Assembly: GCA_046351555.1 (NCBI GenBank)
Contig: JAXLYI010000029.1
Location: 109,727-165,768 of the forward strand
Length of the DNA stretch: 56,042 nucleotides
DNA from: Polyangiales bacterium
Lineage (GTDB): Bacteria; Myxococcota_A; Polyangia; Polyangiales; Ga0077539
Reading direction: 5' to 3'
The notes beneath the pieces are model-generated. The model was not told where the DNA came from, searched no databases, and worked only from the letters and a program-made list of their open reading frames with translations. Made by a program: the position numbers and the translations under genes. Positions 1 to 56,042 of this stretch are shown here, in pieces. The number at the start of each line of letters is the position of its first letter. Positions within the stretch are counted from its first letter, which is position 1.

Positions 1-14
1 GAACTGAGCGGCCC

Positions 15-640
15 GTGACGTTCTGGAAATGGATCGGCGCGCGCCCGGCCATTCCCGCGGCGATGATCTCGGGCGCCGCGCCGATCGAGGACCTGCCCGA
101 CGACGGCACGGCGCGCCCGCGCGCGGTGTGCCCGCCGGCGGATTTCGACGCCTGCTACGAGGCCCACTTCGACTTCGTCGCGCGGAGCCTGCGGCACCTC
201 GGCGTGCCCGACGCCGCGCTCGACGACGCCGCGCAGGAGGTGTTCCTGGTGGTGCACCGGCGGCTCGCGGGCTTCGACCACCGCGCGTCGATCCGGGGCT
301 GGCTCTTCGCCATCGCGATCAACGTGGCGCGCGACCACCGCCGCGCGGCGCGCCGCAAGGGGGGGCACGCGCCGCTCCCGGAGGACGTCGCCGACCGCGC
401 GCCCGGCCCCCACGACGCGCTCGCGCGCGCTGAGGCGCTGCGGCTGCTCGACGCGCTGCTCGCCGAGCTCGACGACGACCGCCGCGCGGTGTTCCTGATG
501 GTCGACTACGAGCAGATGACCGCGCCCGAGGCCGCCGCGGCGCTCGGCGCCAACGTGAACACGATCTGCGCGCCTCCGCGCGGCCCCGCCAAGTTCGCGG
601 CCGCGCTCGCCCGCCACCGCGCGAGGACCGATGACGGGCT
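15..640 (+). CDS. ECF-family RNA polymerase sigma factor (region 2 and region 4 present); no in-frame stop until 1205
   Basis: sigma-70 region 2 signature FDACYEAHFDFVARSLRHLGVPDAALDDAAQEVFLVVHRRLAGFDHRASIRGWLFAIAINVARDHRR. Region 4 signature RRAVFLMVDYEQMTAPEAAAALGANVNTI. Reading frame continues into Pro/Arg-rich low-complexity sequence to 1205, so the true C-terminus is unclear. Confidence 0.7.
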
Positions 641-1402
641 CCCCGACGACGCCAGGCCCTCCTCCGCGACGCCCGCGGCGCCGACCTCCCGACGGCGCCC
701 GCCGCGCCCGCGTCCGCGCCCTCCTCGCCGCGCAGCTCCGCCGCCCCGCCGCCGCCGACCGCGCCCTCCGCCGCACCGCCGCCCGCGGCCGCGTCGGGCC
801 TCGCCGCGAAGGCCGTCGCCGCCGTCGCCGTCGCCGTCGCGCTCGCTGCGGGCGTGCGCGCGTCGCGGCCCCCGCGGCCCGCCCCCCCGACGCACGACCG
901 CGTCGTCGCCCCCGCCGCAGCCCCGCGCGCCACGCCCGCGACGCCCCCCGCACCCGCGGAGGCGCCGCCGACCGTCGTTGCGCTCGACCCACCCCCTGCG
1001 CCCGTGGCTCGCCGCCGCGCTACGCCGCATGTGCCCTCGACGCGTCGCGCGCCCGTTGCTCCGCCCGCGGTGGAGGCCGCACCGCCCGTCGCTCTGGCAG
1101 TGGTCACGTCGCCCGCCCCCGCCGCAGGGACGATGGCCGCGGAGCTCGACCTGCTCCAACGCTCGCAGTTCGCGCTCGACCAGCACCGCACCGCCGTGGC
1201 GCTGAGCCTCCTCGATGAGTACGCGGCGGCCCACCCCGCCGGCGTGCTCCGCCAGGAGGCCGCGGCCCAGCGCGTCCTCGCCCTCTGCGCTCGCGGGCGC
1301 GACGCCGAGGCGCGCGCCGTCGCGGCAGACTTGCTGCGCGAGGCGCCCCGCTCTCCCGCCGCGACACGGGTCCGGGCCTCGTGCGCCGCGCCGCCGCGCT
1401 GA
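640..1402 (+). CDS. putative anti-sigma factor (single TM helix followed by a helical C-terminal domain); start codon and frame entry unresolved
   Basis: Frame +2 encodes the TM helix AASGLAAKAVAAVAVAVALAAGV, then ELDLLQRSQFALDQHRTAVALSLLDEYAAAHPAGVLRQEAAAQRVLALCARGRDAEARAVAADLLREAP. It sits immediately downstream of the ECF sigma. ATGA at 631-634, but the frames do not connect cleanly. Confidence 0.4.
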
Positions 1403-1492
1403 AAGGTTGTCGAACATTCGCCCCCGTCCGCCGGCTCGCAAGACGCACGGAACAACCGCCGCGCCAGGCGATCGCGCGACCCGGGACGGGCG

Positions 1493-2263
1493 TCAGCCGG
1501 GGTTGAGCACGGTCCCGTCGACGCCGGCGTCGAGGGGAGGGTTGCACGCGGCCCCTGTCACCACCTGCCACACCTCGTGCGCGCACACGACCTGGATGGA
1601 GATCGGCAGGTTGCCCGGGCACGGCACCGTGTAGCTGCACGGCGTCGCGTCGAGGCGCGCGCAGGGATCCCCCGCGGCCGGCGCCGTGGCGGGGCACGCG
1701 GCGCTCGACGCGTCGGCGTCGGTCGTCGCGTCGACGTCGGCCGTCGCGTCGACGGCGTCGAGGGGGACGTCGGGCGGCGGGTTGCAGGAGACCTCCGTGA
1801 CCTGCCACCCCGTCGACGTGCACGACGCGGAGATGGGGGCGCCGCCGAAGGGAGGGCACGGCGCGCCCGTGTAGTTGCACGGGCCCGTCAGCCGAGCGTC
1901 GCACGACGCGCCTTGCGTGGGGACCGACGACGGGCACTGCGGGGGCGCTTCGTCCGTGGGGACGTCGCCCCCGTCGCCCGAGACCCGGGGCGGGTTGCAG
2001 GAGACCTCGAAGACGCTCCACCGCCCGCCGACGCAGCGCCCCGTGGGCCCCGACGGCCCCCACGGCGGGCACGGCACGCCTCCCCAGGAGCACGTAGTCT
2101 CCTCCGGGAGCGAGCAGGCCTCCCCGCTCATCGGCGCGCTCATCGGGCACGACGCGTCGCCCCCAGACGTCGGAGGATCCGTGGACGTGAGCGAGCACCC
2201 CTCCATTGCTGCGCCCACCACCGTCACCACGAACGCCGCCCGCAACACCTTGCTTCGCTTCAT
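1493..2263 (-). CDS. secreted lipoprotein with three tandem ~50-aa Cys-rich modules
   Basis: Lipoprotein signal MKRSKVLRAAFVVTVVGAAMEGCS. Repeated pattern C...C..G.PCPP.G...C..G.W.V.EVSCNPP occurs three times. Confidence 0.65.
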   Translation of the reverse strand: MKRSKVLRAAFVVTVVGAAMEGCSLTSTDPPTSGGDASCPMSAPMSGEACSLPEETTCSWGGVPCPPWGPSGPTGRCVGGRWSVFEVSCNPPRVSGDGGDVPTDEAPPQCPSSVPTQGASCDARLTGPCNYTGAPCPPFGGAPISASCTSTGWQVTEVSCNPPPDVPLDAVDATADVDATTDADASSAACPATAPAAGDPCARLDATPCSYTVPCPGNLPISIQVVCAHEVWQVVTGAACNPPLDAGVDGTVLNPG

Positions 2264-2295
2264 GGGGTTCTCCTCTTCACAGTGCGTGCCGCGCG

Positions 2296-2313
2296 GTGAA
2301 CGTCTCCGTTCAC
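2296..2313. promoter_or_regulatory. perfect palindrome GTGAACG-N4-CGTTCAC in the divergent intergenic region between the Cys-rich lipoprotein gene and the ACP operon; candidate operator
   Basis: Read directly: gtgaacgtctccgttcac. Confidence 0.3.
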
Positions 2314-2610
2314 GCTACGCCGCCTTCGATCGCCCATGACGTTGGCGTCACGGTGTGCCTAAGAGCCTCCGCCCCCGTCGGGGAGCGCGGCGCGCCCGAC
2401 CGCCGGGGAGACGTGATCCGACATGAGTGCGAGACGCCCGCCCCCGCCTTCAAGAATTCGTGAGCCGCGACCCCCAACTGGCGCCGTCGCGCGACGGCCC
2501 GCACTCCCTCCCCGCCTGCGGTGTGCGGGGCGTCGCACGGGGCGCCCGCGGGATGCCCGATCTCCCGCGCGGCACCGCGGTTGCTGCCGTGTTCGCGTGG
2601 AGAGCCGCTG

Positions 2611-2880
2611 ATGCACACGCCCCCCGACGCGACCGCCCTCGCGGTGCGCCAGACCATCGCCGACACGCTGCGCCGCGCCCTCGACGAGGTCGCACCCGAC
2701 GCGACCTTCGACGGCGCGGGCCTCGGGCTCGACTCCCTGGCGGTCATCCAGGTGCAGGTGGCCCTCGAAGAGCGCTTCGACGTCGCCCTCCCCGACCTGC
2801 TCGACGACGACTCCGCCCGGCCCCGCGCGGTGCGCGACGTGGTCGCCCTCGTGGCCGCGCTCGCGGCGGGGCGTTCGTGA
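2611..2880 (+). CDS. acyl carrier protein
   Basis: Phosphopantetheine attachment motif GLGLDSLAVIQVQVALEERF; ~90 aa; stop overlaps the next start (TGATG). Confidence 0.8.
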   Translation: MHTPPDATALAVRQTIADTLRRALDEVAPDATFDGAGLGLDSLAVIQVQVALEERFDVALPDLLDDDSARPRAVRDVVALVAALAAGRS

Positions 2881-3806
2881 TGGGCGCCCCGCGCACCCGC
2901 GCCGAGCGCGAGGCCGCCGCGCGCACGCCCGCCGAGCAGGTGGCCCACGAGCGGGCCGCCGTCGCCGCCCACTACGAGCACGACCCGGCGGTGTTCGCGC
3001 TGGTGCTCGACCCGCGCCTCGCCTACGCCACGGGCGTCTTCGAAAGCCCCGACGACGACCTCGCCGCCGCGCAGGAGCGCAAGTTCGCCCGCGTCGCCGC
3101 GAAGCTCGCGATCCGGCCCGGCGAGCGCGTCCTCGACGTGGGCTGCGGCTGGGGGTCGAACCTCCTCTACCTCGCCGAGCACACGGGCGGCACCTTCCAC
3201 GGCATCACGCTCAGCGCCGCCCAGCGCGCCGAGACGCTCGCCCGCGCCGAGGCCCTCGGCGTGGCCGACCGCGTCCGCGTCGACCTCTGCCACATCGAGT
3301 CCCTCGCGGCCGAACCGCAAAGCTACGACGCGGTGCTGTTCTCCGGGAGCATCGTCCACATGCACCACCGCGCGGAGGTGCACGCCGCGGTGGCGCGGAT
3401 GCTCCGGCCCGGCGGGCGGCTCCTCATCTCCGACTGCTACTTCCCGGCGCAGCCCCGCGGCGACCGGGAGAGCGCCGCGACCCACCACATCTTCGTCGAC
3501 GCCCTCGGCTACTGCCGCCTCGTCACGCTCTCCGAGGAGCTCTCCCTCATCGAGCAGGCCGGCCTCGACGTCCTCCACGTCGAAGACCTCACCGCCCACT
3601 ACGTCCTCACCGTCGACCGCTGGATCGACAACGTCCGGCGCAACCGCGCCCGCATCGAGGCCCTCGCCCCGGGCTTCTCGCGCCTCCTCCAGTCGTACAT
3701 GACGGTCGGCCGGCTGAGCTTCGCGCGACGCACCGCCCTCGAGTACATGATCCTCGCGACGAAGGGGCGCCCCGCGGTCGACGTCGGGCGCTGGGCCCTG
3801 CCGTGA
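2880..3806 (+). CDS. cyclopropane-fatty-acyl-phospholipid synthase family SAM-dependent methyltransferase
   Basis: SAM motif VLDVGCGWGSNLLYLAEH. CMAS-like N-terminus YEHDPAVFALVLDPRLAYATGVFE. Start overlaps the ACP stop. Confidence 0.85.
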   Translation: MGAPRTRAEREAAARTPAEQVAHERAAVAAHYEHDPAVFALVLDPRLAYATGVFESPDDDLAAAQERKFARVAAKLAIRPGERVLDVGCGWGSNLLYLAEHTGGTFHGITLSAAQRAETLARAEALGVADRVRVDLCHIESLAAEPQSYDAVLFSGSIVHMHHRAEVHAAVARMLRPGGRLLISDCYFPAQPRGDRESAATHHIFVDALGYCRLVTLSEELSLIEQAGLDVLHVEDLTAHYVLTVDRWIDNVRRNRARIEALAPGFSRLLQSYMTVGRLSFARRTALEYMILATKGRPAVDVGRWALP

Positions 3807-5461
3807 CCGCGCCGCCCGACACGATGGCGTCGCTCGTGCGGGCGCGTGCCGAGCGGTCGCCCGACGACGTCGCGCTGTGCACGCGCCGCGACGGGCGGTG
3901 GACGCCGTGCACGTGGGCCTCGCTCTGGGAGGACGCCCGCCGGGTCGCGTCGGGCCTCGCCGCGGCGGGGCTGCGGCCGGGCGACCACGCGCTCTTCCTG
4001 CTGCCCGAGGTGGAGCTCGCCGTCCCGATGCTCTTCGGCGCGTGGGCGCTGGGCGTGGTGCCCGCGATGGTGGGCGTCCCGTTTCGTCTGACGGACGTCG
4101 CCCGCTTCGTCGACGGGCTCCGCGACACCGCGCGCCGCCTCGACGCCCGCGCGCTGGTGACCTCGCGCGCGCTCGCGGCCTTCGCGACCGACGCAGAGGC
4201 GCTCCCCGTGATCGCCGCGGAGGACCTCCTCGCCCACGACGTCGCCCCCTTCGCGGTGGCCCGCGCGTCCGCCGCGCCCGCGCTCATCCAGCCCACCAGC
4301 GGGAGCACCGGCCGCCCGCGCGGGGTCGTCCTCGCCCACGACCGCCTCCTCACCCACGTCGCGTGCGTGAGCGCCGCGCTGCCCGCCGACGCGTCGTCCG
4401 TGGGCCTCTCGTGGCTCCCGCTCCACCACGACATGGGGCTCGTCGGGGGCCTGCTCTACCCGCTCGTCAACGGCTTCGTCGTCCACCTGCTCCCGCCCGC
4501 GGACTTCCGCGCGAGGCCCTTCTCATGGCTGGAGGCGATGAGCGAGCTCCGCGCCACGATGACCGCCGCGCCGCCGTCGGCCTACGCGGTCGCAGCGCGC
4601 CTCGCCCCGCGCGCCGCCGCGGCGGGGCTCTGCTTCGACGCGTGGGCGTGCGCGATGGTCGGCGCCGAGCCCGTCCGACCCGCCGCGCTGCGCCGCTTCG
4701 CCGAGGGCTTCGCGCCGCTGGGCTTCCGCGCGGAGGCGTTCTTCCCGGTGTACGGGCTCGCCGAGGCGACCGTGGCGGTCACCTTCCCGCGGCCCCTCGC
4801 GCCCACCCGCGTCGACGTGGTCGACCGCGACGCGATCGAGCGGGAGGGCCGGGCGGCGCCCTGCGACGCGTCGGCGCGGGCGATGGAGTTCGTCTCGGTG
4901 GGCGCGCCCATCCCGCGCACCGAGGTGCGTATCACCGCGGGCGACGGCGGCGCGCTGCCCGAGCGCCGCGTCGGGGAGATCGTCGTCCGCTCGCCGTCGC
5001 TGATGGTGGGCTACCACGACGAGCCCGAGGCCACCGCGGCGGCGCTGCGCGACGGGTGGCTGCACACGGGCGACCTGGGCTACCTCGCCGACGGCGAGCT
5101 CTTCGTCACGGGCCGCGTGAAGGACGTCATCCTCCGCGGCGGGCACGGGATCCTCCCGACGGCGGTGGAGGAGGCGGCGTCGGAGGTCGAGGGCGTGCGC
5201 GCGGGCTGCGTCGCGGCGGTCGGCGTGCCCGACGAGGACACCGAGCGCTGCGTCGTCCTCGCCGAGACCCACGAGGCCCCCTCGGCCCACGCCGCGCTCG
5301 AAGCCCGCGTCCGCGGCGCGCTCGAAGCCAGAGGGCTCTTCGTCGACCGCGTCGTGCTCCTCCCGCCCGGCGCGCTCCCCCGCACGACGAGCGGCAAGCT
5401 GCGCCGCCGCGCCGTCGCCGACGCGCTCGCCGCGGGCCGCGCGCTGGAGGCGGCGGAGTGA
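3803..5461 (+). CDS. fatty acyl-AMP ligase / acyl-CoA synthetase family adenylating enzyme
   Basis: AMP-binding motifs QPTSGSTGRPRGVVLAHD, YGLAEATV, TGDLGY, SGKLRRR. GTGA overlap with the upstream methyltransferase. Confidence 0.85.
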   Translation: MTAPPDTMASLVRARAERSPDDVALCTRRDGRWTPCTWASLWEDARRVASGLAAAGLRPGDHALFLLPEVELAVPMLFGAWALGVVPAMVGVPFRLTDVARFVDGLRDTARRLDARALVTSRALAAFATDAEALPVIAAEDLLAHDVAPFAVARASAAPALIQPTSGSTGRPRGVVLAHDRLLTHVACVSAALPADASSVGLSWLPLHHDMGLVGGLLYPLVNGFVVHLLPPADFRARPFSWLEAMSELRATMTAAPPSAYAVAARLAPRAAAAGLCFDAWACAMVGAEPVRPAALRRFAEGFAPLGFRAEAFFPVYGLAEATVAVTFPRPLAPTRVDVVDRDAIEREGRAAPCDASARAMEFVSVGAPIPRTEVRITAGDGGALPERRVGEIVVRSPSLMVGYHDEPEATAAALRDGWLHTGDLGYLADGELFVTGRVKDVILRGGHGILPTAVEEAASEVEGVRAGCVAAVGVPDEDTERCVVLAETHEAPSAHAALEARVRGALEARGLFVDRVVLLPPGALPRTTSGKLRRRAVADALAAGRALEAAE

Positions 5462-6090
5462 CCGCGCTCGAGGCGCTGACCCTGCGCGGCGACGCGGGGT
5501 GCCTGGAGGCCCTCTGGCAGCCCCACCCGGGCGCGGCGGGCGCGGCGCTGGTGTGCCACTCGCACCCCGAGTACGGCGGGAGCGTGCGCGACCGGGTGGT
5601 CCACCGGATGGCGCGCGCGCTGGGGGCGGCGGGCTTCGCGGTGCTCCGCTTCAACTTCCGCGGCGTGGGGGCGAGCGAGGGGCGCTTCGACGGCGGGCGG
5701 GGCGAGCGCGACGACGTGCGGGCCGCGATCGACCACCTCGCCCGCGCACACGGGCGCGTCCTGGTGGCGGGCTACTCCTTCGGCGCGTGGGTGGGGCTCG
5801 CGGCGGGGGCAGCCGACCCGCGGGTGTCCGCGCTCTGCGGCGTGGGGGCGCCGGCGGACGTGTTCGATTTCGCCGCGGTGCGCGACGTCGGGAAGCCGCT
5901 CCTCGTCGTGCAGGGCGACCGTGACGAGTGGGGCTCGCTCGCGCACGTCCGCGCGGCGGTCGCGGCGGCCGGCGCGCGCGGGCACCTCGCGGTGATCCCC
6001 GGGGCCGACCACGCGTTTCGCGGCGGGCTCGACGCGATGATGGGCGCGGTCGAGGGCGGTGCCCGACAGGTGAGCCTCAGACCGGCGTGA
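5458..6090 (+). CDS. alpha/beta-hydrolase (thioesterase/acyltransferase-like), ~210 aa
   Basis: Nucleophile elbow GYSFGAW. GTG start overlapping the FAAL stop (GTGA). Terminal D/H residues present. Confidence 0.7.
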   Translation: MTALEALTLRGDAGCLEALWQPHPGAAGAALVCHSHPEYGGSVRDRVVHRMARALGAAGFAVLRFNFRGVGASEGRFDGGRGERDDVRAAIDHLARAHGRVLVAGYSFGAWVGLAAGAADPRVSALCGVGAPADVFDFAAVRDVGKPLLVVQGDRDEWGSLAHVRAAVAAAGARGHLAVIPGADHAFRGGLDAMMGAVEGGARQVSLRPA

Positions 6091-7606
6091 CCATGCGGTG
6101 CTTCGCGGGCCGCGACTCGTGCTTCGCCGTCAGCCGCGCGAGGCGCCGCGACAGCTCCTGCCGCAGCCCCTCGAAGGGAACCACCGCGTCGACCACCAGC
6201 TCGCTGGCGAGCTTGTAGAGGTCGATGTCCTCGCGGTACTCCGCGCGCAGCTTCGCCACGTAGGCCTCGCGCGCCTCGCCCTCGGGCTGCTCCTGGATCT
6301 TGTTGTAGTACACCGCGTTGACCGCCGCGTTGGGGCCCATCACCGCGATGCTCGCCGTCGGCAGCGCGAGGCACACGTCGGGCTCGAAGGCCGGGCCGCA
6401 CATCGCGTAGAGCCCCGCCCCGTAGGCCTTCCGCACCACCACGCTGATCTTCGGGACGCGCGCGTCGCTCATCGCGGCGATCATCTTCGCGCCCGCGCGG
6501 ATGATGCCCTGCTGCTCCACCTTGGTGCCGATCATGAAGCCCGGCACGTCGGCGAGGTAGAGCAGCGGCACGTTGAAGGCGTCGCACAGGGTAATGAACC
6601 GCGCGGCCTTGTCGGCCGAGTCGACGAAGAGCACGCCGCCCTTGTAGTAGGGGTTGTTGGCGACGATGCCCACCGCCTGCCCCTCGATGCGGGCGAAGGC
6701 CGTGATGATCTCCTGGGCGAAGAGCTTCTTCACCTCGACGTAGCTGTCGCGGTCGATGAGCTCGCGGATGAAGAGCTCCATCTTGAAGGGCTTGTTCTCG
6801 TCGACGGGGACGATGTCCTCGAGGCGCTTGCCCGAGGCCGCGGGCTCGACGGGCTCGATGCGCGGCACCCGCTCGCGCCAGCTCTGGGGCATGTACGCGA
6901 GGTAGCGCTTCGCCCAGGCGATGGCCTCGTCCTCGCTCTTCACCAGCACGTCGCCGCAGCCGGAGACGGAGCAGTGCATCTTCGCGCCGCCCATCTCCTC
7001 CAGCGTCACCTTCTCGCCGATGACCATCTCGGCCATGCGCGGCGAGCCGAGGTACATGCTCGCGTTGCCGTCGACCATCACCACCACGTCGCAGAAGGCC
7101 GGGATGTACGCCCCGCCCGCCGCGCTCGGCCCGAAGAGCAGGCACACCTGCGGGATCTGCCCGGAGAGCTGCACCTGGTTGTAGAAGATCCGCCCCGCGC
7201 CGCGGCGCCCGGGGAACATCTCCACCTGATCCGTGATGCGCGCGCCGGCCGAGTCGACGAGGTAGAAGAGCGGGCACTGGAGGTCGCGCGCCACCTCTTG
7301 AATGCGAAGGATCTTCTCCACCGTGCGCCAGCCCCACGAGCCGGCCTTGATGGTGGAGTCGTTGGCCATGATGGCGACGGTGCGGCCGCCGACGGTGGCG
7401 GTGCCGGTGACCACGCCGTCGGCGGGGAGCTCGGGGTCGCGGTTGTTGGCGAGGGCGGCCTCCTCGATGAAGCTCCCCGGGTCGATGAGCCGGGCGATGC
7501 GCTCGCGGGCGAAGAGCTTCCCCTCCTTGGCGGCCTTCTGGTGGTACTTCTCGGCCCCGCCGCGCTCGACGCGCGCGAGCGTCTCCTTGAGCTTCGCGTC
7601 TGACAT
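6077..7606 (-). CDS. pccB: acyl-CoA carboxylase carboxyltransferase subunit (propionyl-CoA carboxylase beta / methylmalonyl-CoA carboxyltransferase family)
   Basis: Full-length match to the carboxyltransferase fold: ARERIARLIDPGSFIE, GRTVAIMANDSTIKAGSWG, LYLADVPGFMIG, VVVRKAYGAGLYAM. Confidence 0.9.
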   Translation of the reverse strand: MSDAKLKETLARVERGGAEKYHQKAAKEGKLFARERIARLIDPGSFIEEAALANNRDPELPADGVVTGTATVGGRTVAIMANDSTIKAGSWGWRTVEKILRIQEVARDLQCPLFYLVDSAGARITDQVEMFPGRRGAGRIFYNQVQLSGQIPQVCLLFGPSAAGGAYIPAFCDVVVMVDGNASMYLGSPRMAEMVIGEKVTLEEMGGAKMHCSVSGCGDVLVKSEDEAIAWAKRYLAYMPQSWRERVPRIEPVEPAASGKRLEDIVPVDENKPFKMELFIRELIDRDSYVEVKKLFAQEIITAFARIEGQAVGIVANNPYYKGGVLFVDSADKAARFITLCDAFNVPLLYLADVPGFMIGTKVEQQGIIRAGAKMIAAMSDARVPKISVVVRKAYGAGLYAMCGPAFEPDVCLALPTASIAVMGPNAAVNAVYYNKIQEQPEGEAREAYVAKLRAEYREDIDLYKLASELVVDAVVPFEGLRQELSRRLARLTAKHESRPAKHRMVTPV

Positions 7607-7677
7607 AGGTGGCGTCGACGGGTAGTCGAACGCGCCCGCCCGCGCAATGGCATCCTCGCGGTGGTAGCGTCGGCCGC

Positions 7678-9015
7678 ATGAAGCGGGCTTGGGTTCTGTT
7701 GCTTGCGGCGGGGTGCGCCAACACGGTCAGCGGGACGGGGAGCGCCGCAACGCCGACGACCAACCTCGACGTGACGGTGATCCTCTGGGCCCGCACGCCG
7801 GGGGCGCCGGGCGTCGGCGTGCCCGCCGTGGCCGAGGCGGACGACGGCACCTTCGCGTTCGGCGCCACCGACGCGAGCGGCCACCTTCGGATCAACCTCG
7901 ACCCGGCCCGTCGCTACGCCGTCACGCTGGTTCCGTCGGGCTACGTGCCCGTGTCGCTGCTGGGGGTCGCGGTCCCGTTTCGAACGACGGTGCGGCTCCA
8001 ACCCGTGGAGACGGGCCTCCGCCCCGCGGACGCGACGGTGTTCTCGCGGCGGGTCGACTACGCGGGCCGCCGCGCGCCGGCCAACCGCGTCGCGGTGGAG
8101 GGCGGCTTCAGCCACTTGATGAACGCGCCGAGCGGCAACGACTTCGTGGTGGAGGACTGGCCCAACGCGCCAGGGCTCGCGCTCTCGGCGATCGAGTTCG
8201 ACGGGGCCGGCGGGCTGCCGATCCGTGCGTACCGCCTCGGCAACACGCCGCGCCGCACGAGCGAGGCGCTGTCGGTGGACTTCTCCGGGCCGACGCTGCC
8301 GGCGATGACCGGGGCGAGCGTGCTGGAGTTTCCCGTGGTGGGGCAGGTGAGCAACACGATGTCCGTGGTGCCGCGGCGCGCGCTGGTGTTCCAGCGGAAG
8401 TACACCGCGACGGGCGACCGGCCGGCGACGGTGGGCGCCGCGCAGCTCGAGCCCCCGACGCCCGGGCGCGCCGCGCGGATGATCGTCACGTCGTTCGAAG
8501 GCGAGCTCCGCCCCGAGCGCGTGGTGGCGACCTTCCGCGTCGACCCGCTCACCCCGCGCGACCCCACGCGCGAGGTGGCCTTCGCCACGCGCCCGCCCTT
8601 CGCCGGCCTCGCCATCGCCCTCCCCCCGGTGCAAGACCTCCGCGTCGAGAACACCACCGCCGCCACCACCCAGGGGCTCGCATGGCAATACCCGCCCCGC
8701 CTCCACGCCGACACGCGCGGGTGGCACCGGGCGGCCTTCGCGGTGTTCGTTGGCGACTCCCTGCGCTGGGAGGGCTTCGCCGTCGACGCCGCGCCGTGGG
8801 TCGGCCTCCCCCTCCCCTCCCGCTTCCCCGTGCCGCTCACGGGCGCGCCGCGCGTGTCCTCTTCGCTCCACGCGTGTCTCCTGCGCGACGACCCCACCGC
8901 CACCGAACCGCCCTGGGCCCAGGCGCCCCTCATCGACGAAGCGGGCGCGGCGTCGCTCGGCCGCTCGCTCCTCCGCGTCTGCGCGATCGGCACCGACCGC
9001 CCGCCCAGCGGTTGA
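7678..9015 (+). CDS. hypothetical lipoprotein
   Basis: Lipoprotein signal MKRAWVLLLAAGCAN; coding-like composition; no recognised domain. Confidence 0.55.
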   Translation: MKRAWVLLLAAGCANTVSGTGSAATPTTNLDVTVILWARTPGAPGVGVPAVAEADDGTFAFGATDASGHLRINLDPARRYAVTLVPSGYVPVSLLGVAVPFRTTVRLQPVETGLRPADATVFSRRVDYAGRRAPANRVAVEGGFSHLMNAPSGNDFVVEDWPNAPGLALSAIEFDGAGGLPIRAYRLGNTPRRTSEALSVDFSGPTLPAMTGASVLEFPVVGQVSNTMSVVPRRALVFQRKYTATGDRPATVGAAQLEPPTPGRAARMIVTSFEGELRPERVVATFRVDPLTPRDPTREVAFATRPPFAGLAIALPPVQDLRVENTTAATTQGLAWQYPPRLHADTRGWHRAAFAVFVGDSLRWEGFAVDAAPWVGLPLPSRFPVPLTGAPRVSSSLHACLLRDDPTATEPPWAQAPLIDEAGAASLGRSLLRVCAIGTDRPPSG

Positions 9016-9050
9016 CGCGCGCGCCCCCCGGAGCGCAGGCTCCGCGCGTC

Positions 9051-10247
9051 ATGACCCGCGCCACGCTCCTCGCCGCGCTCGCCCTCGCGGCGTGCTCGCC
9101 CAACACCGTCGGCCCCGGCAGCAACGCCACCGTCGACGGCGCCACGCCCGACGGCGCGCTCCCCGACGCCGGAACGCCTGACGGCCTCACGGTCGACGTG
9201 CTCACCAGCGACGGCGCGGTCCCCTCCGACGCGACGGTCACCAACGACCTGCCGAGCACCACCGACGTCCCGACCACCACCGATGTCCCGATGACCACGG
9301 ACGCGCCCGCGGCGTCGCTGCGCGGGATGTGGCGCGCGGTTCGCTACGAGTTCACCAGCGAGGGGCGTTCGTACACGCTCACCGACCGCGACACGCCCAT
9401 CGACCAGGGCACCGGCGTGTCGACGCCCTTCCGCGTCAACGGGCTCCTCTACCTCGACCCCACGCACTTCGCGATCACCTTCGGCACGCTCGCGATGGGC
9501 TACTTCTACACGTACACCCCGATGGTGACCGGCGACCTCGGCTACACCGCCGCGGGCTACGGCGTGCCCGGCGTGCTCGACGACGCGCGCGGGGAGTTCG
9601 CGATCACGGGCTCGCCCACGCCGACGCGCTTCGCCCGCAACGCCGACGGCTCCATCTCCTTCGTCGACCCGACCTCCGGCGCCCGCACCACCTACGCGCG
9701 CACCAGCACCCCGGGCCCCGCCCTCGCCTCCATCAACGCCGCGGGCCTCGCGGTGGTCGCGGAGGGCTTCACCCCCGCCGCCACGCACCCGCGCGTCGCG
9801 CTCCTCTGGGACCTCCGCGGCGACGCGCGCTGGCTCGAGACCAACGGCACCGCGGTGCGCTTCGCCACGCGCTTCGCGACCTTCCCGCTCACGCTCACCG
9901 CCGCGCCGACGGAGGCCGTCACCGCGTGGATGGGCAGCCAGGTGGCCGTCGCGCGCATCGTCGCGTACGAGGACGCCAACAACAACCTCGCCTACGACCG
10001 CGGCGCCGACCCGCTGCTCGGGCTCTCGCCGGTCGCGATCACCTGGCGCGCGGCCGCGGACTTCGCGCCGTCGGGCGCCGGGCACTTCCCGCTCCGCCAC
10101 GTGCCCGACGGCCTGCGCTACGGCCACGCGCACCCCGACTACGCGCTCGGCCGCGAGGACGTCGTCTCCTTCGACCACGCCGTCCCCGTCTCGCCCGGCG
10201 TCCCGATCCAGCGCATGCCGCCGGGCGGCCTCCCCGAGATCCTCTGA
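9051..10247 (+). CDS. hypothetical lipoprotein
   Basis: Signal MTRATLLAALALAACSPN; T/D/P-rich linker followed by a globular region. Confidence 0.55.
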   Translation: MTRATLLAALALAACSPNTVGPGSNATVDGATPDGALPDAGTPDGLTVDVLTSDGAVPSDATVTNDLPSTTDVPTTTDVPMTTDAPAASLRGMWRAVRYEFTSEGRSYTLTDRDTPIDQGTGVSTPFRVNGLLYLDPTHFAITFGTLAMGYFYTYTPMVTGDLGYTAAGYGVPGVLDDARGEFAITGSPTPTRFARNADGSISFVDPTSGARTTYARTSTPGPALASINAAGLAVVAEGFTPAATHPRVALLWDLRGDARWLETNGTAVRFATRFATFPLTLTAAPTEAVTAWMGSQVAVARIVAYEDANNNLAYDRGADPLLGLSPVAITWRAAADFAPSGAGHFPLRHVPDGLRYGHAHPDYALGREDVVSFDHAVPVSPGVPIQRMPPGGLPEIL

Positions 10248-10316
10248 GGCACCGCGCGCGGCGCGTGCTACGGTGCGCGCCCCGCCCCCTCCCCCACCGC
10301 CCCCGCAAGGTCCGTC

Positions 10317-10796
10317 ATGTCCGCCGTGAAGCCCGCCGAGGGCATCAAGCTCATCGCCGAGAACCGCCGCGCCGTCGTCCGCTACCACGTCGACGAGCGC
10401 ATCGAGGTGGGCGTCGCCCTCATGGGCTCGGAGGTGAAGAGCCTCCGCGAGGGCAAGATGGAGATCGGCGACGCCTACGCCGTCGTGCAGAACCACCAGC
10501 TCACGCTGATCAACGCGTACATCCCGCCCTACCGCTACGCGACGCTGATCAAGCACGAGGAGAAGCGCTCGCGCCGCCTGCTCGCGCACCGCGCGGAGAT
10601 CGACCGGCTCGACGGCAAGGTCTCGCAGCGCGGCTACACGCTCATCGCGCTGCGCGCGTACTTCAAGGACGGCAAGGTGAAGATCGAGCTGGGCCTCGCG
10701 CGCGGCAAGGAGACCGCCGACCGGCGCCAGGAGATCAAGAAGCGCGAGCAGGACAAGGAAGCGCGCGCCGAGATGGTGCGCGGCCGCAAGGGGTAG
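10317..10796 (+). CDS. smpB: SsrA-binding protein SmpB
   Basis: Canonical SmpB sequence: IAENRRAVVRYHVDERIEVGVALMGSEVKSLREGK...GYTLIALRAYFKDGKVKIELGLARGK. Confidence 0.95.
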   Translation: MSAVKPAEGIKLIAENRRAVVRYHVDERIEVGVALMGSEVKSLREGKMEIGDAYAVVQNHQLTLINAYIPPYRYATLIKHEEKRSRRLLAHRAEIDRLDGKVSQRGYTLIALRAYFKDGKVKIELGLARGKETADRRQEIKKREQDKEARAEMVRGRKG

Positions 10797-10851
10797 TCAC
10801 CCCTTCCGAGTGTTCTCCGCGGCTCGTATTCGTCGATCGAACCCGTCGTCC

Positions 10852-11094
10852 GCGCCGTCGCCCAGGGTTCGCCCGCCTGCCCTCGCTGAGTGGTTTAGGC
10901 TCCCCCTGGGCTTCGAGCATGGGATCATCCGCCCGGTGGCGGATTCCGGGAGCAGGCGGGAATCGCGGGCGTCGCACGTCGCCCTCGTCGCCTCGTTGGG
11001 AGCCCGGTACCGACCGGGCGATCCCATGCTCGAAGCCCAGGGGGAGCCTAAACCACTCAGCGAGGGCAGGCGGGCGAACCCTGGGCGACGGCGC
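10852..11094. repeat. family-A palindromic hairpin element, copy 1 (perfect ~75-bp inverted arms + ~93-nt structured loop)
   Basis: Left arm 10852-10926 is the exact reverse complement of right arm 11020-11094 (core cgcccagggttcgcccgcctgccctcgctgagtggtttaggctccccctgggcttcgagcatgggatc). Confidence 0.85.
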
Positions 11095-11157
11095 TGGGCG
11101 ACGGCGCGGACAGCGAGAATTGACGACCCCATGGAGCACCTCGAAACGAGGTGTTCG

Positions 11158-11787
11158 TCACCACCCGAAGCGAAGCCCGATGCCCGCGGTGAAGAGCCCA
11201 CCGCGCAGCGGGACGTCGCCCGCGATCACGTTGTACCCGCTCACCTCGGGGACGAGCCACCAGCGCTCGCCGAGCCGCGCCTCCGCGTTGACGAAGGCGC
11301 CGAGCCACGCGCCGCCCGCGCTCCCTCCCGCCTCGGGGAGGTAGAGGCCCGCGCCGAGCGAGGGCCCCGCGGAGAGCGCCCAGGTGCGCGAGAGGCGGTA
11401 CGTCACCGGCACCGTGGCGGCCGCGAAGAGGTGGACCGCGTTGGTCGTGGTCGACGTGAGCGGCGTGCGGGCGAACGACAGCTCCGGCGCGACGGCCACC
11501 GACCACGCGCCGCGGTGGACGAAGCGGACGGTGGCGAGCGCGCTCACGCCCACGGTGTAGAGCCTGACGCCGACGTCGAAGTCGTCGGTGACGCCGCGCT
11601 GGAGCCCGAGCGCGCCGTAGCCCGTGGGCGAGCGCGCCCCCGTCTCGCGGTCGGCGAGCGCGCCGCCGGCGGCCACGAGCGACGCCTGCCAGTGGCCCGC
11701 GGGGACGGGCTCGGCGCTCCGGTACATCGACGTCGACGGGCACCCGAGCGCGAGCGCCGCCAGCACACTAACGGCGCGGGTTCGCAT
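11158..11787 (-). CDS. outer-membrane beta-barrel-like protein (lipoprotein signal)
   Basis: Signal MRTRAVSVLAALALGCPS; alternating hydrophobic pattern; C-terminal GIGLRFGW with a terminal aromatic. Confidence 0.6.
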   Translation of the reverse strand: MRTRAVSVLAALALGCPSTSMYRSAEPVPAGHWQASLVAAGGALADRETGARSPTGYGALGLQRGVTDDFDVGVRLYTVGVSALATVRFVHRGAWSVAVAPELSFARTPLTSTTTNAVHLFAAATVPVTYRLSRTWALSAGPSLGAGLYLPEAGGSAGGAWLGAFVNAEARLGERWWLVPEVSGYNVIAGDVPLRGGLFTAGIGLRFGW

Positions 11788-12769
11788 CGAAGAACCTCAC
11801 GATCTCCTCGCTGGCGTTCACGTCGCGCGACACGCGGCCCACGGTGTCGACGTCGAGGTACTGGTGGCCGCCGGGCCAGGTGTGCCCCCCGCCCTCGACG
11901 CGCAGGTGAACCACCGGCGCCGCGCAACCTTGCCATGTGCGTCGGGTGACGCGCGTCCCATCGGCGGCCGCATCGGCGAGGGCCTCGTCGCGCGCGTCGG
12001 CGCCGCAGCCGTTGCGGGCCCTCCAGCCCGCGAGTGTCTCGTCGACGCCCACCTTGCGGCCCTCTTCGAGGAAGGCGCAGGTGCTCGTCCGCGTCTCGTA
12101 GCCCCAGCACGGGTCGTCGACGCCGTGGATCTGCATCACCGGCACGCGCGCGTCGCAGCGCCCGCCCGCGACGGCGAACTGGTTGGTGCCGCCAACCGCG
12201 GCGAAGGCGGCGACCACGCCGGGGCGCTCGCACGCGAGGCGGTGCGAGACGGCGCCGCCGTTGGAGAGGCCCGTGACGAAGACCCTGCGGCGGTCGACGG
12301 GGACGCTCTTCTCGACGGCGGCGAGGAGGCGGTCGAAGAACGCGACGTCGTCGACGCCCGACTGGCACGCGCCGCGGCTCACGCACTGCCAGCCGTCGCG
12401 GCCGCCGCCCGCGTTCCATGAGCGGACGTTGCGGAGCGGGCGGAGGCCGGTGCCGTCGGGGAAGACGACCACGTAGCCCGCGGCGAGGGCCACGGCGGAG
12501 AGGCACCCGGGCTCGCCGGGCGTCCCCGTCGGGCACGTCACGCTCTCGGCCGAGCGCCGGTTGCCGCCGCCACCATGGAACGCGACGATGACGGGCAGCG
12601 CCGCCGTCCCGTCCCACCGCGCGGGCACGCGCAGCGAGAAGGCGCGGTCGAACTCGCCCTCGACGGGGCACTCGAGCGAGGCCCCAGGCGAGGCGCGGCC
12701 GCAGGGGTCGAGCGTGGTGAGGCAGCCCGTGAGGATCGCCCCCGTCGCGAGGAGGAGAAGCCGGCCCAT
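11768..12769 (-). CDS. esterase / PHB-depolymerase family lipoprotein (alpha/beta hydrolase)
   Basis: Signal MGRLLLLATGAILTGC. Motifs VIVAFHGGGG, nucleophile GLSNGG, IHGVDDP. Confidence 0.75.
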   Translation of the reverse strand: MGRLLLLATGAILTGCLTTLDPCGRASPGASLECPVEGEFDRAFSLRVPARWDGTAALPVIVAFHGGGGNRRSAESVTCPTGTPGEPGCLSAVALAAGYVVVFPDGTGLRPLRNVRSWNAGGGRDGWQCVSRGACQSGVDDVAFFDRLLAAVEKSVPVDRRRVFVTGLSNGGAVSHRLACERPGVVAAFAAVGGTNQFAVAGGRCDARVPVMQIHGVDDPCWGYETRTSTCAFLEEGRKVGVDETLAGWRARNGCGADARDEALADAAADGTRVTRRTWQGCAAPVVHLRVEGGGHTWPGGHQYLDVDTVGRVSRDVNASEEIVRFFDANPRR

Positions 12770-12796
12770 CGCCGACGACGATACCTCAACCGCGCG

Positions 12797-12845
12797 TCAA
12801 AACGTGTGGCTCCAGCGGCTGCCGGCGATCACGTTGCCGACGCCA
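12797..12845. repeat. duplicated copy of the last ~45 nt plus stop codon of phoD, placed on the far side of family-A copy 2
   Basis: tcaaaacgtgtggctccagcggctgccggcgatcacgttgcc here, versus tcagaacgtgtggctccagcggctcccggcgatgacgttgcc at 13117-13165. Confidence 0.75.
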
Positions 12846-13081
12846 CCGCCCAGGGTTCGCCCGCCTGCCCTCGCTGAGTGGTTTAGGCTCACCCTGGGCT
12901 TCGAGCACGGGAGCGCCCGGTCGGTACCGGGCTCACGACGAGGCAACGAGGGCGACGCGCGATGCCAGCAATTCGCGCCGGCTCCCGGAGTCCGCCACCG
13001 GGCGGACGATCCCATGCTCGAAGCCCAGGGTGAGCCTAAACCACTCAGCGAGGGCAGGCGGGCGAACCCTGGGCGGTGGCG
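12841..13081. repeat. family-A palindromic hairpin element, copy 2 (inverted relative to copy 1)
   Basis: Arms and loop are the reverse complement of copy 1. The arm substitutions (cccc->cacc, gtcg->accg) are mirrored in both arms, so the self-complementarity is preserved. Confidence 0.85.
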
Positions 13082-13122
13082 CGGGCGACGGCGTATTCTG
13101 GGCGGCGCATTCAACGCGCGCG

Positions 13123-14746
13123 TCAGAACGTGTGGCTCCAGCGGCTCCCGGCGATGACGTTGCCGGCGCCGTTGACGAACTCCGCGCGCAGCGTGCGGGT
13201 GGCGGGGTCGGCGCGGAGCACGGTGTAGTTGTGCGTGCCGATCACCGAGACGGGCCACTGGCCGTCGCGCAGGGGCGGGCGGCCGTCGCGGTCGGCGCCG
13301 GCGGGGCCCATGATCACCTCCCAGATGTCGGCGAAGGGGCCGGTCGGCTCCACCTTGCAGACGCCGCCGAAGTGGACGTCGCCCGAGAGCCACACCACGC
13401 CGCGGAGGCGGTTGCTGTCGATGTGGCGGAGGATCTCCTGGCGCTGCGAGGCGTAGCCGTTCCAGTTGTCGGCGTCGGCGCCCGCGCGGTCGACGATGGG
13501 CACCGAGTTGACGATGAACTTGAACACGCACGGCGACGCGCGGAGGCCCGCCTTGAGCCAGTCCATCTGCGCGCGGGAGATGTACTGCGAGCGGCGCGCG
13601 ACGTTGGTCGAGCGCGTCGACGGGAGCCGCTCGCTGCGGCAGTCGAGCACGAAGATCTCCGCGGTGCGCCCCCAGCGGAAGCTCCGCCAGATGCGCTCGG
13701 GCGCGGCCGCGTTGCGTCGCGTGGCGCGGTGCTCGAAGAAGGCCTGGCGCGCGGCGGCGAGGCGCGCGGCGCTCAGGGTCTCGGGGTCCCAGTTGTTGAG
13801 CACCTCGTGGTCGTCCCAGGTGAGGTACATCCCCGTCGAGCGGTGGAGCGCGCGGAGGCCCGCCGACGTCCAGTTCTGCTCGTACTTCGCGCGGTACTGG
13901 GCGAGCGTCGCCGCGTTGTCGGCGTAGTCCGTGTAGACGTGGTCGCCGGCGTGGATGAAGAAGTCGAGGTCGTCGCGGCCGCCGGCGTGCTGGAGCGCGG
14001 GGAAGGGCCGGTGCCGCTGGTTGGTGCACGACGTCCCGCCGAACACGAGCGGCACGAGCGCGTCGGGCGCGGGGGCGGTCTGCACGCGGCCGACGAGGCT
14101 CCGCCCGGTGGGGGCGCCCGCGGGGCCGACGAGGAAGGCGTAGAGGTGCTGCTTGTTGGCGCGCAGCCCGTTGACCACCGCGCGCACGTAGCCCGCGGAC
14201 GACGCGTCGACCGCGCCGTCGAAGCGGACCGCGGCGATGCGCGCGCCGTTCATCTCCAGCACGCGGAGGCGGACGGCGCCGGTGCCGGCGTAGCGCGTCC
14301 AGAAGATCACCGACGTGTCGGTCGCGTCGCCCGCCATCACCCCGAGCGGAAACTGCGCCGCACGCTCGGGCAGCGAGCGGAAGTCGGGGTCGGCCACCAT
14401 CCCCGCGTCGCGCGCCACGTCGGGGCGGGCGGCGTCGACCCGCGCCACGTCGGGCGCCGCGTCGAGGCGAACCACGTCAGGCGCAGCGTCGGCGCGCGCG
14501 TCGAGGGAAGCGTCGCGGGCTGCGTCCAGCGCGGCGTCGGGCGCAGCGTCTTCCGCAGGCGCGGCATCCACTGCAGCGTCGTCACCCGCGTCGTCGCCCG
14601 CGTCGGGGTCGATCGGCATCGCGTCGTAGGTGGGGTCGGGCCCGGCGTCCTCGATCGGGTCGGGCGTGTACACCTCCTCGTCGGCGCAGGCCACAGCGCA
14701 CACGGCCCCCGCGAGCTGAACGAACCGTCGTCGGGTGAGCTTCATC
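13123..14746 (-). CDS. phoD: alkaline phosphatase D family (PhoD), Tat-secreted
   Basis: Twin-arginine signal MKLTRRRFVQLAGAVCAVA. Metallophosphatase motifs GDHVYTD, TWDDHEV, SGDVHFGG. Confidence 0.85.
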
Positions 14747-14828
14747 GCCCTCAAGCTCCTAACACACCGGGCGCGCCGTCGATCGCGCGGCCGCCGCGGA
14801 AAGCGCCGTGATAGCCTCCGCGCCACCA

Positions 14829-15098
14829 ATGGCCCGCATCACCTGGGACGACGGCGGCGAGGCGACCCTCGGCCCCGTCCACGACGTCACCGTCACCCTC
14901 GTCGACTCCACCCGCGCCTATCCCCCGGGCGCGCCGGTGCGCGGCACGCTCCACGGCGCGTCCGACGTTGCCTTCACGCTCAAGGTCGCGGGTTCGAAGC
15001 GTGAGGGCGAGGGCTTCACCGTCCGTGGCAAATTGGTGAGCGCCACCACCGCCGTGCGCGACGCCTTCCACGCGCTCAGCGCGCCACCCCCAGCCTGA
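14829..15098 (+). CDS. small hypothetical protein; its 3' end is duplicated after the adjacent repeat
   Basis: ORF MARITWDDGGEATLGPVHDVTVTLVD...GKLVSATTAVRDAFHALSAPPPA, divergent from phoD. The last ~22 codons recur at 15403-15487. Confidence 0.35.
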   Translation: MARITWDDGGEATLGPVHDVTVTLVDSTRAYPPGAPVRGTLHGASDVAFTLKVAGSKREGEGFTVRGKLVSATTAVRDAFHALSAPPPA

Positions 15099-15142
15099 AC
15101 TTCCGCTGGCTGCCTTGCGACCATGCGCCCCGGGCCCGTCGA

Positions 15143-15391
15143 GCCTCCATCCCCGCTCGCTTCGCTCGCGCGTTTCCCCTTCCTCCGCCGCAGGAAGCGG
15201 CAGAGGAAGGGCATCAGGCTCGCCGCGGACGTGCGTGGCTCGGGCGTCCCTCGTCGCGACGTCGCGTTCATGCGTGGGCGTCATCGTCGCGTCGGTGCCG
15301 AGGCGTATTCGGTGCCGCAACCCCCTTCCTCTGCCGCTTCCTGCGGCGGAGGAAGGGGAAACGCGCGAGCGAAGCGAGCGGGGATGGAGGC
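15143..15391. repeat. family-B palindromic hairpin element, copy 1 (~68-bp arms, ~108-nt loop)
   Basis: Arm gcctccatccccgctcgcttcgctcgcgcgtttccccttcctccgccgcaggaagcggcagaggaaggg is mirrored at 15321-15391. Flanked by ~100-115 bp direct repeats (14996-15110 and 15390-15487). Confidence 0.85.
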
Positions 15392-15557
15392 TCGAAGCCC
15401 GCGGCAAATTGGTGAGCGCCACCACCGCCGTGCGCGACGCCTTCCACGCGCTCGGCGCGCCACCCCCAGCCTGAACTTCCGCTGGCCGCCGCCCGCCCAA
15501 CGCATGGCCGCGGCTGGCCACCCGCGCATCGTGCGCCCCGGGTCACCATGGCGGCCC

Positions 15558-17462
15558 ATGAGCCACACCCTCCGCCTCGCCGCCGCACTCGCCTTCGCGG
15601 CCGTCGCGTCGTGCTCCGACGCGTCGCCCCCGGCGCAGTCCGACGGCGTCGAGACCTTCGCCAACCCGCCCGAGCTCGCCCCCGACGCGCAGGGCAACTA
15701 CACCCTCCGCCTCACGCCCGCCGCGGTGGAGGTCGGCGGCCAGCGCTACTGCCTCCGCACCTACAACGGCAGCGTGCCGGGCCCCACCATCCGCGTCCGG
15801 GCGGGGACGAACCGCCGCCTCCACGTCACCCTCCGCAACGAGCTCACCCGCTCGGACTGGCGCGAGATCTCGGGCATGGAGGGCCACGAGGCCCCGAGCT
15901 GCCACGACTTCAACGTCACCAACCTGCACTTCCACGGCGGGCACGTCCGCCCCGATTTCGCGGCCGCCGACCCGGCCGACCCGTGCGTCGGCGACGGCTG
16001 CGGTGACGGGCAGCGCTACCACGGCGACAACGTTCTCATCGCGGTGCAGCCCGCCGGGATGGCCCGCTACCGCTGGGACCTCGACGAGGACGGGACCCAC
16101 CACGAGGGGACCCAGTGGTACCACCCGCACATCCACGGCTCGACGGCGATCCAGGTGATCAACGGGGCCGCCGGGGCGCTCATCGTGGAGGGCGCGCTCG
16201 ACGCCGAGCCCTCCGTCGCGGCGACGCGCGAGCGGGTGATGGTGATCCAGGAGATGCCCCTCGCCCACCAGTACACGCGGCCCCTCGCGGCGGGCGAGGC
16301 GTGCACGGTCAACAACCTCTCGGTCAACAACTTCCTCTCCGTCACCGAGGGGATGCCGATGGCCGTCAACGGCAAGGTGAAGCCGCGGCTCGTCACCGCG
16401 CCGGGCCAGGTCGAGCGCTGGCGCATGGTCTACGCCGGCACGCCCGACGAGATGGGGATGAAGCTCCACCCGTCGAGCGACCCCAACTGCGGGACGTTCG
16501 ACATCACCCGCCGCGTCGAGCTGGTGCAGTACGCCCGCGACGGCATCACCATGCCGCGCTACTACCGCAACGACACGGTGTGGGTGTCGCCGGGCTACCG
16601 CGTCGACTCCTTCGTGCAGATGCCCACGACGCCGCAGACGCTCTGCCTCGTCGGGCGCCGCACGCACGACCTCCTCGGCAGCGTGATCGCGATCGTGGAG
16701 GTGCGCGCGGGCCGCACGCCGACGGCCACGCAGCTCCCGCCGGAGTCCGCGGTGACCGCGCACGCGCCGCCCACCACCTGGACGGGCCGCGTCGACGGCG
16801 CGATGACCACCGTGAGCTGCGAGTCGGTGACGCGCATCCACCAGCGCGTGTCGCTGCTGACCACGCCGGTGCCGTCGGGCTCGTCAGCGATGATGTCGTC
16901 GGGGGCCGCGTGCACACCGCCGGCGGGCCCGCACGACCCGCACGCGGGCGCGCCGGTGTGCCAGTGCCCGGCGCCCAACATCAACTGCCGGAGCTTCGAA
17001 GACCGCCGCTTCCGCAACTACCGGAGCGACCGCGTGGCGACGGTGGGCGACAGCGAGAAGTGGGAGATCGTCGCGGCCGACGGGCACCCCTTCCACATCC
17101 ACATCAACCCCTTCCTCGTGTGCGCCAACGACTCGAACAAGGAGCCCAACTTCCCCCACTGGCGCGACACCTTCTGGGTGCAGGTCGACGACCGCCCGCG
17201 CCAGGTGATGATGAACTTCCGCGCCTTCACCGGCCGCTTCGTCACGCACTGCCACAAGCTCAACCACGAGGACGAGGGGATGATGGAGCTGTTCGAGCTC
17301 TGCGCCCCCGGCGACACCGCGTGCCTCTGCCAGCGCATGGAGGGCGGCGCGTGCGTGAGCCAGGCGGGCTGCCAGGCCGACGACCGCCAGTGCCAGTTCG
17401 CGGCGCTGGCGGCGGCGAGCTTCCCGCGCCCGCCGATCCCGCCGCCGGGGCTCTGCAACTGA
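15558..17462 (+). CDS. multicopper oxidase (lipoprotein)
   Basis: Signal MSHTLRLAAALAFAAVASCSD. Copper-ligand motifs NLHFHGGH, WYHPHIHG, HPFHIHINPF, HCHKLNHEDEGMM. Confidence 0.85.
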   Translation: MSHTLRLAAALAFAAVASCSDASPPAQSDGVETFANPPELAPDAQGNYTLRLTPAAVEVGGQRYCLRTYNGSVPGPTIRVRAGTNRRLHVTLRNELTRSDWREISGMEGHEAPSCHDFNVTNLHFHGGHVRPDFAAADPADPCVGDGCGDGQRYHGDNVLIAVQPAGMARYRWDLDEDGTHHEGTQWYHPHIHGSTAIQVINGAAGALIVEGALDAEPSVAATRERVMVIQEMPLAHQYTRPLAAGEACTVNNLSVNNFLSVTEGMPMAVNGKVKPRLVTAPGQVERWRMVYAGTPDEMGMKLHPSSDPNCGTFDITRRVELVQYARDGITMPRYYRNDTVWVSPGYRVDSFVQMPTTPQTLCLVGRRTHDLLGSVIAIVEVRAGRTPTATQLPPESAVTAHAPPTTWTGRVDGAMTTVSCESVTRIHQRVSLLTTPVPSGSSAMMSSGAACTPPAGPHDPHAGAPVCQCPAPNINCRSFEDRRFRNYRSDRVATVGDSEKWEIVAADGHPFHIHINPFLVCANDSNKEPNFPHWRDTFWVQVDDRPRQVMMNFRAFTGRFVTHCHKLNHEDEGMMELFELCAPGDTACLCQRMEGGACVSQAGCQADDRQCQFAALAAASFPRPPIPPPGLCN

Positions 17463-17612
17463 CGACGACGCGGTGGGGCGCGCGGGGGAGTGGAGCCCGC
17501 GCCCCTCTTCCCTCCGCCCGAAGTGCGCAGCTACGATATGCGCCGTGGCGCGGGCTTGCGATGCAGGCGCCGCTCCTGACGAGAACCTTCCCTTCGCTTC
17601 GGAGACGACGTT

Positions 17613-18144
17613 GACGCGCACGACGCCTGCCTTCTCGCTGGCCGCATCTCTCCTCCTGGCGGCCTGCGCCAGCACCGACGCCGGCGTGGACGGCGCCACG
17701 TCCCCTGACGCGGTCGCCGACACGGTCGCCGACACGCAGACGCCCGACGCGGACGTCGTGACGCCGCCCGATGCCGCGCCCGACGCAGCGCCCGACGCAG
17801 CGCCCGACGTGAGCGTGACGCCCGACGCGACCGCGACGCCCGAGACCGGCGTGGACGCGCCCGACGACGCGCAAACGCCCGCGTGGCTCGCCGGGCCCGT
17901 CGCGTGCGGGGGCGCCACCTGCGCGGCGGGTCAGGTCTGCCTGTACTTCACCAACGTCGACCCGGCGCAGGGGCCGCAATGCTCCGGCGCGCTCTCGCCC
18001 TCGGCCGTGAGCGACTGTCCCGCCAGCGCCGCGTGCCGCGACGCCCTGGCGCGGGCGTGCGGGACGATGACGCTCAACGTCGACGTCCGCACGCGCCACG
18101 TGACGTGCTGCTTCGGCACGCCGAGCGCCTGCCCGACGCTGTAG
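17613..18144 (+). CDS. hypothetical lipoprotein with PDAA repeats and a Cys-rich C-terminus
   Basis: TTG/ATG-proximal signal LTRTTPAFSLAASLLLAACAS. Low-complexity DAAPDAAPDAAPD tract. Start codon uncertain. Confidence 0.45.
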
Positions 18145-18169
18145 TCTCCTCGGCGCGAGAGGAGGCCGC

Positions 18170-18457
18170 TTGTTCTACCGCTACACGCAGATCAACGTCG
18201 GGGGCTACCACGAGGGGCCGCAGGTCGTCATCGTCGAGGCGGAGGGCCTCGCGGAGGCCGAGGCCGCCGCGCAGGGCGCGGGCGTCTACTTCGACGGCGT
18301 CGCTACCGGGCGCGACTGCGAGTGCTGCGGCGACCGCTGGACGCGCTACCCCGACGAGTTCGCCACGCGCGAGGAGGCCGTCGCGTCGGTCGAGGCGAAC
18401 CGCCAGCCCGAGGAGAGCAGCCCGGTGTGCCAGGTGGTCGACCGCGCGTCGGGGTGA
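18170..18457 (+). CDS. small hypothetical protein (95 aa), TTG start with GGAGG RBS
   Basis: gagaggagg sits 6 nt upstream of TTG. Coding-like composition. CECCGDRW motif. Confidence 0.4.
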   Translation: MFYRYTQINVGGYHEGPQVVIVEAEGLAEAEAAAQGAGVYFDGVATGRDCECCGDRWTRYPDEFATREEAVASVEANRQPEESSPVCQVVDRASG

Positions 18458-18475
18458 GCGCGGTCGACGCGCGAC

Positions 18476-19229
18476 TCAGGGCCGCCCGGCCGGGTCGGGG
18501 CGGACGGAGAAGCCGCGCCCGAAAGCCATGCCGGGTGACGTTTCGATGCCGTTCGCGCTGGAGCCGGGGATGTTGCCGCGGAGGGGAACGGGGGCGGCGA
18601 GAAACGTCCCGCCGCGCGCGCCGGTGATGACCCCGGCGTGCACCGCCGCGGCGCAGACGCGGGACGGCAGGTCGTAGGGGTTCGTCCCCCGCGTGAAGCT
18701 GTTGAGGCGCTCGCCCGGCGGGCAGAACATCCGCAGCGGCTTGTGGAAGGGGCCCTGGAAGAAGCTCTCGCCGGTGTCCTCCCACTCCGCGCGCAGGGCG
18801 CCGGGCGGCGTCTCGACGCGCGGCGGACGCGGCGGGACGACACGCTCGGCCACCAGCCCCGGCGCGGGCCCGCCCTGCATCTCGAAGCCCCCCTCGCGGA
18901 TCGGGCCCACCCAGCCGAGGGAGCGCACGCCGTTGCGCACGGTCCCGTCGACGCCGCCCCCGACGAAGATGCCCGATTGCACCACGATGGTCACCGGCCC
19001 CCCCGCGCGGGTCACGCGCCCGGCGTGGAGCGCCGCGCCGCACACCGAGGACGCGTCGTCGTAGCGGTCGGTGCCGTAGATCGGCCCCGGCGACCCGCCG
19101 GGCGCGCAGGCGAAGGTGTAGACGCCGGGGCGGAGCGTGCGCGCGGTGAAGTTCCAGTCGATCGCCTCGGGGCCGGGCGGCCGCGGCGGCGGGTCGCGAC
19201 GCGAGGTGCAACCAAGCGCCAGCGCCATC
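18476..19229 (-). CDS. LCCL-domain lipoprotein (two LCCL-like modules)
   Basis: Signal MMALALGCTS. Two copies of the LCCL signature ...SSVCGAALHAG... / ...SRVCAAAVHAG... Confidence 0.6.
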
Positions 19230-19389
19230 ATCACGCGGCCGAAGCGGCCGATCGTCTCCCGCGTCACGGCGGCGACGCTATCACGCGAAGCGCCGCGGCG
19301 TGTTCGCCAGCGCGTCCTCTGGTATGGGTCACGACCTGCCATGAAGACACCGACGCCCTCGCTCGGCAGGTGCGCGCGGGCGGGGCGAC

Positions 19390-19690
19390 GTGCTCGACTG
19401 GCGCGGCCGGCGCGACCTCATCGACGGATTCGAAGCCGCCGACCTCCCCGCCGACGTCGCGCGCGCCCTCCTCGCCTACTGCGACCGGATCGGGGTCCAA
19501 TTCGCGGCCTTCGACCTCGTCGAGGACGCCGACGGCGTGTTGTGGTTCATCGAGGGCAACACCACGGCCTACTGCACCACTTCATCGAGCGGGCGACGGG
19601 ATTGCCCATCAGCGAAGCGATCGCCGACCTGCTCGTGGGTGCGCTTCCCCCGCGCCCCGCGCCGACGCGCGGAGCGCCGACGGGTTGAGC
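19390..19690 (+). pseudogene. C-terminal fragment of an ATP-grasp-like enzyme, frameshifted
   Basis: RDLIDGFEAADLPADVARALLAYCDRIGVQFAAFDLVEDADGVLWFIEGN in one frame continues as HHFIERATGLPISEAIADLLVGA in another. No N-terminal half present. Bracketed by ~70-bp direct repeats (19301-19370 / 19741-19810). Confidence 0.4.
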
Positions 19691-19780
19691 GGCGCCACCA
19701 GGCCGAGTCCCCACCGTCAAAGCGAGCGTCGCCCCGCGGCGTGTGCGCCCGCGCGTCCTCTGGTATGGGTCACGCCCTGC

Positions 19781-20555
19781 CATGAAGACACCGACGCCCT
19801 CGCTCGGCAGCGCGCTCTGGCTCCCGTGCGCCCTCGCGCTCGCGTGCAGTGGGGCGACGCCTCCTCGTCCGATCGTTCCCCTCGCCTCAGCGGTCGTCGC
19901 GCCCGAGCCCGACCCGGACGGCGACGGCCTCACCGGATCGAGTGACCGGTGCCCCGACGCGCCCGAAGACTGCGACGGCCACGACGACGCGGACGGTTGC
20001 CCCGACCCCGACGACGACCAGGACGGCGTCGCGGACGTGTGCGACGCATGCCCCGAGGAGCGGGGCGCCGCGCCGGACGGGTGCGCGCACCTCGTCATCG
20101 TGGAGCAGGCGCAGCTCCGCATCCTGCGGGGCGCCTGGTTCGCGCGCAGCAGCGCCGTCCTCACGCCGACGTCGCGCCTGCGGCTCGACGAGGTCGCGCA
20201 GGTGCTGGTGAACCAACCCCAGATCCGCCGCGTGGCCGTCGAGGGGCACGCCACGCGCGACGAGCGCGACCCCGGGCGCCTCTCGGCGCGGCGGGCCGGA
20301 GCCGTGCGGGACTACCTCGTCGCGCGCGGGGTCGACGCAGCGAGGTTGGAGACGCAAGCGCTCGCGGACACGCGCCCCGTCGCCGCGCCCAACGAGACGC
20401 ACGCCGCCGAGCGGAACCGCCGCGTGGACTTCCGCGTGCTCGACGTGGAGGAGCCAGCGCCGCACTCGTCACACCCGCGCGTGGTAGTGCCGGTGGGCTG
20501 CCCCGACCACCCGCCGCCGCCGGCCCGCGGGCCGTGCCGTCCGCCGCCGACCTGA
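19781..20555 (+). CDS. OmpA-family lipoprotein with thrombospondin type-3 Ca-binding repeats
   Basis: Signal MKTPTPSLGSALWLPCALALACSG. DxDxDG repeats: DPDGDGL, DADGCPDPDDDQDGVAD. OmpA C-domain signature FARSSAVLTPTSRLRLDEVAQVL...VEGHATRDERDP...SARRAGAVRDYL...NRRVDFRVL. Confidence 0.8.
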
Positions 20556-20707
20556 AGCCCGTGCCATCGGTGCCAGCGGCACGGTCACGCCACCGCGCGC
20601 GAGGCACGACGCTCCTCCGCGGATTCCGCGCGAAGTCAGGCGTCTTCGCGCGCTGGCATGCGTGCTGCTCGAGGGAGACACGCAACCCCTCCCCAAGGAG
20701 ACACGCC

Positions 20708-20860
20708 ATGAAGAACGAGAAGCAGATCGAGACCGTCGCCGCCGAGACCGCCGCCCCCGCGAGCGTGACGCCCTTCTTCGCCCGCGCCCGCGCGCTCGGC
20801 CTCCCGCGGCTGCAGACGCACGTCAAGGCGGGCCGCAAGCAGGAGGAGTCCGAGAAGTAG
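20708..20860 (+). CDS. small ORF (50 aa) with strong RBS; candidate precursor/partner peptide of the downstream oxygenase
   Basis: AAGGAG sits 7 nt upstream of ATG. High-GC3 codon usage. MKNEKQIETVAAETAAPASVTPFFARARALGLPRLQTHVKAGRKQEESEK, no Cys. Confidence 0.4.
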   Translation: MKNEKQIETVAAETAAPASVTPFFARARALGLPRLQTHVKAGRKQEESEK

Positions 20861-20905
20861 CCCGCTTCCACGCTCGACCCCACCCACGACGTCGACGGTG
20901 CACCG

Positions 20906-21592
<687 letters not shown>

Positions 21593-21664
21593 CGGGCCCT
21601 GCCGGAGTGAAACATGTGCGTGACGGGCACCCTCCCCCGCATCCGCCGTGATAGACGATTCTCC

Positions 21665-23500
21665 ATGTCTTCCTCCGCCACGCTGCGTTTGTCGGTCGTC
21701 GCTTCGCTCTTCGTCCTGGGGTGCAGCGAGTCCCCGCAACCCGCGGCGCCCGAGGCCGGCTGCGCGGGGGCGGCCTGTGACGCGGGCGACGCGGGCGACG
21801 ACCTCGCCTCCTTCGACGGTCCCACCTTCGACATCCCCGACGTCGCGGTCGGTGACGGCGCGCCCGCGGGCGACGTCAGCCCGACCGACGCGTCGGACGT
21901 CGCTGCGGCCGACGCGCCCGCGGGCGACGCGGCGGTGGCGGACGTCGCGCCGCCGCCCTGCCCGCTCTATCAAGCGCGCTGCAACGGCGCGTGCGTCGAC
22001 GTGAGCGGCGACCCGGCCAACTGCGGCTCGTGCGGCGCAACCTGCCCGGCGGGGCGCGTGTGCGTGGCGGGGGCGTGCGCGCAGGCGTGCCCCGGCGGGC
22101 TGACCGCGTGCGGGGGACGCTGCGTCGACGCGCAGAGCGACAGCGCCCACTGCGGCGCGTGCGGGGCCCGCTGCGACGCGGGGATGGGCTGCGTGGCGGG
22201 GCGCTGCGCGCGGCAGGTGTTCACCGACCCGAGCGGGGCGCCGTGCGCGGGCGGCGGCGCGCCGGTGGAGCTCGGGGGCGGGCGGTGCGCGGGCGCGGTG
22301 GCGGAGACGTCGTTCCGCTGGGCGATCTGCTCGTGCTCCGACCTGCGGATGACGACGCCGCTGGTCACCGACGGCTTCGACAGCACGGGCGGCGGGTACG
22401 CGCCCGGCGGCGTCGGGGCGGGCGTCGGCGTCAACGCGACCTTCTCCAACACCAACACCACGGACGTCGGCGGCGCGCTGTGGGTCGGGGGCGCGCAGGC
22501 GTGGGGCATCTCGGCGCCGCAGCGCGTGCGGCAGGTGCTCAAGCTCAACGCGTCGTTCCTGGCCAACAACGGGCTGACGGTGGGGGGCGACGCGTACGTC
22601 AACGGCGACGCGCGCGGCAACGTGCCGGTGGCCATCACCGAGACGCTCCACGTCCCCGCCGGCGCGACCGTCGACCCGATGGTGAGCTACCGCCGCGTGG
22701 CGCGCGAGCCCGTGACGGTGGAGCCCCCGTGCGACTGCTCACCCGCGACGCTCGTCCCCGTCGCCGCGCTCGTCGCGGAGGGGCGGACGCGCAACGACAA
22801 CGCCCGCATCGGCCTCGACAGCGAGGCGCTGGTGACGCCCGGCACCGACCGCCGCCTCGACCTGCCCTGCGGGCGCTACTACATCTCGAGCATCGGCAAC
22901 CCGGGCTCGGTGACGATCGTCGCGCACGGGCGGACGGCCCTCTTCATCGGCGGCGACGTGGCGGTGACGGCGCCGATCGCGATCACCCTCGACGAGGGGG
23001 CCGAGCTCGACCTGGTGATCGGCGGGTCGTTCCGCGCGACGTCGACGGTGGCGCTCGGGTCGCCGGCGCGGCCTGCGCTCACGCGCGTGTACATCGCCGG
23101 GGCGGAGGGCTTCCGCGCGACGGGGACCACCACCGTGGGCGGCAACCTCTACCTGCCCGGCGGGACGTTCGACATCACCACGCCGCTCGAGGTGTGGGGG
23201 AGCGTCTTCGCGGGGAGCTTCCGCTCGACCAACACCGTCTCCGTCCACTACGACCGCGGCGTGCTGCGCGCGGGCGACACCTGCCGCAACCCGCCGCCCA
23301 CGCCCGGCGCCGACGCGGGCGCGCCCGACGGGGGCGGTACGGACGCGGGTGGCGACGGCGGGACCCCGGCCTGCACGAGCTGCCGCGACTGCGCCAACCA
23401 GGCCTGCGTCGGCGGCCGCTGCGGCGCGTGCCGCGGCGACGGCGACTGCTGCGCGCCGCTCCAGTGCTGGATGGGCCGCTGCGTCGTCATCCCGGGCTGA
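21665..23500 (+). CDS. secreted Cys-rich repeat lipoprotein (myxobacterial-type CxxCGxCGxxC repeats at both ends)
   Basis: Signal MSSSATLRLSVVASLFVLGCSE. Repeats ACVDVSGDPANCGSCGATCPAGRVCVAGAC and similar. Confidence 0.65.
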   Translation: MSSSATLRLSVVASLFVLGCSESPQPAAPEAGCAGAACDAGDAGDDLASFDGPTFDIPDVAVGDGAPAGDVSPTDASDVAAADAPAGDAAVADVAPPPCPLYQARCNGACVDVSGDPANCGSCGATCPAGRVCVAGACAQACPGGLTACGGRCVDAQSDSAHCGACGARCDAGMGCVAGRCARQVFTDPSGAPCAGGGAPVELGGGRCAGAVAETSFRWAICSCSDLRMTTPLVTDGFDSTGGGYAPGGVGAGVGVNATFSNTNTTDVGGALWVGGAQAWGISAPQRVRQVLKLNASFLANNGLTVGGDAYVNGDARGNVPVAITETLHVPAGATVDPMVSYRRVAREPVTVEPPCDCSPATLVPVAALVAEGRTRNDNARIGLDSEALVTPGTDRRLDLPCGRYYISSIGNPGSVTIVAHGRTALFIGGDVAVTAPIAITLDEGAELDLVIGGSFRATSTVALGSPARPALTRVYIAGAEGFRATGTTTVGGNLYLPGGTFDITTPLEVWGSVFAGSFRSTNTVSVHYDRGVLRAGDTCRNPPPTPGADAGAPDGGGTDAGGDGGTPACTSCRDCANQACVGGRCGACRGDGDCCAPLQCWMGRCVVIPG

Positions 23501-23504
23501 CCCT

Positions 23505-24722
23505 TCACTGCATGAGGCGCCGGAGCAGCGCGAGCTTGCGCGCGTTGGGCGTGCGCCAGTCGTCCTGGAGCACGCCCCCGGTGTCGCCGGCGTTGGCGTT
23601 GAGCGCCCAGTAGAAGAAGCCGCGGAGGTCGCGGGCGGCCATCCACCCGACGACGGCGTCCTGCCACGCGACGTCGCCGGCCGCGCGCGCGTCGTCGTAC
23701 CACCCGCAGAACTCACCGATGAGCACGTTGTGCCCGGCGGCGTGGAGGTGGCCGAAGTGGCGCTCCCAGATGGCGGGCATGTTGCGCGGGAAGTCGGCGG
23801 CGTCGAAGTAGGGCATCCGCGCGACGCTCGGGCCGTAGACGTGCGGGGAGTACACGAGGCGCTCGCGCGGGAGGCCGACGGGCTGGGCGGCGGCCTCGGT
23901 GAGGTTCTCGCCCCAGAAGACGCTCTGGCCGCCGTTGTCGGAGGCGTTGCCGACGCCCTCGACGAACACCAGCACGCGCGGGTTGCGGCAGAGCACGGCC
24001 TCGCCGCCGGCCTGCGCGAGCTCGCGCCACTCCGACCAGCGGAGGGCGTGGGGCTCGTTGCAGAGGTCAACGCCGAGCACGACGGGCTGGTACGCCTCGG
24101 CGAGCGCGGCGAGCTCGCGGAGGTCGGCGAGCCACTGCGCGCGGTCGTAGCCGGCGCACGCGATTGGCGAGCCCGGGAGCGAGCCCCCGAGGCGCGAGGC
24201 GTCGCAGATGTGGAAGTCGAGGAGCACGCGCATGCCGCGCGACCGGCAGTGCCCGAGGAGGGCCTCGAGCTGCTCGCGGCCGGTGTCGATGGACCCGCGG
24301 TTGGCCCAGCCCGCGGAGGCGTTGCCGGGCCGGATGCTCGACGGCGAGAGCGGCACGCGCAGCGCGGTGAACCCGAGCGAGAGCGCCTGGTCGACGAACT
24401 CCTCCATCGGCCGCGCCCACAGCCCGTGCGGCGCGCGGTCGGGCGTCTCCAGGCCGAACCAGTTGAGCCCCCACACGGGCACCGTCCGGTCGCCGTAGTA
24501 GACGCGCGACCCCTCGGCGCGCCACGAGCCCTCGCGCGGCACGCGCTGGCCGCAGACCGTCACCTCGCCCGACGCGCCGTCGGTGGGCGCGACGTCGGTG
24601 GCTGCGACGTCGGCGAAGGCATCGTCGGGGGCCGCGACGTCGAGCGGGACGTCCGCGGGCGGGCCCGCCGAGGCGCCGCAGGCGGTCGCGAGCACGGCCA
24701 GCGCGAAGAGGGCGCTTCTCAT
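23505..24722 (-). CDS. glycoside hydrolase family 5 (endoglucanase-like) lipoprotein
   Basis: Signal MRSALFALAVLATACG. Catalytic motifs LCNEPH (acid/base) and GEFCGW (nucleophile region). Confidence 0.8.
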   Translation of the reverse strand: MRSALFALAVLATACGASAGPPADVPLDVAAPDDAFADVAATDVAPTDGASGEVTVCGQRVPREGSWRAEGSRVYYGDRTVPVWGLNWFGLETPDRAPHGLWARPMEEFVDQALSLGFTALRVPLSPSSIRPGNASAGWANRGSIDTGREQLEALLGHCRSRGMRVLLDFHICDASRLGGSLPGSPIACAGYDRAQWLADLRELAALAEAYQPVVLGVDLCNEPHALRWSEWRELAQAGGEAVLCRNPRVLVFVEGVGNASDNGGQSVFWGENLTEAAAQPVGLPRERLVYSPHVYGPSVARMPYFDAADFPRNMPAIWERHFGHLHAAGHNVLIGEFCGWYDDARAAGDVAWQDAVVGWMAARDLRGFFYWALNANAGDTGGVLQDDWRTPNARKLALLRRLMQ

Positions 24723-24783
24723 GGGCCGCGATGATCGCACGGGGGCGCTGCGTTCGCGGGCGCCGTTCGACGTCCCGCGGCGC

Positions 24784-25581
24784 TCACGGCACGAACGCGA
24801 AGCCCTCCAGCGCGTCGAGGAACGCATCCGGGAGCCCCGCCCGCTTGCGCGCCGCGCGGTCGAGCGACGGGCCCTTCATCAGCCACGGGCTCAACGGCGG
24901 CGGCAGGTGCTCGGCCCACAGCTCGAACCCGTCGCCGCCCGTGAAGCGCTTGAACCAGTGGAGCCCGAAGCGCACGTGCGGGAGTTCTTCTTCGCCCACC
25001 TGCTCGACGCGGCGGGCCGCCTCGGGGTCGCCCGCGCTGCGCAGGCGCGACGCGAAGCGGGCGCAGTGGTCGAGGTTGGCGGCTTCGAAGCCCATCCCCA
25101 TCGTCGCGACGAAATGCGCGGGCGTCGCCGCCGCCGGCACCCGCTGCCAGAACCAGTCGCGCACCGGCCACGACCCGAACGGGTGCCCGAGCGCGGCCAT
25201 GTGCTCCGCGTAGAGCGCCATGTGCCGCACCTCGTCTTCGAACACCGTCACCAGGCCCCGGCGAAACGCGGCCGGCGCGTCGGGGAAGGCGAGCAGCGCC
25301 CACGCCATCAGCTCCGCGGCCTGGAGCTCGTGGTGGATGAAGGTGTGAAAGAGCCGCGCGCGCTCCGACGCGTTGCGCAGCCCACCCGCGGAGGGAGAAG
25401 CGTCCGCGCGCGCCTGCACGGAGAGCCCCGGGCGCGACGGAGTGTTCACGCGTCGCGCGGGCGCGGCGGCTTCGGTGACGTCGGGCGCGGCGGGCGGCGC
25501 GAGCTTGTGGGCGAGGGTGTCGGCGTGGAGGTAGTCCCAGGCCCAGCGCTCGAGGGTGCCCTCGGGCGGCGCGAGGGTCAC
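24784..25581 (-). CDS. ferritin-like DUF455 family protein
   Basis: ~265 aa with HHELQAAELMAWALLAF...EDEVRHMALYAEHM. GTG start overlapping the upstream stop (GTGA). Confidence 0.7.
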   Translation of the reverse strand: MTLAPPEGTLERWAWDYLHADTLAHKLAPPAAPDVTEAAAPARRVNTPSRPGLSVQARADASPSAGGLRNASERARLFHTFIHHELQAAELMAWALLAFPDAPAAFRRGLVTVFEDEVRHMALYAEHMAALGHPFGSWPVRDWFWQRVPAAATPAHFVATMGMGFEAANLDHCARFASRLRSAGDPEAARRVEQVGEEELPHVRFGLHWFKRFTGGDGFELWAEHLPPPLSPWLMKGPSLDRAARKRAGLPDAFLDALEGFAFVP

Positions 25582-27203
25582 GGCGGGGCGCCGGCGCAGC
25601 GGCCGTTGACGCAGGTCTCGCCCGCGGGGCAGTTGCGGTCCATCGTGCAGTCCATGCGGCGGACGACCTCGACCCACTGCGGGATGTGGTTGCTGTCGTC
25701 GATGTTCTGGAAGGGGAGCCAGAACGCGGGCGAGGTCGGGTCCATCGCGGCGCCGCGCGGGCGGAAGGCGGCCATCCAGAGCTGCGCGCGGCGCTGCGAG
25801 CCCTGGCGGAGGCGCAGCCCGTAGTCGCGCGTGGAGGAGAACGTGATCCAGAGGAGGGGCTCTTCGAGCTCGCCGACGTAGCGCTCGACGAAGGGGGTCC
25901 ACTTGGGCCAGGAGTTGTTCCAGGTGGCGTCGCGGCCGTTGGCGTTGGTGAGGGCGATGGGCTGGCCCGAGCCGTCGGCGCGCACGGCCCAGAGCGCCGC
26001 GTCGGGCGCGTTGTTGGAGTTGGCCGTGGCGCGGTTGAAGAGCACCCACTGCCCGTCGGGCGAGTAGCTCGGGTAGTAGTTGTTCTCGCCCATCGACTCG
26101 ACGAGCGTGCGCGAGGGGCCGAAGGTGCTGACGTTCCAGTTCATCACCATCAGGTCGGAGGGGCCGTCGTGGCCGGGCGTGCCGATGGGGAAGGGGATGG
26201 TGGCGCGCGAGCGCGAGTACACCGCGGAGAGCCCGTTGGGGGCCCAGTCGGGGTGCGAGCCCGCCGAGCCCGCGGGGACGCCGCCCATCGGCGCGCCCGT
26301 CTCGCCGTCGTAGAGCGCGAGGCGCATCCCGTCCGACGCGAGGAAGCGCCGGTTGTCGGGCGAGAACGACCCGAAGTTGAGCGCCATCGCCGCGCCCGGC
26401 CGCTCGCGCGTCGCCACGTCGATGATGCGCGCCCGCGCGGGCCCCGGGATCGACGAGCCCGCCACCATCCGCCGCCCGTCGCGCGAGAGCGCGTGGCACC
26501 CGACGCACAGCGGCAGGTCGGCGTCGGCGCGGAGGAAGACCTCGGGCCGCGGGTTCATCCCGCCGAACTCGTAGCGAACGATCGTGGCCGACCCGGCGGC
26601 CCAGTAGTACACGCCCGCGCGCAGGTCGGTCTGCGTGAAGCCGAGGAAGCGCTCCGCCGACCGCGCCACCGCGCCGCCCATCGCGGTGCGTGACGTGCCG
26701 CGGATCACCATGCGCACGCCGCCGCCCGAGCGCCCCGCGTTCGCGATGAGGTCGAAGGTCTCCTGCGGGAAGGTGAGCGCGCAGCCGCCGCCGACGACGG
26801 TGCACACCGCGTAGACCTTCACGATCACCGCGTCGCCCGTGAAGGACACTTCGAAGAGGTCGTTGCCCTGCCCCGCCGTGTAGTGGAGCTCGAAGCCGGT
26901 GAGGTTGGGCGGGACGATGGTGCGGTCCTCCGGGTAGACCCAGGTCGGCGCGTTGGCCATCGTCTCGCTGCCGCCGAAGCGCATCGGCGCGTCCATCGGC
27001 GCGCCCGCCGCGATCACCGTTCGAACGGTTCGAACGGGCTCCGGACGGTCGGGCGTCGGGGCGACGTCCTGCGGGCGGTCGAGGGAGACCGCGTCGCGCG
27101 ACACGTCCTCGAGCAGCCCCGCGTCCGCGTTGCCCGTGTCGGTCTCGATGATTCGCGTCGGGCTGTTCGAACAGCCGAGGGCCACCGCCACAAGAGAAGC
27201 CAT
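25578..27203 (-). CDS. WD40-like/TolB-type beta-propeller lipoprotein with a Cys-rich C-terminus
   Basis: Signal MASLVAVALGCSNS. PD40-like repeats SFSPDNRRFLASDG, HPDWAPNGLSAVY, YPSYSPDGQWVLF. C-terminal DCTMDRNCPAGETCVNGRC. Confidence 0.7.
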   Translation of the reverse strand: MASLVAVALGCSNSPTRIIETDTGNADAGLLEDVSRDAVSLDRPQDVAPTPDRPEPVRTVRTVIAAGAPMDAPMRFGGSETMANAPTWVYPEDRTIVPPNLTGFELHYTAGQGNDLFEVSFTGDAVIVKVYAVCTVVGGGCALTFPQETFDLIANAGRSGGGVRMVIRGTSRTAMGGAVARSAERFLGFTQTDLRAGVYYWAAGSATIVRYEFGGMNPRPEVFLRADADLPLCVGCHALSRDGRRMVAGSSIPGPARARIIDVATRERPGAAMALNFGSFSPDNRRFLASDGMRLALYDGETGAPMGGVPAGSAGSHPDWAPNGLSAVYSRSRATIPFPIGTPGHDGPSDLMVMNWNVSTFGPSRTLVESMGENNYYPSYSPDGQWVLFNRATANSNNAPDAALWAVRADGSGQPIALTNANGRDATWNNSWPKWTPFVERYVGELEEPLLWITFSSTRDYGLRLRQGSQRRAQLWMAAFRPRGAAMDPTSPAFWLPFQNIDDSNHIPQWVEVVRRMDCTMDRNCPAGETCVNGRCAGAPP

Positions 27204-27299
27204 CCACGTCGCGCGCGTCGTCACAGGGCGTCCGTTCCTTCCGTGCGCGGCGGATCTCACACCATTTGCCCCCCGCCCGTGAACCCTCCCGCGACGGGA

Positions 27300-27329
27300 T
27301 TGACACCCGCGGAAGCTCCGCGCTATAGC
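27300..27329 (+). promoter_or_regulatory. sigma-70-like promoter for tRNA-Cys (TTGACA-N18-TATAGC)
   Basis: ttgacacccgcggaagctccgcgctatagc lies ~30 nt upstream of the tRNA. Confidence 0.45.
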
Positions 27330-27361
27330 TTGCGCCCGTTCGATTCCCCCCGAACGTCACT

Positions 27362-27433
27362 GGTGCGGTAGCCAAGAGGCCAGGCCACGGTTTGCAAAAC
27401 CGTTATACGTGGGTTCAAATCCCATCCGCACCT
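27362..27433 (+). tRNA. tRNA-Cys (anticodon GCA)
   Basis: Acceptor stem GGTGCGG/CCGCACC. Anticodon stem ACGGT/ACCGT with loop TTGCAAA. T-arm GTGGG-TTCAAAT-CCCAT. Discriminator T; CCA not encoded. Confidence 0.75.
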
Positions 27434-27508
27434 CCCCTCCGTTCCCCTTGCTGCACGATGGCGTCCCGAGACGCCCGCAGCGTGGGGTGAGCGCCCGTCC
27501 CCACGACC

Positions 27509-30500
27509 GTGACCGCGCGTGACGTGATCGCCCGCGCCGTCGTCGTCGGCGCGCTCGCCTCCTCCCTCGCCGCCCTCGCCGACGTCGCGAGCACCGTGCT
27601 CTGGCTCGCGCCCGGCGCTGACCAGGCCCGCCTCGTCGCCGTCTTCCTCGCCGTGGGCGCCTCCGCCGGCGCGCTCATTTCCCTCGCCGCCGCCGCCGTC
27701 GACCGCCTCCTCGCCCGCCGCGAGCGCCGCCCCTCGCTCCGCCACGCCGTCGTCGTCGCGCTCCCGCTCGCCGCCGTCGCTGACAAGCTCTTCGACGGCG
27801 GCAAGATGCGCCGGCTCCCCGCCCAGATGCTCCTCCGCCCGCTCGCCGCGGTGGCGCTGGTGCTCGCCGTCTCGTTCGCCCTCACACGCCTGCGCGCGTT
27901 CGCAACGTCACTCCCGGGCCGCCCCGCGTGGCAGCGTCACGCGGTCGGCGGCGCCTCGATCGCCCTCGCCCTCGCGCTCCACGCGCTCGACCACCGCGTG
28001 CTGCCGCGGCTCTACGAGTACCTCCACGCGGGCCTCGGCGCCGCCACCGCGCTCGCCTTCGCGCTCGCGATCGTCGCGCTGACGCCCGTCGCCCGCGCGA
28101 AGCACACCACGCTGCGCCGCGCCGCCGTCGCGCTCGGGCTCGTGGGCGTCGTCGCCGGCGCGTGGGCCTGGGGCGCGCTCGACCGCTGGCCCAACGTGCG
28201 CGCGGAAACCTTCGGCCCGCACGCGCCCTACGTCCGCCACCTCGCGCTCGCCGCCGCCGCCACCGTGGGCGCGCCCGAGGCCCGCTCGATCGACCCGGTG
28301 GCCCTGCGCCGCGCGCGCCTCGCCCGGCAGCGCGCGCCCGTCGACCCGGCGGCCGCGCCGTCGTTCCCCGAGGCGCACGTGATCCTGATCACGGTCGACG
28401 CGATGCGGGCCGACCGGCTCGGGCGCGCGGTGCAGCGGCGCTCGATCACCCCGACGCTCGACGCACTCGCGGCGCGGGGCGTGGTGTTCGCCAACGCCTA
28501 CGCGCAGGCGCCGCACTCGAGCTACTCGCTCGCGTCGCTCCACACCGGGGAGTACCTGCACGAGACGCTCCCGCTCGGGCAGCGCCAGCCGCTGCCGACG
28601 CTCGCCCGCGCGCTCGCCGCCGCCGGGCGCCGCACCGCCGCGCTCTACACGCAGGGCGTCTTCTTCACCGAGGCCGAGCGGCTCACGGGCTACCGCGACG
28701 AGGACTTCGGCTTCGCCCGCGCCGTCCACGTCGACCGCGACGCCGACGCGCAGGCGGCCGCGGCGATGGCCGAAGTCGACGACCTCGCGCGGCGGGGCGA
28801 GCCGCCGGGCTTCCTGTGGGTCCATTTCTTCGACGCGCACGCGCCCTACCAGGGCCGCGGGGCGACGCCGGCCGCGCAGTACGACCACGCGGTGTCGCGC
28901 ATCGACGCGGCGATCGGGCGGCTGCTCGACCACGCCCGCGCCACCCTCGCGCGCGACCTCGTCGTCGCCGTCACCGCCGACCACGGCGAGGAGTTCGGCG
29001 AGCACGGCGGCGTCTACCACGGCTCGGCGCTCTACGACGAGCAGGTGCGCGTGCCGCTGGTGGTCGCCGCGCCGAACCTCGCGCCGGGAAGGGTGCTCGC
29101 GCCCGTCGAGCTCGTCGACGTCGCGCCCACGCTCGCGGGCCTCGCGGGGGTCGCGCGCCCCCCCTCGATGCGCGGCCGCGACCTGCGCCCGTGGATGCTC
29201 GCGCCGCCGACGCCCGGCGCCGACACGCCGCCGGTGTTCGCCGCGGTCAACACCCGCAAGATGGTGCGCCACGGGCAGTGGAAGCTCATCGCCGACCTCA
29301 CCTACGGCGTCGACGAGCTCTACGACCTCACCGCCGACCCGCTCGAGCGCCGCAACCTCGCGGCCTCCTGGCCCGACCGCCGCGCCGCCCTCCACGCCGA
29401 CCTCGCCGCCTGGCTCGAGTCCCTCGCCGACCGCGGGAGCGCGCGCGGCGCCGTCGCCCGCGGCCGCGTCGGCGACCGCTCCGCCGCCCCCGAGCTCGCC
29501 TCCCTCGCCAACGACCCGCGCGCCCCCGTCGCCGCCCGCGTCGAGGCCGTGGAGCTGCTGGAGGGCTTCGGCGACGCCGCGCTCGTCGCGCCGCTCCAGG
29601 GCCTGCTCGACGACCCCGCGTGGGACGTGCGCGCCGCCGCCGCCATCGCGCTCGGCCGCGCGGGCGACTCGAGCGCCGTCCCGCTGCTCCGCGACCTCGC
29701 GGTGATGGACCCGCCCTCGCTCCGCCGCCGCGCCGCGATGGCCCTCGCCCGCCTCGCCGAACCCGACGCCGTCGACCCGCTGATCGAGACGCTCTGGTCG
29801 CGCGACGAGAACGAGCAGCTCGACGCGATCCGCGCGCTCGGCCAGCTCGGCGACGGCGCGGCCACCGAGGCGCTGATGGCGGTGTTCCCCGACGACCACG
29901 TGCGCTACCGGGTGGTGCTGGCGCTCGGGCAGATGCGCGACCCGCGGTTGTTCGAACTGCTGGCCCACACGGCGCTGCGCGACCCCACCGACGACGCGCG
30001 GGCCAACGCGATCGCGGCGCTCGGGCTGCTCGGGGACCCGCGCGCGGTGCCGGTCATCGCGTCGACCATCCGGGTGAGCTCGTGCGAGCGCTACGCCGCC
30101 GCGGCCCTCGGCGCGCTCGGCGTGGTGGGCCCGGACTTCGACGGCTTCGACGCGCGCATGGCCGCGACCGTCCCCGAGGGCTTCGACGCCTGCGGCCCCC
30201 ACGAGGACGCGCTCGGCTGGCGCTACCTCGGCGCGCGGAGCTGCGTCGCCAAGCCGAGCGGCGGCCGCGTCACGCTCCCGCTCTACATCCGCCAGCCGGG
30301 CGTTCGGCTGGTGGTGCTCCGCGCGCGCCGCGACGACGGCGCCCCGGTGCGCGCGAGGGTTCTGCTCAACGGCGAGTACGCGGCGACGGTGACGCTGAAC
30401 GCGCGCTGGGACGAGTCGCGCTTCCTCGCGAACGTGCCCGCGGGCGACGTCGCGTTCGCGCTCGACCTGTCGTCCGCCGCGCGCAGCCCCGCGCAGGTGT

Positions 30501-30538
30501 GGATCGACCACGTCGTGTCGCTGCCCGCGCGGCGGTGA
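27509..30538 (+). CDS. membrane-anchored sulfatase / alkaline-phosphatase-superfamily enzyme fused to HEAT (PBS-lyase-like) repeats
   Basis: N-terminal multi-TM region. Metal-site motif ILITVDAMRADRLG, plus VTADHGEEFGEHG. C-terminal HEAT-like repeats (DPAWDVRAAAAIALGRAGDSSAVPLL etc.). Confidence 0.7.
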   Translation: MTARDVIARAVVVGALASSLAALADVASTVLWLAPGADQARLVAVFLAVGASAGALISLAAAAVDRLLARRERRPSLRHAVVVALPLAAVADKLFDGGKMRRLPAQMLLRPLAAVALVLAVSFALTRLRAFATSLPGRPAWQRHAVGGASIALALALHALDHRVLPRLYEYLHAGLGAATALAFALAIVALTPVARAKHTTLRRAAVALGLVGVVAGAWAWGALDRWPNVRAETFGPHAPYVRHLALAAAATVGAPEARSIDPVALRRARLARQRAPVDPAAAPSFPEAHVILITVDAMRADRLGRAVQRRSITPTLDALAARGVVFANAYAQAPHSSYSLASLHTGEYLHETLPLGQRQPLPTLARALAAAGRRTAALYTQGVFFTEAERLTGYRDEDFGFARAVHVDRDADAQAAAAMAEVDDLARRGEPPGFLWVHFFDAHAPYQGRGATPAAQYDHAVSRIDAAIGRLLDHARATLARDLVVAVTADHGEEFGEHGGVYHGSALYDEQVRVPLVVAAPNLAPGRVLAPVELVDVAPTLAGLAGVARPPSMRGRDLRPWMLAPPTPGADTPPVFAAVNTRKMVRHGQWKLIADLTYGVDELYDLTADPLERRNLAASWPDRRAALHADLAAWLESLADRGSARGAVARGRVGDRSAAPELASLANDPRAPVAARVEAVELLEGFGDAALVAPLQGLLDDPAWDVRAAAAIALGRAGDSSAVPLLRDLAVMDPPSLRRRAAMALARLAEPDAVDPLIETLWSRDENEQLDAIRALGQLGDGAATEALMAVFPDDHVRYRVVLALGQMRDPRLFELLAHTALRDPTDDARANAIAALGLLGDPRAVPVIASTIRVSSCERYAAAALGALGVVGPDFDGFDARMAATVPEGFDACGPHEDALGWRYLGARSCVAKPSGGRVTLPLYIRQPGVRLVVLRARRDDGAPVRARVLLNGEYAATVTLNARWDESRFLANVPAGDVAFALDLSSAARSPAQVWIDHVVSLPARR

Positions 30539-30567
30539 AGGGGGCGAATCGGTGGCGAGGCGCCGCG

Positions 30568-31560
30568 TCAGCGCGCGTCGGGGTCGGCAAGCCAGACAGC
30601 GAGGGCGTCGGGGGCGAAGTCGAGCACGACGTCGCCGAGGCGGACGGGGCCGACGGTGCGGAGGCGCTCGGCGATCGTCGCGCGCTCGCCGTCGGAGAGG
30701 GCGCGGCCGAGGCGGCGCTCGAACTGGTGCGTGATTGGGAGGAGACCCTGCGAGAGGCCCTGCGAGAGGCCCTGCGAGAGGCCCTGCGAGAGGCCCTCGT
30801 CGCGGGCCCGTGCCTGGTCCCGTTCGTATGCTGCCTGCACGGCGTTCATGAATTCCTCGTCCTCCTCGGTGCGCGTGGGCTGCTGGGCGATGTAGCTACG
30901 CCATTGTACCAGAACGTCCAGGAGCCTGTGCTCCCAGGCATCGGGCGGCAGTCGGCGCAGGGCTTCGACGGCACGCCGGAAGATCTCGCCGCGACCGAGT
31001 AACCGGCAGGCGAGCGTCTCCGGCGTCTCCGGCAGCTCCGCGGCGACCACCACCCACAGCCCGAGCTCGTCGTGGGTGCGGAACACCCCCGGCGGATGCC
31101 CCTCCGCTGCGCCGCACGCGAACACCTCCAGCGCCCCCTCGGGCCGCCCCGGCGAGATCACGATCGCGCGGGGCATCGGCGTCGACTTCGGTGGGTCGTC
31201 GCGCCGCCCCTCCAGCTCTCGCACGTGGTGCTGGACCCAGAGGCGCCGGACGCAACCGCGCACCGCCGGGACGGGCGGCGTGTTGCGGAAGGGCTCGAGG
31301 TGGCACTCGCGCGCGTCCACCAGCGCGCCGAGCAGGCCGCGCTGCAACCGAGCGGCGTGGTGCGCCGCGTCGGGCCGGAAGAGCACGTCGACCCGCTGCG
31401 TCGCAGCCCCACTCTCCACCCCGCGCTCCACCGTCCCCACGTCGCGCAGCGCCGTGACCAGCAGGTCCTTCCCCAAGGCGTCGTGTCGCTCGCGCATGGC
31501 CGCGCGGTCGTCACACGGTACGCGGGACGGCGCAAGGTGGACGTCGAACGCGGTGGACAT
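30568..31560 (-). CDS. Rpn/YhgA-like putative PD-(D/E)XK nuclease (Transposase_31-like), paralog 1, with 4x GLSQ tandem repeat
   Basis: N-terminal HDALGKDLL resembles the Rpn-family HDALFK box. C-terminus resembles DUF4351. Near-identical to the 34858..35814 copy. Confidence 0.55.
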   Translation of the reverse strand: MSTAFDVHLAPSRVPCDDRAAMRERHDALGKDLLVTALRDVGTVERGVESGAATQRVDVLFRPDAAHHAARLQRGLLGALVDARECHLEPFRNTPPVPAVRGCVRRLWVQHHVRELEGRRDDPPKSTPMPRAIVISPGRPEGALEVFACGAAEGHPPGVFRTHDELGLWVVVAAELPETPETLACRLLGRGEIFRRAVEALRRLPPDAWEHRLLDVLVQWRSYIAQQPTRTEEDEEFMNAVQAAYERDQARARDEGLSQGLSQGLSQGLSQGLLPITHQFERRLGRALSDGERATIAERLRTVGPVRLGDVVLDFAPDALAVWLADPDAR

Positions 31561-31624
31561 TGCGTGACCGCGCCGGGCGGTGTGAGGGTTCGCAGCCTCG
31601 CCTGCGACCGACGCGCGAGCCCCG

Positions 31625-32566
31625 CTACGGCGCGGCGGCCGGGGCGTGCGCGTCGATCCAGCGCTCGAGGTCGGCGGCCACCTGCTCGCGCTCGGGCTCG
31701 TGGAGGAGGTCGTGCCGCAGGCCGCGGTAGAGCAGCAGCGTGTGGTCGGCGTGGCGCGCGCGGCGAGCGAGCTCCGCGGTGCCGCGCGGGTCGGTGAGGC
31801 GGTCGTCGGTGCCGTGCGCCCCGAGGAGCGGCACGTCGAGCGTGTCAGCCCGCGCCCAGATGCGCTCGATGGCGGCGGTGATGGTGGCGGCCGTCCGCGC
31901 GGGCGCCGGGTCGTGGAAGATGAGCGGGTCGTCGGCCATCGCGCGCACCGCGTCGGGCGCGCGGTAGAAATCCGCGTCGGGCGTGTCGAGCAGTCCCGCG
32001 TTGGGCGTGAGGATCGCCGCCACCGGCGTGGCCGCGGCCTCGATGGGCGAGCGGTCGACGCGGAGCGCGGGGGCCAGCAGCACGAGGCCCGCGAGCGAAG
32101 GGCGGCGCTCCAGCGTGAAGAGCGTCACCGCCGCGCCCCCCGCGCTGTGCCCGAGCAGGAACACCGGCCGCCCCGGCTCCCGCGCCCGCACCCGGTCGAG
32201 GAAGGTGCCGAGGTCGTCGAGCAGCGCGTCGACGCGGTCGAGCGTCGCCCGCTGCCCCGCCGAGCGCCCATGCCCGCGCATGTCGTAGGCGTACACCGCG
32301 AGGCCGCGCGCGACGAGCCGCGCCGCGAAGGGCGCGTAGTGGTCGCTGTGGCTCTTGAGCCCGTGGTGGATCACCACCACCGCCCGCGGCGTCCCCGCGG
32401 GGTGCCACGACTGTTCGAAGAGCGCGACGCCGTCGGCGCCGGTGAAGCTCCCGTGGCGGTGCGAGGCGTCGTCCGCGGCCGTGGCCGGCGGGCGGAGCGC
32501 GAGCGTCGGCGGCCCCCCGCACGCAGTGAGTGAGAGCGCCGCGGAGAGTACGACGTGGAGCTTCAT
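31625..32566 (-). CDS. alpha/beta-hydrolase lipoprotein (lysophospholipase / monoacylglycerol-lipase-like)
   Basis: Signal MKLHVVLSAALSLTACG. HG box VVIHHGLKSH. Nucleophile GHSAGG. Late GAHGTDD...H. Confidence 0.75.
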   Translation of the reverse strand: MKLHVVLSAALSLTACGGPPTLALRPPATAADDASHRHGSFTGADGVALFEQSWHPAGTPRAVVVIHHGLKSHSDHYAPFAARLVARGLAVYAYDMRGHGRSAGQRATLDRVDALLDDLGTFLDRVRAREPGRPVFLLGHSAGGAAVTLFTLERRPSLAGLVLLAPALRVDRSPIEAAATPVAAILTPNAGLLDTPDADFYRAPDAVRAMADDPLIFHDPAPARTAATITAAIERIWARADTLDVPLLGAHGTDDRLTDPRGTAELARRARHADHTLLLYRGLRHDLLHEPEREQVAADLERWIDAHAPAAAP

Positions 32567-33267
32567 CGCGCCCCCGTGAGGTCGAGGCCCAGCACCACGC
32601 CCACCGCGCGGGCGCCCATGAACTCCCGGTACACCACGCCGAGCGACGGCCCCGCCCCCGCGCTGGTGCTCGACCAGTACTGGTGCTGCTTGCCGAGTCG
32701 CAGGGAGATCCCGGCCTCGGCCTCGTCGGCGAAGGGGAGCGTCGTCGACCCGTCGCGCCGTCGGTCGTCGCCGAGCACCCACGCGGCGTGGGCCCAGGCG
32801 AGGAGGCGGACGGGCCCGAGCTGCTGCGTCACGCTGAACTCGACGGGGAAGCGCCCCGCGAAGGGGACGGCGTCGCCCACGGCCCCGAGGCCCGCGCCGC
32901 CGGTGAGGCAGAGCGCGTTGCCGCGGCCCCAGCGAACGCCGCCGCCGAGGAGGTACGCGGTGACCCCGTAGGCGAAGCCCGCGTCGGCGCCGCCGACCTC
33001 GCCGTCGAGCCCGCCGCACCACGCGGCCGTCCGCCCGACGAGCGCGCGCGTGCGGAGCGAGAAGGCCCCGGCGTTGGCGAACGCGCCCGCGCGCCCCGAC
33101 TCCACGACGCGCGTGTAGCCGAGGCGGAGCGAGACGTCGAGGTGGTGCGGGAGCTCGCCGCGGAGCTCGTCGGGGCGCGCGTACTCGGCGCGCTGCGCGG
33201 CGGCGACGGACGGCGCGGCGAGGGCCGCCAGCGCGAGCGCGCAGCCGGTGAGGGAGGTGGTGGACAT
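32563..33267 (-). CDS. secreted Gly-rich protein, possibly a small beta-barrel
   Basis: Signal MSTTSLTGCALALAALAAPSVAAA. Stop overlaps the downstream hydrolase start (ATGA). Confidence 0.5.
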   Translation of the reverse strand: MSTTSLTGCALALAALAAPSVAAAQRAEYARPDELRGELPHHLDVSLRLGYTRVVESGRAGAFANAGAFSLRTRALVGRTAAWCGGLDGEVGGADAGFAYGVTAYLLGGGVRWGRGNALCLTGGAGLGAVGDAVPFAGRFPVEFSVTQQLGPVRLLAWAHAAWVLGDDRRRDGSTTLPFADEAEAGISLRLGKQHQYWSSTSAGAGPSLGVVYREFMGARAVGVVLGLDLTGAR

Positions 33268-33384
33268 GCGGGACCCCGGTGGGTGCGGAGGAGGCGCGGA
33301 CGATCGCACCGGCGCGGGGCCGCGGGCAACGGGGGAGTTGGGCAAGTCGAAGAGAGCGCGCTGGATGCGGCGAGCGCGCCTGGG

Positions 33385-34788
33385 CTACCGGCAGAAGCCC
33401 CACATGCACGTGAGCCCGGCGCCGCAACGGCCCACGAGGCAGCAGATCTGGCCGCGGCTGCCGCAGTTGCAGTTCCCCATCACACACGCGCCGCTCGCTG
33501 CGCAGGCCCGGCCGCAGGCGCCGCAGTGGGCGTCGTCGGAGGCGGTGTTCACGCAGCGCCCGCCGCAGACCGTCTGGCCCGAGGGGCACCGGCATGTCCC
33601 ACCCACGCACGACGCACCCGTGGGGCACGCAGTGCCGCAACTGCCGCAGTTGGCGACGTCGGTCATCAGGTTGGTGCAGCCGGCGCCGCACACCGACTGG
33701 CCCGTTGGGCACTGGCAGCCGCTCGAGACGCAGGTCTGGCCCGTGCCGCAGACGCGCCCGCACGACCCACAGTTGCGCGGGTCGCTCGTCGGGTCGACGC
33801 AGGCGCCGGCGCAGGTGATCCGCGGTGAGTAGCACGAGGCCGCCGTCGCACAGTCCCCAGACACGCACGCGCGCCCCGACGGGCACGTTCCCCCACAGCG
33901 CCCACAATGGGCCTGCGTGCTGAGGAGCGGCACCTCGCAGCCGTTGGCCTCGGTCGCGTCGCAGTCGCCATAGTTCGTCGCGCACGCGAAGCCGCACGCG
34001 CCTGCCTGGCAGGTGGGCGTGGCGTTGGCGCGCGCCTGACACGCCACCCCGCAGCCGCCGCAGTGCATGAGGGCGGTGGCGGTGTTCACCTCGCAGCCGT
34101 TGGCCTCCATCGCGTCGCAGTCGGCGAAGCCCGTGGCGCACGCCGGCCGGCACTCCGCCGCGACGCAGGCGGGCGTGCTGTTGGGGCGCGCGGCACAGGC
34201 GCGGCCGCACATGCCGCAGTGGGAGGCGCTGGTGGTGGTGTCGACCTCGCAGCCGTTGGCCGCGTTGCCGTCGCAGTCCGCGGCGCCCGCCTGGCAGACG
34301 CAGCGGCCGAAGGTGCACGACTGCCCGTCGGCGCACTGCTGGCCGCAGCCGCCGCAGTGCTGGGGGTCGATCTGCGTGTCGGCGCAGAGCTCACCGCATC
34401 GCGTGCGGCCCGCCGGACACACGATGTCCGCCGCGTCGTCGCCCGCGTCCGCCGCGCCGTCGCCCGTGTCCGCCGCGTCGTCGCGGGCGTCACCCGCGTC
34501 GACTTCGTCCGGGGCGTCCGCGGCAGCATCGTCGTCGGCGACGTCCCCGTCCGCTGCGTCGCCGTCGTCCGTCGCGCCCGCGTCCTCGTCGAGCACATCG
34601 TCGCCCGTCGCGGCCTCTTCGTCCGCCGCGTCGAGGCCGCCGTCCGCGTCGCCGCCGTCCGCATCGGCGACGACCTCCGGCCCCCACCCCGCGTCGCCGC
34701 TCGACGCCGGCCACCGCAGCGAGCAGCCGGCGAGCACGACGAACACCAGCGCCCACCGCCCCCACGCCCGCGACGCCGCGACATCCAT
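33385..34788 (-). CDS. secreted Cys-rich repeat lipoprotein (paralog of 21665..23500 family)
   Basis: Signal WALVFVVLAGCS. Acidic D/A-rich linker. More than 8 repeats of CxxxxxDxxNCGxCGxxC. Confidence 0.65.
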   Translation of the reverse strand: MDVAASRAWGRWALVFVVLAGCSLRWPASSGDAGWGPEVVADADGGDADGGLDAADEEAATGDDVLDEDAGATDDGDAADGDVADDDAAADAPDEVDAGDARDDAADTGDGAADAGDDAADIVCPAGRTRCGELCADTQIDPQHCGGCGQQCADGQSCTFGRCVCQAGAADCDGNAANGCEVDTTTSASHCGMCGRACAARPNSTPACVAAECRPACATGFADCDAMEANGCEVNTATALMHCGGCGVACQARANATPTCQAGACGFACATNYGDCDATEANGCEVPLLSTQAHCGRCGGTCPSGRACVSGDCATAASCYSPRITCAGACVDPTSDPRNCGSCGRVCGTGQTCVSSGCQCPTGQSVCGAGCTNLMTDVANCGSCGTACPTGASCVGGTCRCPSGQTVCGGRCVNTASDDAHCGACGRACAASGACVMGNCNCGSRGQICCLVGRCGAGLTCMWGFCR

Positions 34789-34857
34789 CGCGGCGGATCA
34801 CAGCGCAGCGCCCCTGCGCCGTCAAGCGCGCGGAGCGGCGGCGGGGCGGAGGCGTCG

Positions 34858-35814
34858 TCAGCGCGCGGCGGGGTCGGCGAGCCAGGCGGCGAGGGCGTCG
34901 GAGGCGAGGTCGAGCACGACGTCGCCGAGGCGGACGGGGCCGACGGTGCGGAGGCGCTCGGCGATCGTCGCGCGCTCGCCGTCGGAGAGGGCGCGCCCGA
35001 GGCGGCGCTCGAACTGGTGCGTGAGTGGGAGGAGGCCCTGCGAGAGGCCCTCGTTGCGGGCCCGTGCCTGGTCTCGTTCGTATGCTGCCTGCACGGCGTT
35101 CATGAATTCCTCATCCTCCTCGGTGCGCGTGGGCTGCTGGGCGATGTAGCTGCGCCATTGTACCAGAACGTCCAGGAGCCTGTGCTCCCAGGCATCGGGG
35201 GGCAGGCGCCGCAGGGCTTCGACGGCACGCCGGAAGGTCTCACCGCGGCCGAGGAGCCGGCAGGCGAGCGTCTCCGGCGTCTCCGGCAGCTCCGCGGCGA
35301 CCACCACCCACAGCCCGAGTTCGTCGTGGGTGCGGAACACCCCCGGCGGATGCCCCTCCGCTGCGCCGCACGCGAACACCTCCAGCGCCCCCTCGGGCCG
35401 CCCCGGTGAGATCACGATCGCGCGGGGCATCGGCGACGACTTCGGTGGGTCGTCGCGCCGCCCCTCCAGCTCCCGCACGTGGTGCTGGACCCAGAGGCGT
35501 CGCACGCAGCCGCGCACCGCCGGGACGGGGGGCGTGTTGCGGAAGGGCTCGAGGTGGCACTCGCGCGCGTCCACCAGCGCGCCGAGCAGGCCGCGCTGCA
35601 ACCGAGCGGCGTGGTGCGCCGCGTCGGGCCGGAAGAGCACGTCGACCCGCTGCGTCGTCGCCCCGCTCTCCACCCCGCGCTCCACCGTCCCCACGTCGCG
35701 CAGCGCCGTGACCAGCAGGTCCTTCCCCAAGGCGTCGTGTCGCTCGCGCATGGCCGCGCGGTCGTCACACGGTGCGCGGGACGGCGCAAGGCGGACGTCG
35801 AACGCGGTGGACAT
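34858..35814 (-). CDS. Rpn/YhgA-like putative nuclease, paralog 2 (1x GLSQ)
   Basis: Differs from paralog 1 at roughly ten residues plus the GLSQ copy number. Confidence 0.55.
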   Translation of the reverse strand: MSTAFDVRLAPSRAPCDDRAAMRERHDALGKDLLVTALRDVGTVERGVESGATTQRVDVLFRPDAAHHAARLQRGLLGALVDARECHLEPFRNTPPVPAVRGCVRRLWVQHHVRELEGRRDDPPKSSPMPRAIVISPGRPEGALEVFACGAAEGHPPGVFRTHDELGLWVVVAAELPETPETLACRLLGRGETFRRAVEALRRLPPDAWEHRLLDVLVQWRSYIAQQPTRTEEDEEFMNAVQAAYERDQARARNEGLSQGLLPLTHQFERRLGRALSDGERATIAERLRTVGPVRLGDVVLDLASDALAAWLADPAAR

Positions 35815-35912
35815 TGCGTGACCGCGCGAGGTTAGGCGCCGGCGGGGCCGCCCCGACTCTGCCCTCTCAGCGGACGATCACCCCGCCTGCGCCCTCGGCG
35901 CCGCGCGCTTCA

Positions 35913-37010
35913 TCAGAACGCCCCGCCCACCGCGGCGCCGCCCACCCCCGCGCCCACCAGCGGCGCCACCGCCACCCGCGCCGCCCGCGCGCGCGGCGCC
36001 ACCGCCACCAGCACCACGCCCGCCACCGCGAGAACCCCACCGCCCACCCCGAACGCGATCGCCATCGCCCGCGCCTGCGCGTGCGCGTCGCAGAGCGAGG
36101 CCGCGCCGCGCGCGTCGGCGTTGCCCGCGTCGGCCCGCGCCCGCTCGCACACGTCGTCGATCGAGAGCGCCCGCGCGCCCGCCGCGTTCGCCGGGTTGAT
36201 CGCGTCGGCGTACCGCGCCCACGCGCCGCCGTGGTCGCCCGTTCCGTTCGCCGCGTCGTCCGCGTACCCGCTCGTGTTCGCCCACTGCCACGCGCTCACC
36301 CCGAGGCTCACCGCGCCGACGCCCACCAGCGACCACCCCACCACGCGCGGCCACGTCGGCGGCGCCATGTCGTCACGCGCCACATCGCCCGCACCCGCCC
36401 CCGCGCCCGGCGTTGCGTTCTCCACCGCTGGCGGCGCCGCGAGCACCACCGTCACCGTCTCGCTCGCGCCCGCCGCGAGCCGGACCGCCCGACGGAACAC
36501 CCCGCCGCCCGCCACCCTCACCTCCACCACCCGCTCGCCGGGGAGCACTTCGACGGGGGTGTTCCACTCCGCCTCGGGGAGGACTTCGCCGTCGAGTCGC
36601 ACCTCCGCGCCCGCGGGAACGCCCGCCACCCGCACCCGCGCGATGCGCGCGTTGATGCGCTGGAGCAGCACCGTGCACCGCGCCAGGATGCGCTCGCGGT
36701 TGTTGAGCGCCGTCTGCGCGGTGGCCTCGCGCACGCACGTCTCCGCCGCGCGCGCCGCGTCGACGAGGTGCCGCGCCTCCCCCTCCCCCGCCAGCGCCTC
36801 GTGCTCCTCCGCGAGGAACATCCGCACCGACGGCGTCATCTGCATCCTCCCCGCCGCCTCCGCCGCCGCCAGCGCCTCGCCGTGCCGCCCCGCCCGGCTC
36901 GCCGCGTCGGCCCGGTCGAGCAGCTCGCGCCGCGTCGGTGCGCCCTGCGCCGCCGCGGTCGTCGCCGCCAGCACCACCGCCCCACCCACCGAAGCCGTCC
37001 ACCCTCGCAT
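35913..37010 (-). CDS. secreted/membrane protein of unknown function, co-transcribed downstream of the Ser/Thr kinase
   Basis: Signal MRGWTASVGGAVVLAATTAAAQG. Helical N-domain. Two C-terminal TM segments. Start lies 4 nt after the kinase stop. Confidence 0.5.
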   Translation of the reverse strand: MRGWTASVGGAVVLAATTAAAQGAPTRRELLDRADAASRAGRHGEALAAAEAAGRMQMTPSVRMFLAEEHEALAGEGEARHLVDAARAAETCVREATAQTALNNRERILARCTVLLQRINARIARVRVAGVPAGAEVRLDGEVLPEAEWNTPVEVLPGERVVEVRVAGGGVFRRAVRLAAGASETVTVVLAAPPAVENATPGAGAGAGDVARDDMAPPTWPRVVGWSLVGVGAVSLGVSAWQWANTSGYADDAANGTGDHGGAWARYADAINPANAAGARALSIDDVCERARADAGNADARGAASLCDAHAQARAMAIAFGVGGGVLAVAGVVLVAVAPRARAARVAVAPLVGAGVGGAAVGGAF

Positions 37011-37014
37011 GCGT

Positions 37015-38448
37015 CTACTCCAGCGGCGGGCGCTCGTCCGCGCGCGACGGCAGCGGCGGCTCGGGGAGCAGCCCAGGCGTGCGCGACGTCGTCCCCCGAC
37101 GCGCCGGTCGCGCCAGCGGCGTCGCACGAGCCACCGGCGCACCGCGCGCCGCGACCGCAGGTGCAACCGGCACAACCACGGGCACAACCGGCGCCGCGTC
37201 CGCCACCACCTGAACCGCCGCGGGCGCCACCGTCACCGCCGGCTCCGCGCGCGCCGGCACCGCGGCCGCCCGCAGCGCCCCCGCGACACGCGCGGTCGGC
37301 GCGGGCGCGCGCCCGAGCACGAACGCCGTCGCCGCCGCGACCACCGCCCCCGCCACCACCGCGACCGCCACGGCCGCGCGCCGCCCCTTCGGCGTCGCCG
37401 GCGGCGCGTCGGGGAGCACCACCGCGGAGATCGTCCCCGCCCCCTGCGGCGCGGGCGCCTGCACCGGCGCCACCGCCGGCGCCGCGCGCTCCCGCGTCGG
37501 CTCGTCGCGCGCCGCCGTCCACGCGCGGTCGGCCTCGGCCGCCGTCGCCTCCAGCGCGTCGAGCAGCGCGCGGGCGTCGGGGTAGCGGTCGTTGGGGTGG
37601 AGCGCGAGGGCGCGGGCGAGCACCGACTCCCAGGGCCCGACGTCGACCCCGAAGCGCCCCGGCGTCGGCCGCGCCGAGGCCATCGCCTGCGCGGTGAGCT
37701 GGAGCTTGTCGCCGTCGTAGGGCGCCCGGTCGGTGAGCACCTCGGTGAAGAGCAGCCCGAGCGCGTGCACGTCCGTCCAGGGGCCCGAGCGCATGCGGCT
37801 CACCTGCTCGGGCGCGGCGTAGCGCGGGGAGAAGGCCGGCAGCGCCGAGTGGGTCAGCGTCTGGCCGCTGGTGGCGGTCTCGTCGCCGCCCATCACCTTC
37901 GCGATGCCGAAATCGAGCAGGCGCGCCTCGACGCCCCGGCGGCCGCGCGCGTGCGGGAGCATCACGTTGCCGGGCTTCACGTCGCGGTGGGCGACGCCGG
38001 CCTCGTGCGCCTCGGCGAGCGCCTCGGCCACGGGCCCGAGCAGGCTCAGGGCCTCCGCGGGCGAGCGCCCCCCGCGGCCGCGGCGCGCGTCGAGGTCGCG
38101 CGCGAGCGTGGCGCCGTCGATCCAGTCGAGCGCCATCCAGGGCGCGTCGAGCCCCGGGGCGTAGGCCACCGCGCCGAAGTCCACCGCGCGAACCACCGCC
38201 GGGTGCGTCAGCGCCGCGACGATCCGCGCCTCGTTGAGGAACATCTGCACGAAGGCCCGCCGCGCCCCCTCGCCGAGCTCCGGCGGCACGCGCAGCACCT
38301 TGAGCGCGACGGCGCTGCCGAGCACGAGGTGGCGCCCGCGGTACACCACGCCGAAGCCGCCCGCGGCCGCCACGGCCTCGACCGCGTACTTGCCGTCGAT
38401 CGCGGTGCCGACCAGGCCGAACTCGTCGCTGTAGGGCGTCCCTCCCAT
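37015..38448 (-). CDS. Ser/Thr protein kinase (Hanks-type) with a C-terminal TM and a Pro/Ala-rich tail
   Basis: Motifs GGFGVVYRG, VALK, HRDVKPGNVML, DFGIAK, APEQ. Confidence 0.85.
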   Translation of the reverse strand: MGGTPYSDEFGLVGTAIDGKYAVEAVAAAGGFGVVYRGRHLVLGSAVALKVLRVPPELGEGARRAFVQMFLNEARIVAALTHPAVVRAVDFGAVAYAPGLDAPWMALDWIDGATLARDLDARRGRGGRSPAEALSLLGPVAEALAEAHEAGVAHRDVKPGNVMLPHARGRRGVEARLLDFGIAKVMGGDETATSGQTLTHSALPAFSPRYAAPEQVSRMRSGPWTDVHALGLLFTEVLTDRAPYDGDKLQLTAQAMASARPTPGRFGVDVGPWESVLARALALHPNDRYPDARALLDALEATAAEADRAWTAARDEPTRERAAPAVAPVQAPAPQGAGTISAVVLPDAPPATPKGRRAAVAVAVVAGAVVAAATAFVLGRAPAPTARVAGALRAAAVPARAEPAVTVAPAAVQVVADAAPVVPVVVPVAPAVAARGAPVARATPLARPARRGTTSRTPGLLPEPPLPSRADERPPLE

Positions 38449-38526
38449 CGCGCGGCATCAGAGCGCAGCGGCGCCGCGACGTCAAGACAGCGCGCCCTTG
38501 CTGCGCCCCCCAGGATCCCCTAGACG

Positions 38527-41085
38527 TTGTCGGCGGCGCTGCCCTGCGCCGCACCCCCGATGCCGACCGACGCCACCCCCGACGACGCCGACGCCCCCGC
38601 CGGGCTGCTCCCGCGGGCCGCCGGCGCCGCCGTGCTCGCGGTGGCCCTCGCCTTCCTCGCGGCGTGGCTCGCGGGCTCGGCCGCGTGGGCGGGGCCGCGG
38701 ATGAAGACCAACACCGCGCTCTCGCTCGCGCTCCTCGGCGCGGCGCTCCTCCTGCGGGCCTCGGGCGCGCGGGGCTCGCGCCGCGACCGCGCCGGCTGCG
38801 CCCTCGCCGCCCTCGCCGCGGCCGTCGGCGCCGCCTCGCTCGCAGAGTACGCCCTCGGCGTCGACCTCGGCATCGACCAGCTCCTCGCGCGCGACGCGAT
38901 CGTCCCGGAGAGCGCGCGCTTCCCCAACCGCATGTCGCCCAACGCCGCGCTCGGGCTCGCGCTCGCCGGCGTCGCGCTGGCCGCCTCGCGCGGCCGCCGC
39001 GCCGCGTGGGCGGTGGCCGCGCAGGTGGCCGACGGCGCGGTGCTCCTCGTCGGGCTCGCGGCGCTGCTCGGGTACCTCTACGGCGCGCGGATGCTCTACC
39101 AGCCGACGTCGTACATCCGCATGTCGCCCTTCACCGCGGGGGCCCTCGCCCTGCTGGGCGTCGGCACCCTCGCGCTGCGGCCCGGGCTCGGCGTGGCGCG
39201 GCTGCTGACGAGCGGCGAGGCGGCGGGCTTCGTCGCGCGGCGGCTCCTCGCGTTGAGCGTGGCGGCGCCGGTGCTGTTCGGGTGGCTCTGGCTCGAGGCC
39301 CAGCGGCGCGCGCTCTACGGCGCCGCCGAGGGGGCGGCGCTGATGGTCATCGGGGTGGTGGGCGCCTTCGGCGGCGTGGTGCTGCTGCTCGCGTACGCGG
39401 TCGACCTGGCCGACGCGCGGCGCCGGCTCATCGAGGCCGACCTGCGGCTGAGCAACGACCTCGCCTCCGAGCTCGCGCGCGCCTCGGCCGTCGGCGAGGT
39501 GGTGGCCGCGGCCCTGCGCCACGCCCCCGCCGCGCTCGACACCACCTTCGCGAGCGTGCTCCTGCGGGAGGGGCAGCGCCTCGAGCACGCCGCCAGCGCG
39601 GGCTACGCGCCCGAGGAGGTGCGGTCGTTCCCGGGGCTGCCGCTCGACGTCGACTACCCGGCGACGGTGGCGCAGCGCGCGGGGGCGCCGGTGTTCGTCG
39701 GGTCGCGGGTCGAGCTGCTGCGGCGGTTCCCGGTGATGGCCGGGGCGCCGCTCGGGCGCCGCGAGGCGTGGGCCGCGCTGCCGCTCAAGGGCCGCGAGGA
39801 GACGCGGGGCGTGCTGTGGCTCGGCTACGACACCCCGCGCGCCTTCGACGCCGCCGAGCGCGAGCGGATGGAGCGCGTCGCGTCGTCCCTGGGCCTCGCC
39901 CTCGACCGCGCGATGCTCCACGAGTCCGAGCAGCGCGCGCGGGCGCGGGCCGAGGAGGCGAGCCGGACGAAGGACGAGTTCCTCGCGCTGCTCGGGCACG
40001 AGCTGCGCAACCCGCTGGCGCCGATCGCGACGTCGCTCCAGCTCATGAAGCTGCGCTCGCCCGACGCCTTCGAGCGCGAGCGCGCCGTCATCGAGCGCCA
40101 GGTCGAGCACATGACCCGCCTCGTCGGCGACCTCCTCGACGTCGCCCGCATCACCCGCGGCAAGGTGGAGCTCAAGCTCCAGCGCGTCGAGCTCGGCGAG
40201 GTGTTCGCCGGCGCGGTGGAGACGGCCTCCGCGCTGCTCGAGGAGAAGCGCCACCGGCTCCACGCCGCCGTCCCCGCGCGCGGGCTCCCGGTGATGGCCG
40301 ACGCGCACCGGCTCGCGCAGGTGATCTCCAACCTCCTCACCAACGCCGCGAAGTACACCGACCCCGGCGGGCTTGTCACCGTCACCGCCGCGCGCGACGG
40401 CGACGACGTCGTCCTCTCCGTCAAGGACAACGGGATGGGCATCCCGGCCGCGCTCCTGCCGCGGGTGTTCGAGCAGTTCGTGCAGGGCGAGCGCACGCTC
40501 GACCGCTCGCGCGGCGGCCTCGGGCTCGGGCTCTCCATCGCCCGCTCGCTCGTCGAGCAGCACGGCGGCGCCATCTCCGCCCGCAGCGAGGGCCCGCGCC
40601 AGGGGAGCGAGTTCGTCGTCCGCCTGCCGCTCGACCTGTCGCGCCCGATCACCGACATCCGCCCGCCGCCCGCGCCGCCGCCCCCGGCCCCGGGCGTCAC
40701 CCGCGCGCGCGTGCTCGTGGTCGACGACAACCTCGACGCCGCCGACCTCTTCGCCGAGGCCCTCCGCGCCGACGGCCACGACGTCCGAGCGGCCTACGAC
40801 GGCCCCGGCGGGCTCCAGGCGGCCGACGGGTTCGCCCCCGAGGTGGCCTTCGTCGACATCGGGCTCCCGGTGATGGACGGCTACGAGCTCGCCCGCCGCC
40901 TGCGCGAGGCCCCGACGGGCCCGCGGCTCTTCCTCGTCGCCATCACGGGCTACGGCCAGGACTCCGACCGCGAGCGCAGCCGCGCCGCGGGCTTCGACCT
41001 CCACCTCGTGAAGCCCGTCGACCTCGACCGCGTCCTCGCCATCGCCGCCGGCCGCGAGCGCGCCTCGAAGCCCGCGCCCGCGTAG
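38527..41085 (+). CDS. hybrid sensor histidine kinase (membrane sensor + GAF-like + HisKA + HATPase + receiver)
   Basis: H-box LGHELRNPL. N-box LLTNAAKYT. G-boxes DNGMGI, GGLGLGLSI. Receiver domain VLVVDDN...D...LVKP. Confidence 0.85.
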   Translation: MSAALPCAAPPMPTDATPDDADAPAGLLPRAAGAAVLAVALAFLAAWLAGSAAWAGPRMKTNTALSLALLGAALLLRASGARGSRRDRAGCALAALAAAVGAASLAEYALGVDLGIDQLLARDAIVPESARFPNRMSPNAALGLALAGVALAASRGRRAAWAVAAQVADGAVLLVGLAALLGYLYGARMLYQPTSYIRMSPFTAGALALLGVGTLALRPGLGVARLLTSGEAAGFVARRLLALSVAAPVLFGWLWLEAQRRALYGAAEGAALMVIGVVGAFGGVVLLLAYAVDLADARRRLIEADLRLSNDLASELARASAVGEVVAAALRHAPAALDTTFASVLLREGQRLEHAASAGYAPEEVRSFPGLPLDVDYPATVAQRAGAPVFVGSRVELLRRFPVMAGAPLGRREAWAALPLKGREETRGVLWLGYDTPRAFDAAERERMERVASSLGLALDRAMLHESEQRARARAEEASRTKDEFLALLGHELRNPLAPIATSLQLMKLRSPDAFERERAVIERQVEHMTRLVGDLLDVARITRGKVELKLQRVELGEVFAGAVETASALLEEKRHRLHAAVPARGLPVMADAHRLAQVISNLLTNAAKYTDPGGLVTVTAARDGDDVVLSVKDNGMGIPAALLPRVFEQFVQGERTLDRSRGGLGLGLSIARSLVEQHGGAISARSEGPRQGSEFVVRLPLDLSRPITDIRPPPAPPPPAPGVTRARVLVVDDNLDAADLFAEALRADGHDVRAAYDGPGGLQAADGFAPEVAFVDIGLPVMDGYELARRLREAPTGPRLFLVAITGYGQDSDRERSRAAGFDLHLVKPVDLDRVLAIAAGRERASKPAPA

Positions 41086-41089
41086 CGCG

Positions 41090-41883
41090 CTACGGGTCGC
41101 GCTGCCCGACGAGGTCGGCCGCGCCGCGCGGCAGGAGCTTCGGGTTGTAGAAGTACGTCACCACGCCGGTGACCCGATCCCAGTGCGTTCCTCGACGCGC
41201 GCCCGTGAGCGGCGCGAGCTGCGGCGCGAGCGTCACCGCCCCCGTGAGCGCGAGCTCGCCGAAGCGCGGGTCGGGGTCGCCCGAGGCGGTGACGTCGGCC
41301 ACGGTCACCAGCACGCCCATCAGCTCGCGGTAGTGGGCGTTGATCTCGTCGAGCGTCACCGGGACGGGCGCCTGCGGCGGCGCCACGCCCACGCGCCGCA
41401 GCGTCGCGTACGAGGCCTGCGGGAGGAAGTCCCCCTGCGGAAACGGCGACCCGCACGTCGCGCAGACGAACTCCGCGTACCCGCCGCCCACGATGTCGAC
41501 GAGGTCGCCCACCGACGGCCGATACCCCGACGGCGAGAACGACGGCGAGAACATCGACAGCGCGCACACCCGCCCCCGCCCGTCGGGGAGCAGCGGGCAC
41601 GGTGCGAAGCGGTCGTCGGAGGCGCCGACGGGCGTCACCTCCTGGGCCCACACGGTGCCGGTGCGGCCGGTGCCGGTCTCGTCGTAGGCGTCGATGGCGG
41701 TCACCGTCACGGCGCGGACGTCGAGGGGCGCTCCCTCCGCGGGCGCGGGCATCCGCTCGCGCACCCGGCGCAGCGTGGTCGCGCCGACGGGCGCCGCGGG
41801 CTGGTCGCAGGCGAGGTCGGGCTCGTCGCAGTGGGCGAGGGGCGTCGGGTCGCACGCCGCGAGGGCCAGCACGAACGGGAGCA
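41090..41883 (-). CDS. hypothetical lipoprotein
   Basis: Signal MLPFVLALAACDP; coding-like. Confidence 0.5.
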
Positions 41884-41910
41884 TTGGGCGCACGCGCCGC
41901 GACCGTACCA

Positions 41911-42753
41911 CTACCGGGGCTTCGCGGGCGCCTCTTCGGCGTAGAGCACGCGGTCGGCGCGGAGCACGCGGACGCCGTGGGCCCCGCGCTGCCCGGTGGC
42001 GAGGTGGAGGTAGGGAGGCGACCAGCGCTCGACGCGGGCCACGAGGGTGGCCGGCTCGTGCCCCGGCGTCCGCACGAGCATCGAGAGCGCGCGGCGACCG
42101 CCCTGCGCGCGGGCGAAGAGCTCTTCGAACGCGGTTCGAACGCGGACGGGGCCCTCCTGGCCGACGCGCACCTCCCAGAGGTCGCGCGCCGAGGCGGGCC
42201 GGAGCACGCGGCCCACGTGGGCGAAGAGGTCGCGGACGCCGGCGACGTCCTCGCCCGCGCGGTGCCAGCGGCGCGCCGGGAGCCCGAGCTTCGCGGCGAG
42301 CGACGAGAGCCCGTACGCCTTCGTGTGCACCACGCGCCGCGCGAGGAGCACCGTGTCGAGCACGTGCCCGAGGAGCGCGCGTCCCGCGATTGCCCCGTAT
42401 GCGAGGTTGAGGAAGTCGACGTCGAGCGCGGCGCCGTGCATGACGGGGACGGCCCCGTCGAGGAGCTCGGCGACGCGCGGGGCGACGTCGGCGAACGCGG
42501 GCGCGTCGGCGAGCTGCTCGGGGGCGATGCCGTGGAGCGCGAGGGCGGCGGGGTTGGAGGGGACGTCGGTGCGGACGAGCGACGCGAACGCCCCCGCGAC
42601 GCGCTCGCCCTCGACGCGGGTGACGGCGACCTCGACGAGCGCGTCGCGCGCGGGGTCGGGGCCGGTCATCTCGCAGTCGAGGAAGGCGAAGGGGCAGCGC
42701 GCGAAGGCGGTGTCCCAGGGCGCACCGGGCGGCGGGTCGTCGGGGTGGATCAC
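41911..42753 (-). CDS. DnaQ-like 3'-5' exonuclease
   Basis: Exo I FLDCEMTG, Exo II-like, Exo III HRAGEDVAGVRDLF. GTG start assumed. Confidence 0.6.
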   Translation of the reverse strand: MIHPDDPPPGAPWDTAFARCPFAFLDCEMTGPDPARDALVEVAVTRVEGERVAGAFASLVRTDVPSNPAALALHGIAPEQLADAPAFADVAPRVAELLDGAVPVMHGAALDVDFLNLAYGAIAGRALLGHVLDTVLLARRVVHTKAYGLSSLAAKLGLPARRWHRAGEDVAGVRDLFAHVGRVLRPASARDLWEVRVGQEGPVRVRTAFEELFARAQGGRRALSMLVRTPGHEPATLVARVERWSPPYLHLATGQRGAHGVRVLRADRVLYAEEAPAKPR

Positions 42754-42853
42754 GCGGAGGGGGCGCAGGGTAGCGCGCCGGAGGCCCGCGGGTGAATGGG
42801 GTGCCGCAGCCCAGCGCCCACAGCCCGCTGCCCGCAGTCCGCCGCCCGCTGCT

Positions 42854-42896
42854 GGCGCCACTCCCCTCTCCAGCACGCGCTTCGGGTAACCCGCCG
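42854..42896 (-). promoter_or_regulatory. copy 1 of the recurrent ~40-nt motif (…GCGTGCTGGAGAGGGGAGTGGCGCC), minus orientation, ~100-120 bp upstream of the exonuclease start
   Basis: Reverse complement is cggcgggttacccgaagcgcgtgctggagaggggagtggcgcc. Confidence 0.5.
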
Positions 42897-42964
42897 TGAG
42901 GCTCGGCGAACGGCGGGGCCGTCGCTCGCCCACGGTCCACGACGGTTGCGGTAGTCTCCTCGTC

Positions 42965-43552
42965 GTGAGCGTCGTCCCGACCACCGCACCGAAGCGCCTC
43001 CGCACCTTCCGCGACATCATCGACGCACTGCCCGAGCACATGACCGGGCAGGTGATCGCCGGTCGCCTGGTGGTCATGCCACGTCCGGCGCCGCCCCACG
43101 TCGCGGCGGCGAGCGCGCTGATCCAGATCGTCGGTCCGCCCTACCAGTTCGGTTGGAATGGCCCCGGCGGCTGGTGGATCCAGTCGGAGCCGGAGCTTGT
43201 GCTCGGCATCGACCCGGACTTCGAGCCGCTCGACCCCGATCTCGTCGGGTGGCGCCGCGATCGGATGCCGCACCTGCCGGAGACCGCCGCGTTCGACGTG
43301 GTGCCCGACTGGGTGTGCGAGGTGCTCTCGCCCTCCACCGAGGTGATGGACCGCGCCGACAAGATGCCCTTCTACGCGCGCGCCGGCATCCCCCACGCGT
43401 GGCTCGTCGACCCGAAGGAACGCACCCTCGAAGCCTTCCGCCGCGACGGCGGGGTGTATCGACCCGTCGGCACGTGGCGCGGCGACGTGCGCGTGCGGGT
43501 CGAGCCCTTCGACGCGCTGGAGCTCGACCTCGCCCTCCTCTGGGCGCGCTGA
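42965..43552 (+). CDS. Uma2-family (DUF820) PD-(D/E)XK endonuclease
   Basis: Canonical Uma2 core PDWVCEVLSPSTEVMDRADKMPFYARAGIPHAWLVDP...LEAFRR. Confidence 0.7.
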   Translation: MSVVPTTAPKRLRTFRDIIDALPEHMTGQVIAGRLVVMPRPAPPHVAAASALIQIVGPPYQFGWNGPGGWWIQSEPELVLGIDPDFEPLDPDLVGWRRDRMPHLPETAAFDVVPDWVCEVLSPSTEVMDRADKMPFYARAGIPHAWLVDPKERTLEAFRRDGGVYRPVGTWRGDVRVRVEPFDALELDLALLWAR

Positions 43553-43594
43553 CCTCGCGCGAGTCGGAGGTCGCGGTTTCGCACGCGAACGTCG

Positions 43595-45454
43595 CTACGG
43601 CACCGGCATCTCGAACTGGACGCAGTAGTTCCGCTGGTCGCTGTGGAAGGTGAGCTCGGCCTCGCCCGTCGCGCCCATCCACGGACGGGAGAGCGTGACG
43701 GCGCCGTCGGTGCGGGCGGTCACGATCGTCTCCCCCGTGAGCCCGACCCCTTCGACGAGGTCGCGCACGCCGCGGGCCGCGAAGGCCGTCGCCGCGACGC
43801 CCGTGACCATCGTCGACCCGCGCGTCACCCGCGCGCGAATCACCGCGCGGTCGGAGCCCACGTACGGGTCGCTGTCGCGGAGCTGCCCCCGCCGCCCGGT
43901 GCTCGGCCCGCCCGCGTAGCCCGCGACGTCCTGGGTCATCGCGTAGCGCACGGACAGCCCGGTGCCGCGGGGCGCGGCGGCGAGGGTGATGGCGACGCTC
44001 GCCCCCATGATCTGCACGCCGGTGATGCGCAGGCGGCCGGTGCTGTCCTCCACCTCGAAGCCTCGGCCCATCGCCCACTCGGTGTAGGCGCTCTGGTGCG
44101 GCGCGGTGATGGACGTGTCCCAGGCGAGCGGCGCGACGGGCACGTCCATGTCCAGCGTGATCACCGCGCCCGCGCGCCGCGCCGCCCGCGGCTGCAGCGG
44201 CCGCCAGGGGTTGCCGCGCACCACCACCTCGTAGAACACCTGCGCGTACTTGATGCCGAGCCGCGCGTACCCGTAGGCGTCGAAGTGGACCGCGTCGGAG
44301 TACACGTACTGGTACTTCGGCCCGACGCACACCACCTCGCCGGGGTGGTCGACGCCGACGCGCCACTGCGCCTGCGTGGAGAGCGAGCGCGTCCCCATGG
44401 TGTTGGGGAAGGAGGCCTGCTGCGAGACGAACATCACCACCCGCTCGCGCTGCCCCGTGACGGCGCGGAGCTCGCGGTCGTAGTCCGTCCAGAGGCGGTA
44501 GAGGTCGGCCTCGTAGGTGGCGCGGGCGGTGTCGGTCTCGCCGTGCGTCACGATCACGCCGCGGTAGGCGAAGGGGACGCCGGCGGCGCGCGCGAGCGAG
44601 GTGACGGCGCGGGCCTCGTAGAGCGAGGCGGCGAAGGCGCGCCCGGTGCCGTTGCGCTCGATGCGGGTGATGCTCTGGCCGCTCTCGCCGACCACCGAGT
44701 GGACGGTGACGTAGTCCTCGCCGAGGGCCGCGCGCACGCGGGCGGTGAGGTCGTTGGCCATCGCGGCGTGCGGGGTCTCGCCGTAGATGTTGTTGGGGTA
44801 GAGCGGCCCCGCGGGGTACGGGGGCGTCGGGTAGCGCGGACGGATGGGTTCGACCAGCGGGCCGAGGGAGAGCGCGTCGCCCACCCCGTCGTAGAGAGGG
44901 GCGCTGCCGGTGTCGCGGAGGACGCGGTTGTTGTAGGGCTGCGTCGTGTGAATGGGGCGCGCGGCCGTCGCGCCGACCGAGAGGCTCTGCCCCGTACCGA
45001 CGATGCCGATCCAGGCGCGCGCGGGGCGGACGCTCGCGTCGGGGGCGACGTCGGGGGCGACGTCGGGGGCGACGTCGGGGGCGGCGTCGGCCCGGGCGTC
45101 ACCGACCGCGTCGGGGGCGGTGTCGAGGGGAACGTCGAGCGTCGCGTCCGGGGGGGAGGCGACGTCGACGATGTCGGCCGTGTCGGGGGCAGCGTCCGCT
45201 TCGTCCGCGACGTCGGCCGTGATGGAGGCGTCAGGTCCGTCGACGTGATCGCCCGCCACGTCCTCGATGGGGGCGACGTCCTCGACGGGGGCGACGTCCT
45301 CGACGGGGGCGACGTCCTCGATGGGGGCGACGTCGGCGACGTCGGCGCCGGCTTCGAGGCGGTCTTCGGCGGCGTCGACGGGCACATCGCTCGGGCCTTC
45401 CGAGCACGCGACGAGGAGGCCGACGATCCAGACGTGGGCGAGCGGGTGGCGCAT
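43595..45454 (-). CDS. SGNH/DUF303-type carbohydrate esterase lipoprotein (sialate-O-acetylesterase-like)
   Basis: Signal MRHPLAHVWIVGLLVACSEG. D/V/A/P-rich linker. GTGQSLSVG resembles the GQSN catalytic Ser block. Confidence 0.55.
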   Translation of the reverse strand: MRHPLAHVWIVGLLVACSEGPSDVPVDAAEDRLEAGADVADVAPIEDVAPVEDVAPVEDVAPIEDVAGDHVDGPDASITADVADEADAAPDTADIVDVASPPDATLDVPLDTAPDAVGDARADAAPDVAPDVAPDVAPDASVRPARAWIGIVGTGQSLSVGATAARPIHTTQPYNNRVLRDTGSAPLYDGVGDALSLGPLVEPIRPRYPTPPYPAGPLYPNNIYGETPHAAMANDLTARVRAALGEDYVTVHSVVGESGQSITRIERNGTGRAFAASLYEARAVTSLARAAGVPFAYRGVIVTHGETDTARATYEADLYRLWTDYDRELRAVTGQRERVVMFVSQQASFPNTMGTRSLSTQAQWRVGVDHPGEVVCVGPKYQYVYSDAVHFDAYGYARLGIKYAQVFYEVVVRGNPWRPLQPRAARRAGAVITLDMDVPVAPLAWDTSITAPHQSAYTEWAMGRGFEVEDSTGRLRITGVQIMGASVAITLAAAPRGTGLSVRYAMTQDVAGYAGGPSTGRRGQLRDSDPYVGSDRAVIRARVTRGSTMVTGVAATAFAARGVRDLVEGVGLTGETIVTARTDGAVTLSRPWMGATGEAELTFHSDQRNYCVQFEMPVP

Positions 45455-45563
45455 GGCCTACGCTATCCGGACCGGCTGCCGGTGGGGAGGAGGATCGGCG
45501 GCGGGCGGCGGTCGCCTCAGCTCCGCGCCCAGACTGGCGCGACAGGCTCACCAGGGCGCTCCG

Positions 45564-45606
45564 CGTCGGCGTGAACCTTACGCGTGCTGGAGGGGGGAGT
45601 GGCGCC
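45564..45606 (+). promoter_or_regulatory. copy 2 of the recurrent motif, plus orientation, ~100 bp upstream of the PQQ-propeller gene
   Basis: cgtcggcgtgaaccttacgcgtgctggaggggggagtggcgcc. Confidence 0.5.
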
Positions 45607-45707
45607 GGCAGCGGGCGGCGATGCGGCGGGCTCGCGGTGGCGTGGTGCGCGCGAGGGGCCTGGCGACGCCGGTGCCGACCGGACACGCGCGGGGTACGAT
45701 CGCGCCC

Positions 45708-47222
45708 ATGAGGCGGCCCTCCCGCGCAGTGCGTTCGGTGCTCAGCGTCGCTGCCTGCGCGCTCATCGCGGCGGGGGCGTACGGCGCCCGCGTGGCGCGC
45801 CGGCCCGCGCGACCCGCGACCGTCCCGTCGCGACCTCCACCCACCGCGCCGCCGTCGGTGGGCCTCCGCGGCGTCTGGCAGCGCCAGCTCCCCTTCAACG
45901 GCGACGTGACGGTCGCCGCCGGGCGCTGGGTGGTCGTCGAGGGCGTGGACGACTACGCCGTCCTCGACGCGGAGACGGGCCGCGTCGCGTTCCCCTGGCG
46001 GTCGTTGCCGGCGCGCCGGCAATTCGTCGTCGGGGAGGGGCCAAGGCCGATCGGGCGGCTGCTCCACGCCACGCCGCAGGGCCTCCGCGCGGTGGACCTG
46101 GACACCGGCGCGACCCGCTGGGAGGTCGCGCGGGACTGGAGCCGCGCGCGGTGGCCCGCGCATTTTGCGGCGACCGGCGGGCTCATCCTGACGTGCGACG
46201 CGGACTCCGTCACCGCGCTCGACAACCGAACCGGCGCGACGCGCTGGACCGCCACCGCGCCCGGCTGCGTCTCCCTCCTGGTCGAGGCGGGCCGCGCGTA
46301 CGTCCACACCGGAGACGCGCTCACCGCCCTCGACGCGCGCTCGGGACGGCGGCTCTGGACGGCCCGCGCCCGGCATCAGGGGCTCGACCTCCGCGAGGCC
46401 GTGGCGGCGTCGAACGGCCGCGTGGCGACGTGGACGCACCACCCCCGTGGCGTGGAGCTCGCCCCGTTCCTCGACGACTTCGACGGCGCCACGGGGCGAC
46501 GGCGGTACGCGTTGGACCTGGACTCGCTCGGGCTGCGCCGGGACGACGACGAGGCGAGGATCACCGCCCGCGACGACCTGCTGCTGCTCGACGCACGCGG
46601 GGCCAACTCACTCGCACACGACGTGCTCATGGTCTCCCGGGACACCGGCGAGGTCCGCTGGCGCGCACAGCGCGCTTGGAGAGGCGACTACACGCTCACC
46701 GACGACGCGCTCTACGCCTACAGCGAGTCCCACCGCATGCTGCTCACCATCGACCCCCGCTCGGGACGCGAGCGCGGGCGCCAGAGCGCGAGGGTCGACT
46801 ACCCGTACGCAACGCTGGTGCCCGTGCGAGATGCGCCGTCCGTTCGCGTCGTGGAGGTCCGCAGCGGCTGGCTTGGAGGCACCACCGTCACGGCCCTCGC
46901 GGCGGCGACGGCGTTGCCCGTCGAGGAGGTGCACATCGAGGGGAGGCGGGCGTGGGACGCCGCGGGAGACGCCCGCTGCGACGCGCGAGGGCGTGTGCGG
47001 GTCGGCGGCGAGGTGTTCTCGACGGACGGCCGCGGGCGCTTCTCCGCGACCGTGCAGGCGCGGGGGTCGGTCGCCGTCGAGTGGCTCACCGACGACGACG
47101 CGGACGTGGGGGGCGCGACGCCGCGGTGCCTCTCGCCCGAGCCGGTGACGGTCTGGCTCGACGGCCGACGCGGGCCCTACGACGTGACGCTGCCGGTCGA
47201 TCGCTCGGGGGCCATCTGGTGA
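45708..47222 (+). CDS. PQQ-like beta-propeller repeat protein (BamB-like)
   Basis: Signal MRRPSRAVRSVLSVAACALIAAG. Repeats AVDLDTGATRWE, ALDNRTGATRWT, ALDARSGRRLWT. Confidence 0.7.
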   Translation: MRRPSRAVRSVLSVAACALIAAGAYGARVARRPARPATVPSRPPPTAPPSVGLRGVWQRQLPFNGDVTVAAGRWVVVEGVDDYAVLDAETGRVAFPWRSLPARRQFVVGEGPRPIGRLLHATPQGLRAVDLDTGATRWEVARDWSRARWPAHFAATGGLILTCDADSVTALDNRTGATRWTATAPGCVSLLVEAGRAYVHTGDALTALDARSGRRLWTARARHQGLDLREAVAASNGRVATWTHHPRGVELAPFLDDFDGATGRRRYALDLDSLGLRRDDDEARITARDDLLLLDARGANSLAHDVLMVSRDTGEVRWRAQRAWRGDYTLTDDALYAYSESHRMLLTIDPRSGRERGRQSARVDYPYATLVPVRDAPSVRVVEVRSGWLGGTTVTALAAATALPVEEVHIEGRRAWDAAGDARCDARGRVRVGGEVFSTDGRGRFSATVQARGSVAVEWLTDDDADVGGATPRCLSPEPVTVWLDGRRGPYDVTLPVDRSGAIW

Positions 47223-47250
47223 CGCCCCGCGCGCGGCGGTGACGCGCCCC

Positions 47251-47961
47251 TCACGCCGCCTTCGGCCGCTGCCGCGCGACGACGGCCTTGAGGATCGCCG
47301 CGATCGCGTCCGCCTCGGCGTGCTCGGAGAGCTCGCGCGACGGGTGATAGTCCGCCCGCACCGCCGCGCCCCCGTCGCCCTCGGCGCGCGCGAAGCGACC
47401 CCGCACGAAGGTCCACGCGTCGCCGATGGTGAAGCAGCCGAACACCTCGTGCTCGGCGTGGGGGTCGTCGTCGAGCCGCCGCAGCGCGAGGGAGAGCATC
47501 GCCCCCTGGAGCTGCGGCAGCGGGTCGGCCGCGTCGAGCGCCCGCTTCGCCTCCACCACGAGGAAGAAGGGGTCGACCGGCTGCCCCGCGGCGTCGGCCG
47601 CGAGCGCGCCGTCGACGATCCCGTGGAGCCGCAGGGCCGCGCCGTCGAGCCCGCGGAGGTCGCCGCGCACGACGACGTTCAGCGCGACCTGCGACCACGC
47701 CCGGACGTCGTCGACCTCGGCCACCATGAGCAGGGGGTAGATCGCGCGGGCCCAGAGGGTCGCCTCGTTCGCGCGGCTGGTGCTGGTGAAGGCGAGGCGG
47801 CGCCGCAGCGCGTCGAGGTCGGCGCGCTCCTGCGCGGAGAGGGCGGTGGTCGCGAAGGTGGCCCAGGGCTCCGCCGCGGAGGCGTGGAGCCGCGCCTGGA
47901 GGAACGGCAGGTCGAGCGCGCCGTCGGCGGCGGTGAGCTCGGAGAACGGGAGCGTCTTCAT
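47251..47961 (-). CDS. hypothetical protein, possible PD-(D/E)XK-like nuclease fold (weak)
   Basis: 236 aa. Possible D...EAK motif in DPFFLVVEAKRALD. Divergent from the recombinase gene. Confidence 0.4.
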   Translation of the reverse strand: MKTLPFSELTAADGALDLPFLQARLHASAAEPWATFATTALSAQERADLDALRRRLAFTSTSRANEATLWARAIYPLLMVAEVDDVRAWSQVALNVVVRGDLRGLDGAALRLHGIVDGALAADAAGQPVDPFFLVVEAKRALDAADPLPQLQGAMLSLALRRLDDDPHAEHEVFGCFTIGDAWTFVRGRFARAEGDGGAAVRADYHPSRELSEHAEADAIAAILKAVVARQRPKAA

Positions 47962-48077
47962 AGGCGCCGCAGTGGAACCGCGCCGGAGGACGTCGGTCAA
48001 GGGGCGCGCTGCTGCATCGACGTTGCCGCCCGCCGCCACGCCGCCCGCTGCCACGCCGCCCGCTGGGGGCACCCTAC

Positions 48078-48113
48078 GCTCTCCAGCACGCGTAAGGTAA
48101 ACGCCGACGCGAC
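48078..48113 (-). promoter_or_regulatory. copy 3 of the recurrent motif (partial), minus orientation, ~120 bp upstream of the hypothetical gene at 47961
   Basis: Reverse complement is ccgtcgcgtcggcgtttaccttacgcgtgctggagag. Confidence 0.45.
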
Positions 48114-48441
48114 GGTCTACACATAACCCTCCTGTACCGGGGGGAACGCACGCCCCTCGGCCGCCCCGGCCGCCTCCTCTGACAGACGCGCCCCCGCGGC
48201 CGGTCGTCGCCGCGTCCGGGCTGCTCGCGCTGGCTCGCTGGATGGCGACACTCCGGGATGGCCAGGAAACGCCCACCCTCCGCCCCGCCGGCTCAACTCC
48301 CGCTGCCGCTCCCCGAGACGCGAGCCCCGCAGTTCACCTGGGGCGCACTCCCTCAGAACTCACGTCGGGTCGTGATCGGGGTGCTCCGTGCGATGGTGCT
48401 CCAGTGGCTCGCGCGACCGCGCGCCGACGAGGGGGGACGCG

Positions 48442-50616
48442 ATGAGCGCCAACTCCCCTGACGCCAACTCCCACGCCGCGGTCTACTCCTCGAAGGTCGC
48501 CTCGCGTCACCACGAGCGCATCGCCATCGTCTACGTCCGCCAGTCCACCAACTACCAGCTCCTGCACCACCAGGAGTCCACGAGGATGCAGTACGACCTC
48601 GTCGACCGCGCCGTCGCGCTCGGGTGGCGTCGCGACCGTGTCCTCGTGATCGACGCGGATCTCGGTCGCTCGGGCGCGAGCACGGAGGGGCGGCCGGGCT
48701 TCAAGCACATGGTGGCGGAGGTCGGCCTCGGTCACGTCGGGATCCTGCTCGGCGTCGACGTGTCGCGGATCGCGCGCAACTGCCGCGACTGGTACCAGCT
48801 GCTCGAGATGTGCTCGCTCTTCGGCACGCTCATCAGCGACCTGGACGGGGTCTACGACCCGAGCCACTACAACGACCGGCTGCTGCTCGGCCTCAAGGGG
48901 ACGATGAGCGAGGCCGAGCTGCACACGATCAAGATGCGCATGCTGGAGGGGCGTCTGCACAAGGCCGAGCGCGGCGAGCTCGCCATGCAACTGCCGACGG
49001 GCTACGTGCGCCGCCCCTCGGGCGAGGTCGCGCTGGAGCCCGACGAGCAGGCGCGCGCGGTGGTCGCGCTGGTCTTCGACGTCTTCGACCGGTGCGGCTC
49101 GCTCAGCGGGGTGCTGCGGCACCTCGTGTCGAACGGCATCCAGCTCCCCGTGCGCGTCCAGCACGGCCCCGAGAGGGGAGATCTGCAGTGGCGTCGCCCC
49201 GTCCGGATGACGCTGTACGGCATCCTGACGCATCCGATCTACGCGGGCGTGTACGTGTGGGGGCGTCGCACGCGCGATCCGCGCCGCAGAGACCCGGCGC
49301 GCGCCGGGAGCGGGCGCGTCTTCACGCGCGCCGCTCGCGGCATGGTGTACCTTCCCAGCCGGGCGCCGGCCTACATCACGGAGGAGCGCTACGAGATGAA
49401 TCGCGCGCGACTCTCCGGCAACCGCCAGATCCAGCGGGGGGCTCCGCGCTCCGGCGACGCGCTCGTCGCGGGGCTGCTGCGCTGCGGCCGATGCGGCCAC
49501 CGCATGGGCACCAACTACAACGAGCACCCCCGCTACGCGTGCACGCACGAGTCGAGGACCTACGCGGGGCCGATCTGTCAGTCGCTCGCCGCGGCGTGCG
49601 TCGACGAGGCCGTCGAGGCGCTGCTGCTGCGCGCGCTGGAGCCCGCGTCGCTTGAGGTCAGCCTCGCGGTCGCGGCGGACATCGACGCGGAGCGGACGCG
49701 CACCGAGACGATGTGGCTGCAGCGGCTCGAGCGCGCGCAGCAGGACGTCGATCGCAGCCGCCGTCAGTACAACGCCGTCGAGCCGGAGAACCGTCTGGTC
49801 GCTCGCACGCTGGAGCGGCAGTTGGAGGAGCACCTGCGCGCGAAGCTCGAGCTCCAGGAGAACTACCGGCGCTATCAGGCGGAGCGCCCCGGGACGCTGA
49901 CGGCGGATGAGCGCGAGATGATCCGCGGCCTCGCGTCGGACGTCCCCGCGCTGTGGCGCGCATCGACCACGACGATCGCGCAGAGGAAGTCCATCGTCCA
50001 CCAGCTCGTGCAGGAGGTCGCCGTGACGGTCGACGGCGAGAGCGAGCGCGTCGACCTGGCGATCCGATGGGTCGGCGGTCACCGCACCCAGACGCGGCTC
50101 GCGCGCCCCGTGGCGAAGCTCTCGCAGCTCAGCTACTACGCGGACCTGCTGGCCCGCGCGCGCGCCCTTCGACTCGAGGGCGGGAGCTACGGCGACATCG
50201 CGTCGGCGCTCAACGCGGAGGGCTGGCGCCCCGCGAGGCAGCGCGGCGACTTCAGCGACTCGATGGTGAGCACGCTCCTCGCGGAACGTGACGGCACGAG
50301 GCCGCGGCGCGCGCGGGGCGACGCCGCACACGCGCGTGACGCACGTCGCGGCGACGACGGCCATCACGGCGGCGATGCTCTCAGCGACGCCGAGCTGCGC
50401 GAGCACGAATGGACGCCGGACGCGCTCGCGAAGCAGCTCGACGTGCACGTCTCTACGCTGCACCGCTGGGTCCACAAAGGGCAGATGAAGGGGCGCAAGA
50501 TCCCGAGCGCGAACCTCATGGGCCGCTGGCTGCTGTGGGCCGACCCCGACGAGTTGGGGCGGCTGCGCGCGCTCCGCGCGACGGCGAACGCGTCGCCGTC
50601 CCACGCCTCCAAGTAG
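48442..50616 (+). CDS. large serine recombinase (resolvase catalytic domain + recombinase domain + zinc ribbon + coiled coil + C-terminal HTH)
   Basis: Catalytic Ser block IAIVYVRQSTNYQ. Zn ribbon LRCGRCGHRMGTNYNEHPRYAC. C-terminal HTH-like LAKQLDVHVSTLHRWVHKG. Confidence 0.85.
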   Translation: MSANSPDANSHAAVYSSKVASRHHERIAIVYVRQSTNYQLLHHQESTRMQYDLVDRAVALGWRRDRVLVIDADLGRSGASTEGRPGFKHMVAEVGLGHVGILLGVDVSRIARNCRDWYQLLEMCSLFGTLISDLDGVYDPSHYNDRLLLGLKGTMSEAELHTIKMRMLEGRLHKAERGELAMQLPTGYVRRPSGEVALEPDEQARAVVALVFDVFDRCGSLSGVLRHLVSNGIQLPVRVQHGPERGDLQWRRPVRMTLYGILTHPIYAGVYVWGRRTRDPRRRDPARAGSGRVFTRAARGMVYLPSRAPAYITEERYEMNRARLSGNRQIQRGAPRSGDALVAGLLRCGRCGHRMGTNYNEHPRYACTHESRTYAGPICQSLAAACVDEAVEALLLRALEPASLEVSLAVAADIDAERTRTETMWLQRLERAQQDVDRSRRQYNAVEPENRLVARTLERQLEEHLRAKLELQENYRRYQAERPGTLTADEREMIRGLASDVPALWRASTTTIAQRKSIVHQLVQEVAVTVDGESERVDLAIRWVGGHRTQTRLARPVAKLSQLSYYADLLARARALRLEGGSYGDIASALNAEGWRPARQRGDFSDSMVSTLLAERDGTRPRRARGDAAHARDARRGDDGHHGGDALSDAELREHEWTPDALAKQLDVHVSTLHRWVHKGQMKGRKIPSANLMGRWLLWADPDELGRLRALRATANASPSHASK

Positions 50617-50772
50617 GCACACCCACCTCCGCTCGCGTCGCGCTCTCGTGGTCCGCCCCCGGTGGTAGAATTACGGCCGCGCGTTCGCGCGACGGGCGTG
50701 TCGACTCACAGATCGTCACGCCCGTCAACCATGAGATCTCCCAGGAACAGGTGCATCATGTCTACGCCTCCG

Positions 50773-50815
50773 CGTCGGCGTTTACATGTCGCGTGCTGGA
50801 GAGGGGAGTGGCGCC
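50773..50815 (+). promoter_or_regulatory. copy 4 of the recurrent motif, plus orientation, 157 bp after the recombinase stop
   Basis: cgtcggcgtttacatgtcgcgtgctggagaggggagtggcgcc. Together with copy 3 it forms an imperfect inverted pair around the recombinase gene. Confidence 0.5.
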
Positions 50816-50836
50816 CGCTGCTCCATTCGTTGCCCG

Positions 50837-53725
50837 TCAGAACGCCCCCGTGGCCCCCTTGGTCGCGCCCGCGTCGCGCCGCATGCGCGGCCGTCGCCCC
50901 GCGCCCGCATCCACGCGCGCCGTCCCCGCGTCGACGCGCGCTGCTGGGGGCTCCGGCGCCGGCTCCGTCGTCGCCACCGGCGGGGCCGGCGGCTGGAACG
51001 CGAGGCGCTTCACCGTCACGGTCACCTCGACGCCGCCGAGTCGCGTGTGGAGCGTCTCCTCGCGGCCGCCGCGCCAGATGAACCACGCGCCGCCGACGCG
51101 GTCGGGCAGCGCCCAATCCATCTCGTCGACCGCCACGCGGAACGGGACCCCCGGCACCAGCCGCGCCGCGTCGATCGTCCCCTCGCAGTGGCGCGTCCCC
51201 TCGCACGGGCCGATGTGCACCGACTCGCCGCGCGGGCGAACCGTGCCGCGCAGGTCGGGCGGGCTGTCGTCCGGGTCCCACGGGCGGCCGAGGCGCGTCC
51301 GGTCGGCGTCCATGCGGACCTTGATCTGAACCCACACCTCGGTCCCGACCGCGGCCGCGGGCTCGGGCGGGTCGGCGGTGACGCGCGCCGCCCACCACGA
51401 CCACGCGCCGAAGCCCACGCCCGCGAGCGACGCGAGCACCACCAACGCGGTGAGCCACGATCCCCGCGCGGCCGGCGGCGCCCCGGCGGCGGGGACGTGG
51501 CGCGCGGTGGTGTCGGGCAGATCCACCGCGAGCGCGGGCGAGGGGACCGGGTCGCCGAACGAGCGGGCGAGCATCCCGATCACCTCGTCGGCGTGGTCCG
51601 CGGCGCGCGCCTGGGCGGGCGCGAGGAAGGCGTTGTGGAAGAGCCCGCGCGCGGTGACGGCGTCGGTCACGTTGGAGAGCGCCACCCACAGCACCGCGCT
51701 GCCCGAGGCGGCCTGGTCGCGCAGGGGCTCCCAGCGACGTCGGCTGCCGCCGGTCGCGCCCGTGACGTGGGTGTAGCCGCGGAAGGTCGCGCGGTCGCCG
51801 GGGGCCGTCGGGTCGAGCGGGAGGTGGCGCATCCCGCAGAGGAGCGCGAGCTTGAGCGCGAGGTGGCCCGCGGGCAGACGTCCGGCCTCGCCGCGCAGCC
51901 ACGCCACGGCGTCGCGCAGGGCCACCGCCGCCGCGCCCGGCGCCGACGGGAGCACGTTGGCCCCGCCGTGGAAGCGCTCGAGCCAGTCGAGCACGTAGCC
52001 CCGCGCGGTCTGCGCCTCGAGCTGCTGCCACGAGCGCTCGTAGGCGCGGACGAGGTCTTCGGGCGAGGTGACGCCGAGGTCGGCCGGGCCCCACTCGAGC
52101 ACGAGCCCGCGGTGGTCGAGCGCCCAGAGGAGCGCGTTGAGCTCGCGGTCCTCGTCGCGCGGGGGCCGTGGGAGCGCGGGGAGCTCGACGCCGGGCGCCA
52201 CCACGTCGAGCCACGCGAGGAGCTCGCCGGTTCGAAGCGCGCGCTTGAGCGAGTCCCACACGTCGGCGACCTGCGCCGTCACCCGCAGCGGCGCGGGCGA
52301 GGTGAGCACCACCGCGTTGCCGGCGCCGTCGGCCACCGTCAGCGTCGTGGTGCGCGCGTGCTGGTAGAGGCCGCGCCACACCGGGAGTTGGTCGTTGGTG
52401 CGGCGCGCGTCGGCGCGGGCGCGGCGGAGGCGGTCGGCCCACTGCTCGTCGCGCAGCACCGGTGGCAGCGATTCGAGCCACGCCAGGAGGTCGCCCGAGG
52501 CGTGGAGGGAGGCGAGCGGTTCGCGCAGCTCGGGGCGGGAGAGGACCGCGCGGGCGAGCGAGTCGGGGTCGCCCACGGCCGCGTCGCCCACCACCAGGGG
52601 CTCGCCGAGCGACCAGGCGAGGCGCTTCATCCCCGTGGCCTCGCCGCGCGCGACGAGGTCGGCGGCGCCGGCGGCCGGGGCCCAGCCCTGCGCGCGGAGC
52701 CACGCGCCGAGCGTCCCTTCGCGGGCCGCGCGCGACAGGTCGTCGAGCACCACCGAACCCCGGCGCACGGCGGCGGCGATCTCGCCCGGCGACCGGAGCC
52801 ACGTCGCGCCCACCACCAGCACGCGGAGCCCGAGCGCCCACGCCTGTGAGTGGAGCGCGAGGGACTCGGCGTCGCCGCGGTCGGCCACCTGGCGCGCGTC
52901 GCGCGAGCGCGACACCACCTCGGGCGACGCGGCGTTGGCGCGGAGCCACGCGAGCACGGTCCCGCTCCGCACGGCCTCGTAGCCCTGCGCGGGGTGCCGG
53001 AGCAGCGCGACCGCCGCGTCGTCCATGGTGCTCGGCGCGCCCGGCAGCGCGTGGAGCGGCGACCACGATCCCTGGCCCGGCGCGGGGAGCGCGTAGCCCC
53101 GCTCGCGCGCGACGCCGCGGGCGGTGTCGGCGTCGAGCCCGCGTGATTCGGCGGCCTCGACGAGGCGTTCGAGCTCGGCGGGGGTGAGCGGGCGGGGCGC
53201 GCCGGCGAGCACGCGGAGGGCCTCTTCGAGCGCGGCCACCTGCGCGCGGCGGAGCTCGGCGAGGGCGGCCTCGGCGCGCCCGTCCTCGGGCCCGAGGGCG
53301 TCGAGGCGCGACTGGAGCGCTCGCTGCGCGACCTCGGCCTGCGCGCGGGCGGCGGCGTCGCGACGGGCGACGGCGTCGATGGCGCGTCGGGCGAAGTCGC
53401 AGCGGGCGCGGAGGGCGGCGTCGGGCGGCGGCGTGCGGAGAAGCTCCGCGGGCGCCACGTCGGGCCAGAGGGCCGCCATCAGCGGGCGGTCGGTGACGAG
53501 CGCGGCGACGACGGCGACGGACACCTGGTCGCTGAGCGGGGCGGTCCGGTCGGCCGCGCGGACCTTGCGGCGCTGACCCCCCGCGGGGCCCTCGGCGAGG
53601 CCGTCGTCGGGGGCGCTGGCGGGCTCGAGCCACGGGGCGCCCGACGCCGAGGGGGCCGCGGGGGCGGGCGTCGACGGGGAGGCGTCGACCTCCAAAAAGA
53701 CCTCGCGGGGTTCGCTCTCGGGCAC
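50837..53725 (-). CDS. large (~960 aa) modular protein: ~100-aa helical repeats with a recurring LAWL motif, one TM helix, and a C-terminal extracytoplasmic domain
   Basis: Repeats TVLAWLRAN, LGAWLRAQG, DLLAWLESL, ELLAWLDVV, YVLDWLERF. TM helix WLTALVVLASLAGVGFGAWSWWAA. Start placed at a GTG just outside the family-B element; true start uncertain. Confidence 0.45.
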   Translation of the reverse strand: MPESEPREVFLEVDASPSTPAPAAPSASGAPWLEPASAPDDGLAEGPAGGQRRKVRAADRTAPLSDQVSVAVVAALVTDRPLMAALWPDVAPAELLRTPPPDAALRARCDFARRAIDAVARRDAAARAQAEVAQRALQSRLDALGPEDGRAEAALAELRRAQVAALEEALRVLAGAPRPLTPAELERLVEAAESRGLDADTARGVARERGYALPAPGQGSWSPLHALPGAPSTMDDAAVALLRHPAQGYEAVRSGTVLAWLRANAASPEVVSRSRDARQVADRGDAESLALHSQAWALGLRVLVVGATWLRSPGEIAAAVRRGSVVLDDLSRAAREGTLGAWLRAQGWAPAAGAADLVARGEATGMKRLAWSLGEPLVVGDAAVGDPDSLARAVLSRPELREPLASLHASGDLLAWLESLPPVLRDEQWADRLRRARADARRTNDQLPVWRGLYQHARTTTLTVADGAGNAVVLTSPAPLRVTAQVADVWDSLKRALRTGELLAWLDVVAPGVELPALPRPPRDEDRELNALLWALDHRGLVLEWGPADLGVTSPEDLVRAYERSWQQLEAQTARGYVLDWLERFHGGANVLPSAPGAAAVALRDAVAWLRGEAGRLPAGHLALKLALLCGMRHLPLDPTAPGDRATFRGYTHVTGATGGSRRRWEPLRDQAASGSAVLWVALSNVTDAVTARGLFHNAFLAPAQARAADHADEVIGMLARSFGDPVPSPALAVDLPDTTARHVPAAGAPPAARGSWLTALVVLASLAGVGFGAWSWWAARVTADPPEPAAAVGTEVWVQIKVRMDADRTRLGRPWDPDDSPPDLRGTVRPRGESVHIGPCEGTRHCEGTIDAARLVPGVPFRVAVDEMDWALPDRVGGAWFIWRGGREETLHTRLGGVEVTVTVKRLAFQPPAPPVATTEPAPEPPAARVDAGTARVDAGAGRRPRMRRDAGATKGATGAF

Positions 53726-53826
53726 CGTCAGCGCGCGGCAGCGTGCAGCACCCCCCCGGCGGGCGCAAGGGCGGCGGTGGCCCCGCTGGGATTCGGAGCA
53801 GGTTCTGTTTCGCGGTGTGGTCGCGC

Positions 53827-54080
53827 TCGCCTCGCCTCCATCCCCGCTCGCCGAGCCTCGCGCGTTTCCCCTTCCTCCGCCGCAGGAAGCGGCAGAGGAA
53901 GGGCGCTGTTTCGTCTCAGACGCTCCGCTCTCGCGCGCTCCGGGCAACGCGTACTACGAACGTCGACGACTCCGAGCCCGCGCGTGCTGTAGATGTTCTA
54001 GAGGCCCTTCCTCTGCCGCTTCCTGCGGCGGAGGAAGGGGAAACGCGCGAGGCTCGGCGAGCGGGGATGGAGGCGAGGCG
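53827..54080. repeat. family-B palindromic hairpin element, copy 2 (perfect 77-bp arms, unrelated ~100-nt AT-richer loop)
   Basis: 53827-53903 is the exact reverse complement of 54004-54080. The arm differs from copy 1 (gccgagcctcg versus gcttcgctcg) with the mirrored change in the opposite arm. Confidence 0.85.
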
Positions 54081-54135
54081 AGCGGGCCCGCACCGCGAGA
54101 CAAAACCTACTCCGAACCCCCACGGCGGCGAGCCG

Positions 54136-55857
54136 TTACATCCGCGCGGGGACGTGCGCGCGGAAGGTGACGATGCCCGACGCGCCCCCGGAGGCCACGC
54201 GCTGCGCCGCGAAGCGGTTGGCCACGCACTGCGCCACGTCGGGGTCGCCGTCGTTGTCGTCGGCCGGGCGCGCGATGGGGACGGCGCCGTCGGGCCGCAC
54301 GATCGCCAGCACCTCGACGTCCTCGTCGGAATCCGCCCCGCATCCAGCCATTCCCGGAGCGGCCGCGCGGAGCGCCTGCTCGACCGCGTCGACGGGCACC
54401 GTCCCCACCACCCGCGGCGCGCCCAGCGTCACGGCCCCCGGCGCGGGCGCCGGCGGCTGCGGCGGGGCGATGGGCTGCATCGCGGGCGGCGGGGCGCTCG
54501 GCGGCGCGGGAACGAGCGACGACTGCGGCGGCGGGATCGGCGTCATCTGCGGCTGCTCGGGGGCCCCGCGGGAGCTCGCGCCGTCGGCGGCGAAGTAGCT
54601 GATGAGCATCGTGCCGCCGCAGCAGAAGAGCACGAGCGCGACGACGACGCCCAGCACGATCAGCGCGATGCGGGTCGCGCCCCCGCCCGCGGCGGCCGGC
54701 GGCGGCGGCGCGGCGTGCATCGTCGGGACGTGCGGCCCGGCGAGGAGGTTGGGGGCCGAGGGCGCGCCCCACGGCGCGGACGTGACCGGCGGCGGCGTCG
54801 CCACGTGCGGCGGCGCGGGCGGCGGCCCGGCGGGGGCGACCGTGACGGGCATCGCGAGCGCGGTCGGCGCCCAGCCCTGCGCCCCGGAGCCCTGCGGCGC
54901 CGTCGGGAGCGAGGCGCCGCCGCCCAGCGAGCGGCGGAGCGCGTCGGCGAAGGCCGCGGCCGTCTGGAAGCGCTGCGACGCCTCGCGGGCCAGCGCCTGC
55001 TCGACGACGGCGACGAGCGCGTGGGGCACGTCGGGCGCCACCTCCAGCAGCGGCGTCGGCGGCGTCGTGCACGCCTTCACGATCAGCTCGGCGGTGTTGG
55101 CGCCGTCGTAGGGGAGCCGGCCCGCGAGCATCTCGTAGAGCATCACGCCCGTCGCGTAGATGTCGACGCGGCGGTCGACCTCCTTCGGGCTCATGATCTG
55201 CTCGGGCGCCATGTAGACGGGCGTGCCGATCATCGTGCCCGTCTGGGTGATCTGCTGCTGCGGCGCGCCGCTCGGGTCGGTGAACTTGCTGATGCCGAAG
55301 TCGAGCACGGTGACGAACTCCGGCGTCGCCGGGTCGGGCGTGCGGCGCACGAAGACGTTGGCCGGCTTCATGTCGCGGTGCACGATGCCCGCGGCGTGGG
55401 CGGCCTCGAGGCCGTCGAGCACCTGCGTCACCAGCGCCACCGCGCGCGGCGGGGAGAGGCGACGCTCGCGGCGGAGCACGGCCTCGAGCCCCTCGCCCTC
55501 CAGGAGCTCCATCACGAGGAAGGGCCGCCCGTCGGCGGTGGCGCCGCAGTCGTGGACGCGGATGATGTGGGGGTTGCCCACCGTGGCCGCCGCCCGCGCC
55601 TCGCGGAGGAAGCGCTCGAGCATGTCGCCGCGCCGCGCGAACTCCGCGTGCAGGAGCTTGATCGCCACGTGCTGGTTGAGCATCGCGTGGCGGGCCTTGT
55701 AGACGGCCCCCATGCCGCCGTCGCCGAGGAGCCGCTCGACCTCGTAGCGGTCGATGCGCGAGCCGCAGGGGCCGCTGCCCACGGGCTGCCCGGTGCGGGG
55801 GCACAGGGTGGCGTCGGACGGGTGGGCGTCGCCGCAGGAGGTGCAACGGATCATCGG
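54136..55857 (-). CDS. Ser/Thr protein kinase with N-terminal zinc-ribbon, a TM helix and a Pro-rich extracytoplasmic C-terminus
   Basis: Zinc ribbon MIRCTSCGDAHPSDATLCPRTGQ. Kinase motifs GGMGAVYKA, HRDMKPANVF, DFGISK, APEQ. TM helix IALIVLGVVVALVLFCCGG. Confidence 0.8.
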   Translation of the reverse strand, partial: PMIRCTSCGDAHPSDATLCPRTGQPVGSGPCGSRIDRYEVERLLGDGGMGAVYKARHAMLNQHVAIKLLHAEFARRGDMLERFLREARAAATVGNPHIIRVHDCGATADGRPFLVMELLEGEGLEAVLRRERRLSPPRAVALVTQVLDGLEAAHAAGIVHRDMKPANVFVRRTPDPATPEFVTVLDFGISKFTDPSGAPQQQITQTGTMIGTPVYMAPEQIMSPKEVDRRVDIYATGVMLYEMLAGRLPYDGANTAELIVKACTTPPTPLLEVAPDVPHALVAVVEQALAREASQRFQTAAAFADALRRSLGGGASLPTAPQGSGAQGWAPTALAMPVTVAPAGPPPAPPHVATPPPVTSAPWGAPSAPNLLAGPHVPTMHAAPPPPAAAGGGATRIALIVLGVVVALVLFCCGGTMLISYFAADGASSRGAPEQPQMTPIPPPQSSLVPAPPSAPPPAMQPIAPPQPPAPAPGAVTLGAPRVVGTVPVDAVEQALRAAAPGMAGCGADSDEDVEVLAIVRPDGAVPIARPADDNDGDPDVAQCVANRFAAQRVASGGASGIVTFRAHVPARM

Positions 55858-56025
55858 GGCGCGCGAGCATCCCACGAATCCGCCGCCGGGAGAAACCCGC
55901 GAGCGCGCCCCCCGTCGAAGCGTCGGCTTGCCCACGAGATGCGCAGCGCCTCGCGCGGAAGTGCTTGTCCGCCAGGAGATCCCGGAGGTAGGAGCACCTG
56001 GCTCATCTGCTCGCGGCGCCGAGTG

Positions 56026-56042
56026 CCCATCCCCGCTCGCCG
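56026..56042. repeat. probable start of a third family-B element, truncated by the window end
   Basis: cccatccccgctcgccg matches the copy-2 arm start (cctccatccccgctcgccg). Confidence 0.4.

Follow-up and report, generated by a model that had tools for sequence, protein, structure and literature searches.

A myxobacterial gene cassette predicted to methylate fatty acids on its own acyl carrier protein

A 56,042-nucleotide stretch of a Polyangiales bacterium contig (JAXLYI010000029.1), here called the window, contains a four-gene cassette that is most likely a small, uncharacterised machine for loading a free fatty acid onto its own acyl carrier protein and methylating it there. The four genes are as follows.

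ACP: 2611..2880, plus strand, ATG start, 89 residues; free-standing acyl carrier protein.
MT: 2880..3806, plus strand, ATG start, 308 residues; short-form SAM-dependent methyltransferase of the CMAS/CFAS superfamily.
FAAL: 3803..5461, plus strand, GTG start, 552 residues; fatty acyl-AMP ligase.
Alpha/beta-hydrolase: 5458..6090, plus strand, GTG start, 210 residues; small serine hydrolase.

The sequence and the open reading frame list confirm the joining of these genes by TGATG, GTGA and GTGA given in a preliminary description of this DNA. The ACP and MT genes share one nucleotide within TGATG (2878–2882), and the MT/FAAL and FAAL/hydrolase pairs each overlap by 4 nt at GTGA (3803–3806 and 5458–5461). 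Interlocking of stop and start codons this tight suggests that carrier, loader and modifier are co-expressed in stoichiometric amounts. The ATG of the ACP gene is preceded by a Shine-Dalgarno sequence, GGAGAG, 8–13 nt upstream, and the ACP, MT and FAAL starts are those of independent gene calls on near-identical metagenome contigs. The 3′ end of the hydrolase gene overlaps a convergent carboxyltransferase gene (6077–7606, minus strand) by 14 nt. All four family assignments made earlier were upheld by Pfam profile matches (PP-binding, CMAS, AMP-binding and Abhydrolase_11).

The ACP (PP-binding, PF00550, 1.2e-10) carries its phosphopantetheine-attachment serine, Ser42, in the motif LGLDSL, and this residue is invariant in 8 homologues. 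A housekeeping AcpP was ruled out, with 35 bits against the TIGR00517 cutoff of 70. The FAAL (AMP-binding, PF00501, 3.7e-54) has the E. coli FAAL (EcFAAL, 3PBK) as its best PDB match at 2.4e-69; the further top matches are all FAALs, and among PDB matches it is closest to the long-chain enzymes. Relative to E. coli FadD it contains a 22-residue insertion (the AIEREGRAAPCDASARAMEFV region) at the FAAL-specific position, and this stretch aligns to 3PBK with a single one-residue gap. Blocking of the CoA pocket is judged by a FAAL-specific helix together with W224, M231 and F279 of EcFAAL (PMC8460268). Over the helix, PPADFRARP pairs gap-free with RTQDFAMRP of EcFAAL (R251–P259), where FadD has a 3-residue gap, and the equivalents of W224 and M231 are kept (SWLPLHHDMGL). 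The F279 equivalent is a serine (APPS), and none of the NCBIfam FAAL models reaches its cutoff (PRK07768, 405.8 against 572; PRK09192, 373.2 against 600; MbtM, 311.9 against 621); both points count against our preferred reading. On its sequence features, the FAAL is predicted to pass fatty acyl-AMP to the adjacent holo-ACP and not to CoA.

The MT matches the CMAS profile over its full length (PF02353, 2.8e-40, profile positions 5–266 of 273, above the gathering score), and its fold is closest to the mycolic-acid and CFA synthases. It is without the N-terminal domain of about 100 residues found in CFA synthases, its alignment starting near Cfa residue 107–112. Scores against NF008686, NF053839 and NF040703 were 100.7, 149.5 and 124.1 bits, against cutoffs of 400, 600 and 650. 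Long-form CFAS-type proteins (400–460 residues) form a separate group, at most about 42% identical to the MT. The preliminary description had held that clustering of the MT with housekeeping CFA synthases would speak against a dedicated pathway; at this level of identity, and with the N-terminal domain missing, the MT does not cluster with them and, judged by its sequence, is not a housekeeping CFA synthase. At 63 of the 66 loci searched, the long relatives, from Arthrobacter, Solirubrobacterales and others, had no FAAL next to them; at the remaining three, the AMP-ligase matches were all distant or on the opposite strand.

We compared the residues that we take to form the bicarbonate site of E. 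coli CFAS (E239, H266 and Y317, plus the C139 and I268 positions), a list that reportedly stems from Iwig et al. and Courtois & Ploux. In the alignment, E239 is replaced by V159 and H266 by S184, C139 corresponds to T51 and I268 to Y187, and Y317 is kept as Y241; two of the three bicarbonate-ligand side chains are therefore replaced. V159, S184 and D185 are invariant among 42 aligned orthologues. Five aligned long CFAS-type relatives keep the EH and H motifs, and five further long forms from other taxa keep EH throughout and H in all except one (L063). Because two of the three ligands are replaced, and invariantly so in the MT family, the cyclopropanation envisaged in the preliminary description is unlikely as the default reaction, and the MT product is probably not a cyclopropane. 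The loop at residues 189–201 (R193, G194 and S198 invariant, R196 near-invariant) is polar and Arg-rich rather than lipid-like.

Orthologous MTs form a discrete group, in which representatives are 63% and 58% identical before identity drops to 41% or less. Sixteen orthologous loci, from Sorangium, Minicystis, Nannocystis, Vitiosangium, Hyalangium and a few non-myxobacterial metagenome-assembled genomes (MAGs), represent three classes of myxobacteria, plus four MAGs that carry the labels of other phyla. The trio ACP-MT-FAAL, in the same order, is the sole gene set conserved among them, surrounded by unrelated housekeeping or environmental genes. MT identity across these loci is 63–78%; FAAL orthologues (49–63% identical) follow the MT in 16 of 16, and an ACP lies immediately upstream in 15, the contig of the sixteenth (L015) starting 67 nt upstream of the MT. 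External gene calls, available for L003, L004, L092 and L093, show the 4-nt overlaps kept in all four loci. The earlier proposal that the genes form a functional unit is borne out by the presence of FAAL and ACP beside the MT in every close relative, with only the ACP of L015 missing at its contig start. The sole ACP-MT fusion found lies on a contig covered 1.03x and could stem from an indel artefact.

In one orthologous locus (L016) the ACP is immediately preceded by a gene for a membrane FA desaturase, and the FAAL is immediately followed by genes for a thiolase-like protein, an alpha/beta-hydrolase and a long CFAS. Another (L010) has, directly upstream of the ACP, a gene of the Pfam family FAD_binding_4, to which the methylene reductase BfaA presumably belongs. 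The window cassette and most orthologous loci are without a desaturase, which counts against our preferred reading and makes an olefinic substrate an assumption.

The hydrolase (Abhydrolase_11, PF20408, 1.8e-10) has the triad Ser107 (GxSxG: G105-Y-S107-F-G109), Asp156 and His185, invariant in 3 orthologues, and its best PDB matches are the structural-genomics hydrolases 3TRD, 2I3D and 2FUK (1.7e-32 to 2e-29). Its identity as SglT was ruled out at 74 bits against a cutoff of 300. The preliminary description had counted it as a cassette member proper, but it does not belong to the conserved core: besides the window, it occurs in 2 of the 16 orthologous loci, those of Minicystis rosea (L003) and Nannocystaceae ST9 (L010), and the others have hotdog thioesterases, other alpha/beta-hydrolases, acyltransferases or nothing. 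From its sequence we regard it as an accessory protein that may act as a thioesterase or esterase, either releasing the product from the ACP or editing it there.

Sister short-form MTs, 31–40% identical to the MT of the window, also adjoin ACPs, and their clusters usually add FAALs and soluble acyl-ACP-desaturase-like genes. The arrangements include ACP-MT-FA_desaturase_2-FAAL with an alpha/beta-hydrolase and a 4HBT thioesterase (L020), PPTase-FAAL-ferritin-like-4HBT-ACP-MT-FA_desaturase_2-alpha/beta-hydrolase (L021), a FAAL-MT fusion followed by FA_desaturase_2-ACP-MT-acyltransferase (L098) and GNAT-like-ACP-ferritin-like-MT-KS (L099). The position of Asp185 is Glu or Asp in 8 of 9 sister sequences examined. 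The nearest non-orthologous relative, P0124 (40% identical), lies in an arsenic-resistance/radical-SAM context without a FAAL, which counts against our preferred reading.

Taking these features together, we favour, though without strong confidence, a self-contained ACP-dependent module for fatty-acid tailoring by methylation. The FAAL would adenylate a free fatty acid and transfer the acyl group to the phosphopantetheine arm of the dedicated ACP that leads the operon, bypassing CoA. The short-form MT would then methylate the tethered chain with SAM; the strict synteny, the sister FAAL-MT fusion and the precedent of FshF suggest that this step takes place on the ACP. The site would most likely be a cis double bond that the fatty acid contains before it is loaded, since the fold is nearest to mycolic-acid and CFA synthases and desaturases occur in sister clusters and one orthologous locus. 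With Val159 and Ser184 in place of the bicarbonate-holding Glu and His, the cationic intermediate would probably be resolved by a protein base, for which we speculate on the invariant Asp185 adjoining the Ser184 position, and the chain could end up methyl- or methylene-branched (or rearranged) instead of cyclopropanated. The weakest step is release: in the window organism the co-transcribed Ser-Asp-His hydrolase might free the product, although it is absent from most orthologous loci, and elsewhere thioesterases might release it or acyltransferases take it up, encoded next door or at other sites. The loading of a dedicated ACP by a FAAL followed by methylation on the carrier, as first suggested in the preliminary description, has an experimental precedent in FshA/FshE/FshF (PMC13548996) and is reinforced by the sister clusters with their ACPs, short-form MTs, FAALs and desaturase-like genes. 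Its accompanying statement that CFA-synthase relatives are not operonic with an ACP plus a FAAL is outdated.

More tentatively, and with doubt prevailing, the short-form CMAS-like MTs may represent an unrecognised ACP-dependent branch of the CFA/mycolic-acid synthases in which a protein carboxylate, Asp185 in the MT of the window, replaces bicarbonate as base of the active site, the trio being a stand-alone salvage route from free unsaturated fatty acids to mid-chain methyl- or methylene-branched acyl-ACPs. If so, the myxobacterial trio would be the most conserved, minimal example of this branch, and the branched acyl-ACPs would go into a membrane or signalling lipid of Polyangia and Nannocystia, methyl-branched and not yet described.

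An unlikely alternative retains the ACP module and has the MT methylate a heteroatom or activated carbon instead of a double bond. The methyl group could go onto a hydroxyl, turning 3-hydroxyacyl-ACP into 3-methoxyacyl-ACP, for instance; onto the free carboxyl of a dicarboxylyl-ACP, a masking step in the manner of BioC for which the alpha/beta-hydrolase would serve as the BioH-like esterase; or, as with PKS C-MT domains, onto the alpha-carbon of a beta-ketoacyl-ACP. The best PDB sequence match of the MT counts for this alternative and against double-bond methylation: it is the aziridine N-methyltransferase MitM (2.7e-25), with CFA synthases behind at 2e-20. The MT motifs GSIVHMHxR and LISDCYF align with ESIIHMPDR and LVLTDFF of MitM; going by the RebM literature, these stretches correspond to the positions of the catalytic His and Asp in enzymes of the RebM/MitM type. 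However, His160 of the MT matches the His kept in the EH motif of all long CFAS-type relatives, so that it is not diagnostic of RebM-type chemistry. The loss of bicarbonate ligands, the polar character of the 189–201 loop and the scarcity of desaturases across orthologous loci also fit methylation of a heteroatom or activated carbon, whereas desaturase genes adjoining the MT or ACP in three sister clusters and one orthologous locus, and a FAAL closest to long-chain FAALs, point back to the double bond. The set of MT, ACP and alpha/beta-hydrolase resembles BioC/BioH, but the hydrolase is missing from most loci, which weakens the BioH analogy.

We consider it improbable that the methylated acyl-ACP is a starter unit passed to a distant PKS/NRPS for a lipopeptide or polyketide, on the model of the fischerazole, jamaicamide and cylindrocyclophane pathways. 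A FAAL and ACP pair with a chain-tailoring enzyme is a recognised natural-product loading logic (JamABC, FshAEF, FAAL survey), myxobacteria are rich in such clusters, and in L021 and L099 the short-form MT has a KS gene nearby. Yet no PKS/NRPS domain was detected among the 24 ORFs scanned in the first 36 kb of the window, leaving the earlier suggestion of a lipopeptide link without support; neighbouring genes of the window encode an acyl-CoA carboxyltransferase, SmpB, a PhoD-like phosphatase, a cellulase and a sulfatase. The trio is conserved alone, and the very strong conservation of the MT across classes (63–78% identity) is more like a primary-lipid or physiological function than a strain-specific metabolite. 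It is hardly credible that the MT simply serves membrane stress adaptation as a cyclopropane-fatty-acyl-phospholipid synthase of the usual kind, with the ACP and FAAL adjacent by chance. Metagenome pipelines do annotate orthologues under that name and the CMAS match is full-length, but this reading is effectively refuted by the absent N-terminal domain, the replaced E239 and H266, scores of 100–150 bits against CFAS equivalog cutoffs of 400–650 and the ACP-MT-FAAL synteny at all 16 loci examined. Moreover, canonical long-form CFAS genes exist separately, as about 2 kb downstream of the L016 trio.

Two regulatory elements had also been described upstream. The palindrome GTGAACG-N4-CGTTCAC is present, once in the window, at 2296–2313, upstream of both a divergent gene on the minus strand (by 33 nt) and the ACP gene (by 298 nt), but it is not conserved: in a relative with a 97%-identical MT it has three non-compensatory changes between conserved flanks. 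The GC-rich window holds 2.3 perfect 7+7 inverted repeats per kb at spacers of 0–10 nt. The ECF sigma factor is confirmed by Sigma70_r2 and r4_2 matches, but its proposed anti-sigma partner has no Pfam match, and the junction between the two (567–877) is frame-broken relative to a 99.3%-identical contig. No link between palindrome and sigma factor could be shown.

Among known systems, the mycolic acid methyltransferases (CmaA1, CmaA2, PcaA, MmaA1-4 and UmaA) are about 26% identical to the MT, which reaches 75.6 bits against NF040660 (cutoff 390). They presumably conserve the bicarbonate-holding Glu and His that are Val and Ser in the MT and, unlike it, are not arranged together with a FAAL and an ACP of their own. 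E. coli Cfa, 25% identical, acts on phospholipid bilayers through the N-terminal domain absent from the MT, and its E239, H266 and C139 are V159, S184 and T51 there. BfaB is a long-form enzyme that acts on phospholipid-bound oleate. In the BfaB/BfaA pathway to 10-methyl stearate/tuberculostearic acid, this CFAS-family enzyme methylates a mid-chain double bond without forming a cyclopropane, and the methylene intermediate is reduced by an FAD-binding oxidoreductase (PMC5660069, PMC7791843). The FAD_binding_4 gene of L010 is reminiscent of this pair, but the window and most orthologous loci have no FAD enzyme.

JamA/JamB/JamC combine an acyl-ACP ligase, an ACP and an enzyme that tailors the ACP-bound chain (review literature). 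Such cassettes follow the same three-part plan as the trio, in which ligase and carrier are both dedicated and the modifying enzyme recognises acyl-ACP, but their tailoring enzyme is a membrane desaturase/acetylenase or di-iron halogenase instead of a methyltransferase, and they feed PKS/NRPS lines. CylA/CylB/CylC is a similar case. In the fischerazole biosynthesis of Fischerella sp. PCC 9431, described in 2026, the FAAL FshA loads a C12–C16 fatty acid onto the free-standing ACP FshE, and FshF, a CFAS-related MT outside the characterised CFAS/CMAS clades, methylates FshE-tethered cis-9-hexadecenoyl to give vinyl-branched and cyclopropanated chains (PMC13548996). The likeness to the window cassette, with its FAAL, free-standing ACP and CFAS/CMAS-related SAM methyltransferase, is one of architecture. 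The fsh genes belong to an extensive cluster with PKS/NRPS and halogenase genes and supply a lipopeptide, whereas the trio of the window stands alone among housekeeping genes.

The cassette consists of four co-directional genes joined by overlapping stop and start codons, which encode an acyl carrier protein (ACP), a CMAS/CFAS-superfamily short-form SAM methyltransferase (MT), a fatty acyl-AMP ligase (FAAL) and an α/β-hydrolase:

2611-2880, ACP; ATG start with GGAGAG 8-13 nt upstream; TGATG overlap with the MT gene at 2878-2882
2880-3806, MT; ATG start; GTGA overlap with the FAAL gene at 3803-3806
3803-5461, FAAL; GTG start; GTGA overlap with the hydrolase gene at 5458-5461
5458-6090, α/β-hydrolase; GTG start; last of the four co-directional genes, with no overlap onto a next one

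The proteins matched Pfam PP-binding (ACP, 1.2e-10), CMAS (MT, PF02353, 2.8e-40, covering almost the whole profile), AMP-binding (FAAL, 3.7e-54) and Abhydrolase_11 (hydrolase, 1.8e-10). In alignments, the DSL serine of the ACP, Ser42, is unchanged among homologues and the hydrolase triad Ser107/Asp156/His185 is invariant among orthologues. The hydrolase resembles small structural-genomics hydrolases without an assigned function (3TRD, 2I3D and 2FUK) in its PDB matches. The gene arrangement and families given in the preliminary description are borne out by the sequence, the ORF list and the Pfam matches, and this descriptive part is confirmed since coordinates, overlaps, Pfam matches and catalytic residues agree. 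Around the cassette, in a window of 70-79% G+C, lie genes for SmpB, a PhoD phosphatase, a multicopper oxidase, a cellulase and a sulfatase, as well as a convergent acyl-CoA carboxyltransferase gene that overlaps the hydrolase stop by 14 nt. The 24 ORFs scanned within the initial 36 kb contained no PKS or NRPS domain, and on this ground the cassette was rejected as part of a PKS/NRPS cluster.

We compared the cassette with 16 retrieved orthologous loci, in which the MT is 63-78% identical. At least 12 orthologous loci came from a VLDVGCGW pattern scan of genome contigs, which gives no prevalence figure. The FAAL (49-63% identity) follows the MT in all 16 loci and the ACP precedes it in 15, the sixteenth contig starting 67 nt before the MT. 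The 4-nt stop/start overlaps of this trio are repeated in four loci with gene calls (L003, L004, L092 and L093), and all-against-all ORF clustering of the 10-kb flanks revealed no other gene family common to more than a few loci. We conclude that the cassette is a real, conserved functional unit. The hydrolase, initially considered a core member, does not hold that position, since, of the 16 loci, just those of Minicystis rosea (L003) and Nannocystaceae ST9 (L010) carry the window type. Other genes adjoin the trio elsewhere: two for hotdog thioesterases in a Myxococcaceae MAG, other α/β-hydrolases in Nannocystis, and a PlsC-type acyltransferase in Vitiosangium and Hyalangium. An FAD_binding_4 protein gene lies upstream of the trio in ST9. 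In an alphaproteobacterial MAG (L017) a GNAT-like gene is translationally coupled to the FAAL, its start overlapping the FAAL stop. One trio sits inside a longer lipid operon, whose long CFAS has a DUF7884 N-terminal region:

L016, 2138-9517, Bryobacteraceae MAG; membrane desaturase, ACP, MT, FAAL, thiolase-like protein, α/β-hydrolase and long CFAS, co-directional

Two short metagenome contigs were the sole source of an identical MT protein; one of them, L001, matches the window at 99.3% identity over 3.6 kb. The nearest named relatives belong to Polyangia and Nannocystia (Sorangium, Polyangium, Minicystis and Nannocystis). On these grounds we place the window in an uncultured myxobacterium. 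When 1.84 billion cluster representatives were searched exhaustively, those of the orthologous group stood at 63% and 58% identity, and the next full-length relatives at 41% or below. Judged from sequence, the orthologues form a discrete, strongly conserved group. The best 120 matches of either MT search included no named Myxococcus, Corallococcus or Stigmatella, thus the family is probably absent from these model species, which would explain why we found no literature on a Myxococcus xanthus orthologue. A 58%-identical orthologue followed by a FAAL gene (P0122, L097 2937-4070) is an apparent ACP-MT fusion. Because its long-read contig has 1.03x coverage, an indel artefact may have produced the fusion, which was discounted as Rosetta-stone evidence.

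The preliminary description also drew attention to a palindrome and an ECF sigma/anti-sigma pair upstream. The palindrome, at 2296-2313, is real, occurs once in the window, and lies closer to a divergent gene than to the ACP gene:

1493-2263, minus strand, 256-aa protein, Cys-rich and secreted-looking; three internal repeats, all ending CNPP; no Pfam match

Such repeats are common in this GC-rich DNA, perfect ones of comparable type occurring at 2.3 per kb in the window. In a relative with a 97%-identical MT, the palindrome is broken by three non-compensatory changes while its flanks are kept. We therefore rejected it as a conserved operator. The 347-nt leader gave no Rfam match to a riboswitch or known RNA at E up to 1. 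A 104-nt stretch upstream of the ACP gene (~2391-2494), holding the GC palindrome CCGTCGCGCGACGG, is missing from L089, a locus with a 97%-identical MT, and both sides align well. As for the pair, the ECF sigma factor is genuine. Compared with L001, both frames at the sigma/anti-sigma junction of the window are broken by ten 1-2-nt indels, and no link between the pair and the cassette was found. All ten gaps and most mismatches gather at 567-877, covering the 3' end of the sigma gene and the 5' end of the anti-sigma gene. The sigma gene of L001 ends normally and its stop is overlapped by a 257-aa anti-sigma-like ORF; the sigma ORF of the window extends to 1205 as Pro/Arg-rich sequence. The frame breaks reflect either consensus error or pseudogenisation.

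The MT comprises 308 residues, and its alignment with E. coli Cfa is confined to the catalytic domain, beginning around residue 110. We take the bicarbonate ligand positions of E. coli CFAS to be E239, H266, C139, I268 and Y317. Of the mapped positions Y317 alone is kept (Y241), the others being V159, S184, T51 and Y187, respectively. V159, S184 and the adjoining D185 show no variation across 42 MT orthologues. The long, CFAS-type relatives (400-460 residues, from Arthrobacter, Solirubrobacterales and others), which are 31-38% identical to the MT, retain YSCA and GMxEH, with the His present in all aligned sequences except that of L063. None of the 66 long-form loci searched has an adjacent co-directional FAAL, and three have distant or opposite-strand AMP-ligase matches only. 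The MT scores far under every cutoff of the CFAS and mycolic-acid MT equivalog models, and its top PDB sequence match is the N-methyltransferase MitM. Thus, the predicted fold places the MT in the CMAS-like superfamily and leaves its chemistry unfixed, because the bicarbonate positions are lost, the models score below cutoff and the best match is MitM. A housekeeping CFAS is ruled out by the active-site residues, the absent N-terminal domain, the sub-cutoff scores and the synteny; the replaced E239 and H266 positions also run counter to the earlier expectation of a cyclopropane. The label 'cyclopropane-fatty-acyl-phospholipid synthase', given to MT orthologues by metagenome pipelines, is a widespread mis-annotation, which is corrected here.

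The top PDB match of the ligase is the E. coli FAAL 3PBK (2.4e-69), followed by other FAALs. Relative to E. coli FadD, the ligase has a 22-residue insertion where the FAAL-specific insertion sits. We applied the CoA-pocket-related criteria W224/M231/F279 and the FAAL-specific helix of EcFAAL (PMC8460268). Over the helix region the alignment to EcFAAL R251-P259 is gap-free, FadD being gapped here, and the equivalents of W224 and M231 are retained, while that of F279 is Ser. Every NCBIfam FAAL and subfamily model scores the ligase below cutoff. We assign it as a predicted FAAL-type enzyme outside every curated subfamily.

Sister short-form MTs (31-40% identity) mostly have Val, Thr or Ile at the E239 position, with Ser replacing H266, and are repeatedly linked to an ACP:

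L020, Cystobacter fuscus; ACP, MT, soluble acyl-ACP-desaturase-like protein and FAAL, with α/β-hydrolase and hotdog thioesterase convergent
L021, Micromonosporaceae MAG; PPTase, FAAL, ferritin-like protein, thioesterase, ACP, MT, desaturase-like protein, α/β-hydrolase
L098, 3481-10823, NCBI assembly; amine oxidase, DUF1365, 850-aa FAAL-MT fusion, soluble acyl-ACP-desaturase-like protein, ACP, second short CMAS-like MT, Acyl_transf_1
L099; GNAT-like protein, ACP, ferritin-like protein, MT, KS

These clusters point to substrates that are ACP-bound and probably olefinic. The FAAL-MT fusion of the sister clade (P0164, NCBI assembly) was retained as support for the module. The L098 cluster may be a multi-step pathway for tailoring an ACP-bound chain. 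The two GNAT-like proteins, encoded at 4482-5624 in L017 and 7207-8346 in L099, have ~380 residues and a merely faint Pfam Acetyltransf_1 match; they are 35% identical and may be acyl-ACP-dependent N-acyltransferase partners. The nearest non-orthologue, the short-form P0124 (40% identical; L094 6436-8852), lies beside a radical-SAM/SPASM gene and an ArsD/ArsA/ArsR-type arsenic-resistance cluster, and neither a FAAL nor a Pfam-detectable ACP adjoins it in L094. This context suggests that some short-form members act on non-lipid substrates. P0124 as an arsinothricin ArsM was unsupported, as its matches with E up to 1e-15 did not include NF040539.

From family features, synteny, fusion and precedent, we infer that the FAAL would put a free fatty acid onto a private ACP and that the MT would methylate the tethered chain. 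We hypothesize that methylation occurs most likely where a double bond already exists, with a role for Asp185, and that a methyl- or methylene-branched or rearranged chain is a more likely product than a cyclopropane, since the bicarbonate site is gone and the invariant Asp adjoins it. The hydrolase would then dispose of the product, as would a thioesterase or acyltransferase in other organisms. In the main rival reading, the ACP module stays and the MT is an O-, N- or enolate-C-methylase. This reading is favored by the MitM/RebM-like motifs, a polar, Arg-rich loop at 189-201, the lack of a desaturase in most orthologous loci and an MT-hydrolase pairing reminiscent of BioC/BioH; the probably olefinic substrates of the sister clusters argue for methylation at a double bond.

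If methylation of a carrier-held chain is correct, then ligase, carrier and MT provide a compact three-gene route for installing a methyl-derived branch, and the chemistry of the cyclopropane/mycolic-acid synthase superfamily widens to enzymes without the bicarbonate site. It would also suggest that the cultivable genera Sorangium, Polyangium, Minicystis, Nannocystis and Vitiosangium contain a lipid not yet described, and the genes could serve as a portable synthetic-biology cassette for branched fatty acids.

The pathway logic first proposed, methylation on a FAAL-loaded ACP, is largely right given the conserved trio, the sister clusters and the precedent of FshF. This CFAS-related MT lies outside the characterised clades and methylates cis-9-hexadecenoyl that the FAAL FshA has loaded onto the ACP FshE, with vinyl-branched and cyclopropanated products shown experimentally (PMC13548996). 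The cassette is best filed as a variant of the ACP-dependent fatty-acid tailoring cassettes already known, distinguished by a CMAS-like MT divergent in its active site, and in architecture it resembles FshA/FshE/FshF, where a FAAL-loaded ACP carries the chain on which a CFAS-related MT acts (PMC13548996).

Follow-up and report, generated by a model that had tools for sequence, protein, structure and literature searches.

In REPIN-RAYT systems, REP-associated tyrosine transposases move REP doublets that fold into hairpins (Bertels & Rainey 2011, PMC3116915). A published REP measures 20-40 nt (PMC3733652). In a GI REPIN the conserved 16-mers are spaced 71 bp apart, and compensatory changes across the hairpin have been described in REPINs (PMC3116915). 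In TIRtrons, terminal inverted repeats (TIRs) bracket a Y1 gene (TIRYT), and single and dimeric copies of these repeats are scattered through the genome as well (Di Nocera et al. 2013, PMC3733652). The subclass into which most published TIRYTs fall has a helix-turn-helix domain at the C terminus (PMC6006769). Classical IS200/IS605 elements have neither terminal inverted repeats nor target duplications (PMC3333891). The long palindromes described here are probably oversized relatives of REPIN/TIR-dimer mobile repeats, unusual but not a new class.

The window, i.e., the whole 56,042-nt stretch of DNA that was analysed, comes from a Polyangiales metagenome-assembled genome (MAG) and contains four complete long-palindrome elements and a truncated one, in two families, A and B. 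In the complete elements, perfect reverse-complement arms of 67-81 nt enclose loops of 93-111 nt. A sequence-only reading had reported long perfect palindromes in this DNA; exact arm mapping shows that they are real and that its coordinates were right to within 4 nt.

10815-10851, plus strand: outer tail of A1, on the ATCCGCC..GGCGGAT small-hairpin side and outside the perfect palindrome
10852-10926, plus strand: left arm of A1, perfect, 75 nt (exact arm mapping)
10927-11019, plus strand: loop of A1, 93 nt
11020-11094, plus strand: right arm of A1, perfect, 75 nt (exact arm mapping)
12841-13081, minus strand: palindrome of A2, with 67-nt arms at 12841-12907 and 13015-13081 and a 107-nt loop
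13082-13116, minus strand: outer tail of A2, inserted DNA that is missing at the empty site
15115-15402, plus strand: inserted DNA of B1, with 73-nt arms at 15139-15211 and 15323-15395 and a 111-nt loop
53783-53823, plus strand: left outer imperfect arm of B2, a sequence found at the B2 site only
53824-54084, plus strand: palindrome of B2, with perfect 81-nt arms at 53824-53904 and 54004-54084 and a 99-nt loop
54085-54125, plus strand: right outer imperfect arm of B2
56026-56042, plus strand: B3, where a B2-type arm begins (CCCATCCCCGCTCGCCG) and is cut short by the window edge

The elements share a plan of two inverted units of about 75-95 nt, each with an imperfect hairpin, around a spacer of about 100 nt. 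The left arm of A1 holds a 52-nt imperfect internal hairpin (GCCCAGGGT...CCCTGGGC), its loop holds two small hairpins (ATCCGCCCGGTGGCGGAT and GCCCGGTACCGACCGGGC), and the end of its right arm is directly repeated in tandem over 13 nt at 11095-11107 (TGGGCGACGGCGC). A2 is inverted relative to A1. Inward of their perfect part the A arms go on imperfectly, to 96-103 nt at 89-92%, and in A2 two uncompensated mismatches lie immediately inward of the perfect arm. The B1 insert extends beyond its arms by 24 nt on the left and 7 nt on the right, and the arms of B2, taken with their imperfect outer extension (to 53783 and 54125), measure 122 nt at 93%. As had been claimed, the A1 and A2 loops are homologous, whereas those of B1 and B2 are unrelated and cannot be aligned.

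The longest perfect inverted repeat in block-shuffled windows (n = 20) was 13-16 nt, and, with spacers of up to 400 nt allowed, the best inverted repeat that the window holds apart from these palindromes measures 20 nt at 95%; chance is excluded as their origin. Single-stranded DNA folding gives free energies of -145 kcal/mol (z = -26) and -139 kcal/mol (z = -20.5), and none of 200 shuffles folds as stably. We regard the probability that the palindromes were created during assembly or amplification, for instance as fold-back chimeras, as negligible. The window does come from a MAG, and perfect repeats longer than the assembler k-mer leave loop orientation unresolved, but assemblies from NCBI, JGI and ENA, which are independent of each other, show the same architecture, including a coding gene and conservation of loops and tails, and the duplicates that flank two of the elements (see below) have diverged, as those of an artefact would not.

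The mirrored substitutions reported earlier were verified in family A (ctccccctggg / ctcaccctggg) and in family B (gctcgcttcgctcg / gctcgccgagcctcg). Among arm columns, 37 of 79 vary in mirrored step, and arm-versus-arm mismatches occupy 14 of 553 cells. The arms within a doublet differ at 0, 2, 0, 0, 1, 0 and 1 positions per ~67 nt, as against 3-20 per ~67 nt between doublets. The arms of one copy change together far beyond independent decay, which bears out the earlier view that structure is kept over sequence; the sensible explanation lies in a hairpin formed by the DNA or in a copying mechanism, not in primary sequence. The mirrored differences include multi-base and indel changes, with strictly Watson-Crick pairing across 67-107 nt, and such one-step changes fit copying better than stepwise selection. 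Mirrored arm changes are a general trait, already published for REPINs, and can also arise by polymerase template switching between inverted repeats, which homogenises and expands their arms (PMC8604942, PMC13100816).

In related metagenomic contigs, close relatives of the A arm stand on either side of a gene for a Y1 transposase as near-perfect terminal inverted repeats, each about 95 nt long. These full-length copies (L017, L018/L019, L020-22, L023 and L024) carry A-type arms, perfect over 94 nt in L018, around about 505 nt with a single ORF. Its product is a Y1 HUH transposase of 142-174 aa, whose last residues are encoded by the inner end of the right arm. The transposase matches Pfam Y1_Tnp (PF01797; E = 4.6e-21), passes the NCBIfam IS200 equivalog (NF033573; 66 bits, cutoff 55) and fails the NCBIfam RAYT model (28.7 bits, cutoff 80); its PDB relatives are all IS200/IS605 TnpA (2fyx, 2xm3, 2a6m). 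L024 is the closest to window family A in its arms, small hairpin and outer flank (an A1-like variant), and the A1 outer tail is homologous to the flank unit next to the left arm of L024 and to the corresponding side of A2 and L011. More remote homologues of TnpA, with 47% and 45% identity, retain the arm-transposase architecture, L025 shows a compensated stem change, and the arms co-evolve with the transposase clade over 45-95% protein identity. No Y1 transposase was found in the 56-kb window itself.

The A arm was found in 15 metagenomic contigs, 14 from JGI/NCBI and one from ENA. These include further perfect doublets (at least 94 nt in L007, 71 nt in L009 and 107 nt in L012), single arms (L011, L014 and L015) and a hybrid doublet (L016) with arms merely 87% alike. 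Given the hybrid and the single arms, the claim that every copy is 100% self-complementary is true of the window and not of the family. The loops of A1, A2, L011 and L003 are mutually homologous, so the doublet, with its one-sided tail, is the copied unit, and an A unit of about 280 nt, tail and loop included, recurs at unrelated loci in different assemblies. The sequence-only reading had dismissed REP/BIME elements. That dismissal is not supported, given that related contigs have the same arm architecture as terminal repeats around an IS200/IS605-superfamily Y1 gene, and that doublets, singlets and hybrids occur as in REP/REPIN or TIR/TIRtron systems. Family A has both a transposase ORF between the arms of full-length copies and uncompensated arm mismatches (L016), two findings that the sequence-only reading had itself named as refuting its interpretation. 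That interpretation as a whole is partly supported; the underlying observation is confirmed.

We suspect, with fair though incomplete confidence, that families A and B are giant non-autonomous repeats of the REPIN/TIR-dimer type in a system driven by an IS200/IS605-superfamily Y1 (HUH) transposase. As in REPIN-RAYT systems, a pair of inverted units folds, together with a spacer that is less conserved, into a long hairpin, the elements lie between genes and occur as doublets, singlets and clusters, changes on one side of the hairpin are compensated on the other, the same repeats border the gene for a Y1 HUH transposase, and the transposase loci appear orthologous between samples. However, a unit here measures about 75-107 nt and a doublet 240-360 bp, the conserved GTAG tag is missing, the transposase is IS200-type and not RAYT by NCBIfam score, and two insertions have long target duplications. 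The likeness to TIRtrons lies in a Y1 gene between terminal inverted repeats able to overlap the 3' end of the gene, in self-complementary tracts inside the repeats, in their dispersal as singles, dimers and groups, and in the published TIR motif GGGGWSAS, which is present in L025 (GGGGTGAG), with AGGGTGAG in family A. Unlike most published TIRYTs, the one protein checked (of a family of 142-174 aa) has Y1_Tnp as its sole domain, and the repeats are far longer and nearly perfect. With IS200/IS605 elements (IS608, ISDra2) the system shares an identical transposase family and end-proximal hairpins as the likely recognition elements, but the ends here are ~95-nt inverted repeats and the abundant form is a doublet without transposase.

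A comparison genome (L002, GCA_009612935.1) is syntenic with the window and 92-98% identical to it. At its counterparts of A1, A2 and B1 the element is missing in all three cases, and we conclude from these orthologous sites of a near relative that the elements are insertions. The A2 and B1 counterparts are exact empty sites, each with the target sequence in single copy; at the A1 counterpart the entire intergenic region is different and includes a 10-N gap.

12791-12844, plus strand: left copy of the A2 target duplication, a relic copy of where the PhoD-family gene ends (3')
13117-13170, plus strand: right copy of the A2 target duplication, which supplies the PhoD-family gene with its stop codon and functional 3' end
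13123-14829, minus strand: PhoD-family gene by A2
15027-15114, plus strand: left copy of the B1 target duplication, single-copy in L002
15403-15490, plus strand: right copy of the B1 target duplication

The duplication at A2 is 54 nt long (copies 93% identical; single-copy in L002) and that at B1 is 88 nt long (two differences), with junction microhomologies of GCGCC and CCGC, respectively. Flanking duplications were found neither at A1 and B2 nor at the copies checked in other contigs (L007, L009, L012, L016 and L017). Duplications of 54 and 88 nt are not predicted by classical Y1 transposition. A non-palindromic insert in the window, a 356-nt gene fragment at 19370-19725, has an 85-nt flanking duplication that is single-copy in L002, which hints at a host process without any transposase.

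The elements could be spread and shaped by replication or repair alone, with no transposase, by fold-back/template-switch copying, microhomology-mediated break-induced replication or end-joining capture at staggered breaks, with the Y1 link in other contigs being incidental for this genome. The target duplications at A2 and B1, their short junction microhomologies and the like signature of the non-palindromic insert fit this explanation, as do the palindromy that reaches copy-specific flanks in B2, L003, L007 and L012 and the known capacity of template switching to homogenise and expand inverted repeats. We nonetheless consider it unlikely, given the ~280-nt A unit with tail and loop at unrelated loci of different assemblies, the co-evolution of arms with the transposase clade and the lack of a flanking duplication at most copies outside the window. 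Quasipalindrome template switching, as described (PMC7202029, PMC8604942, PMC13100816), would explain one-step arm identity and outward arm growth, but it is a mutational process that leaves the dispersal of the A unit to new loci unexplained.

Long target duplications of variable length are also made by the IS4-related DDE elements IS1634 and IS1549, with direct repeats of 8-514 bp (PMC2266710). That the palindromes are MITEs of such a DDE transposase is very improbable, even though they have terminal inverted repeats and, at two insertions, long direct repeats of differing length. Every full-length relative found has a Y1 gene, which is another transposase class, and a DDE gene is never linked to the arms here; duplications occur at merely two of the four complete window copies (A1 and B2 lack them) and at none of the checked copies in other contigs. 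The ends of IS1634 are, moreover, unlike the hairpin-containing 70-107 nt arms.

The genomic setting bears on whether the host selects these structures, as a transcribed RNA, bidirectional terminator or protein-binding cruciform kept via compensatory point mutations. All window copies lie between genes; A1 has convergent genes on its two sides and A2 and B2 directly follow stop codons, which together with the extremely stable predicted folds would suit such a role. So would the identity of the transposase-flanking arm between L017 and L020, given that the enclosed gene is about 93% identical. B1, however, is located in the divergent intergenic/promoter region between the PhoD-family gene and a multicopper oxidase gene, the near relative has empty sites, and the strict pairing over 67-107 nt with one-step mirrored multi-base and indel changes also speaks against host selection, which we judge quite improbable; such a function would in any case be compatible with mobility. 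The structured RNA proposed earlier is unlikely, since an Rfam search with the elements gave no match, copies occur in both orientations and the three comparable sites are without elements.

If the palindromes are moved by a Y1 transposase, as we prefer, then an enzyme encoded elsewhere in the genome may act in trans to excise or copy one element strand, which would fold into a long hairpin and re-insert in DNA that is single-stranded, with the tips of other hairpin elements among its targets. Insertion at hairpin tips could yield nested palindromes, e.g., B2 and L003. The perfection of the arms may have two reasons: only well-paired hairpins would be good substrates, and replication template switching or mismatch repair may copy arm onto arm. 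Such copying within an inverted repeat could also let the palindrome extend outward.

By analogy with family A, family B would belong to the same Y1-driven system. The unrelated B loops are unlike a doublet copied as a unit and count against this explanation for family B. No transposase with B-type arms was found, a 22-mer from the B arm occurs in none of 185,579 species-representative genomes save for one chance match, and 1.84 billion representative proteins include no real relative of a translated B1 region. The outer arm of B2 represents either arm expansion or an older palindrome with B at its centre, and its right end lies 10 nt from the stop codon of a Ser/Thr kinase gene (54136-55935, minus strand).

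An exact search for perfect arms along each symmetry axis bore out the locations that the sequence-only reading had given for the palindromic elements, namely two of family A (A1 and A2), two complete ones of family B (B1 and B2) and the beginning of a further B arm (B3). All copies in the window are intergenic, and the five repeats fall within 56 kb.

Palindromic elements in the window, with their perfect arms and genomic settings
A1: left arm 10852-10926, right arm 11020-11094 (arm 75 nt, loop 93 nt); flanked by smpB (10317-10796) and, convergent with it, an outer-membrane-like gene (11158-11787, minus strand)
A2: left arm 12841-12907, right arm 13015-13081 (arm 67 nt, loop 107 nt); directly past the stop codon of a PhoD-family gene (13123-14829, minus strand)
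B1: left arm 15139-15211, right arm 15323-15395 (arm 73 nt, loop 111 nt); divergent region between the PhoD-family gene and a multicopper oxidase gene
B2: left arm 53824-53904, right arm 54004-54084 (arm 81 nt, loop 99 nt); its end 10 nt past the stop codon of a Ser/Thr kinase gene (54136-55935, minus strand)
B3: B2-type arm that begins at 56026 and runs past the window end; upstream of the same Ser/Thr kinase gene

Given that perfect inverted repeats in block-shuffled windows reached at most 16 nt, that the inverted-repeat search of the window (G+C about 75%) returned nothing else comparable, and that single-strand DNA folding gave z-scores of -26 and -20.5, the A and B palindromes are not products of chance. 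Each is predicted to fold into a single long hairpin made of two inverted units and a short spacer, as are the elements on three metagenome contigs (L007, L009 and L012). Rfam covariance models at gathering score matched the whole window only at a tRNA (27362-27433), and nothing at the elements. Long spurious ORFs cross the elements in this high-GC DNA (window 10810-11949, 12561-13157, 15123-17462 and 53817-54170), and gene callers have annotated such ORFs in public assemblies; one of these, P0121, was the route to one relative.

Both families are mobile in the sense that a near relative lacks the elements at all three comparable sites. Its contig (L002, WBZM01003640.1), located through a PhoD homologue of 90% identity, aligns collinearly with window positions 10.2-27 kb (92-98% nucleotide identity), and no long palindromes were found in it. 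Two of the three sites are exact empty sites: at the A2 site the 3' end of the PhoD-family gene runs directly into the next gene, and at the B1 site the intergenic sequence is single-copy. At the A1 site the entire intergenic region differs, and the empty state is less certain than at A2 and B1 because a run of 10 N lies downstream of smpB in L002 (about 11050-11060).

The A unit of about 75-95 nt contains a 52-nt imperfect hairpin, into which each arm can fold alone. From a 9-bp base (GCCCAGGGT / ACCCTGGGC) this hairpin rises through a 2x2 internal loop and a 3-bp step to a variable apex; next come CTTCGAGCATGGGATC and one of several small hairpins. The tetranucleotide beside it varies (CTTC, CTAC or CTCG, with GTAG in L024 and L028 only), and the A arms continue inward imperfectly to 96-103 nt. 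Because A1, A2 (inverted), L011 and L003 align through the full loop and have in common a one-sided tail of about 35 nt, the doublet together with its tail is the copied unit, and family A is thus copied unit by unit. The A1 loop is the reverse complement of the A2 loop, which could suggest an AAV-like 'flip/flop' inversion; we rejected this reading, since the one-sided tail tracks the orientation of the loop and A2 was simply inserted reversed. Each B arm contains a hairpin (15 bp, one mismatch; CCCTTCCTCCGCCGC ... GCGGCAGAGGAAGGG), of which two pairs are changed on both sides in a variant on L011. The B1 and B2 loops do not align with each other, and B2 carries an additional imperfect outer palindrome of 41 nt on each side.

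Arm variation is mirrored in general, as had been claimed from the sequence, but the claim that every copy stays fully self-complementary has exceptions. Within eight doublets or transposase-bearing elements the two arms differ at 0, 2, 0, 0, 1, 0, 1 and 9 positions per ~67 nt, against 3-20 per ~67 nt between arms of different elements. In a joint alignment, 37 of 79 columns show at least two states common to both arms, and arm-versus-arm mismatches occupy 14 of 553 cells (hybrid excluded). The arms therefore co-vary. Loops differ more than arms, the spacer being less conserved. REPINs are defined as hairpin-forming inverted doublets of REP sequences in which compensatory changes are common (PMC3116915), so the mirrored variation is not new in kind.

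Among 185,579 species-representative genomes a B-arm 22-mer had a single chance match, in an AT-rich Spirochaetales MAG with no palindrome at that place, and neither arm matched viral contigs. Translated A1 gave one useful protein match, a spurious ORF on a 690-bp ENA contig (L003), and translated B1 gave one weak match and nothing else among 1.84 billion representative proteins. Searching with a gapped pattern of the conserved A-arm ends retrieved 14 metagenome contigs, three of them from the same assembly as L002. Perfect A doublets occur on L007 (at least 94 nt), L009 (71 nt), L010 and L012 (107-nt arms, loop 146), single A arms on L011, L014 and L015, and a hybrid doublet with arms 87% alike on L016. 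B-type arms co-occur on L016, L011 and L004. Next to a single B-type arm, L016 has another long and unrelated inverted repeat (1215-1345; CCCCACGCTGCACCGCTGCTTCGCCC ... GGGGCGAAGCAGCGGTGCAG), which indicates that these genomes hold more palindromic repeat families than the two reported.

The A-like element of L003 is associated with a second kind of palindrome. An 81-bp imperfect-palindrome MITE (GTGTCCTTTGGTCTCATTT... ends) lies inside its arm at 263-343 with a 9-bp duplication (CTTGAAGTC), and another copy (1-39 / 405-452) has its centre split by the A-like element. The halves of this split copy are mirrored, such that the whole forms a 101-nt palindrome (99%).

A-type arms are linked to a clade of Y1 transposases. 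On contig L017 they enclose about 500 nt with one ORF, the 149-aa product of which has Y1_Tnp as its sole Pfam domain (E = 4.6e-21) and matches only IS200/IS605 TnpA structures in the PDB. Homologues at 59-95% identity (L018-L024) have the same architecture.

Related elements with A-type arms around a Y1 transposase gene
L018 and L019: perfect arms of 94 nt, 505 nt between
L020-L022: perfect arms of at least 54 nt, 504 nt between
L023: perfect arms of 35 nt, cut by the contig end, 540 nt between
L024: arms of 100 nt, 95% identical, 529 nt between

The transposase gene reaches into the right arm, whose inner end codes for the final residues of the protein. The L017 and L020 left arms are identical, although the identity of the gene between the arms is about 93%. 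L024 is closest to family A of the window in its arm apex, small hairpin and outer flank. More distant homologues are bounded by arms of 99 nt that contain the motif GGGGTGAG and show a compensated change in the stem (L025-L027, 47% identity) or by 60-nt arms with a GTAG-tagged hairpin (L028, 45% identity); homologue lengths are 142-174 aa. Transposase loci share flanks across samples (L018 with L019, L017 approximately with L020-L022, and L025-L027 with one another).

Tandem arrays of 27-60-nt units flank transposase-bearing elements (L017 1-330 and 1010-1700; L020 1500-1730; L024 1-120; L025 2090-2230 and 2870-3050), and the arrays on either side are inverted relative to each other. Some units combine the start of the arm with the flank next to it, and the orthologous L025 and L027 loci differ in how many copies of the 27-nt unit they carry.

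The elements are real and belong to the world of REPIN/RAYT and TIRtron/TIRYT systems; they do not form a new class. The sequence-only reading had excluded REP/BIME-type elements, an exclusion that gives way to arm architecture, Y1 linkage and compensatory change. As in REPIN-RAYT systems, inverted units and a short spacer make one predicted long hairpin, the hairpin shows compensatory change, and the spacer is less conserved than the arms. A Y1 gene flanked by the repeats, the REPIN-RAYT arrangement, was seen for A-type arms in the related contigs L017-L024; a search of the 56-kb window gave no Y1 transposase gene, and searches with B-type sequence gave none for family B. REPIN-RAYT systems also combine a vertically inherited, single-copy transposase with many repeat copies; what bears on this here is the sharing of flanks by transposase loci of different samples and the five repeats in 56 kb. 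However, a REP is a 20-40 nt imperfect palindrome with a GTAG/CGTC-type tag, whereas the A unit is about 75-95 nt with a variable tetranucleotide, and the L017 transposase fails the NCBIfam RAYT model REP_Tyr_transpos (28.7 bits, cutoff 80) but passes the IS200 equivalog (66 bits, cutoff 55).

In TIRtrons/TIRYT a Y1 gene lies between inverted repeats, copies of which are also scattered as singles, dimers or groups (PMC3733652). The present elements resemble them in the terminal inverted repeats that bound the Y1 gene and overlap its end, and in the dispersal of these repeats. The TIRtron motif GGGGWSAS, which is not universal among published TIRs, is exact in L025 and has one mismatch in family A (AGGGTGAG). 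Unlike TIRYT subclass 2.1, the Y1_Tnp-only L017 protein has no C-terminal helix-turn-helix extension. The Y1 HUH transposase TnpA is shared with IS200/IS605, but those elements lack terminal inverted repeats and have distinct left and right subterminal hairpins, in contrast to the inverted arms of 94-100 nt that flank the gene here. We place family B with these systems by analogy only, given that its loops are unrelated and that no partner was found, the contexts of three distant TnpA homologues (P0128, P0130 and P0131) holding A-like or other arms and none of B type. Retron msDNA, protelomerase sites, attC and CRISPR were weighed as alternatives and set aside, as a reverse transcriptase, a telomere resolvase context and an array are all lacking and the link to a transposase accounts for the architecture.

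New features are the size of the elements (75-107 nt per unit, 240-360 bp per doublet), an enzyme that is IS200-like rather than RAYT-like, the host lineage, and long target duplications at two insertions. The A2 insert of 272 nt (12845-13116) lies between two copies of a 54-nt target with 4 differences, and the B1 insert of 288 nt (15115-15402) between two copies of an 88-nt target with 2 differences. Both duplications are later than the split from L002, since the window copies share bases that are derived relative to it. From the divergence of the flanking duplicates we would expect about 5 arm mismatches in A2, where none is seen, which is suggestive of in-situ maintenance but not decisive; the expectation of about 1.7 for B1 is not suggestive of it.

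Classical IS200/IS605 transposition makes no target duplication. This agrees with A1, B2, L007, L009, L012, L016, L017 and complete elements on other contigs, none of which has a flanking duplication, but the 54- and 88-nt duplications at A2 and B1 do not fit. The only published elements with such long duplications are IS1634 and IS1549, which are of DDE type. A DDE-type (e.g., IS1634-like) MITE would thus match the duplications, but all full-length copies found encode Y1_Tnp only, and none has a DDE gene linked to A or B arms.

We suspect that a Y1 transposase encoded elsewhere works on one strand, which would fold into a long hairpin and insert into single-stranded DNA, favouring the hairpin tips of other palindromic elements. 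Such targeting would explain why B2 lies inside what may be an older imperfect palindrome and the A-like element of L003 at the centre of an 81-bp MITE. The arms are perfect, their multi-base and indel differences are mirrored, and the palindromes extend into flanks specific to each copy, all of which is best explained if one arm is copied from its partner; selection that favours well-paired substrates may contribute to the perfection. Template switching within inverted repeats has been documented to homogenise and expand arms (PMC8604942, PMC13100816, PMC7202029).

A host process may also contribute, given that a non-palindromic fragment shows the same signature of insert plus long duplication as A2 and B1. 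An 85-nt direct repeat (19285-19369 / 19726-19810), which contains the promoter region and start of a lipoprotein gene, brackets a frameshifted 356-nt ATP-grasp gene fragment (19370-19725); in L002 the repeat is single-copy and the fragment absent. Such a process could be the capture of DNA at staggered breaks or template switching out and back. A bolder proposal, which we hold to be improbable, is that the hairpin elements, and at least one unrelated fragment at position 19.3 kb, are inserted into the chromosome in a way that leaves 54-88 bp of target duplicated. An excised single-stranded hairpin would be captured at a widely staggered break, or replication would switch template to the hairpin and back, and fold-back copying would regenerate the second arm. 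Such a pathway would be one not described for Y1 transposons, and family B might arise de novo in this way.

If the assignment to these known systems is right, the REPIN/RAYT and TIRtron paradigm reaches Myxococcota (Polyangiales), for which a full-text literature search gave nothing on REP/RAYT systems among the ten matches listed, and takes in units whose length is two to three times that of the longest REP described, with up to 107 perfect bp in an arm. Inverted repeats this long and perfect should stall replication and break short-read assemblies, and such breakage is a possible reason that most related contigs stop within an arm. The elements are therefore relevant to genome stability, MAG quality and annotation, where spurious ORFs are called across them. 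They also offer a natural test of whether arm identity is kept by hairpin-substrate selection or by template-switch copying, and prompt the question whether a Y1-type element can leave long target duplications when it inserts.

The window holds other repeats as well. A direct repeat of about 500 bp (30566-31077 and 34856-35331; 93-96% identity) has its copies 4.3 kb apart, and a tandem repeat at 33931-34400 has a period of 156 nt in about 3 copies (72-80% identical). Shorter arrays have periods of 18 nt (45237-45362; GCGACGTCCTCGACGGGG) and 15 nt (24559-24650), and fall within stretches of repeat families D1 and D3.

Follow-up and report, generated by a model that had tools for sequence, protein, structure and literature searches.

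Duplicated gene ends around two small palindromic elements in a Polyangiales genome

Hairpin elements and repeated gene ends at the locus

The DNA analysed here, called the window throughout, is a stretch of 56,042 nt from a Polyangiales bacterium (GCA_046351555.1, JAXLYI010000029.1:109727-165768) with a G+C content of 75.5%. It comes from a metagenome-assembled genome (MAG), and all sequences compared with it are metagenome assemblies as well. Genes were assigned using Pfam, including a survey of the genes neighbouring the elements. The window holds two copies each of two families of hairpin elements, A and B. In the list of features the direct repeats that flank A2 and B1 are labelled TSD, for putative target-site duplication.

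10317-10796, + strand: smpB (Pfam)
10843-11106: family-A copy 1 (A1), inverted relative to A2, between the convergent smpB and 209-aa genes
11158-11787, - strand: 209-aa gene (Pfam survey)
11768-12769, - strand: alpha/beta-hydrolase-like gene, ATG at 12769 (Pfam)
12786-12844, - strand: TSD-A, non-functional copy, with a pseudo-stop at 12797-12799, between A2 and the start of the alpha/beta-hydrolase gene
12845-13110: family-A copy 2 (A2), a 266-nt insert with arms at about 12845-12934 and 12988-13077/13094
13111-13170, - strand: TSD-A, functional copy, the real phoD 3′ end with its stop at 13123-13125 plus 12 nt downstream
13123-14829, - strand: phoD, stop at 13123-13125 (Pfam)
14808-15098, + strand: 96-aa gene, stop at 15096-15098 (Pfam survey)
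15023-15114, + strand: TSD-B, functional copy, the 3′ end of the 96-aa gene, its stop and 16 nt downstream
15115-15142: 28-nt filler separating TSD-B from the B core, outside the family consensus
15143-15398: family-B copy 1 (B1), core 15143-15391, with the family termini GCCTCCATCCCC...GGGGATGGAGGC
15399-15490, + strand: TSD-B, non-functional copy, with a pseudo-stop at 15472-15474, upstream of the multicopper oxidase gene (start about 15549)
about 15549-17462, + strand: multicopper oxidase gene (Pfam)
48388-50616: large serine recombinase gene, elsewhere in the window
53771-54127: family-B copy 2 (B2), long-armed subfamily, with arms of about 122 nt

Both A2 and B1 form near-perfect hairpins. 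The predicted DNA fold of A2 has an energy of -136 kcal/mol (z=-16.8 against shuffles) with two small stem-loops at its centre, and the terminal 16-19 nt of the insert (about 13092/13095-13110) are a filler absent from A1. The arms of B1 (15139-15211 and 15323-15395) are 73 nt long, 100% complementary and separated by a loop of 111 nt (z=-18.0 against shuffles). Neither insert (266 and 284 nt) contains a meaningful ORF or an integrase. No transposase, reverse transcriptase or HUH/RAYT protein was found among the 36 window ORFs scanned, and a scan for sigma-70 promoters and terminators gave nothing above chance.

The initial annotation had described a copy of the adjacent gene's 3′ end on the far side of both hairpins. 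These duplications are real, with boundaries slightly wider than it gave. Around A2 (pair A), 12786-12844 and 13111-13170 match over 59/60 nt with four substitutions and one indel, as detected by repeat finding and gapped alignment; the ungapped core of 54 nt reaches E=1e-15 in self-BLAST. The repeat comprises the last 15 codons of phoD, the stop codon and 12 nt past it. Around B1 (pair B), 15023-15114 and 15399-15490 match over 92 nt with three substitutions (E=2e-39) and comprise the final 73 coding nt (24 codons) of the 96-aa gene, the stop codon and 16 nt past it, bracketing a 284-nt insert (15115-15398). The repeats are far beyond chance and are not a case of stale paralogy.

The order of gene end, element and gene-end copy also holds in both cases. 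Followed in the direction in which the upstream gene is transcribed, each locus runs from that gene with its functional repeat through a filler, the element and a tight junction to the pseudo-copy and the downstream gene. The filler measures 16-19 nt at A2 and 28 nt at B1; at the tight junction there are 0 nt at A2 and, at B1, 7 nt (TCGAAGC) between the core and the second repeat copy. As the upstream genes of A2 and B1 lie on opposite strands, the polarity of the junctions follows transcription and not chromosome orientation, which in these two events hints at a tie between junction polarity and transcription. Of the two breakpoints, the first falls 12-16 nt past the stop codon, the second 59-92 bp into the ORF. 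Thus, the 3′ end of the upstream gene is complete and the downstream gene keeps its native upstream sequence.

The second copies in the window have other surroundings. A1 is 92.7% identical to A2 over 245 nt and ends on the right in a 13-nt tandem repeat. A Ser/Thr kinase gene stops 8 nt before B2, which has a 70-nt arm core in common with B1 (94% identical); its long-armed form is also found at other loci (L024, L009). No duplication was found in the flanks of either copy, as the annotation had reported for B2.

A diversity-generating retroelement was considered for the repeats and rejected: the changes are G/C, C/G, A/G and T/C plus one indel and are not adenine-specific, the window ORFs include no reverse transcriptase, and the repeats run beyond the stop codon.

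Empty sites in related genomes

A comparison with related loci lacking the elements had been proposed in the initial annotation, and we carried it out. The sister contig WBZM01003640.1 (L001, 11.9 kb) was reached through its PhoD homologue, whose amino-acid identity is 90%. Over the aligned blocks, the contig matches window positions 10164-27019 collinearly at 92-98% nucleotide identity, and the flanks of the two sites are collinear at 93-97%. On its reverse complement, the segment 2446-2504 aligns with each of the two pair-A copies (12786-12844 and 13111-13169), and 4372-4463 with each of the two pair-B copies (15023-15114 and 15399-15490). The A2 and B1 hairpins are both absent from L001, with none near either site; the gap there is 27 nt from phoD to the hydrolase gene and 83 nt from the small gene to the oxidase gene. 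In the outgroup L036, about 80% identical across phoD and the small gene, each segment likewise occurs a single time and the elements are missing. The phoD loci of the more distant L002, L034 and L035 are not syntenic and thus uninformative on the empty site. A1 is missing from L001 too, where the intergenic region is too diverged for an empty site to be defined.

The single-copy, element-free arrangement of L001 and L036 thus represents the ancestral state, and insertion and duplication are derived in the lineage of the window. In a three-way alignment with L001, the two window copies share two derived states in pair A and four in pair B, and the private changes per copy are 3+2 and 3+0, respectively. 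The non-functional copy of pair A carries three private substitutions relative to L001 and the functional copy. Shared derived states, together with private changes in at least one copy of each pair, indicate that the duplications are recent and real. Neither phoD or small-gene sequence nor a long flank repeat was found at A1, B2, L031 (a family-A copy elsewhere) or about 30 family-B loci from other Polyangiales, so the duplicated DNA belongs to the target and not to the element. We conclude that the repeats of pairs A and B are, very probably, target duplications generated on insertion in two events. An unusually long target-site duplication was one of the two explanations first offered, and it is borne out by the way in which single segments of L001 and L036 align to both repeat copies. 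For A2 and B1, the scenario named beforehand as a refutation, an old tandem duplication that has nothing to do with the element, is excluded.

The other explanation first offered was site-specific integration that regenerates gene 3′ ends. Here an integrase would insert an element whose attP carries a copy of the gene end, leaving attL and attR. The layout of gene end, element and gene-end copy does resemble attL/attR, and the window encodes a large serine recombinase (48388-50616). In integrative elements at gene or tRNA 3′ ends, which likewise show an intact gene end, inserted DNA and a second, partial gene end, the repeat is borne by the element, is the same every time and comes with an encoded integrase. 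The repeats at A2 and B1, in contrast, are derived from the target, differ between the events and are absent from the other copies, which lie at unrelated sites and, in both families, hold no phoD or small-gene sequence. The elements themselves are non-coding and 250-280 nt long, the stretches that the two families duplicated are unrelated targets of unequal length, and filler separates repeat from element. Furthermore, strand exchange by serine recombinases proceeds at a 2-bp stagger and does not give rise to repeats of 59-92 bp. We find this explanation scarcely credible and do not retain it.

The same T-E-T order (target, element, target) would result from a single crossover of a circle carrying element and target (Campbell-type integration), and the element could also be left between two copies when a local tandem duplication loses an internal part. 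Indeed, a third repeat in the window, at 19285-19810, is best explained by tandem duplication and deletion. Both routes require that the element lay beside the target beforehand, but none lies near either site in L001 or L036, and the second A or B copy predicted downstream is absent. They are very unlikely to account for A2 and B1.

A metagenome assembly artefact, in which palindromes and strain mixtures were mis-threaded into a false T-E-T, also has to be weighed: the window is from a MAG, palindromes often break assemblies, and many family-B loci end at contig ends. Mis-threading at a palindrome, however, gives inverted and not direct flanks. The target copies differ, each pair including private substitutions, and the same architecture occurs twice with unrelated elements; to build it from strain chimeras, two separate insertions 59 and 92 bp apart would be required. 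We regard an artefact as highly improbable.

Families A and B beyond the window

Family A is rare. Exact matching of its 21-nt core gave no hit in 185,579 species genomes, a set outside which the source MAG lies, and a translated element-A protein search gave one match, a copy truncated in one arm on a 1.6-kb contig (L031). The ends of the three known copies (A1, A2 and L031) are less sharply defined than those of family B. The latter is widespread in Polyangiales, with two loci in another Polyangiales MAG (Lake Mendota) and 26 metagenome contigs, several of which come from the same assembly as L001.

The outer 33 nt hardly vary among the 34 distinct family-B arms, which come from about 30 loci; their layout is GCCTCCATCCCC(C)GCTCGC-spacer-CTCGCGCGTTT. 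About five variants of the spacer occur, and the two arms of a copy match in all eight complete copies, in one with a single mismatch. Each arm also contains a small internal hairpin, in which a compensated pair reads UA in 12 of 20 arms and CG in the other 8. B1, B2 and the copies of the other MAG have different central loops, and a loop can be common to copies of one MAG in inverted orientation (L003/L004). Further palindromic layers are added on the outside in some subfamilies (B2/L024/L009 and L028/L004/L006), the minimal form is a single hairpin of 91 nt (L018/L030), and copies are found combined with other interspersed repeats. Neither family matched Rfam at the gathering threshold or at E<=1.

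Bacterial repeats of the MITE, REP and BIME type include Correia, RUP, ERIC and REPIN/RAYT. Families A and B resemble them in being small, non-coding, multi-copy and hairpin-forming, in lying mostly between genes just downstream of a coding sequence, and in their conserved ends and mosaic subfamilies. Terminal inverted repeats conserved across copies, as expected of a MITE, are seen in the 34 arms of family B, and the post-stop location and nested mosaic architecture recall REP/BIME-REPIN elements. MITE target duplications are short and of fixed length (2-10 bp), and REP/REPIN elements make none; we know of no case in which either duplicated 59-92 bp. A and B differ from MITEs in that a fixed short target duplication is not present at every copy. 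From REP/BIME-REPIN elements they differ by much longer arms (73-122 nt), by the long duplications at two copies and by the absence of a RAYT/HUH protein from the window. By their sequences, A and B are MITE/REP-BIME-like palindromic mosaic repeats whose stems are actively maintained.

Outside A2 and B1, no target duplication was detectable at A1, B2, L003, L008, L017, L018, L021 or L028, and a flank repeat of any length was absent from about ten complete family-B copies elsewhere. A search of about 170 kb of related loci gave no other direct repeats bracketing short inserts of the A2/B1 kind. Repeats of 25 nt and 79 nt in the flanks of L027, L011 and L007 were rejected as target duplications, as they represent another interspersed repeat and paralogous gene segments.

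Seven of the 11 element copies checked lie 8-55 nt past a stop codon. As interspersed repeats of Polyangiales, families A and B and a third family, C, appear not to have been described before; they prefer sites just past stop codons. The initial annotation had raised targeting of gene ends. The positions agree with this, but selection could give the same pattern, and targeting and survivorship are compatible with it equally well. A near-neutral insertion within a tight gene pair survives, which by itself gives the look of regenerated gene ends. Judged from the sequence, insertion is apparently harmless even in intergenic gaps of 27 and 83 nt, with both genes intact. Long duplications would thereby permit insertion at gene ends and tight operon junctions without harm to either gene. 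They leave decaying pseudo-3′-ends behind, which could be mis-annotated.

Mechanisms of insertion and duplication

On balance, we lean towards A2 and B1 being recent MITE/REP-like insertions with target duplications of 59 and 92 bp, made through widely staggered nicks by an enzyme acting in trans. The element would be joined into a break with nicks on opposite strands 59 or 92 bp apart, and fill-in of the overhangs would copy the stretch between the nicks and so duplicate the target. An enzyme like those of IS1549 and IS1634, encoded elsewhere in the genome, might drive the insertion. A trans-acting enzyme is favoured by the ends of family B, which are sharply conserved across genomes. That a dedicated transposase with widely staggered cuts made the duplications is a proposal that we believe and doubt in nearly equal measure. 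Against it, the long duplication is seen at two events only, and A1, B2 and about ten B copies lack it. The junctions are unclean, with filler of 16-19 nt at A2 and 28 + 7 nt at B1, and the family-A ends differ among A1, A2 and L031, neither of which is expected of a precise transposase.

To our knowledge, bacteria seldom show target duplications that are both long and variable in length; only two insertion sequences are documented to make them. The same signature is found here around tiny non-coding palindromic elements, with empty sites in a sister genome, and offers a compact system for how strand breaks 60-90 bp apart couple to insertion. IS1549 of Mycobacterium smegmatis and IS1634 of Mycoplasma mycoides generate direct repeats of the target of 8-514 bp, which vary by copy and have no established mechanism (PMC2266710). 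A2 and B1 resemble them in their long target repeats of variable length made on insertion (59 and 92 bp, with empty sites in L001 and L036). The two insertion sequences, however, are autonomous elements of 1.5-2 kb that encode a DDE transposase and end in short inverted repeats, whereas A2 and B1 are 250-280 nt, non-coding and almost wholly palindromic, and most other copies of their families have no duplication. No IS1634-type transposase was found in the window.

A related option within the transposase class is the possibility of HUH-type copy-and-paste with "fuzzy ends" and variable duplications, by analogy with eukaryotic elements. In Chlamydomonas, insertions of Replitron-1 and some Helitrons carry additional "fuzzy" sequence on one side and duplicate the target over variable lengths, and HUH enzymes recognise DNA hairpins (PMC10288648). 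Those elements differ in being eukaryotic and autonomous, with a Rep gene and an RG target, and their fuzzy end can be traced to the parental flank. The fillers of A2 and B1, by comparison, have no traced donor flank, and the window encodes no HUH protein.

The fillers also bear on a serious rival, to which we give a minor but real chance: a template switch during replication or repair (FoSTeS/MMBIR-like or SDSA-like) with no dedicated enzyme. FoSTeS and MMBIR are labels for replication template switching. A nascent 3′ end would leave the target and copy a hairpin elsewhere, entering imprecisely through the donor flank. The new palindrome would then snap back, causing release and re-annealing 59-92 nt behind the point of exit, and so yield T-E-T. 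This would fit a filler that is mostly one-sided and lies both times beside the functional gene copy, and also the fuzzy or truncated ends of family A (A1, A2, L031) and the outer-arm extensions of family B, which vary by copy and subfamily. It would account for the missing duplications at most copies as well. A candidate donor, A1, lies inverted 1.75 kb from A2, and another duplication-deletion scar is present within the same 10-kb stretch. A long-distance template-switch model has been reported for E. coli (PMC1428787). Like templated insertions that arise through replication template switching in general, A2 and B1 place a foreign segment between local copies with imprecise junctions, filler and homeology. 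Template-switch insertions are usually one-off events with arbitrary donors, though, while A2 and B1 are complete members of conserved families.

At the junctions themselves the evidence is divided. The target ends at the tight A2 junction in 12 nt that read GTTGCCGGCGCC in L001, and 10 of these 12 positions agree with the terminus expected for the element, GTCGCCCGCGCC (derived from the other arm of A2 and from A1); p is estimated at about 5e-4 for one fixed position. This agrees with a template switch, but it is the only A2/B1 junction at which microhomology is significant. In a shuffle test with 45-nt windows, homology between insert ends and target flanks gave p >= 0.1 at all six junction flanks. 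No donor for either filler was found in the compared DNA, and the A2 filler is unlike the flank of A1. The B1 filler contains an 11-nt exact match, TGCGCCCCGGG, to target positions 15530-15540, 40 nt beyond the repeat. The duplication at B1 may therefore originally have been about 145 bp long and later have undergone an internal deletion. The sharply conserved termini of family B across genomes are also more easily explained by protein recognition than by a template switch, and no bacterial repeat family is known to us to have spread in this way.

In its general form, that the palindromic repeats of these myxobacteria spread without a transposase, by copying of a hairpin, ejection through fold-back and re-priming tens of bases behind, the proposal is quite unlikely to be right. 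If true, such fold-back copying would account for long and variable target duplications, for filler derived from donor flanks and for arms that keep their symmetry across copies. It would amount to a self-defining mobility of hairpin DNA in which gene ends are regenerated incidentally.

The repeat at 19285-19810 has a different history from those at A2 and B1, on which our preferred reading of staggered insertion rests. Here, 19285-19369 and 19726-19810 match over 85 nt at 93% and bracket 356 nt with no hairpin. The 85-nt segments comprise the upstream region of an OmpA-family gene, its start codon and 12 codons. The 356-nt insert is the 3′ end of a gene for an MvdD-type ATP-grasp ligase (residues 227-289 of a 322-aa homologue, 87% identity). 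A matching precursor-peptide gene and the first 12 ATP-grasp codons lie 1.2 kb downstream at 20709-20948, where they are fused to a 2OG-Fe(II) oxygenase ORF. As the other piece of the ATP-grasp gene is found there, a non-hairpin insertion with an 85-nt target duplication was rejected. Most simply, the segment from ompA to the ATP-grasp gene was tandemly duplicated in place and later underwent deletions. The repeat is no instance of the hairpin phenomenon, and a tandem duplication unrelated to an element does describe this repeat. The region around it is prone to duplication and deletion.

Gene-enclosing pairs of interspersed repeats

The two window copies of family A, a non-coding hairpin repeat, are mutually inverted (10843-11106 and 12845-13110) and enclose two genes (11158-12769), a layout similar to that of a composite transposon. 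In L001, the syntenic sister contig, neither copy is present and both enclosed genes are kept and collinear.

Inverted pairs are also formed by a third interspersed repeat, family C, which has the core GCGCCACTCCCCTCTCCAGCACGCG and is intergenic in all four of its window copies:

42840-42931, family-C copy
45559-45631, family-C copy
48025-48111, family-C copy
50768-50815, family-C copy
L010 (a related contig) 4450-4568, family-C copy

One pair encloses a large serine recombinase gene (742 aa, 48388-50616); the other lies around two genes (42896-45454), one for a Uma2-type endonuclease and one SASA-esterase-like.

Family-B variants and associated sequences

The second hairpin family, B, varies in size and stem among related contigs:

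L018 2392-2482 and L030 534-624, minimal form, a single hairpin of 91 nt
L006 88-410, terminal 30 nt duplicated symmetrically on both sides
L021 532-843 and L028 2252-2537, further variants

In other forms the stems reach 27-50 nt past the conserved core, and the sequence of this extension varies by copy or subfamily. The palindromes appear to grow outward and symmetrically.

A further interspersed motif (GGGTGCAGATCCATTGGAGGGGCGG...) repeatedly adjoins B elements in several metagenome contigs and can mimic a target duplication. It was found at:

L027 100-184 and 346-370
L011 2076-2098, 2257-2279 and 2316-2393
flanks in L018 and L028

In L022, two B copies have between them a homologue of a gene that is duplicated in the window. 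There, a direct repeat of ∼1 kb with 95-97% identity (30566-31573 vs 34856-35827) corresponds to a pair of paralogues, each about 320-330 aa long and lacking a Pfam match; the 3.3-kb segment separating them holds a gene for a 903-aa serine aminopeptidase/alpha-beta hydrolase.

Direct repeats, a segment missing from L001 and tandem repeats

The following features lie near ompA:

19285-19369 and 19726-19810, 85-nt direct repeat comprising upstream sequence of ompA together with its ATG and 12 codons
19370-19725, bracketed by the two repeat copies, a 3′ piece of an MvdD-type ATP-grasp gene that carries a frameshift
20709-20948, precursor-peptide gene and first 12 codons of the same ATP-grasp gene, 1.2 kb downstream

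The features at 20709-20948 are joined to a 2OG-Fe(II) oxygenase ORF as a fusion. The whole arrangement appears to reflect tandem duplication and subsequent deletions within a RiPP-like cluster.

L001 lacks a 4.2-kb segment (20546-24779), at whose junctions no repeats were found. Besides the precursor and the truncated ATP-grasp/2OG oxygenase, this segment carries a GH5 cellulase and a DUF7305/Stig1 protein.

Tandem repeats of the GGGGGCGACGTC type, 12, 15 and 18 nt long, form runs at 45022-45362 within a 619-aa minus-strand ORF; similar GACGTCGG-rich repeats are seen at 24563-24658 and in the phoD 5′ region (14389-14550). Rfam matched the window at one place only, a single tRNA gene (27362-27433).

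Follow-up and report, generated by a model that had tools for sequence, protein, structure and literature searches.

Results

Two near-identical genes around three resident genes

The window, a stretch of 56,042 nucleotides from a Polyangiales bacterium, holds two minus-strand genes, here copies A and B, in direct orientation around three other genes. Both open reading frames (ORFs) are present where an earlier note on this DNA had placed them, at 30568-31560 and 34858-35814, and the three genes between them (a hydrolase lipoprotein, an ORF overlapping it by ATGA and a Cys-rich lipoprotein) are as it described.

30566-31573, minus: repeat unit A (gene plus ~76-nt leader), the whole of the stretch similar to B (MAFFT, blastn)
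30568-31497, minus: probable full-length protein of copy A, 309 aa, RpnL-like (start at M22 by homologues; N- and C-domain HMM matches; conserved D37 and E68)
30568-30849, minus: putative intragenic small protein of copy A, 93 aa, RpnS-like, four GLSQ units (internal ATG; repeats from residue 19)
30742-30797, no strand: 12-nt tandem array, 4.7 copies, encoding GLSQ; one unit in copy B (TRF, alignment gap)
30847-30867, minus: candidate internal start signal of copy A, GAGGAGGACGAGGAATTC then ATG at 30847-30849 (read from the sequence; family conservation)
31619-33349, minus: conserved two-gene operon block (blastn of loci L094-L100 against the window; junction sequences)
31625-32566, minus: alpha/beta hydrolase lipoprotein with LTAC lipobox, a bystander (Pfam Hydrolase_4, E 5e-67)
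32563-33345, minus: secreted protein of 260 aa and no known family, ATGA overlap with the hydrolase gene, a bystander (ORF)
33385-34788, minus: Cys-rich MXAN_6577-like/Stig1 repeat lipoprotein with LAGC lipobox, a bystander (NCBIfam NF041328, E 1e-58; Pfam Stig1)
34856-35827, minus: repeat unit B (MAFFT, blastn)
34858-35751, minus: probable full-length protein of copy B, 297 aa (same as NCBI U0324_34975 of a Polyangiales metagenome-assembled genome, MAG)
34858-35103, minus: putative intragenic small protein of copy B, 81 aa, one GLSQ unit (sequence; AF2 model of the segment)
35101-35121, minus: candidate internal start signal of copy B, GAGGAGGATGAGGAATTC then ATG at 35101-35103 (read from the sequence; family conservation)

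The DNA of copies A and B is ~96% identical (96.4%; 33 of 318 aligned codons differ). The differences comprise 34 nucleotide positions and a 36-nt indel, which equals three units of the tandem repeat of period 12 and leaves GLSQ four times in copy A and once in copy B. The BLASTP alignment of the two proteins gave 307 identities in 330 positions, 11 residues being substituted and 12 aa falling in a single gap, in agreement with the roughly ten residue differences and the 4x versus 1x GLSQ count reported earlier. Similarity is lost abruptly at both ends of the aligned units, 2-4 nt past the stop codon and 13 nt upstream of the ATG that the earlier note had taken as the start; the flanking sequences are unrelated, and the 20-nt flanks share nothing. 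Since blastn finds just these two copies within the window, the match between them is not a chance one. Identical runs, read from the alignment, reach ~127 nt. As near-identical direct repeats with such runs, the copies are therefore substrates for homologous recombination in principle, and deletion or amplification of the intervening block, as previously predicted, is plausible; none of the locus variants found is the predicted deletion product.

The true start of the full-length proteins is probably the second methionine, with its ATG at 31497 in copy A and 35751 in copy B. Most aligned homologues start there, the matching NCBI protein has 297 aa, and the 21 codons ahead of it carry two non-synonymous and no synonymous differences between the copies. 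With this start, the repeat would hold ~76 nt of upstream leader and not ~15. Thus, the earlier description of the similarity as the ORF plus ~15 bp is right about the abrupt ends at the gene limits and probably too short in its leader.

The encoded proteins and their relation to Rpn nucleases

The AF2 model of the full-length protein (pLDDT 91) shows a PD-(D/E)XK, restriction-endonuclease-like nuclease fold in the N-domain; in copy A this domain is followed by a repeat helix and a helical C-module. Residues D6, K10, D37 and E68 vary little or not at all in the family, and D6, D37 and E68 occupy the expected elements of the model (helix 1, strand 2, strand 3). The catalytic residues of RpnA are D11, D63 and E82 together with Q84 (PMC5350276). 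The first three are paralleled by D6, D37 and E68, a match by pattern in an alignment that is not significant, whereas at the E+2 position of Q84 the window family has an aromatic residue (F/Y/W), neither Q nor K. The N-terminal PHDALFKLFL of RpnA is resembled by RHDALGKDLL.

Profile searches did not place these proteins in any Rpn family. Pfam, with PF04754 and PF12784 included, gave no match for the window copies even at E<=10, no Rpn-model match for 40 aligned family members at E<=0.1 and no match for the N-domain in 130 wider relatives, and NCBIfam gave no Rpn-model match for the window copies at E<=0.01. Neither library matched the copies to a transposase family. Matches from a PDB sequence-profile search were at chance level at most, and a Foldseek comparison of the whole model with the PDB yielded no meaningful match (E>0.9). 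PADLOC gave no match for either copy, an uninformative result, as PADLOC has no Rpn model and likewise missed RpnA of E. coli, used as a control. Against E. coli Rpn, hhalign gave two matches, of 53% (E 1.3e-4) and 52% probability, from an Rpn alignment that is narrow (Enterobacteriaceae). Both fall in one post-core region (GVY..ELPxTRxTLxLRLLG versus PDDE..HRRMALLEL of Rpn), and one runs on collinearly through the internal methionine; the N-core alone and the C-domain alone were not significant. Because none of the sequence models of Pfam, NCBIfam or the PDB detects these proteins, the label "Rpn/YhgA-like" given to them earlier is not a membership fact. It stands for the architecture, which is Rpn-like, and falls short as a family assignment, membership in Pfam and NCBIfam being undetected and the profile-profile match to E. 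coli Rpn marginal.

PDDEXK_2 (PF12784, "PD-(D/E)XK nuclease family transposase", named Rpn family by NCBI) comprises nucleases of similar size; it is a different sequence family, to which the window proteins give no match.

An internal start signal and tetrapeptide repeats

In 33 of 34 distinct family members, GGAG or GAGG lies 4-12 nt upstream of an in-frame ATG or GTG at the same aligned position, compared with 7.8% of control windows having such a Shine-Dalgarno (SD)-like motif with a start codon. The motif is kept, at a spacing of 5-8 nt, also in members that encode different residues there (e.g., TEGP-M, GGIE-M and GDQS-M). In many members it coincides with a conserved acidic patch, and protein-level constraint could account for part of its conservation. 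The window genes thus carry the sequence signature of an internal RpnS-type start, from which translation of a small protein is predicted. An internal start is found in Rpn at the corresponding position, and stand-alone DUF4351 genes exist (PMC10400941).

The small-protein segment of copy B is modelled by AF2 as all-helical (pLDDT 75). The GLSQ units begin 19 residues after the internal methionine, within a 41-residue helix (H211-251) of the AF2 model. Similarly, the repeats of RpnS lie 8 to 20 residues after its methionine, in the first helix (PMC10400941); the window copies match both the repeat position and the long first helix. G-h-x-x repeats in varying number occur throughout the family.

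Overall dN/dS between the copies is 0.16-0.19 (dS ~0.09-0.10), and both are under purifying selection. The ratio is 0.08 in the N-domain and 0.43 in the small-protein region, a contrast on small counts (Fisher p 0.056); the higher value fits the variable C-terminal domains of Rpn.

Exchange of C-terminal modules

DUF4351 (PF14261) is the RpnS-type domain, which we take to be a three-helix bundle (PDB 7TH0). A PF14261 search gave no match for the window proteins and one among 40 family members at E 0.05; the window C-module has instead its own strongly conserved motif, RLGDVVLDL...AAWLADPxAR. True DUF4351 replaces this module in 18 of the 130 N-domain relatives, at the same C-terminal position and after the same repeat helix, and exceeds the Pfam threshold in P0042 and P0046. 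The window-type module, conversely, is joined in P0056 to a genuine YhgA/Rpn domain (PF04754) and elsewhere to Uma2 nucleases (PF05685), which share the PD-(D/E)XK fold and belong to an unrelated N-domain sequence family (Myxococcota proteins P0058, P0060 and P0067). By hhalign, the window C-module matches the C-termini of other family members over its full length (69% probability, E 4e-5). Uma2 genes also adjoin family members at loci L088 and L094.

Distribution of the family and other paired copies

The family of the window proteins is large, unannotated and centred on Myxococcota: it forms ~1,900 clusters at 50% identity, was seen only in Myxococcota in a genome scan, and occupies ~6-11 loci per genome among relatives (five MAGs). 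The homologues are mostly solitary, in unrelated and largely housekeeping neighbourhoods. The sole defence context among the surveyed loci is a homologue between a UvrD/PDDEXK helicase gene and type I R-M HsdM/HsdS genes. HipA-type and Uma2 genes fill neighbouring variable slots.

Local pairs on the same strand occur at L017, L020, L022, L035 and L045. Three are near-identical: L017 (98.8%, 1 kb between), L022 (93.4%, 3.6 kb apart) and L035 (95.6%, ~3.7 kb). At L021, the members of a PDDEXK_2 gene pair, 91% identical and in direct orientation, are separated by 4.1 kb that holds other genes, so that the bracket geometry of the window (3.3 kb) recurs there as well. The L022 pair encloses an XisH gene and a TPR lipoprotein gene, and the L021 pair an FGE-sulfatase-like gene and another nuclease gene. 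The pairs of L017, L020 and L022 are at contig ends; those of L021 and L035 are inside long contigs. The earlier suggestion that such copies bracket secreted-protein cassettes was not borne out, as the other pairs enclose unrelated, non-secreted genes; a positional tie to cassettes is likewise largely contradicted by the many paralogues per genome in relatives, mostly solitary and in unrelated contexts.

The genes between the copies

Homologues of the 260-aa protein suggest a start ~26 codons further in; a metagenome scan with this protein found no relatives, and a protein-database search did. The hydrolase operon block recurs at 96% identity in other samples and at 82% in a related species, with differing flanks. 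These relatives have neither a flanking Rpn-like gene nor the Cys-rich gene: those at 96% carry a HipA-type toxin gene after the hydrolase, at the site of copy A in the window, and in the 82% relative both sides of the operon are free of copies. Sequence from an independent sample, L100, matches the window along the hydrolase-to-copy-A junction to within 14 nt of the repeat. The operon is thus a native unit, contrary to the cassette framing of the earlier note, and it and the Cys-rich gene are unrelated resident genes, incidental to the copies. The GC content of the block (0.73-0.78 versus 0.77-0.79 nearby) gives no clear foreign sign. A promoter and terminator scan of 30.3-36.1 kb returned no sites, which is to be expected with 75% GC and non-sigma-70 consensus promoters. 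The tRNA-Cys gene at 27362-27435 was considered as the anchor of a tRNA-integrated island and rejected: there is no integrase, and the 3' 25-mer of the tRNA is not repeated in the window with 3 mismatches allowed.

Discussion

Previously, Rpn genes have been shown to encode an RpnL nuclease toxin together with an intragenic RpnS antitoxin (Kingston 2017, PMC5350276; Zhong 2023, PMC10400941). The window proteins share with E. coli Rpn (RpnA-E and plasmid RpnP2; COG5464/PF04754 Transposase_31) a length of ~300 aa, a PD-(D/E)XK N-domain with an N-terminal HDAxxK helix and a D...E core, an internal SD motif and methionine before a helical C-terminal domain, tetrapeptide repeats of hydrophobic-plus-polar/Gly type in variable number 8-20 residues past that methionine, and a C-terminal part that evolves faster. 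The absence of inverted repeats and target duplications, the multi-copy, patchy distribution and the arrays by direct duplication are also common to both. We consider it reasonably probable that copies A and B are Rpn-like nuclease toxin/intragenic antitoxin genes that arose by local duplication and are insulated from each other by repeat number. Each gene would give two products, a full-length PD-(D/E)XK DNA endonuclease acting as the toxin and a small C-terminal protein, 93 aa long in A and 81 aa in B, which would be translated from the internal ribosome-binding site and ATG and would bind and restrain the long form. The tetrapeptide repeats would lie in the long helix common to both products. 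The small protein of E. coli RpnC neutralises only a long protein of equal repeat number. Because RpnC pairing needs the same number, copy A with four GLSQ units and copy B with one may be mutually insulated; the genes may also have a role in defence. The pair would stem from a local, gene-sized direct duplication of the kind that recurs in this family and in Rpn genes generally.

The proteins could instead be ordinary nuclease or DNA-repair paralogues with a single product each, in which the internal methionine and its purine stretch are structural and the repeat number reflects neutral slippage. To this we give little weight. The acidic EE(D/E)EF patch before the methionine is indeed conserved as protein in the closest relatives, 12-nt tandem repeats are prone to slippage, and most homologue contexts are housekeeping. 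However, GGAG/GAGG and its spacing persist where the residues differ, the position is that of the known Rpn internal start and stand-alone DUF4351 genes exist (PMC10400941), and genes with housekeeping roles are not typically distributed in a patchy, multi-copy and strain-variable manner. As for the origin of the pair, the copies might be old paralogues kept alike by gene conversion (concerted evolution), and not fairly recent duplicates, so that the edges of similarity mark ancestral homology. Similarity that ends precisely where the gene does at either side, differences distributed uniformly over the gene without evident older or younger blocks, and identical runs long enough to permit conversion would all suit this explanation, which we regard as unlikely, if the most serious of the alternatives. 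It is at odds with the populations 96% identical over the hydrolase operon that have the HipA-type gene and no copy after the hydrolase, with the 82% relative that has no copy beside the operon, and with the similar pairs elsewhere, which bracket different genes and argue for repeated independent duplications. Gene conversion concerns origin only and is compatible with a toxin-antitoxin reading.

The geometry of the locus recalls composite transposons and insertion sequences, which likewise place two similar ~1-kb genes around a block, and Rpn-type genes are often labelled "putative transposase". Nevertheless, we find it very improbable that the locus is a mobile cassette in which two directly oriented, transposase-related genes carry along the three secreted-protein genes between them. 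The direct 1-kb repeats around a 3.3-kb block and the flanks of the hydrolase operon, which vary between strains, would agree with such an element. In contrast to one, the copies are direct and not inverted, and they lack terminal inverted repeats (5-6 of 40 positions complementary at the copy ends), target-site duplications at those ends and any known transposase fold. The genes inside are native and are conserved elsewhere without these flanks, the conserved unit in relatives being the two-gene operon only, without copies and without the Cys-rich gene; nor was an integrase or an att-like repeat of the nearby tRNA-Cys found. We know of no autonomous transposase with this fold. Rpn genes have given no evidence of transposition (PMC10400941), and the "transposase ancestry" invoked in the earlier note is therefore misleading here. 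Least credible of all is an assembly artefact, in which a MAG contig mis-joins strain variants into a false duplication. The source is a MAG, and the pairs of relatives L017, L020 and L022 are at contig ends. Against this, the copies differ by 34 nucleotides and a 36-nt indel and have unique flanks within a 56-kb window, L100 agrees with the junction at copy A to within 14 nt of the repeat, and the pairs of L021 and L035 are inside long contigs.

A bolder proposal, which we hold doubtful, is that Rpn-type genes copy themselves nearby as gene-sized units without transposon ends, perhaps by the break-and-repair activity of the nuclease itself. If true, gene-only direct repeats would arise around unrelated resident genes, and each new copy might shift the tetrapeptide repeat number and so yield an independent toxin-antitoxin pair.

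The reading of A and B as nested toxin-antitoxin genes would extend the Rpn "antitoxin within a toxin" design to a family that current domain libraries and defence-system catalogues do not recognise. Since the N- and C-domains have drifted beyond HMM reach while the internal start and the repeat helix are kept, our analysis suggests that the latter two form the core that the design needs in order to function. "Hypothetical proteins" of this family can be relabelled Rpn-like nucleases with a probable nested gene, and the hydrolase block between the copies should not be taken for a mobile cassette. Furthermore, the adjacent, near-identical copies with differing repeat number amount to a natural experiment, ready for testing whether repeat number alone insulates paralogous toxin-antitoxin pairs.

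The repeat pair and its gene starts

Two minus-strand genes (copies A and B) enclose three further genes in the window, whose GC content is 75.5%; the starts of both copies are those of the earlier note.

30568-31560, minus strand: copy A, 330 aa
31625-32566: Hydrolase_4 lipoprotein
32563-33345: 260-aa ORF, overlapping the hydrolase gene at ATGA
33385-34788: MXAN_6577-like/Stig1 Cys-rich lipoprotein
34858-35814, minus strand: copy B, 318 aa

The earlier note had described this arrangement, with near-identical copies carrying GLSQ four times and once, and our analysis recovered the same ORFs, the same repeat counts, and the same intervening genes with their ATGA overlap. By BLASTP, the copies share 307/330 identities, with 11 substitutions and one 12-aa gap. 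The genes differ in 33 codons, and the gap is a 36-nt indel, the length of three units in a 12-nt tandem array (4.7 copies at 30742-30797 in copy A by TRF); as a result, copy A encodes four GLSQ units and copy B one. Searches of the window by tblastn and blastn matched copies A and B alone, with no third copy.

The similarity spans ~30566-31573 and ~34856-35827, i.e., it ends 2 to 4 nt beyond the stop codon on one side and 13 nt before the originally chosen ATG on the other, and the flanks of the two copies are unrelated to each other. The claim that the repeat covers the ORF plus ~15 bp on each side holds for its sharp limits near the ORF ends, but probably not for the leader. The second methionine is the first residue in most aligned homologues and in U0324_34975 (the 297-aa NCBI protein of a Polyangiales MAG that is copy B), and the 21 preceding codons carry 2 non-synonymous and 0 synonymous A/B changes. 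Because of these observations, the start codons are corrected; the true starts are probably 31497 (copy A) and 35751 (copy B), and the repeat would then include ~76 nt of leader.

Family and relation to Rpn nucleases

Neither copy matched Pfam even at E<=10, and NCBIfam gave nothing relevant at E<=0.01. Similarly, 0/40 aligned homologues matched Rpn or another nuclease family in Pfam, and a PDB sequence profile search found nothing. The AlphaFold2 model built on the 40 homologues reached a pLDDT of 91, and its Foldseek comparison with the PDB returned no informative match. D6, K10, D37, and E68, placed on helix 1, strand 2, and strand 3 of this model, are invariant or nearly so in alignments of 40, 20, and 130 sequences; no A/B substitution falls at a conserved catalytic position. 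An N-domain profile search of 1.84 billion representatives recovered 1,916 clusters at E<=1e-3 (540 at E<=1e-30), nearly all ~300 aa long. When species-representative genomes were scanned, 80 loci were recovered, every one from Myxococcota, with ~6 to 11 loci in single MAGs such as JACRDB01, CAYUSB01, and CAISKJ01. The neighbourhoods of the surveyed loci are unrelated to one another. The sole clearly defence-like one belongs to loci L001 (7132-13547), L002, and L003, where a 64%-identical member has a UvrD-helicase/PDDEXK_1 gene on one side and type I R-M HsdM-HsdS on the other.

When the family (40 or 130 sequences) was aligned by hhalign with E. coli RpnA, RpnC, RpnE, and their relatives, the probability was 52 to 53% (E ~1e-4). 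The match lay in the post-core region (GVY..ELPxTRxTLxLRLLG against the Rpn PDDE..HRRMALLEL region), and in one run it continued collinearly through the internal methionine; the N-core alone and the C-domain alone gave no significant hhalign match to E. coli Rpn. The catalytic residues of RpnA are D11, D63, E82, and Q84 (PMC5350276, Kingston et al. 2017), whereas copies A and B have an aromatic residue at the position of Q84. Given the marginal hhalign match, this aromatic residue, and the Foldseek outcome, we file the genes as Rpn-like by their design, with remote homology possible, and not as demonstrated PF04754 members.

In E. coli, rpn genes specify both a toxic PD-(D/E)XK endonuclease, RpnL, and a small C-terminal antitoxin, RpnS, made from an internal start; stand-alone RpnS genes are annotated as DUF4351, and RpnC-L is blocked solely by RpnS of equal repeat number (PMC10400941, Zhong et al. 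2023). Both window copies carry GAGGAGGAC(T)GAGGAATTC followed by an in-frame ATG (30849 in copy A; 35103 in copy B). In 33/34 distinct family genes of the loci retrieved, GGAG/GAGG precedes an ATG or GTG by 4 to 12 nt, this start codon lying no more than a few codons from the aligned column; the corresponding share of control windows from the same genes is 7.8% (nominal binomial P ~7e-36, the 34 sequences being related to one another). Since the motif persists over differing residues (EEDEEF-M, TEGP-M, GGIE-M, GDQS-M), this SD-like element is not simply a protein motif. In the putative small protein, the GLSQ units begin at residue 19 and lie within helix 211-251 of the model, and G-h-x-x repeats of variable number occur family-wide (GISQ, GMQQ, GRNE, KGIE, EGRS).

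The C-module of both copies (FERRLGRxL...RLGDVVLDL...AAWLADPxAR) has no Pfam match. True DUF4351 occupies the C-terminal position in 18/130 N-domain relatives (best E 8e-21), with scores above threshold in the relatives P0042 and P0046. By hhalign, the window module aligned over its full length with the C-termini of members that do not carry it (69% probability, E 4e-5). Its fusion partner is a true PF04754 domain in P0056 and a Uma2 nuclease in P0058 and P0067. This 62-aa module (RLGDVVLDL...AAWLADPxAR), preceded by tetrapeptide repeats, is also present in P0060, P0081, and P0087, and is joined to no fewer than four kinds of N-domain (that of the window family, Uma2, YhgA/PF04754, and unannotated types). 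It behaves like a shuffled module among myxobacterial nucleases.

Overall dN/dS between copies A and B is 0.16 to 0.19 (dS ~0.09 to 0.10), and both have therefore stayed functional since their divergence. Constraint is strong in the nuclease domain (dN/dS 0.08; 17 synonymous, 4 non-synonymous changes) and much weaker in the putative small-protein region (dN/dS 0.43; 5 synonymous, 6 non-synonymous), a contrast with a Fisher p of 0.056 on small counts. The less constrained region agrees with the fast evolution of Rpn C-terminal domains.

The intervening genes

The DNA common to the window and the related loci L094-L100 is the two-gene operon alone (31619-33349), at 96% and 82%; its homology ends within a few bases of the operon limits, both flanks being unrelated. 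In L096-L098, which are 96% identical across the operon, a convergent HipA_C toxin gene (3011-3388 in L096) lies 6 to 9 nt after the hydrolase stop in place of copy A, and an unrelated 248-aa gene replaces the Cys-rich gene upstream. L100 matches the window for 32 nt further, its contig ending 14 nt short of repeat A. As L100 tracks the window sequence while L096-L098 switch to the HipA_C gene, both haplotypes exist. In the 82% relative, an unrelated 296-aa gene, a Uma2 nuclease, and a divergent Cys-rich gene adjoin the operon, and no Rpn-like gene is beside it. The block had been viewed as a cassette flanked by the copies; it is not one, as the operon alone is conserved, and it stands in L096-L098 and the 82% relative without Rpn-like flanks. 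Being sharply bounded amid differing flanks, the operon is a resident unit and its flanks are variable slots holding toxin or nuclease-type accessory genes.

Homologues of the 260-aa protein occur at 97% in five independent Logan assemblies and at 79% in a related MAG; the protein belongs to no known family and has 17 database relatives in all. Within the Cys-rich gene, a 156-nt repeat (33931-34289) is present in 2.3 copies, corresponding to internal Cys-rich domain repeats, and 21-nt repeats near the 5′ end of the gene (34426-34501) encode an Asp/Ala/Gly-rich low-complexity stretch. Besides, L099 (188-278, in the variable region upstream of the operon) shows a short 87% match to window 42840-42931, which may be a small dispersed repeat. 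About 3 kb separate copy A from a tRNA-Cys (GCA) gene (27362-27435), which is located directly upstream of a sulfatase/HEAT-repeat gene; the window contains no repeat of the tRNA 3′ end, and there is no sign of a tRNA-integrated island.

Origin of the pair

The rpn genes have neither inverted repeats nor target duplications (PMC10400941). Copies A and B show no terminal inverted repeats (5 to 6 of 40 positions complementary), and no target duplications were found at the repeat ends. Large hairpin-forming elements occur elsewhere in the window:

10852-11094: hairpin element
12832-13090: hairpin element
15130-15404: hairpin element
53783-54125: hairpin element

Their arms (82 to 122 nt) are 89 to 95% complementary, around loops of 51 to 111 nt. 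The elements are interrelated (first two 91%, last two ~76%); on a crude GC3-based ORF map, the third overlaps an ORF start and the other three are intergenic. They had no Rfam match and resemble a MITE-like family or one of large palindromic repeats.

An HMM and self-blastn survey of the fetched loci found further paired copies, the second copy being on the same strand in all cases: at 98.8% identity ~1 kb apart (L017), at 93.4% 3.6 kb apart with a XisH gene and a TPR lipoprotein between (L022), at 95.6% ~3.7 kb apart (L035), and nearby in L020, L024, L045, and L081. L021 has two 91%-identical canonical PDDEXK_2 (PF12784) 'Rpn family' genes in direct orientation, 4.1 kb apart (8745-9903, 13983-15129); between them lie a present-family member, an FGE-sulfatase-like gene, and a further protein with the window-type C-module. 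The earlier note asked whether other copies surround secreted-protein cassettes; pairs do recur, but they bracket varied genes, as in L021 and L022. Because what lies between the copies varies among loci, independent local duplication is a likelier explanation than a single ancient arrangement. Direct duplication is also the source of rpn arrays (PMC10400941). Gene conversion between older paralogues would be another way to account for the window pair, and we regard it as less probable.

Identical A/B runs reach ~127 nt in the DNA alignment, and from the sequence one may reasonably expect the 1-kb repeats to support deletion, amplification, or conversion; the loci compared included no deletion or amplification variant of the flanked block. 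We consider it fairly probable that copies A and B are two Rpn-like genes, each encoding a nuclease toxin and an intragenic antitoxin, that arose by local direct duplication. By analogy with RpnC, the one-versus-four difference in GLSQ units would leave the two copies mutually insulated.

Follow-up and report, generated by a model that had tools for sequence, protein, structure and literature searches.

Four copies of a recurrent motif, spaced about 2.7, 2.5 and 2.7 kb from start to start and alternating in orientation (-, +, -, +), belong to a dispersed intergenic repeat of Polyangiales (Myxococcota) bacteria. Two of them, c3 and c4, are probably the cut halves of repeats into which a 2.7-kb, one-gene element encoding a large serine recombinase has inserted at a fixed CGCG, and on sequence comparison the element appears to use the repeat as a multi-copy landing site. 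A choice between a regulon and an invertible unit, put forward speculatively in an earlier note on this DNA, is thereby replaced with a structure that can be tested: it has defined element ends, a core of 4 bp common to the junctions, a free target (c2) at a distance of 2.5 kb and, in a near-identical strain, a simple-insertion allele.

The recombinase element and its boundaries

Within the window (the whole 56,042-nt stretch of DNA that was analyzed), the 25-mer GCGTGCTGGAGAGGGGAGTGGCGCC is found at 42854-42878 on the minus strand and at 45582-45606 (one mismatch) and 50791-50815 on the plus strand, with 0.00 matches expected in shuffled versions of the window; the fourth copy, c3, at 48074-48111 on the minus strand, has CGCGTCGGCGTTTACCTTACGCGTGCTGGAGAG in common with the others, followed by CGTAGGGTGCC in place of GGGAGTGGCGCC. 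A profile built from six copies matched c1 to c4 with E-values of 5e-26 to 2e-19, which are not independent, all four sites being among the six, and gave no further site in the window up to an E-value of 10; the four related sites of the earlier note are real and are the only ones in the window. Its observation that three copies lie upstream of gene starts also held: c1, located between the divergent exonuclease and Uma2 genes, ends 100 nt before the GTG (42753) at which the RNase_T exonuclease starts, the distance from the end of c2 to the start of the PQQ_2 protein (approximately 45708) is about 102 nt, and c3 stops 117 nt short of the ATG at 47961. The description of the four copies needs a correction at c1, which has CACGGCGGGTTACCC in place of the left box CGTCGGCGTTTAC and is of a different subtype. 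The c4 motif starts 157 nt past the recombinase stop (50616) and ends 22 nt short of the stop (50837) of a convergent 962-aa gene, which the c4 repeat half abuts.

Table 1. Features of the recombinase element and of the repeat copies in the window
Feature	Position	Strand	Description
Mobile element	48108..50774	+	2,667 bp, including the CGCG at each end; one gene
Left terminal inverted repeat (P' arm)	48108..48150	+	CGCGACGGTCTACACATAACCCTCCTGTACC...
Right terminal inverted repeat (P arm)	50732..50774	+	...GGAACAGGTGCATCATGTCTACGCCTCCGCG
Large serine recombinase gene	48442..50616	+	724 aa, P0001, NCBI MFO0608432.1, 100% match
c1	42820..42929	-	Intact repeat copy, subtype A; profile match 42929-42820
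c2	45497..45642	+	Intact full-length repeat copy, subtype B
c3	48014..48107	-	Subtype-B copy cut at CGCG, core-side half only; forms the left element junction
c4	50775..50836	+	Another subtype-B copy, core-side half only (B' arm and core); forms the right junction as assembled

The element ends at the CGCG within the left box of the motif (48108 and 50774), which leaves the conserved core on the host side of each junction (Table 1). Its ends are imperfect terminal inverted repeats, the left end matching the reverse complement of the right at 36 of 60 positions. That c3 and c4 form an inverted pair enclosing the recombinase gene, as had been reported, is correct, but the similarity is not an imperfect pair of about 36 nt; it runs for 77 nt (48074-48150 versus 50732-50808, 75% complementary) and is composed of two unrelated parts, the terminal repeats of the element on the inside and the repeat halves on the outside. 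The c3 half comprises the B' arm, the core and a G-rich array.

The sole gene of the element encodes a large serine recombinase with an N-terminal resolvase catalytic domain (Resolvase PF00239, 6.4e-20, residues 46-197 of the 742-aa open reading frame), Recombinase (PF07508, 4.8e-12) and zinc-ribbon (Zn_ribbon_recom PF13408, 4e-07) domains C-terminal to it, and a weak HTH_23 match at the C terminus; SPbeta integrase was matched in the PDB over residues 75-356. The protein fell below the cut-off of every NCBIfam model, including those of the named equivalogs XisF and CcrA/B/C, the best being XisF at 84 bits against 375. Its best 120 homologues are of about 660-720 aa and nearly all are encoded on contigs of about 2.3-6 kb, one cluster being spread over 30 contigs, a pattern typical of multi-copy elements. 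No such repeat adjoins the homologues at 67% and 54% identity, so that targeting of the repeat is shown only for this recombinase subfamily; among the more distant homologues, the motif was absent on contigs L109, L110 and L111, and L150 and L151, compared pairwise with the window and not scanned with the motif profile, matched it only within the recombinase gene.

Eighteen contigs from other samples (L112-L124 and L145-L149), 94.5-99.97% identical to the window, match it only inside 48108-50774, their best local matches ending between 50774 and 50799, where the excess is motif-type flank. To the left of the junction between CGCG and ACGGTCTACAC there are several variants of motif-type flank (the window, L114, L119, L120 and L148) and also unrelated flanks (L113/L118, L121 and L115); to the right of CTACGCCTCCGCG the flanks likewise differ between contigs, and L116, L117, L122, L146 and L148 stop exactly at an element boundary. 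Identical ends are thus joined to at least five different left and at least five different right flanks, as is characteristic of a mobile element, and CGCG is present at every junction.

One of these contigs, L145, is a simple insertion of the element into a single repeat copy. It is 99.97% identical to the window over 47686-50774, with 1 mismatch in 3,089 nt, and its left flank is the same as c3, but its sequence at the position of c4 differs from the window and is the reverse complement of a subtype-B left arm. Joining the two flanks yields a full repeat copy, which can be aligned with c2, itself unoccupied, for about 145 nt, GGGCGCTCCGCGTCGGCG included, so that the rebuilt empty site and a natural one match, with the short CGCG core common to the junctions. 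In c2 the attB-like site GGGCGCTC-CGCG-TCGGCGTGAAC, its CGCG at 45562-45565, is unoccupied. L119 reads CTCCGCG followed by ACG, which fits joined element ends with only 3 nt being informative, and neither a circle junction nor an empty c3 site was seen directly in the contigs compared.

A dispersed intergenic repeat of Polyangiales

The repeat, of which the motif is the core, is at least 145 nt long and is present on many high-GC Polyangiales contigs; approximately 27 copies were found on about 17 contigs (GC content, 0.70-0.78) from one Polyangiales metagenome-assembled genome and several metagenomes. From the left, the unit consists of a G-rich tandem array, a left arm, (G)TTACC, 4 to 6 variable nucleotides and an invariant GCGYGCTGGAG, followed in most copies by AGCGTAGG and a GCCCC-N4-GGGGC hairpin and then by another G-rich array. 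Its left part differs between the subtypes seen in the window: that of c1 reads CCGCCG..CGGCGGGTTACCC, lacks the CGCG landing site and aligns with subtype-A copies on L086, L139 and L142, and the left arm of c2 is common to L102, L132 and L134. Head-to-head pairs occur in five contigs (L132, L134, L135, L139 and L142). Among the matches listed from a contig scan with a loose pattern, most were due to chance and only those on L086 and L102 were real.

A gene-context tally of 18 copies, made with crude GC3-based calls of open reading frames, placed all of them between genes, 10 facing the start of a same-strand gene and 8 pointing at a convergent gene from its 3' side; among the latter genes, three (cytochrome b/c, ABC-transporter and the conserved 962-aa gene) were confirmed as real, and both arms of the L132 pair, as well as c4, face convergent 3' ends. 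The earlier note held that a generic dispersed repeat without positional bias would undo its interpretation, and what we found is of that kind, with copies counted across contigs.

Our best guess is that the repeat is most likely a noncoding repeat of the REP/REPIN type. Like the RAYT-mobilized REP, BIME and REPIN sequences, it is extragenic, lies in either orientation, is present in many copies and frequent inverted doublets, and has genome-specific subfamilies; agreement is partial for GTAG, which in most copies is followed by a GC-rich hairpin (CGTAGG with GCCCC-N4-GGGGC, in c3 and nearly all of the metagenome copies). It differs from them in its far greater length, about 110 nt of conserved sequence preceding the GTAG hairpin, in its flanking G-rich tandem arrays, in the absence of GTAG and the second hairpin from c1, c2 and c4, which have GGGAGTGGCGCC there instead, and in that no RAYT (Y1 transposase) gene was found in the window. 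No Rfam family matched the repeat at the gathering threshold, at which tRNA-Cys was the sole match in the window, or the motif copies at E-values up to 1. The repeat family is an undescribed feature of Polyangiales intergenic DNA.

Competing readings of the motif

The motif had been proposed as a shared promoter or operator coregulating the exonuclease, the PQQ protein and the gene at 47961, a reading for which the same-strand start codons 100-117 nt beyond c1, c2 and c3 and the 10 of 18 tallied copies facing gene starts speak. We now regard it as very improbable: the motif is on many Polyangiales contigs, 8 of the 18 copies (both L132 arms and c4 included) face convergent 3' ends, the downstream genes are unrelated to one another, and the flanking G-rich arrays, variable as they are, and the head-to-head pairing are typical of a repeat and not of an operator. 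Neither a constant position and orientation upstream of genes nor a promoter consensus was found; there is no sigma-70-like match in 42600-51000, where TTTACC to TAGGGT would need a spacer of 19-20 nt, and the misfit to sigma-54 that had already been pointed out is confirmed on reading the sequence, GG-N11-GC being one base too long for GG-N10-GC. An ECF-type promoter was also rejected, AC-N18-CGTA being two bases too long and its "spacer" being the most conserved part, as was a coding or leader-peptide function, since the motif is not in a constant reading frame from copy to copy and an indel separates variants. It is possible that the three of four window copies that face gene starts have been co-opted locally as regulatory DNA.

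A structured RNA, either a small RNA or an mRNA-end element in which the conserved boxes form the two strands of a stem, is unlikely. RNAalifold pairs CTC[bulge]CRGCG with CGYGCTG-GAG, with 97.7% of cells paired and with two variable stem positions changing from G-U to A-U and from G-U to G-C, and most copies have the second hairpin, which is 83% paired. Against this, no pair of the main stem (helix 1) is changed on both sides, the one two-sided change of the whole structure lying in the second hairpin of one sequence; the percentage paired is as high in 57 of 500 shuffles, a U-tract terminator is missing, the second hairpin does not occur in c1, c2 and c4, and Rfam gave no family for the motif at either level. 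A tRNA-like element was discarded, GCTGGAGAGCG resembling a tRNA-Ala D-arm but giving no match in ARAGORN or Rfam, and so was an upstream hairpin, CCGCCG/CGGCGG, which has a C-A mismatch in 5 of 13 copies and is outdone by a better-fitting competing stem. One compensatory case of the upstream hairpin was seen, in L086.

The motif could instead be the terminal inverted repeat of the element itself, with c3 to c4 as the whole element or an invertible switch and with c1 and c2 as solo ends or the ends of a second, recombinase-less unit. The inverted c3 and c4 do enclose the recombinase gene only, three other loci have one and the same repeat variant, inverted, on the two sides of the element, and the inner distance between c1 and c2 (2671 bp) is close to the length of the element (2667 bp). 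The same-variant flanks would also be produced by a long terminal repeat owned by the element, and they fit an invertible switch and head-to-head repeat pairs equally; at the window locus, one element orientation only is represented (the window and L145). This reading nevertheless has little chance of being right, because the same element has nonmotif flanks in L113/L118, L121, L115 and L112, L145 has the other half of the repeat on its right, the points at which contigs break coincide with CGCG and not with the outer edge of the motif, and the recombinase core is already seen without motif arms in L113, L121 and L145. The left arms of c1 and c2 are complete and match solo copies elsewhere, so neither is a truncated end; the sequences inside head-to-head pairs are unlike the ends of the element, which also disposes of a MITE derived from it; and c1 and c2 both being intact, we reject a second cassette of equal length and treat the agreement as coincidence. 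Of the proposal that the motif marks the ends of recombinase-associated units, what survives is that c3 and c4 mark the junctions of the element, which itself stops at the CGCG inside the left box, and its extension to c1 and c2 fails, these being intact, unoccupied repeat copies.

The arrangement in the window, two outward-facing core halves, needs either a second recombination at the same CGCG or an assembly misjoin. The c4 junction could be an assembly join across the 2.67-kb repeat without any real rearrangement, the genome having at least two element copies and the left flank of one having been joined to the right flank of another. We consider this somewhat unlikely, though clearly less so than the readings above. 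In its favour, the right flank differs in L145, a contig with 1 mismatch in 3,089 nt, the end of L146 (99.96%) falls precisely on 50774, as it would at a branch of the assembly graph, and comparison of orthologues of the 962-aa gene showed that its flanks are not conserved even in relatives at 95.7% identity. The 165,768-bp source contig, however, runs through the element, where an unresolved repeat would usually break a contig; a real deletion against a head-to-head partner fits too, such pairs being common (five contigs); and an artefact would change the history of c4 only and not the nature of the element or of the repeat.

Proposed mechanism and related systems

We infer, for the element as an insertion into the repeat, that this recombinase catalyzes the reaction, that crossover falls within CGCG and that the intermediate is circular. 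The recombinase would excise the element as a circle whose ends join into an attP-like site, CTACGCCTC-CGCG-ACGGTCTAC, and this would recombine conservatively with an attB-like site, GGGCGCTC-CGCG-TCGGCGTTTAC, in the left box of the repeat, so that each subtype-B copy, c2 among them, would be a potential landing site. The palindromic CGCG at all junctions would leave the sites without built-in polarity, and without polarity the element may be able to insert either way round, to invert where it stands, and to delete or invert DNA by recombining with a repeat copy nearby. The simplest route to c3 and c4 would be insertion into the c3 copy, the state preserved in L145, after which the approximately 0.2 kb separating the right junction from c4, a head-to-head partner copy, would have been lost. 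In L145 such a partner is recognized only from 15 matching nucleotides where the contig ends.

Soil and freshwater metagenomes appear to be rich in one-gene large-serine-recombinase elements, which lie mostly on contigs of about 2.3-6 kb and are barely described. We tentatively suggest, at slightly less than even confidence, that these elements constitute a widespread, unnamed class of minimal insertion sequences whose sole gene encodes a large serine recombinase of about 700 aa and of which one subfamily homes to a REPIN-like repeat via a palindromic CGCG. If so, the same enzyme-site pair could insert either way, invert in place, and delete or invert between neighbouring copies, and would represent a natural self-contained integrase with many genomic landing pads. 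The pairing of attP-like and attB-like sites with a naturally multi-copy target would be of interest for the study of serine integrases and for their use as genome-engineering tools. The finding also touches on the part played by dispersed repeats in rearranging the very large genomes of Myxococcota.

A close parallel in target choice is phiRv1, the details of whose serine integrase are reportedly to be found in Bibb and Hatfull 2002: there too a large serine recombinase integrates into a dispersed repeat, several copies of which can serve as attB, but phiRv1 is prophage-like, of about 10 kb and with a separate directionality factor, whereas the element described here has a single gene in 2.67 kb. 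Its repeat in Mycobacterium tuberculosis, REP13E12, is of about 1.4 kb and contains open reading frames, in contrast to our noncoding unit of about 145 nt. REP13E12 is described as containing a prophage attachment site (PMC13061034). Small one-gene elements of the IS110 family (ISPpu9, ISPpu10, ISPa11 and IS621) insert at a fixed position in dispersed extragenic repeats (PMC1525189, PMC12288879, PMC11208160) and share with our element the advantage of many harmless landing sites, but their DEDD transposases are guided by bridge or seeker RNA. Our element has a large serine recombinase instead, for which no guide RNA need be invoked.

TnpX of Tn4451 and TndX of Tn5397 are likewise large serine recombinases that act as transposases with several target sites per genome, and it has been suggested that multitargeting recombinases of this type may have evolved toward sequences present at many sites (PMC10083194). 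These elements carry cargo and have GA or TT cores in place of CGCG, and most of their clade have DUF4368, which Pfam did not find in this recombinase. The literature that we searched contained no one-gene, cargo-free large-serine-recombinase transposon, which is not proof that none is known. The invertible segments of Hin and Gin resemble c3 to c4 in that inverted sites bracket a segment with a serine recombinase gene, but they involve small invertases, 26-bp crossover sites, an enhancer and a switch of a flanking gene, whereas here the recombinase is a large one, the bracketing sites are hybrid junctions and the unit is found at other loci.

The element and its target site

The limits of the recombinase-bearing segment were defined by comparison with 18 contigs from other samples, drawn from members of the recombinase's own 90% cluster. 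Identity to the window was 94.5 to 99.97% inside 48108-50774, and matches further out consisted of motif-type flank. All 18 contigs have the same ends, CGCG/ACGGTCTACACATAACCC (left) and CATGTCTACGCCTCCGCG/ (right; slashes mark the boundary), and several terminate exactly at the element boundary; outside these ends, the left flanks are of at least five different kinds, as are the right flanks. Constant ends combined with varied flanks therefore define a mobile element of 2,667 bp, with boundaries inside the motif and one gene, that of the large serine recombinase; the terminal inverted repeats match imperfectly, at 36 of 60 positions. The earlier note had suggested that the recurrent motif might represent recombinase-associated ends: the partial copies c3 and c4 are indeed junctions of the element, but the conserved core of the motif is external to it, and the motif is the target rather than an element end.

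The insertion site could be reconstructed from L145, a near-identical contig with a simple insertion, which differs from window positions 47686-50774 by 1 base in 3,089 and has the same left flank, c3 included. To the right of CTCCGCG it continues with GAGCGCCCAGACGAGCC..., the reverse complement of the left arm of repeat subtype B. When joined, the two flanks of L145 form a complete repeat copy, which can be aligned with about 145 nt of the intact copy c2, GGGCGCTCCGCGTCGGCG included; thus, a single repeat copy received the element, at its CGCG, and c2 is the unoccupied equivalent. The centre, CTCCG-CG-T(C/G)GGCG, is common to other insertion sites of the element (L112/L113 and L121). The empty c3 site is predicted to read ..GGGCGCTCCGCGTCGGCGTTTACCTTACGCG.., and the joined element ends would be CTACGCCTC-CGCG-ACGGTCTAC, with a junction reading ..CATGTCTACGCCTCCGCGACGGTCTACACATAAC..; in their left half, these predicted joined ends are similar to the target. 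A 97% variant of the element uses a second repeated target, GGCTCCTCCGCGTGGGCGGAGATGGACC, which has the same CTCCG-CG-TxGGCG centre and occurs twice each, about 55-60 nt apart, in the right flank of L112 and the left flank of L113/L118.

Repeat copies in the window and other genomes

The four motif sites described previously were confirmed. The 25-mer core is present at three positions in the window (G+C content, 75.5%), with zero matches in shuffles; a fourth copy matches in the left box and over the first half of the core, then diverges, and a profile built from six copies matched these four sites and no others in the 56 kb.

Motif copies, element and neighbouring genes in the window; genes were called from third-position G+C and Pfam
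Feature	Position	Strand
Histidine kinase	38527-41085	+
RNase_T exonuclease	41911-42753	-
c1, 25-mer core	42854-42878	-
Uma2	42966-43552	+
SASA-like lipoprotein	43595-45454	-
c2, 25-mer core	45582-45606	+
PQQ_2 protein	about 45708-47222	+
Hypothetical protein	47251-47961	-
c3, partial copy	48074-48111	-
Element	48108-50774	
Large serine recombinase	48442-50616	+
c4, 25-mer core	50791-50815	+
Conserved 962-aa protein	50837-53725	-

Copies c1, c2 and c3 each occupy the space between divergent genes, with a same-strand start 100-117 nt downstream, and c4 is flanked by two convergent gene ends. An unusual right half, GGGAGTGGCGCC, is common to c1, which has a subtype A left arm, and to c2 and c4, which are of subtype B; it was found in none of the copies of other genomes, although the pattern used for the metagenomes could not have matched this variant. 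Its presence in all three suggests exchange or homogenisation among the copies of this genome. Corresponding points of c1 and c2 (42895-45565), both intact copies, are 2,671 bp apart and enclose the genes for Uma2 and the SASA-like lipoprotein, both ordinary; the similarity of this interval to the 2,667-bp length of the element is treated as coincidence. The N-terminal part of the lipoprotein (45010-45380) contains at least 13 copies of a 12-nt and at least 8 of an 18-nt tandem unit, encoding (D/E)VAP-type repeats downstream of the lipoprotein signal. The rest of the window is ordinary chromosome (SmpB, carboxyltransferase, PhoD and kinases); the SmpB gene (10248-10793), with no tmRNA gene detectable in the window, and a lone tRNA-Cys (27362-27435) presented nothing unusual.

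Two scans of the collection located true repeat copies in L086 and L102, contigs of one Lake Mendota Polyangiales MAG, and about 16 on high-GC metagenome contigs, and the profile search added a few more. The unit runs from a G-rich tandem array through a left arm (subtype A or B), (G)TTACC, 4-6 variable nt, GCGYGCTGGAGAGCGTAGG and a GCCCC-N4-GGGGC hairpin to another G-rich array. The arrays on both sides have 7-14-nt units and are always G-rich on the motif strand (window 48014-48060; L086 1-150; L133; L131; L145 3110-3170); the units vary among copies in sequence and number (GGGCGAC, GCGGGGC, GGCGGCGAGCTACG), and a G-quadruplex pattern fits many of them. The region of the 962-aa gene is highly plastic: the gene (window 50832-53785) is 95.7% identical in L154, L155 and L156, with DNA on both sides unrelated to that of the window, and L154 and L155 terminate in G-rich arrays directly past its stop.

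A shared promoter or operator, the other role previously envisaged for the motif, is ruled out for the family by the orientation of its copies: with crude gene calls, 10 point at the start of a gene on their own strand and 8 at the 3' end of a convergent gene, three of these convergent genes being confirmed as genes. No sigma-70-like site is present in 42600-51000, and no Rfam family matched the repeat. A candidate stem formed by the left box with the core is paired at 97.7%, accommodates two one-sided changes and does no better than shuffles; changes on both sides were seen at no pair of this stem and at one pair of the second hairpin. The repeat resembles REP/REPIN sequences in its GTAG and GC-rich hairpin, inverted doublets and extragenic location but differs in that the unit is much longer and three of the copies in the window lack GTAG; no RAYT gene was seen in the window. 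We regard the chances that it is REP/REPIN-like as about even.

Origin of the c3/c4 arrangement

In the window, the left arm of the c3 copy does not follow the element on the right; the core-side half of another copy, c4, stands in its place. The L145 contig terminates in GGCGGCGGTCGCCTC, identical to the start of the left arm of c2, as if a head-to-head partner copy came next, and head-to-head pairs are common (L132, L134, L135, L139 and L142). The simplest route would be a loss of about 0.2 kb, from the CGCG at the right junction to that in the partner copy. Inversion against a more distant repeat copy and an assembly mis-join between two element copies are alternatives, and the present data cannot separate the three. 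In serine integrases, as established for Bxb1 and phiC31, polarity is set by the central dinucleotide; the palindromic CGCG is common to all four junction types, and both orientations would therefore be allowed. At three other loci, a single repeat variant forms both flanks, one inverted relative to the other, which fits either the presence of both element orientations in one repeat copy or head-to-head pairs whose arms are identical.

The recombinase and related systems

The recombinase (P0001, encoded on a 165,768-bp contig of a Polyangiales MAG) has homologues that number in the thousands. The best 120 (P0002-P0120 listed) are about 660-720 aa long with 52-67% identity; nearly all come from soil and freshwater metagenomes, on contigs about 2.3-6 kb in length, and a single cluster among them is present on 30 contigs. 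Short contigs and a 30-contig cluster are the usual picture for a multi-copy element and suggest an abundant, undescribed IS-like family. The closest system in logic is phiRv1, whose serine integrase targets the dispersed repeat REP13E12. A prophage attachment site is described within REP13E12 (PMC13061034). REP-homing elements of the IS110 family (PMC1525189, PMC12288879) are also close to the element. Some large serine recombinases act as transposases or are "multi-targeting" (PMC10083194); these belong to the same enzyme class, whereas the element in the window carries no cargo and DUF4368 was not found in its recombinase. In a limited literature search, no account of comparable one-gene elements was found. 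In Sorangium cellulosum CP012673 (L111, 9633-13615), a 54%-identical homologue lies between an SpvB ORF and an opposite-strand TcdB_toxin_midN/RHS ORF, and the recombinase element appears to have interrupted a Tc-toxin B gene.
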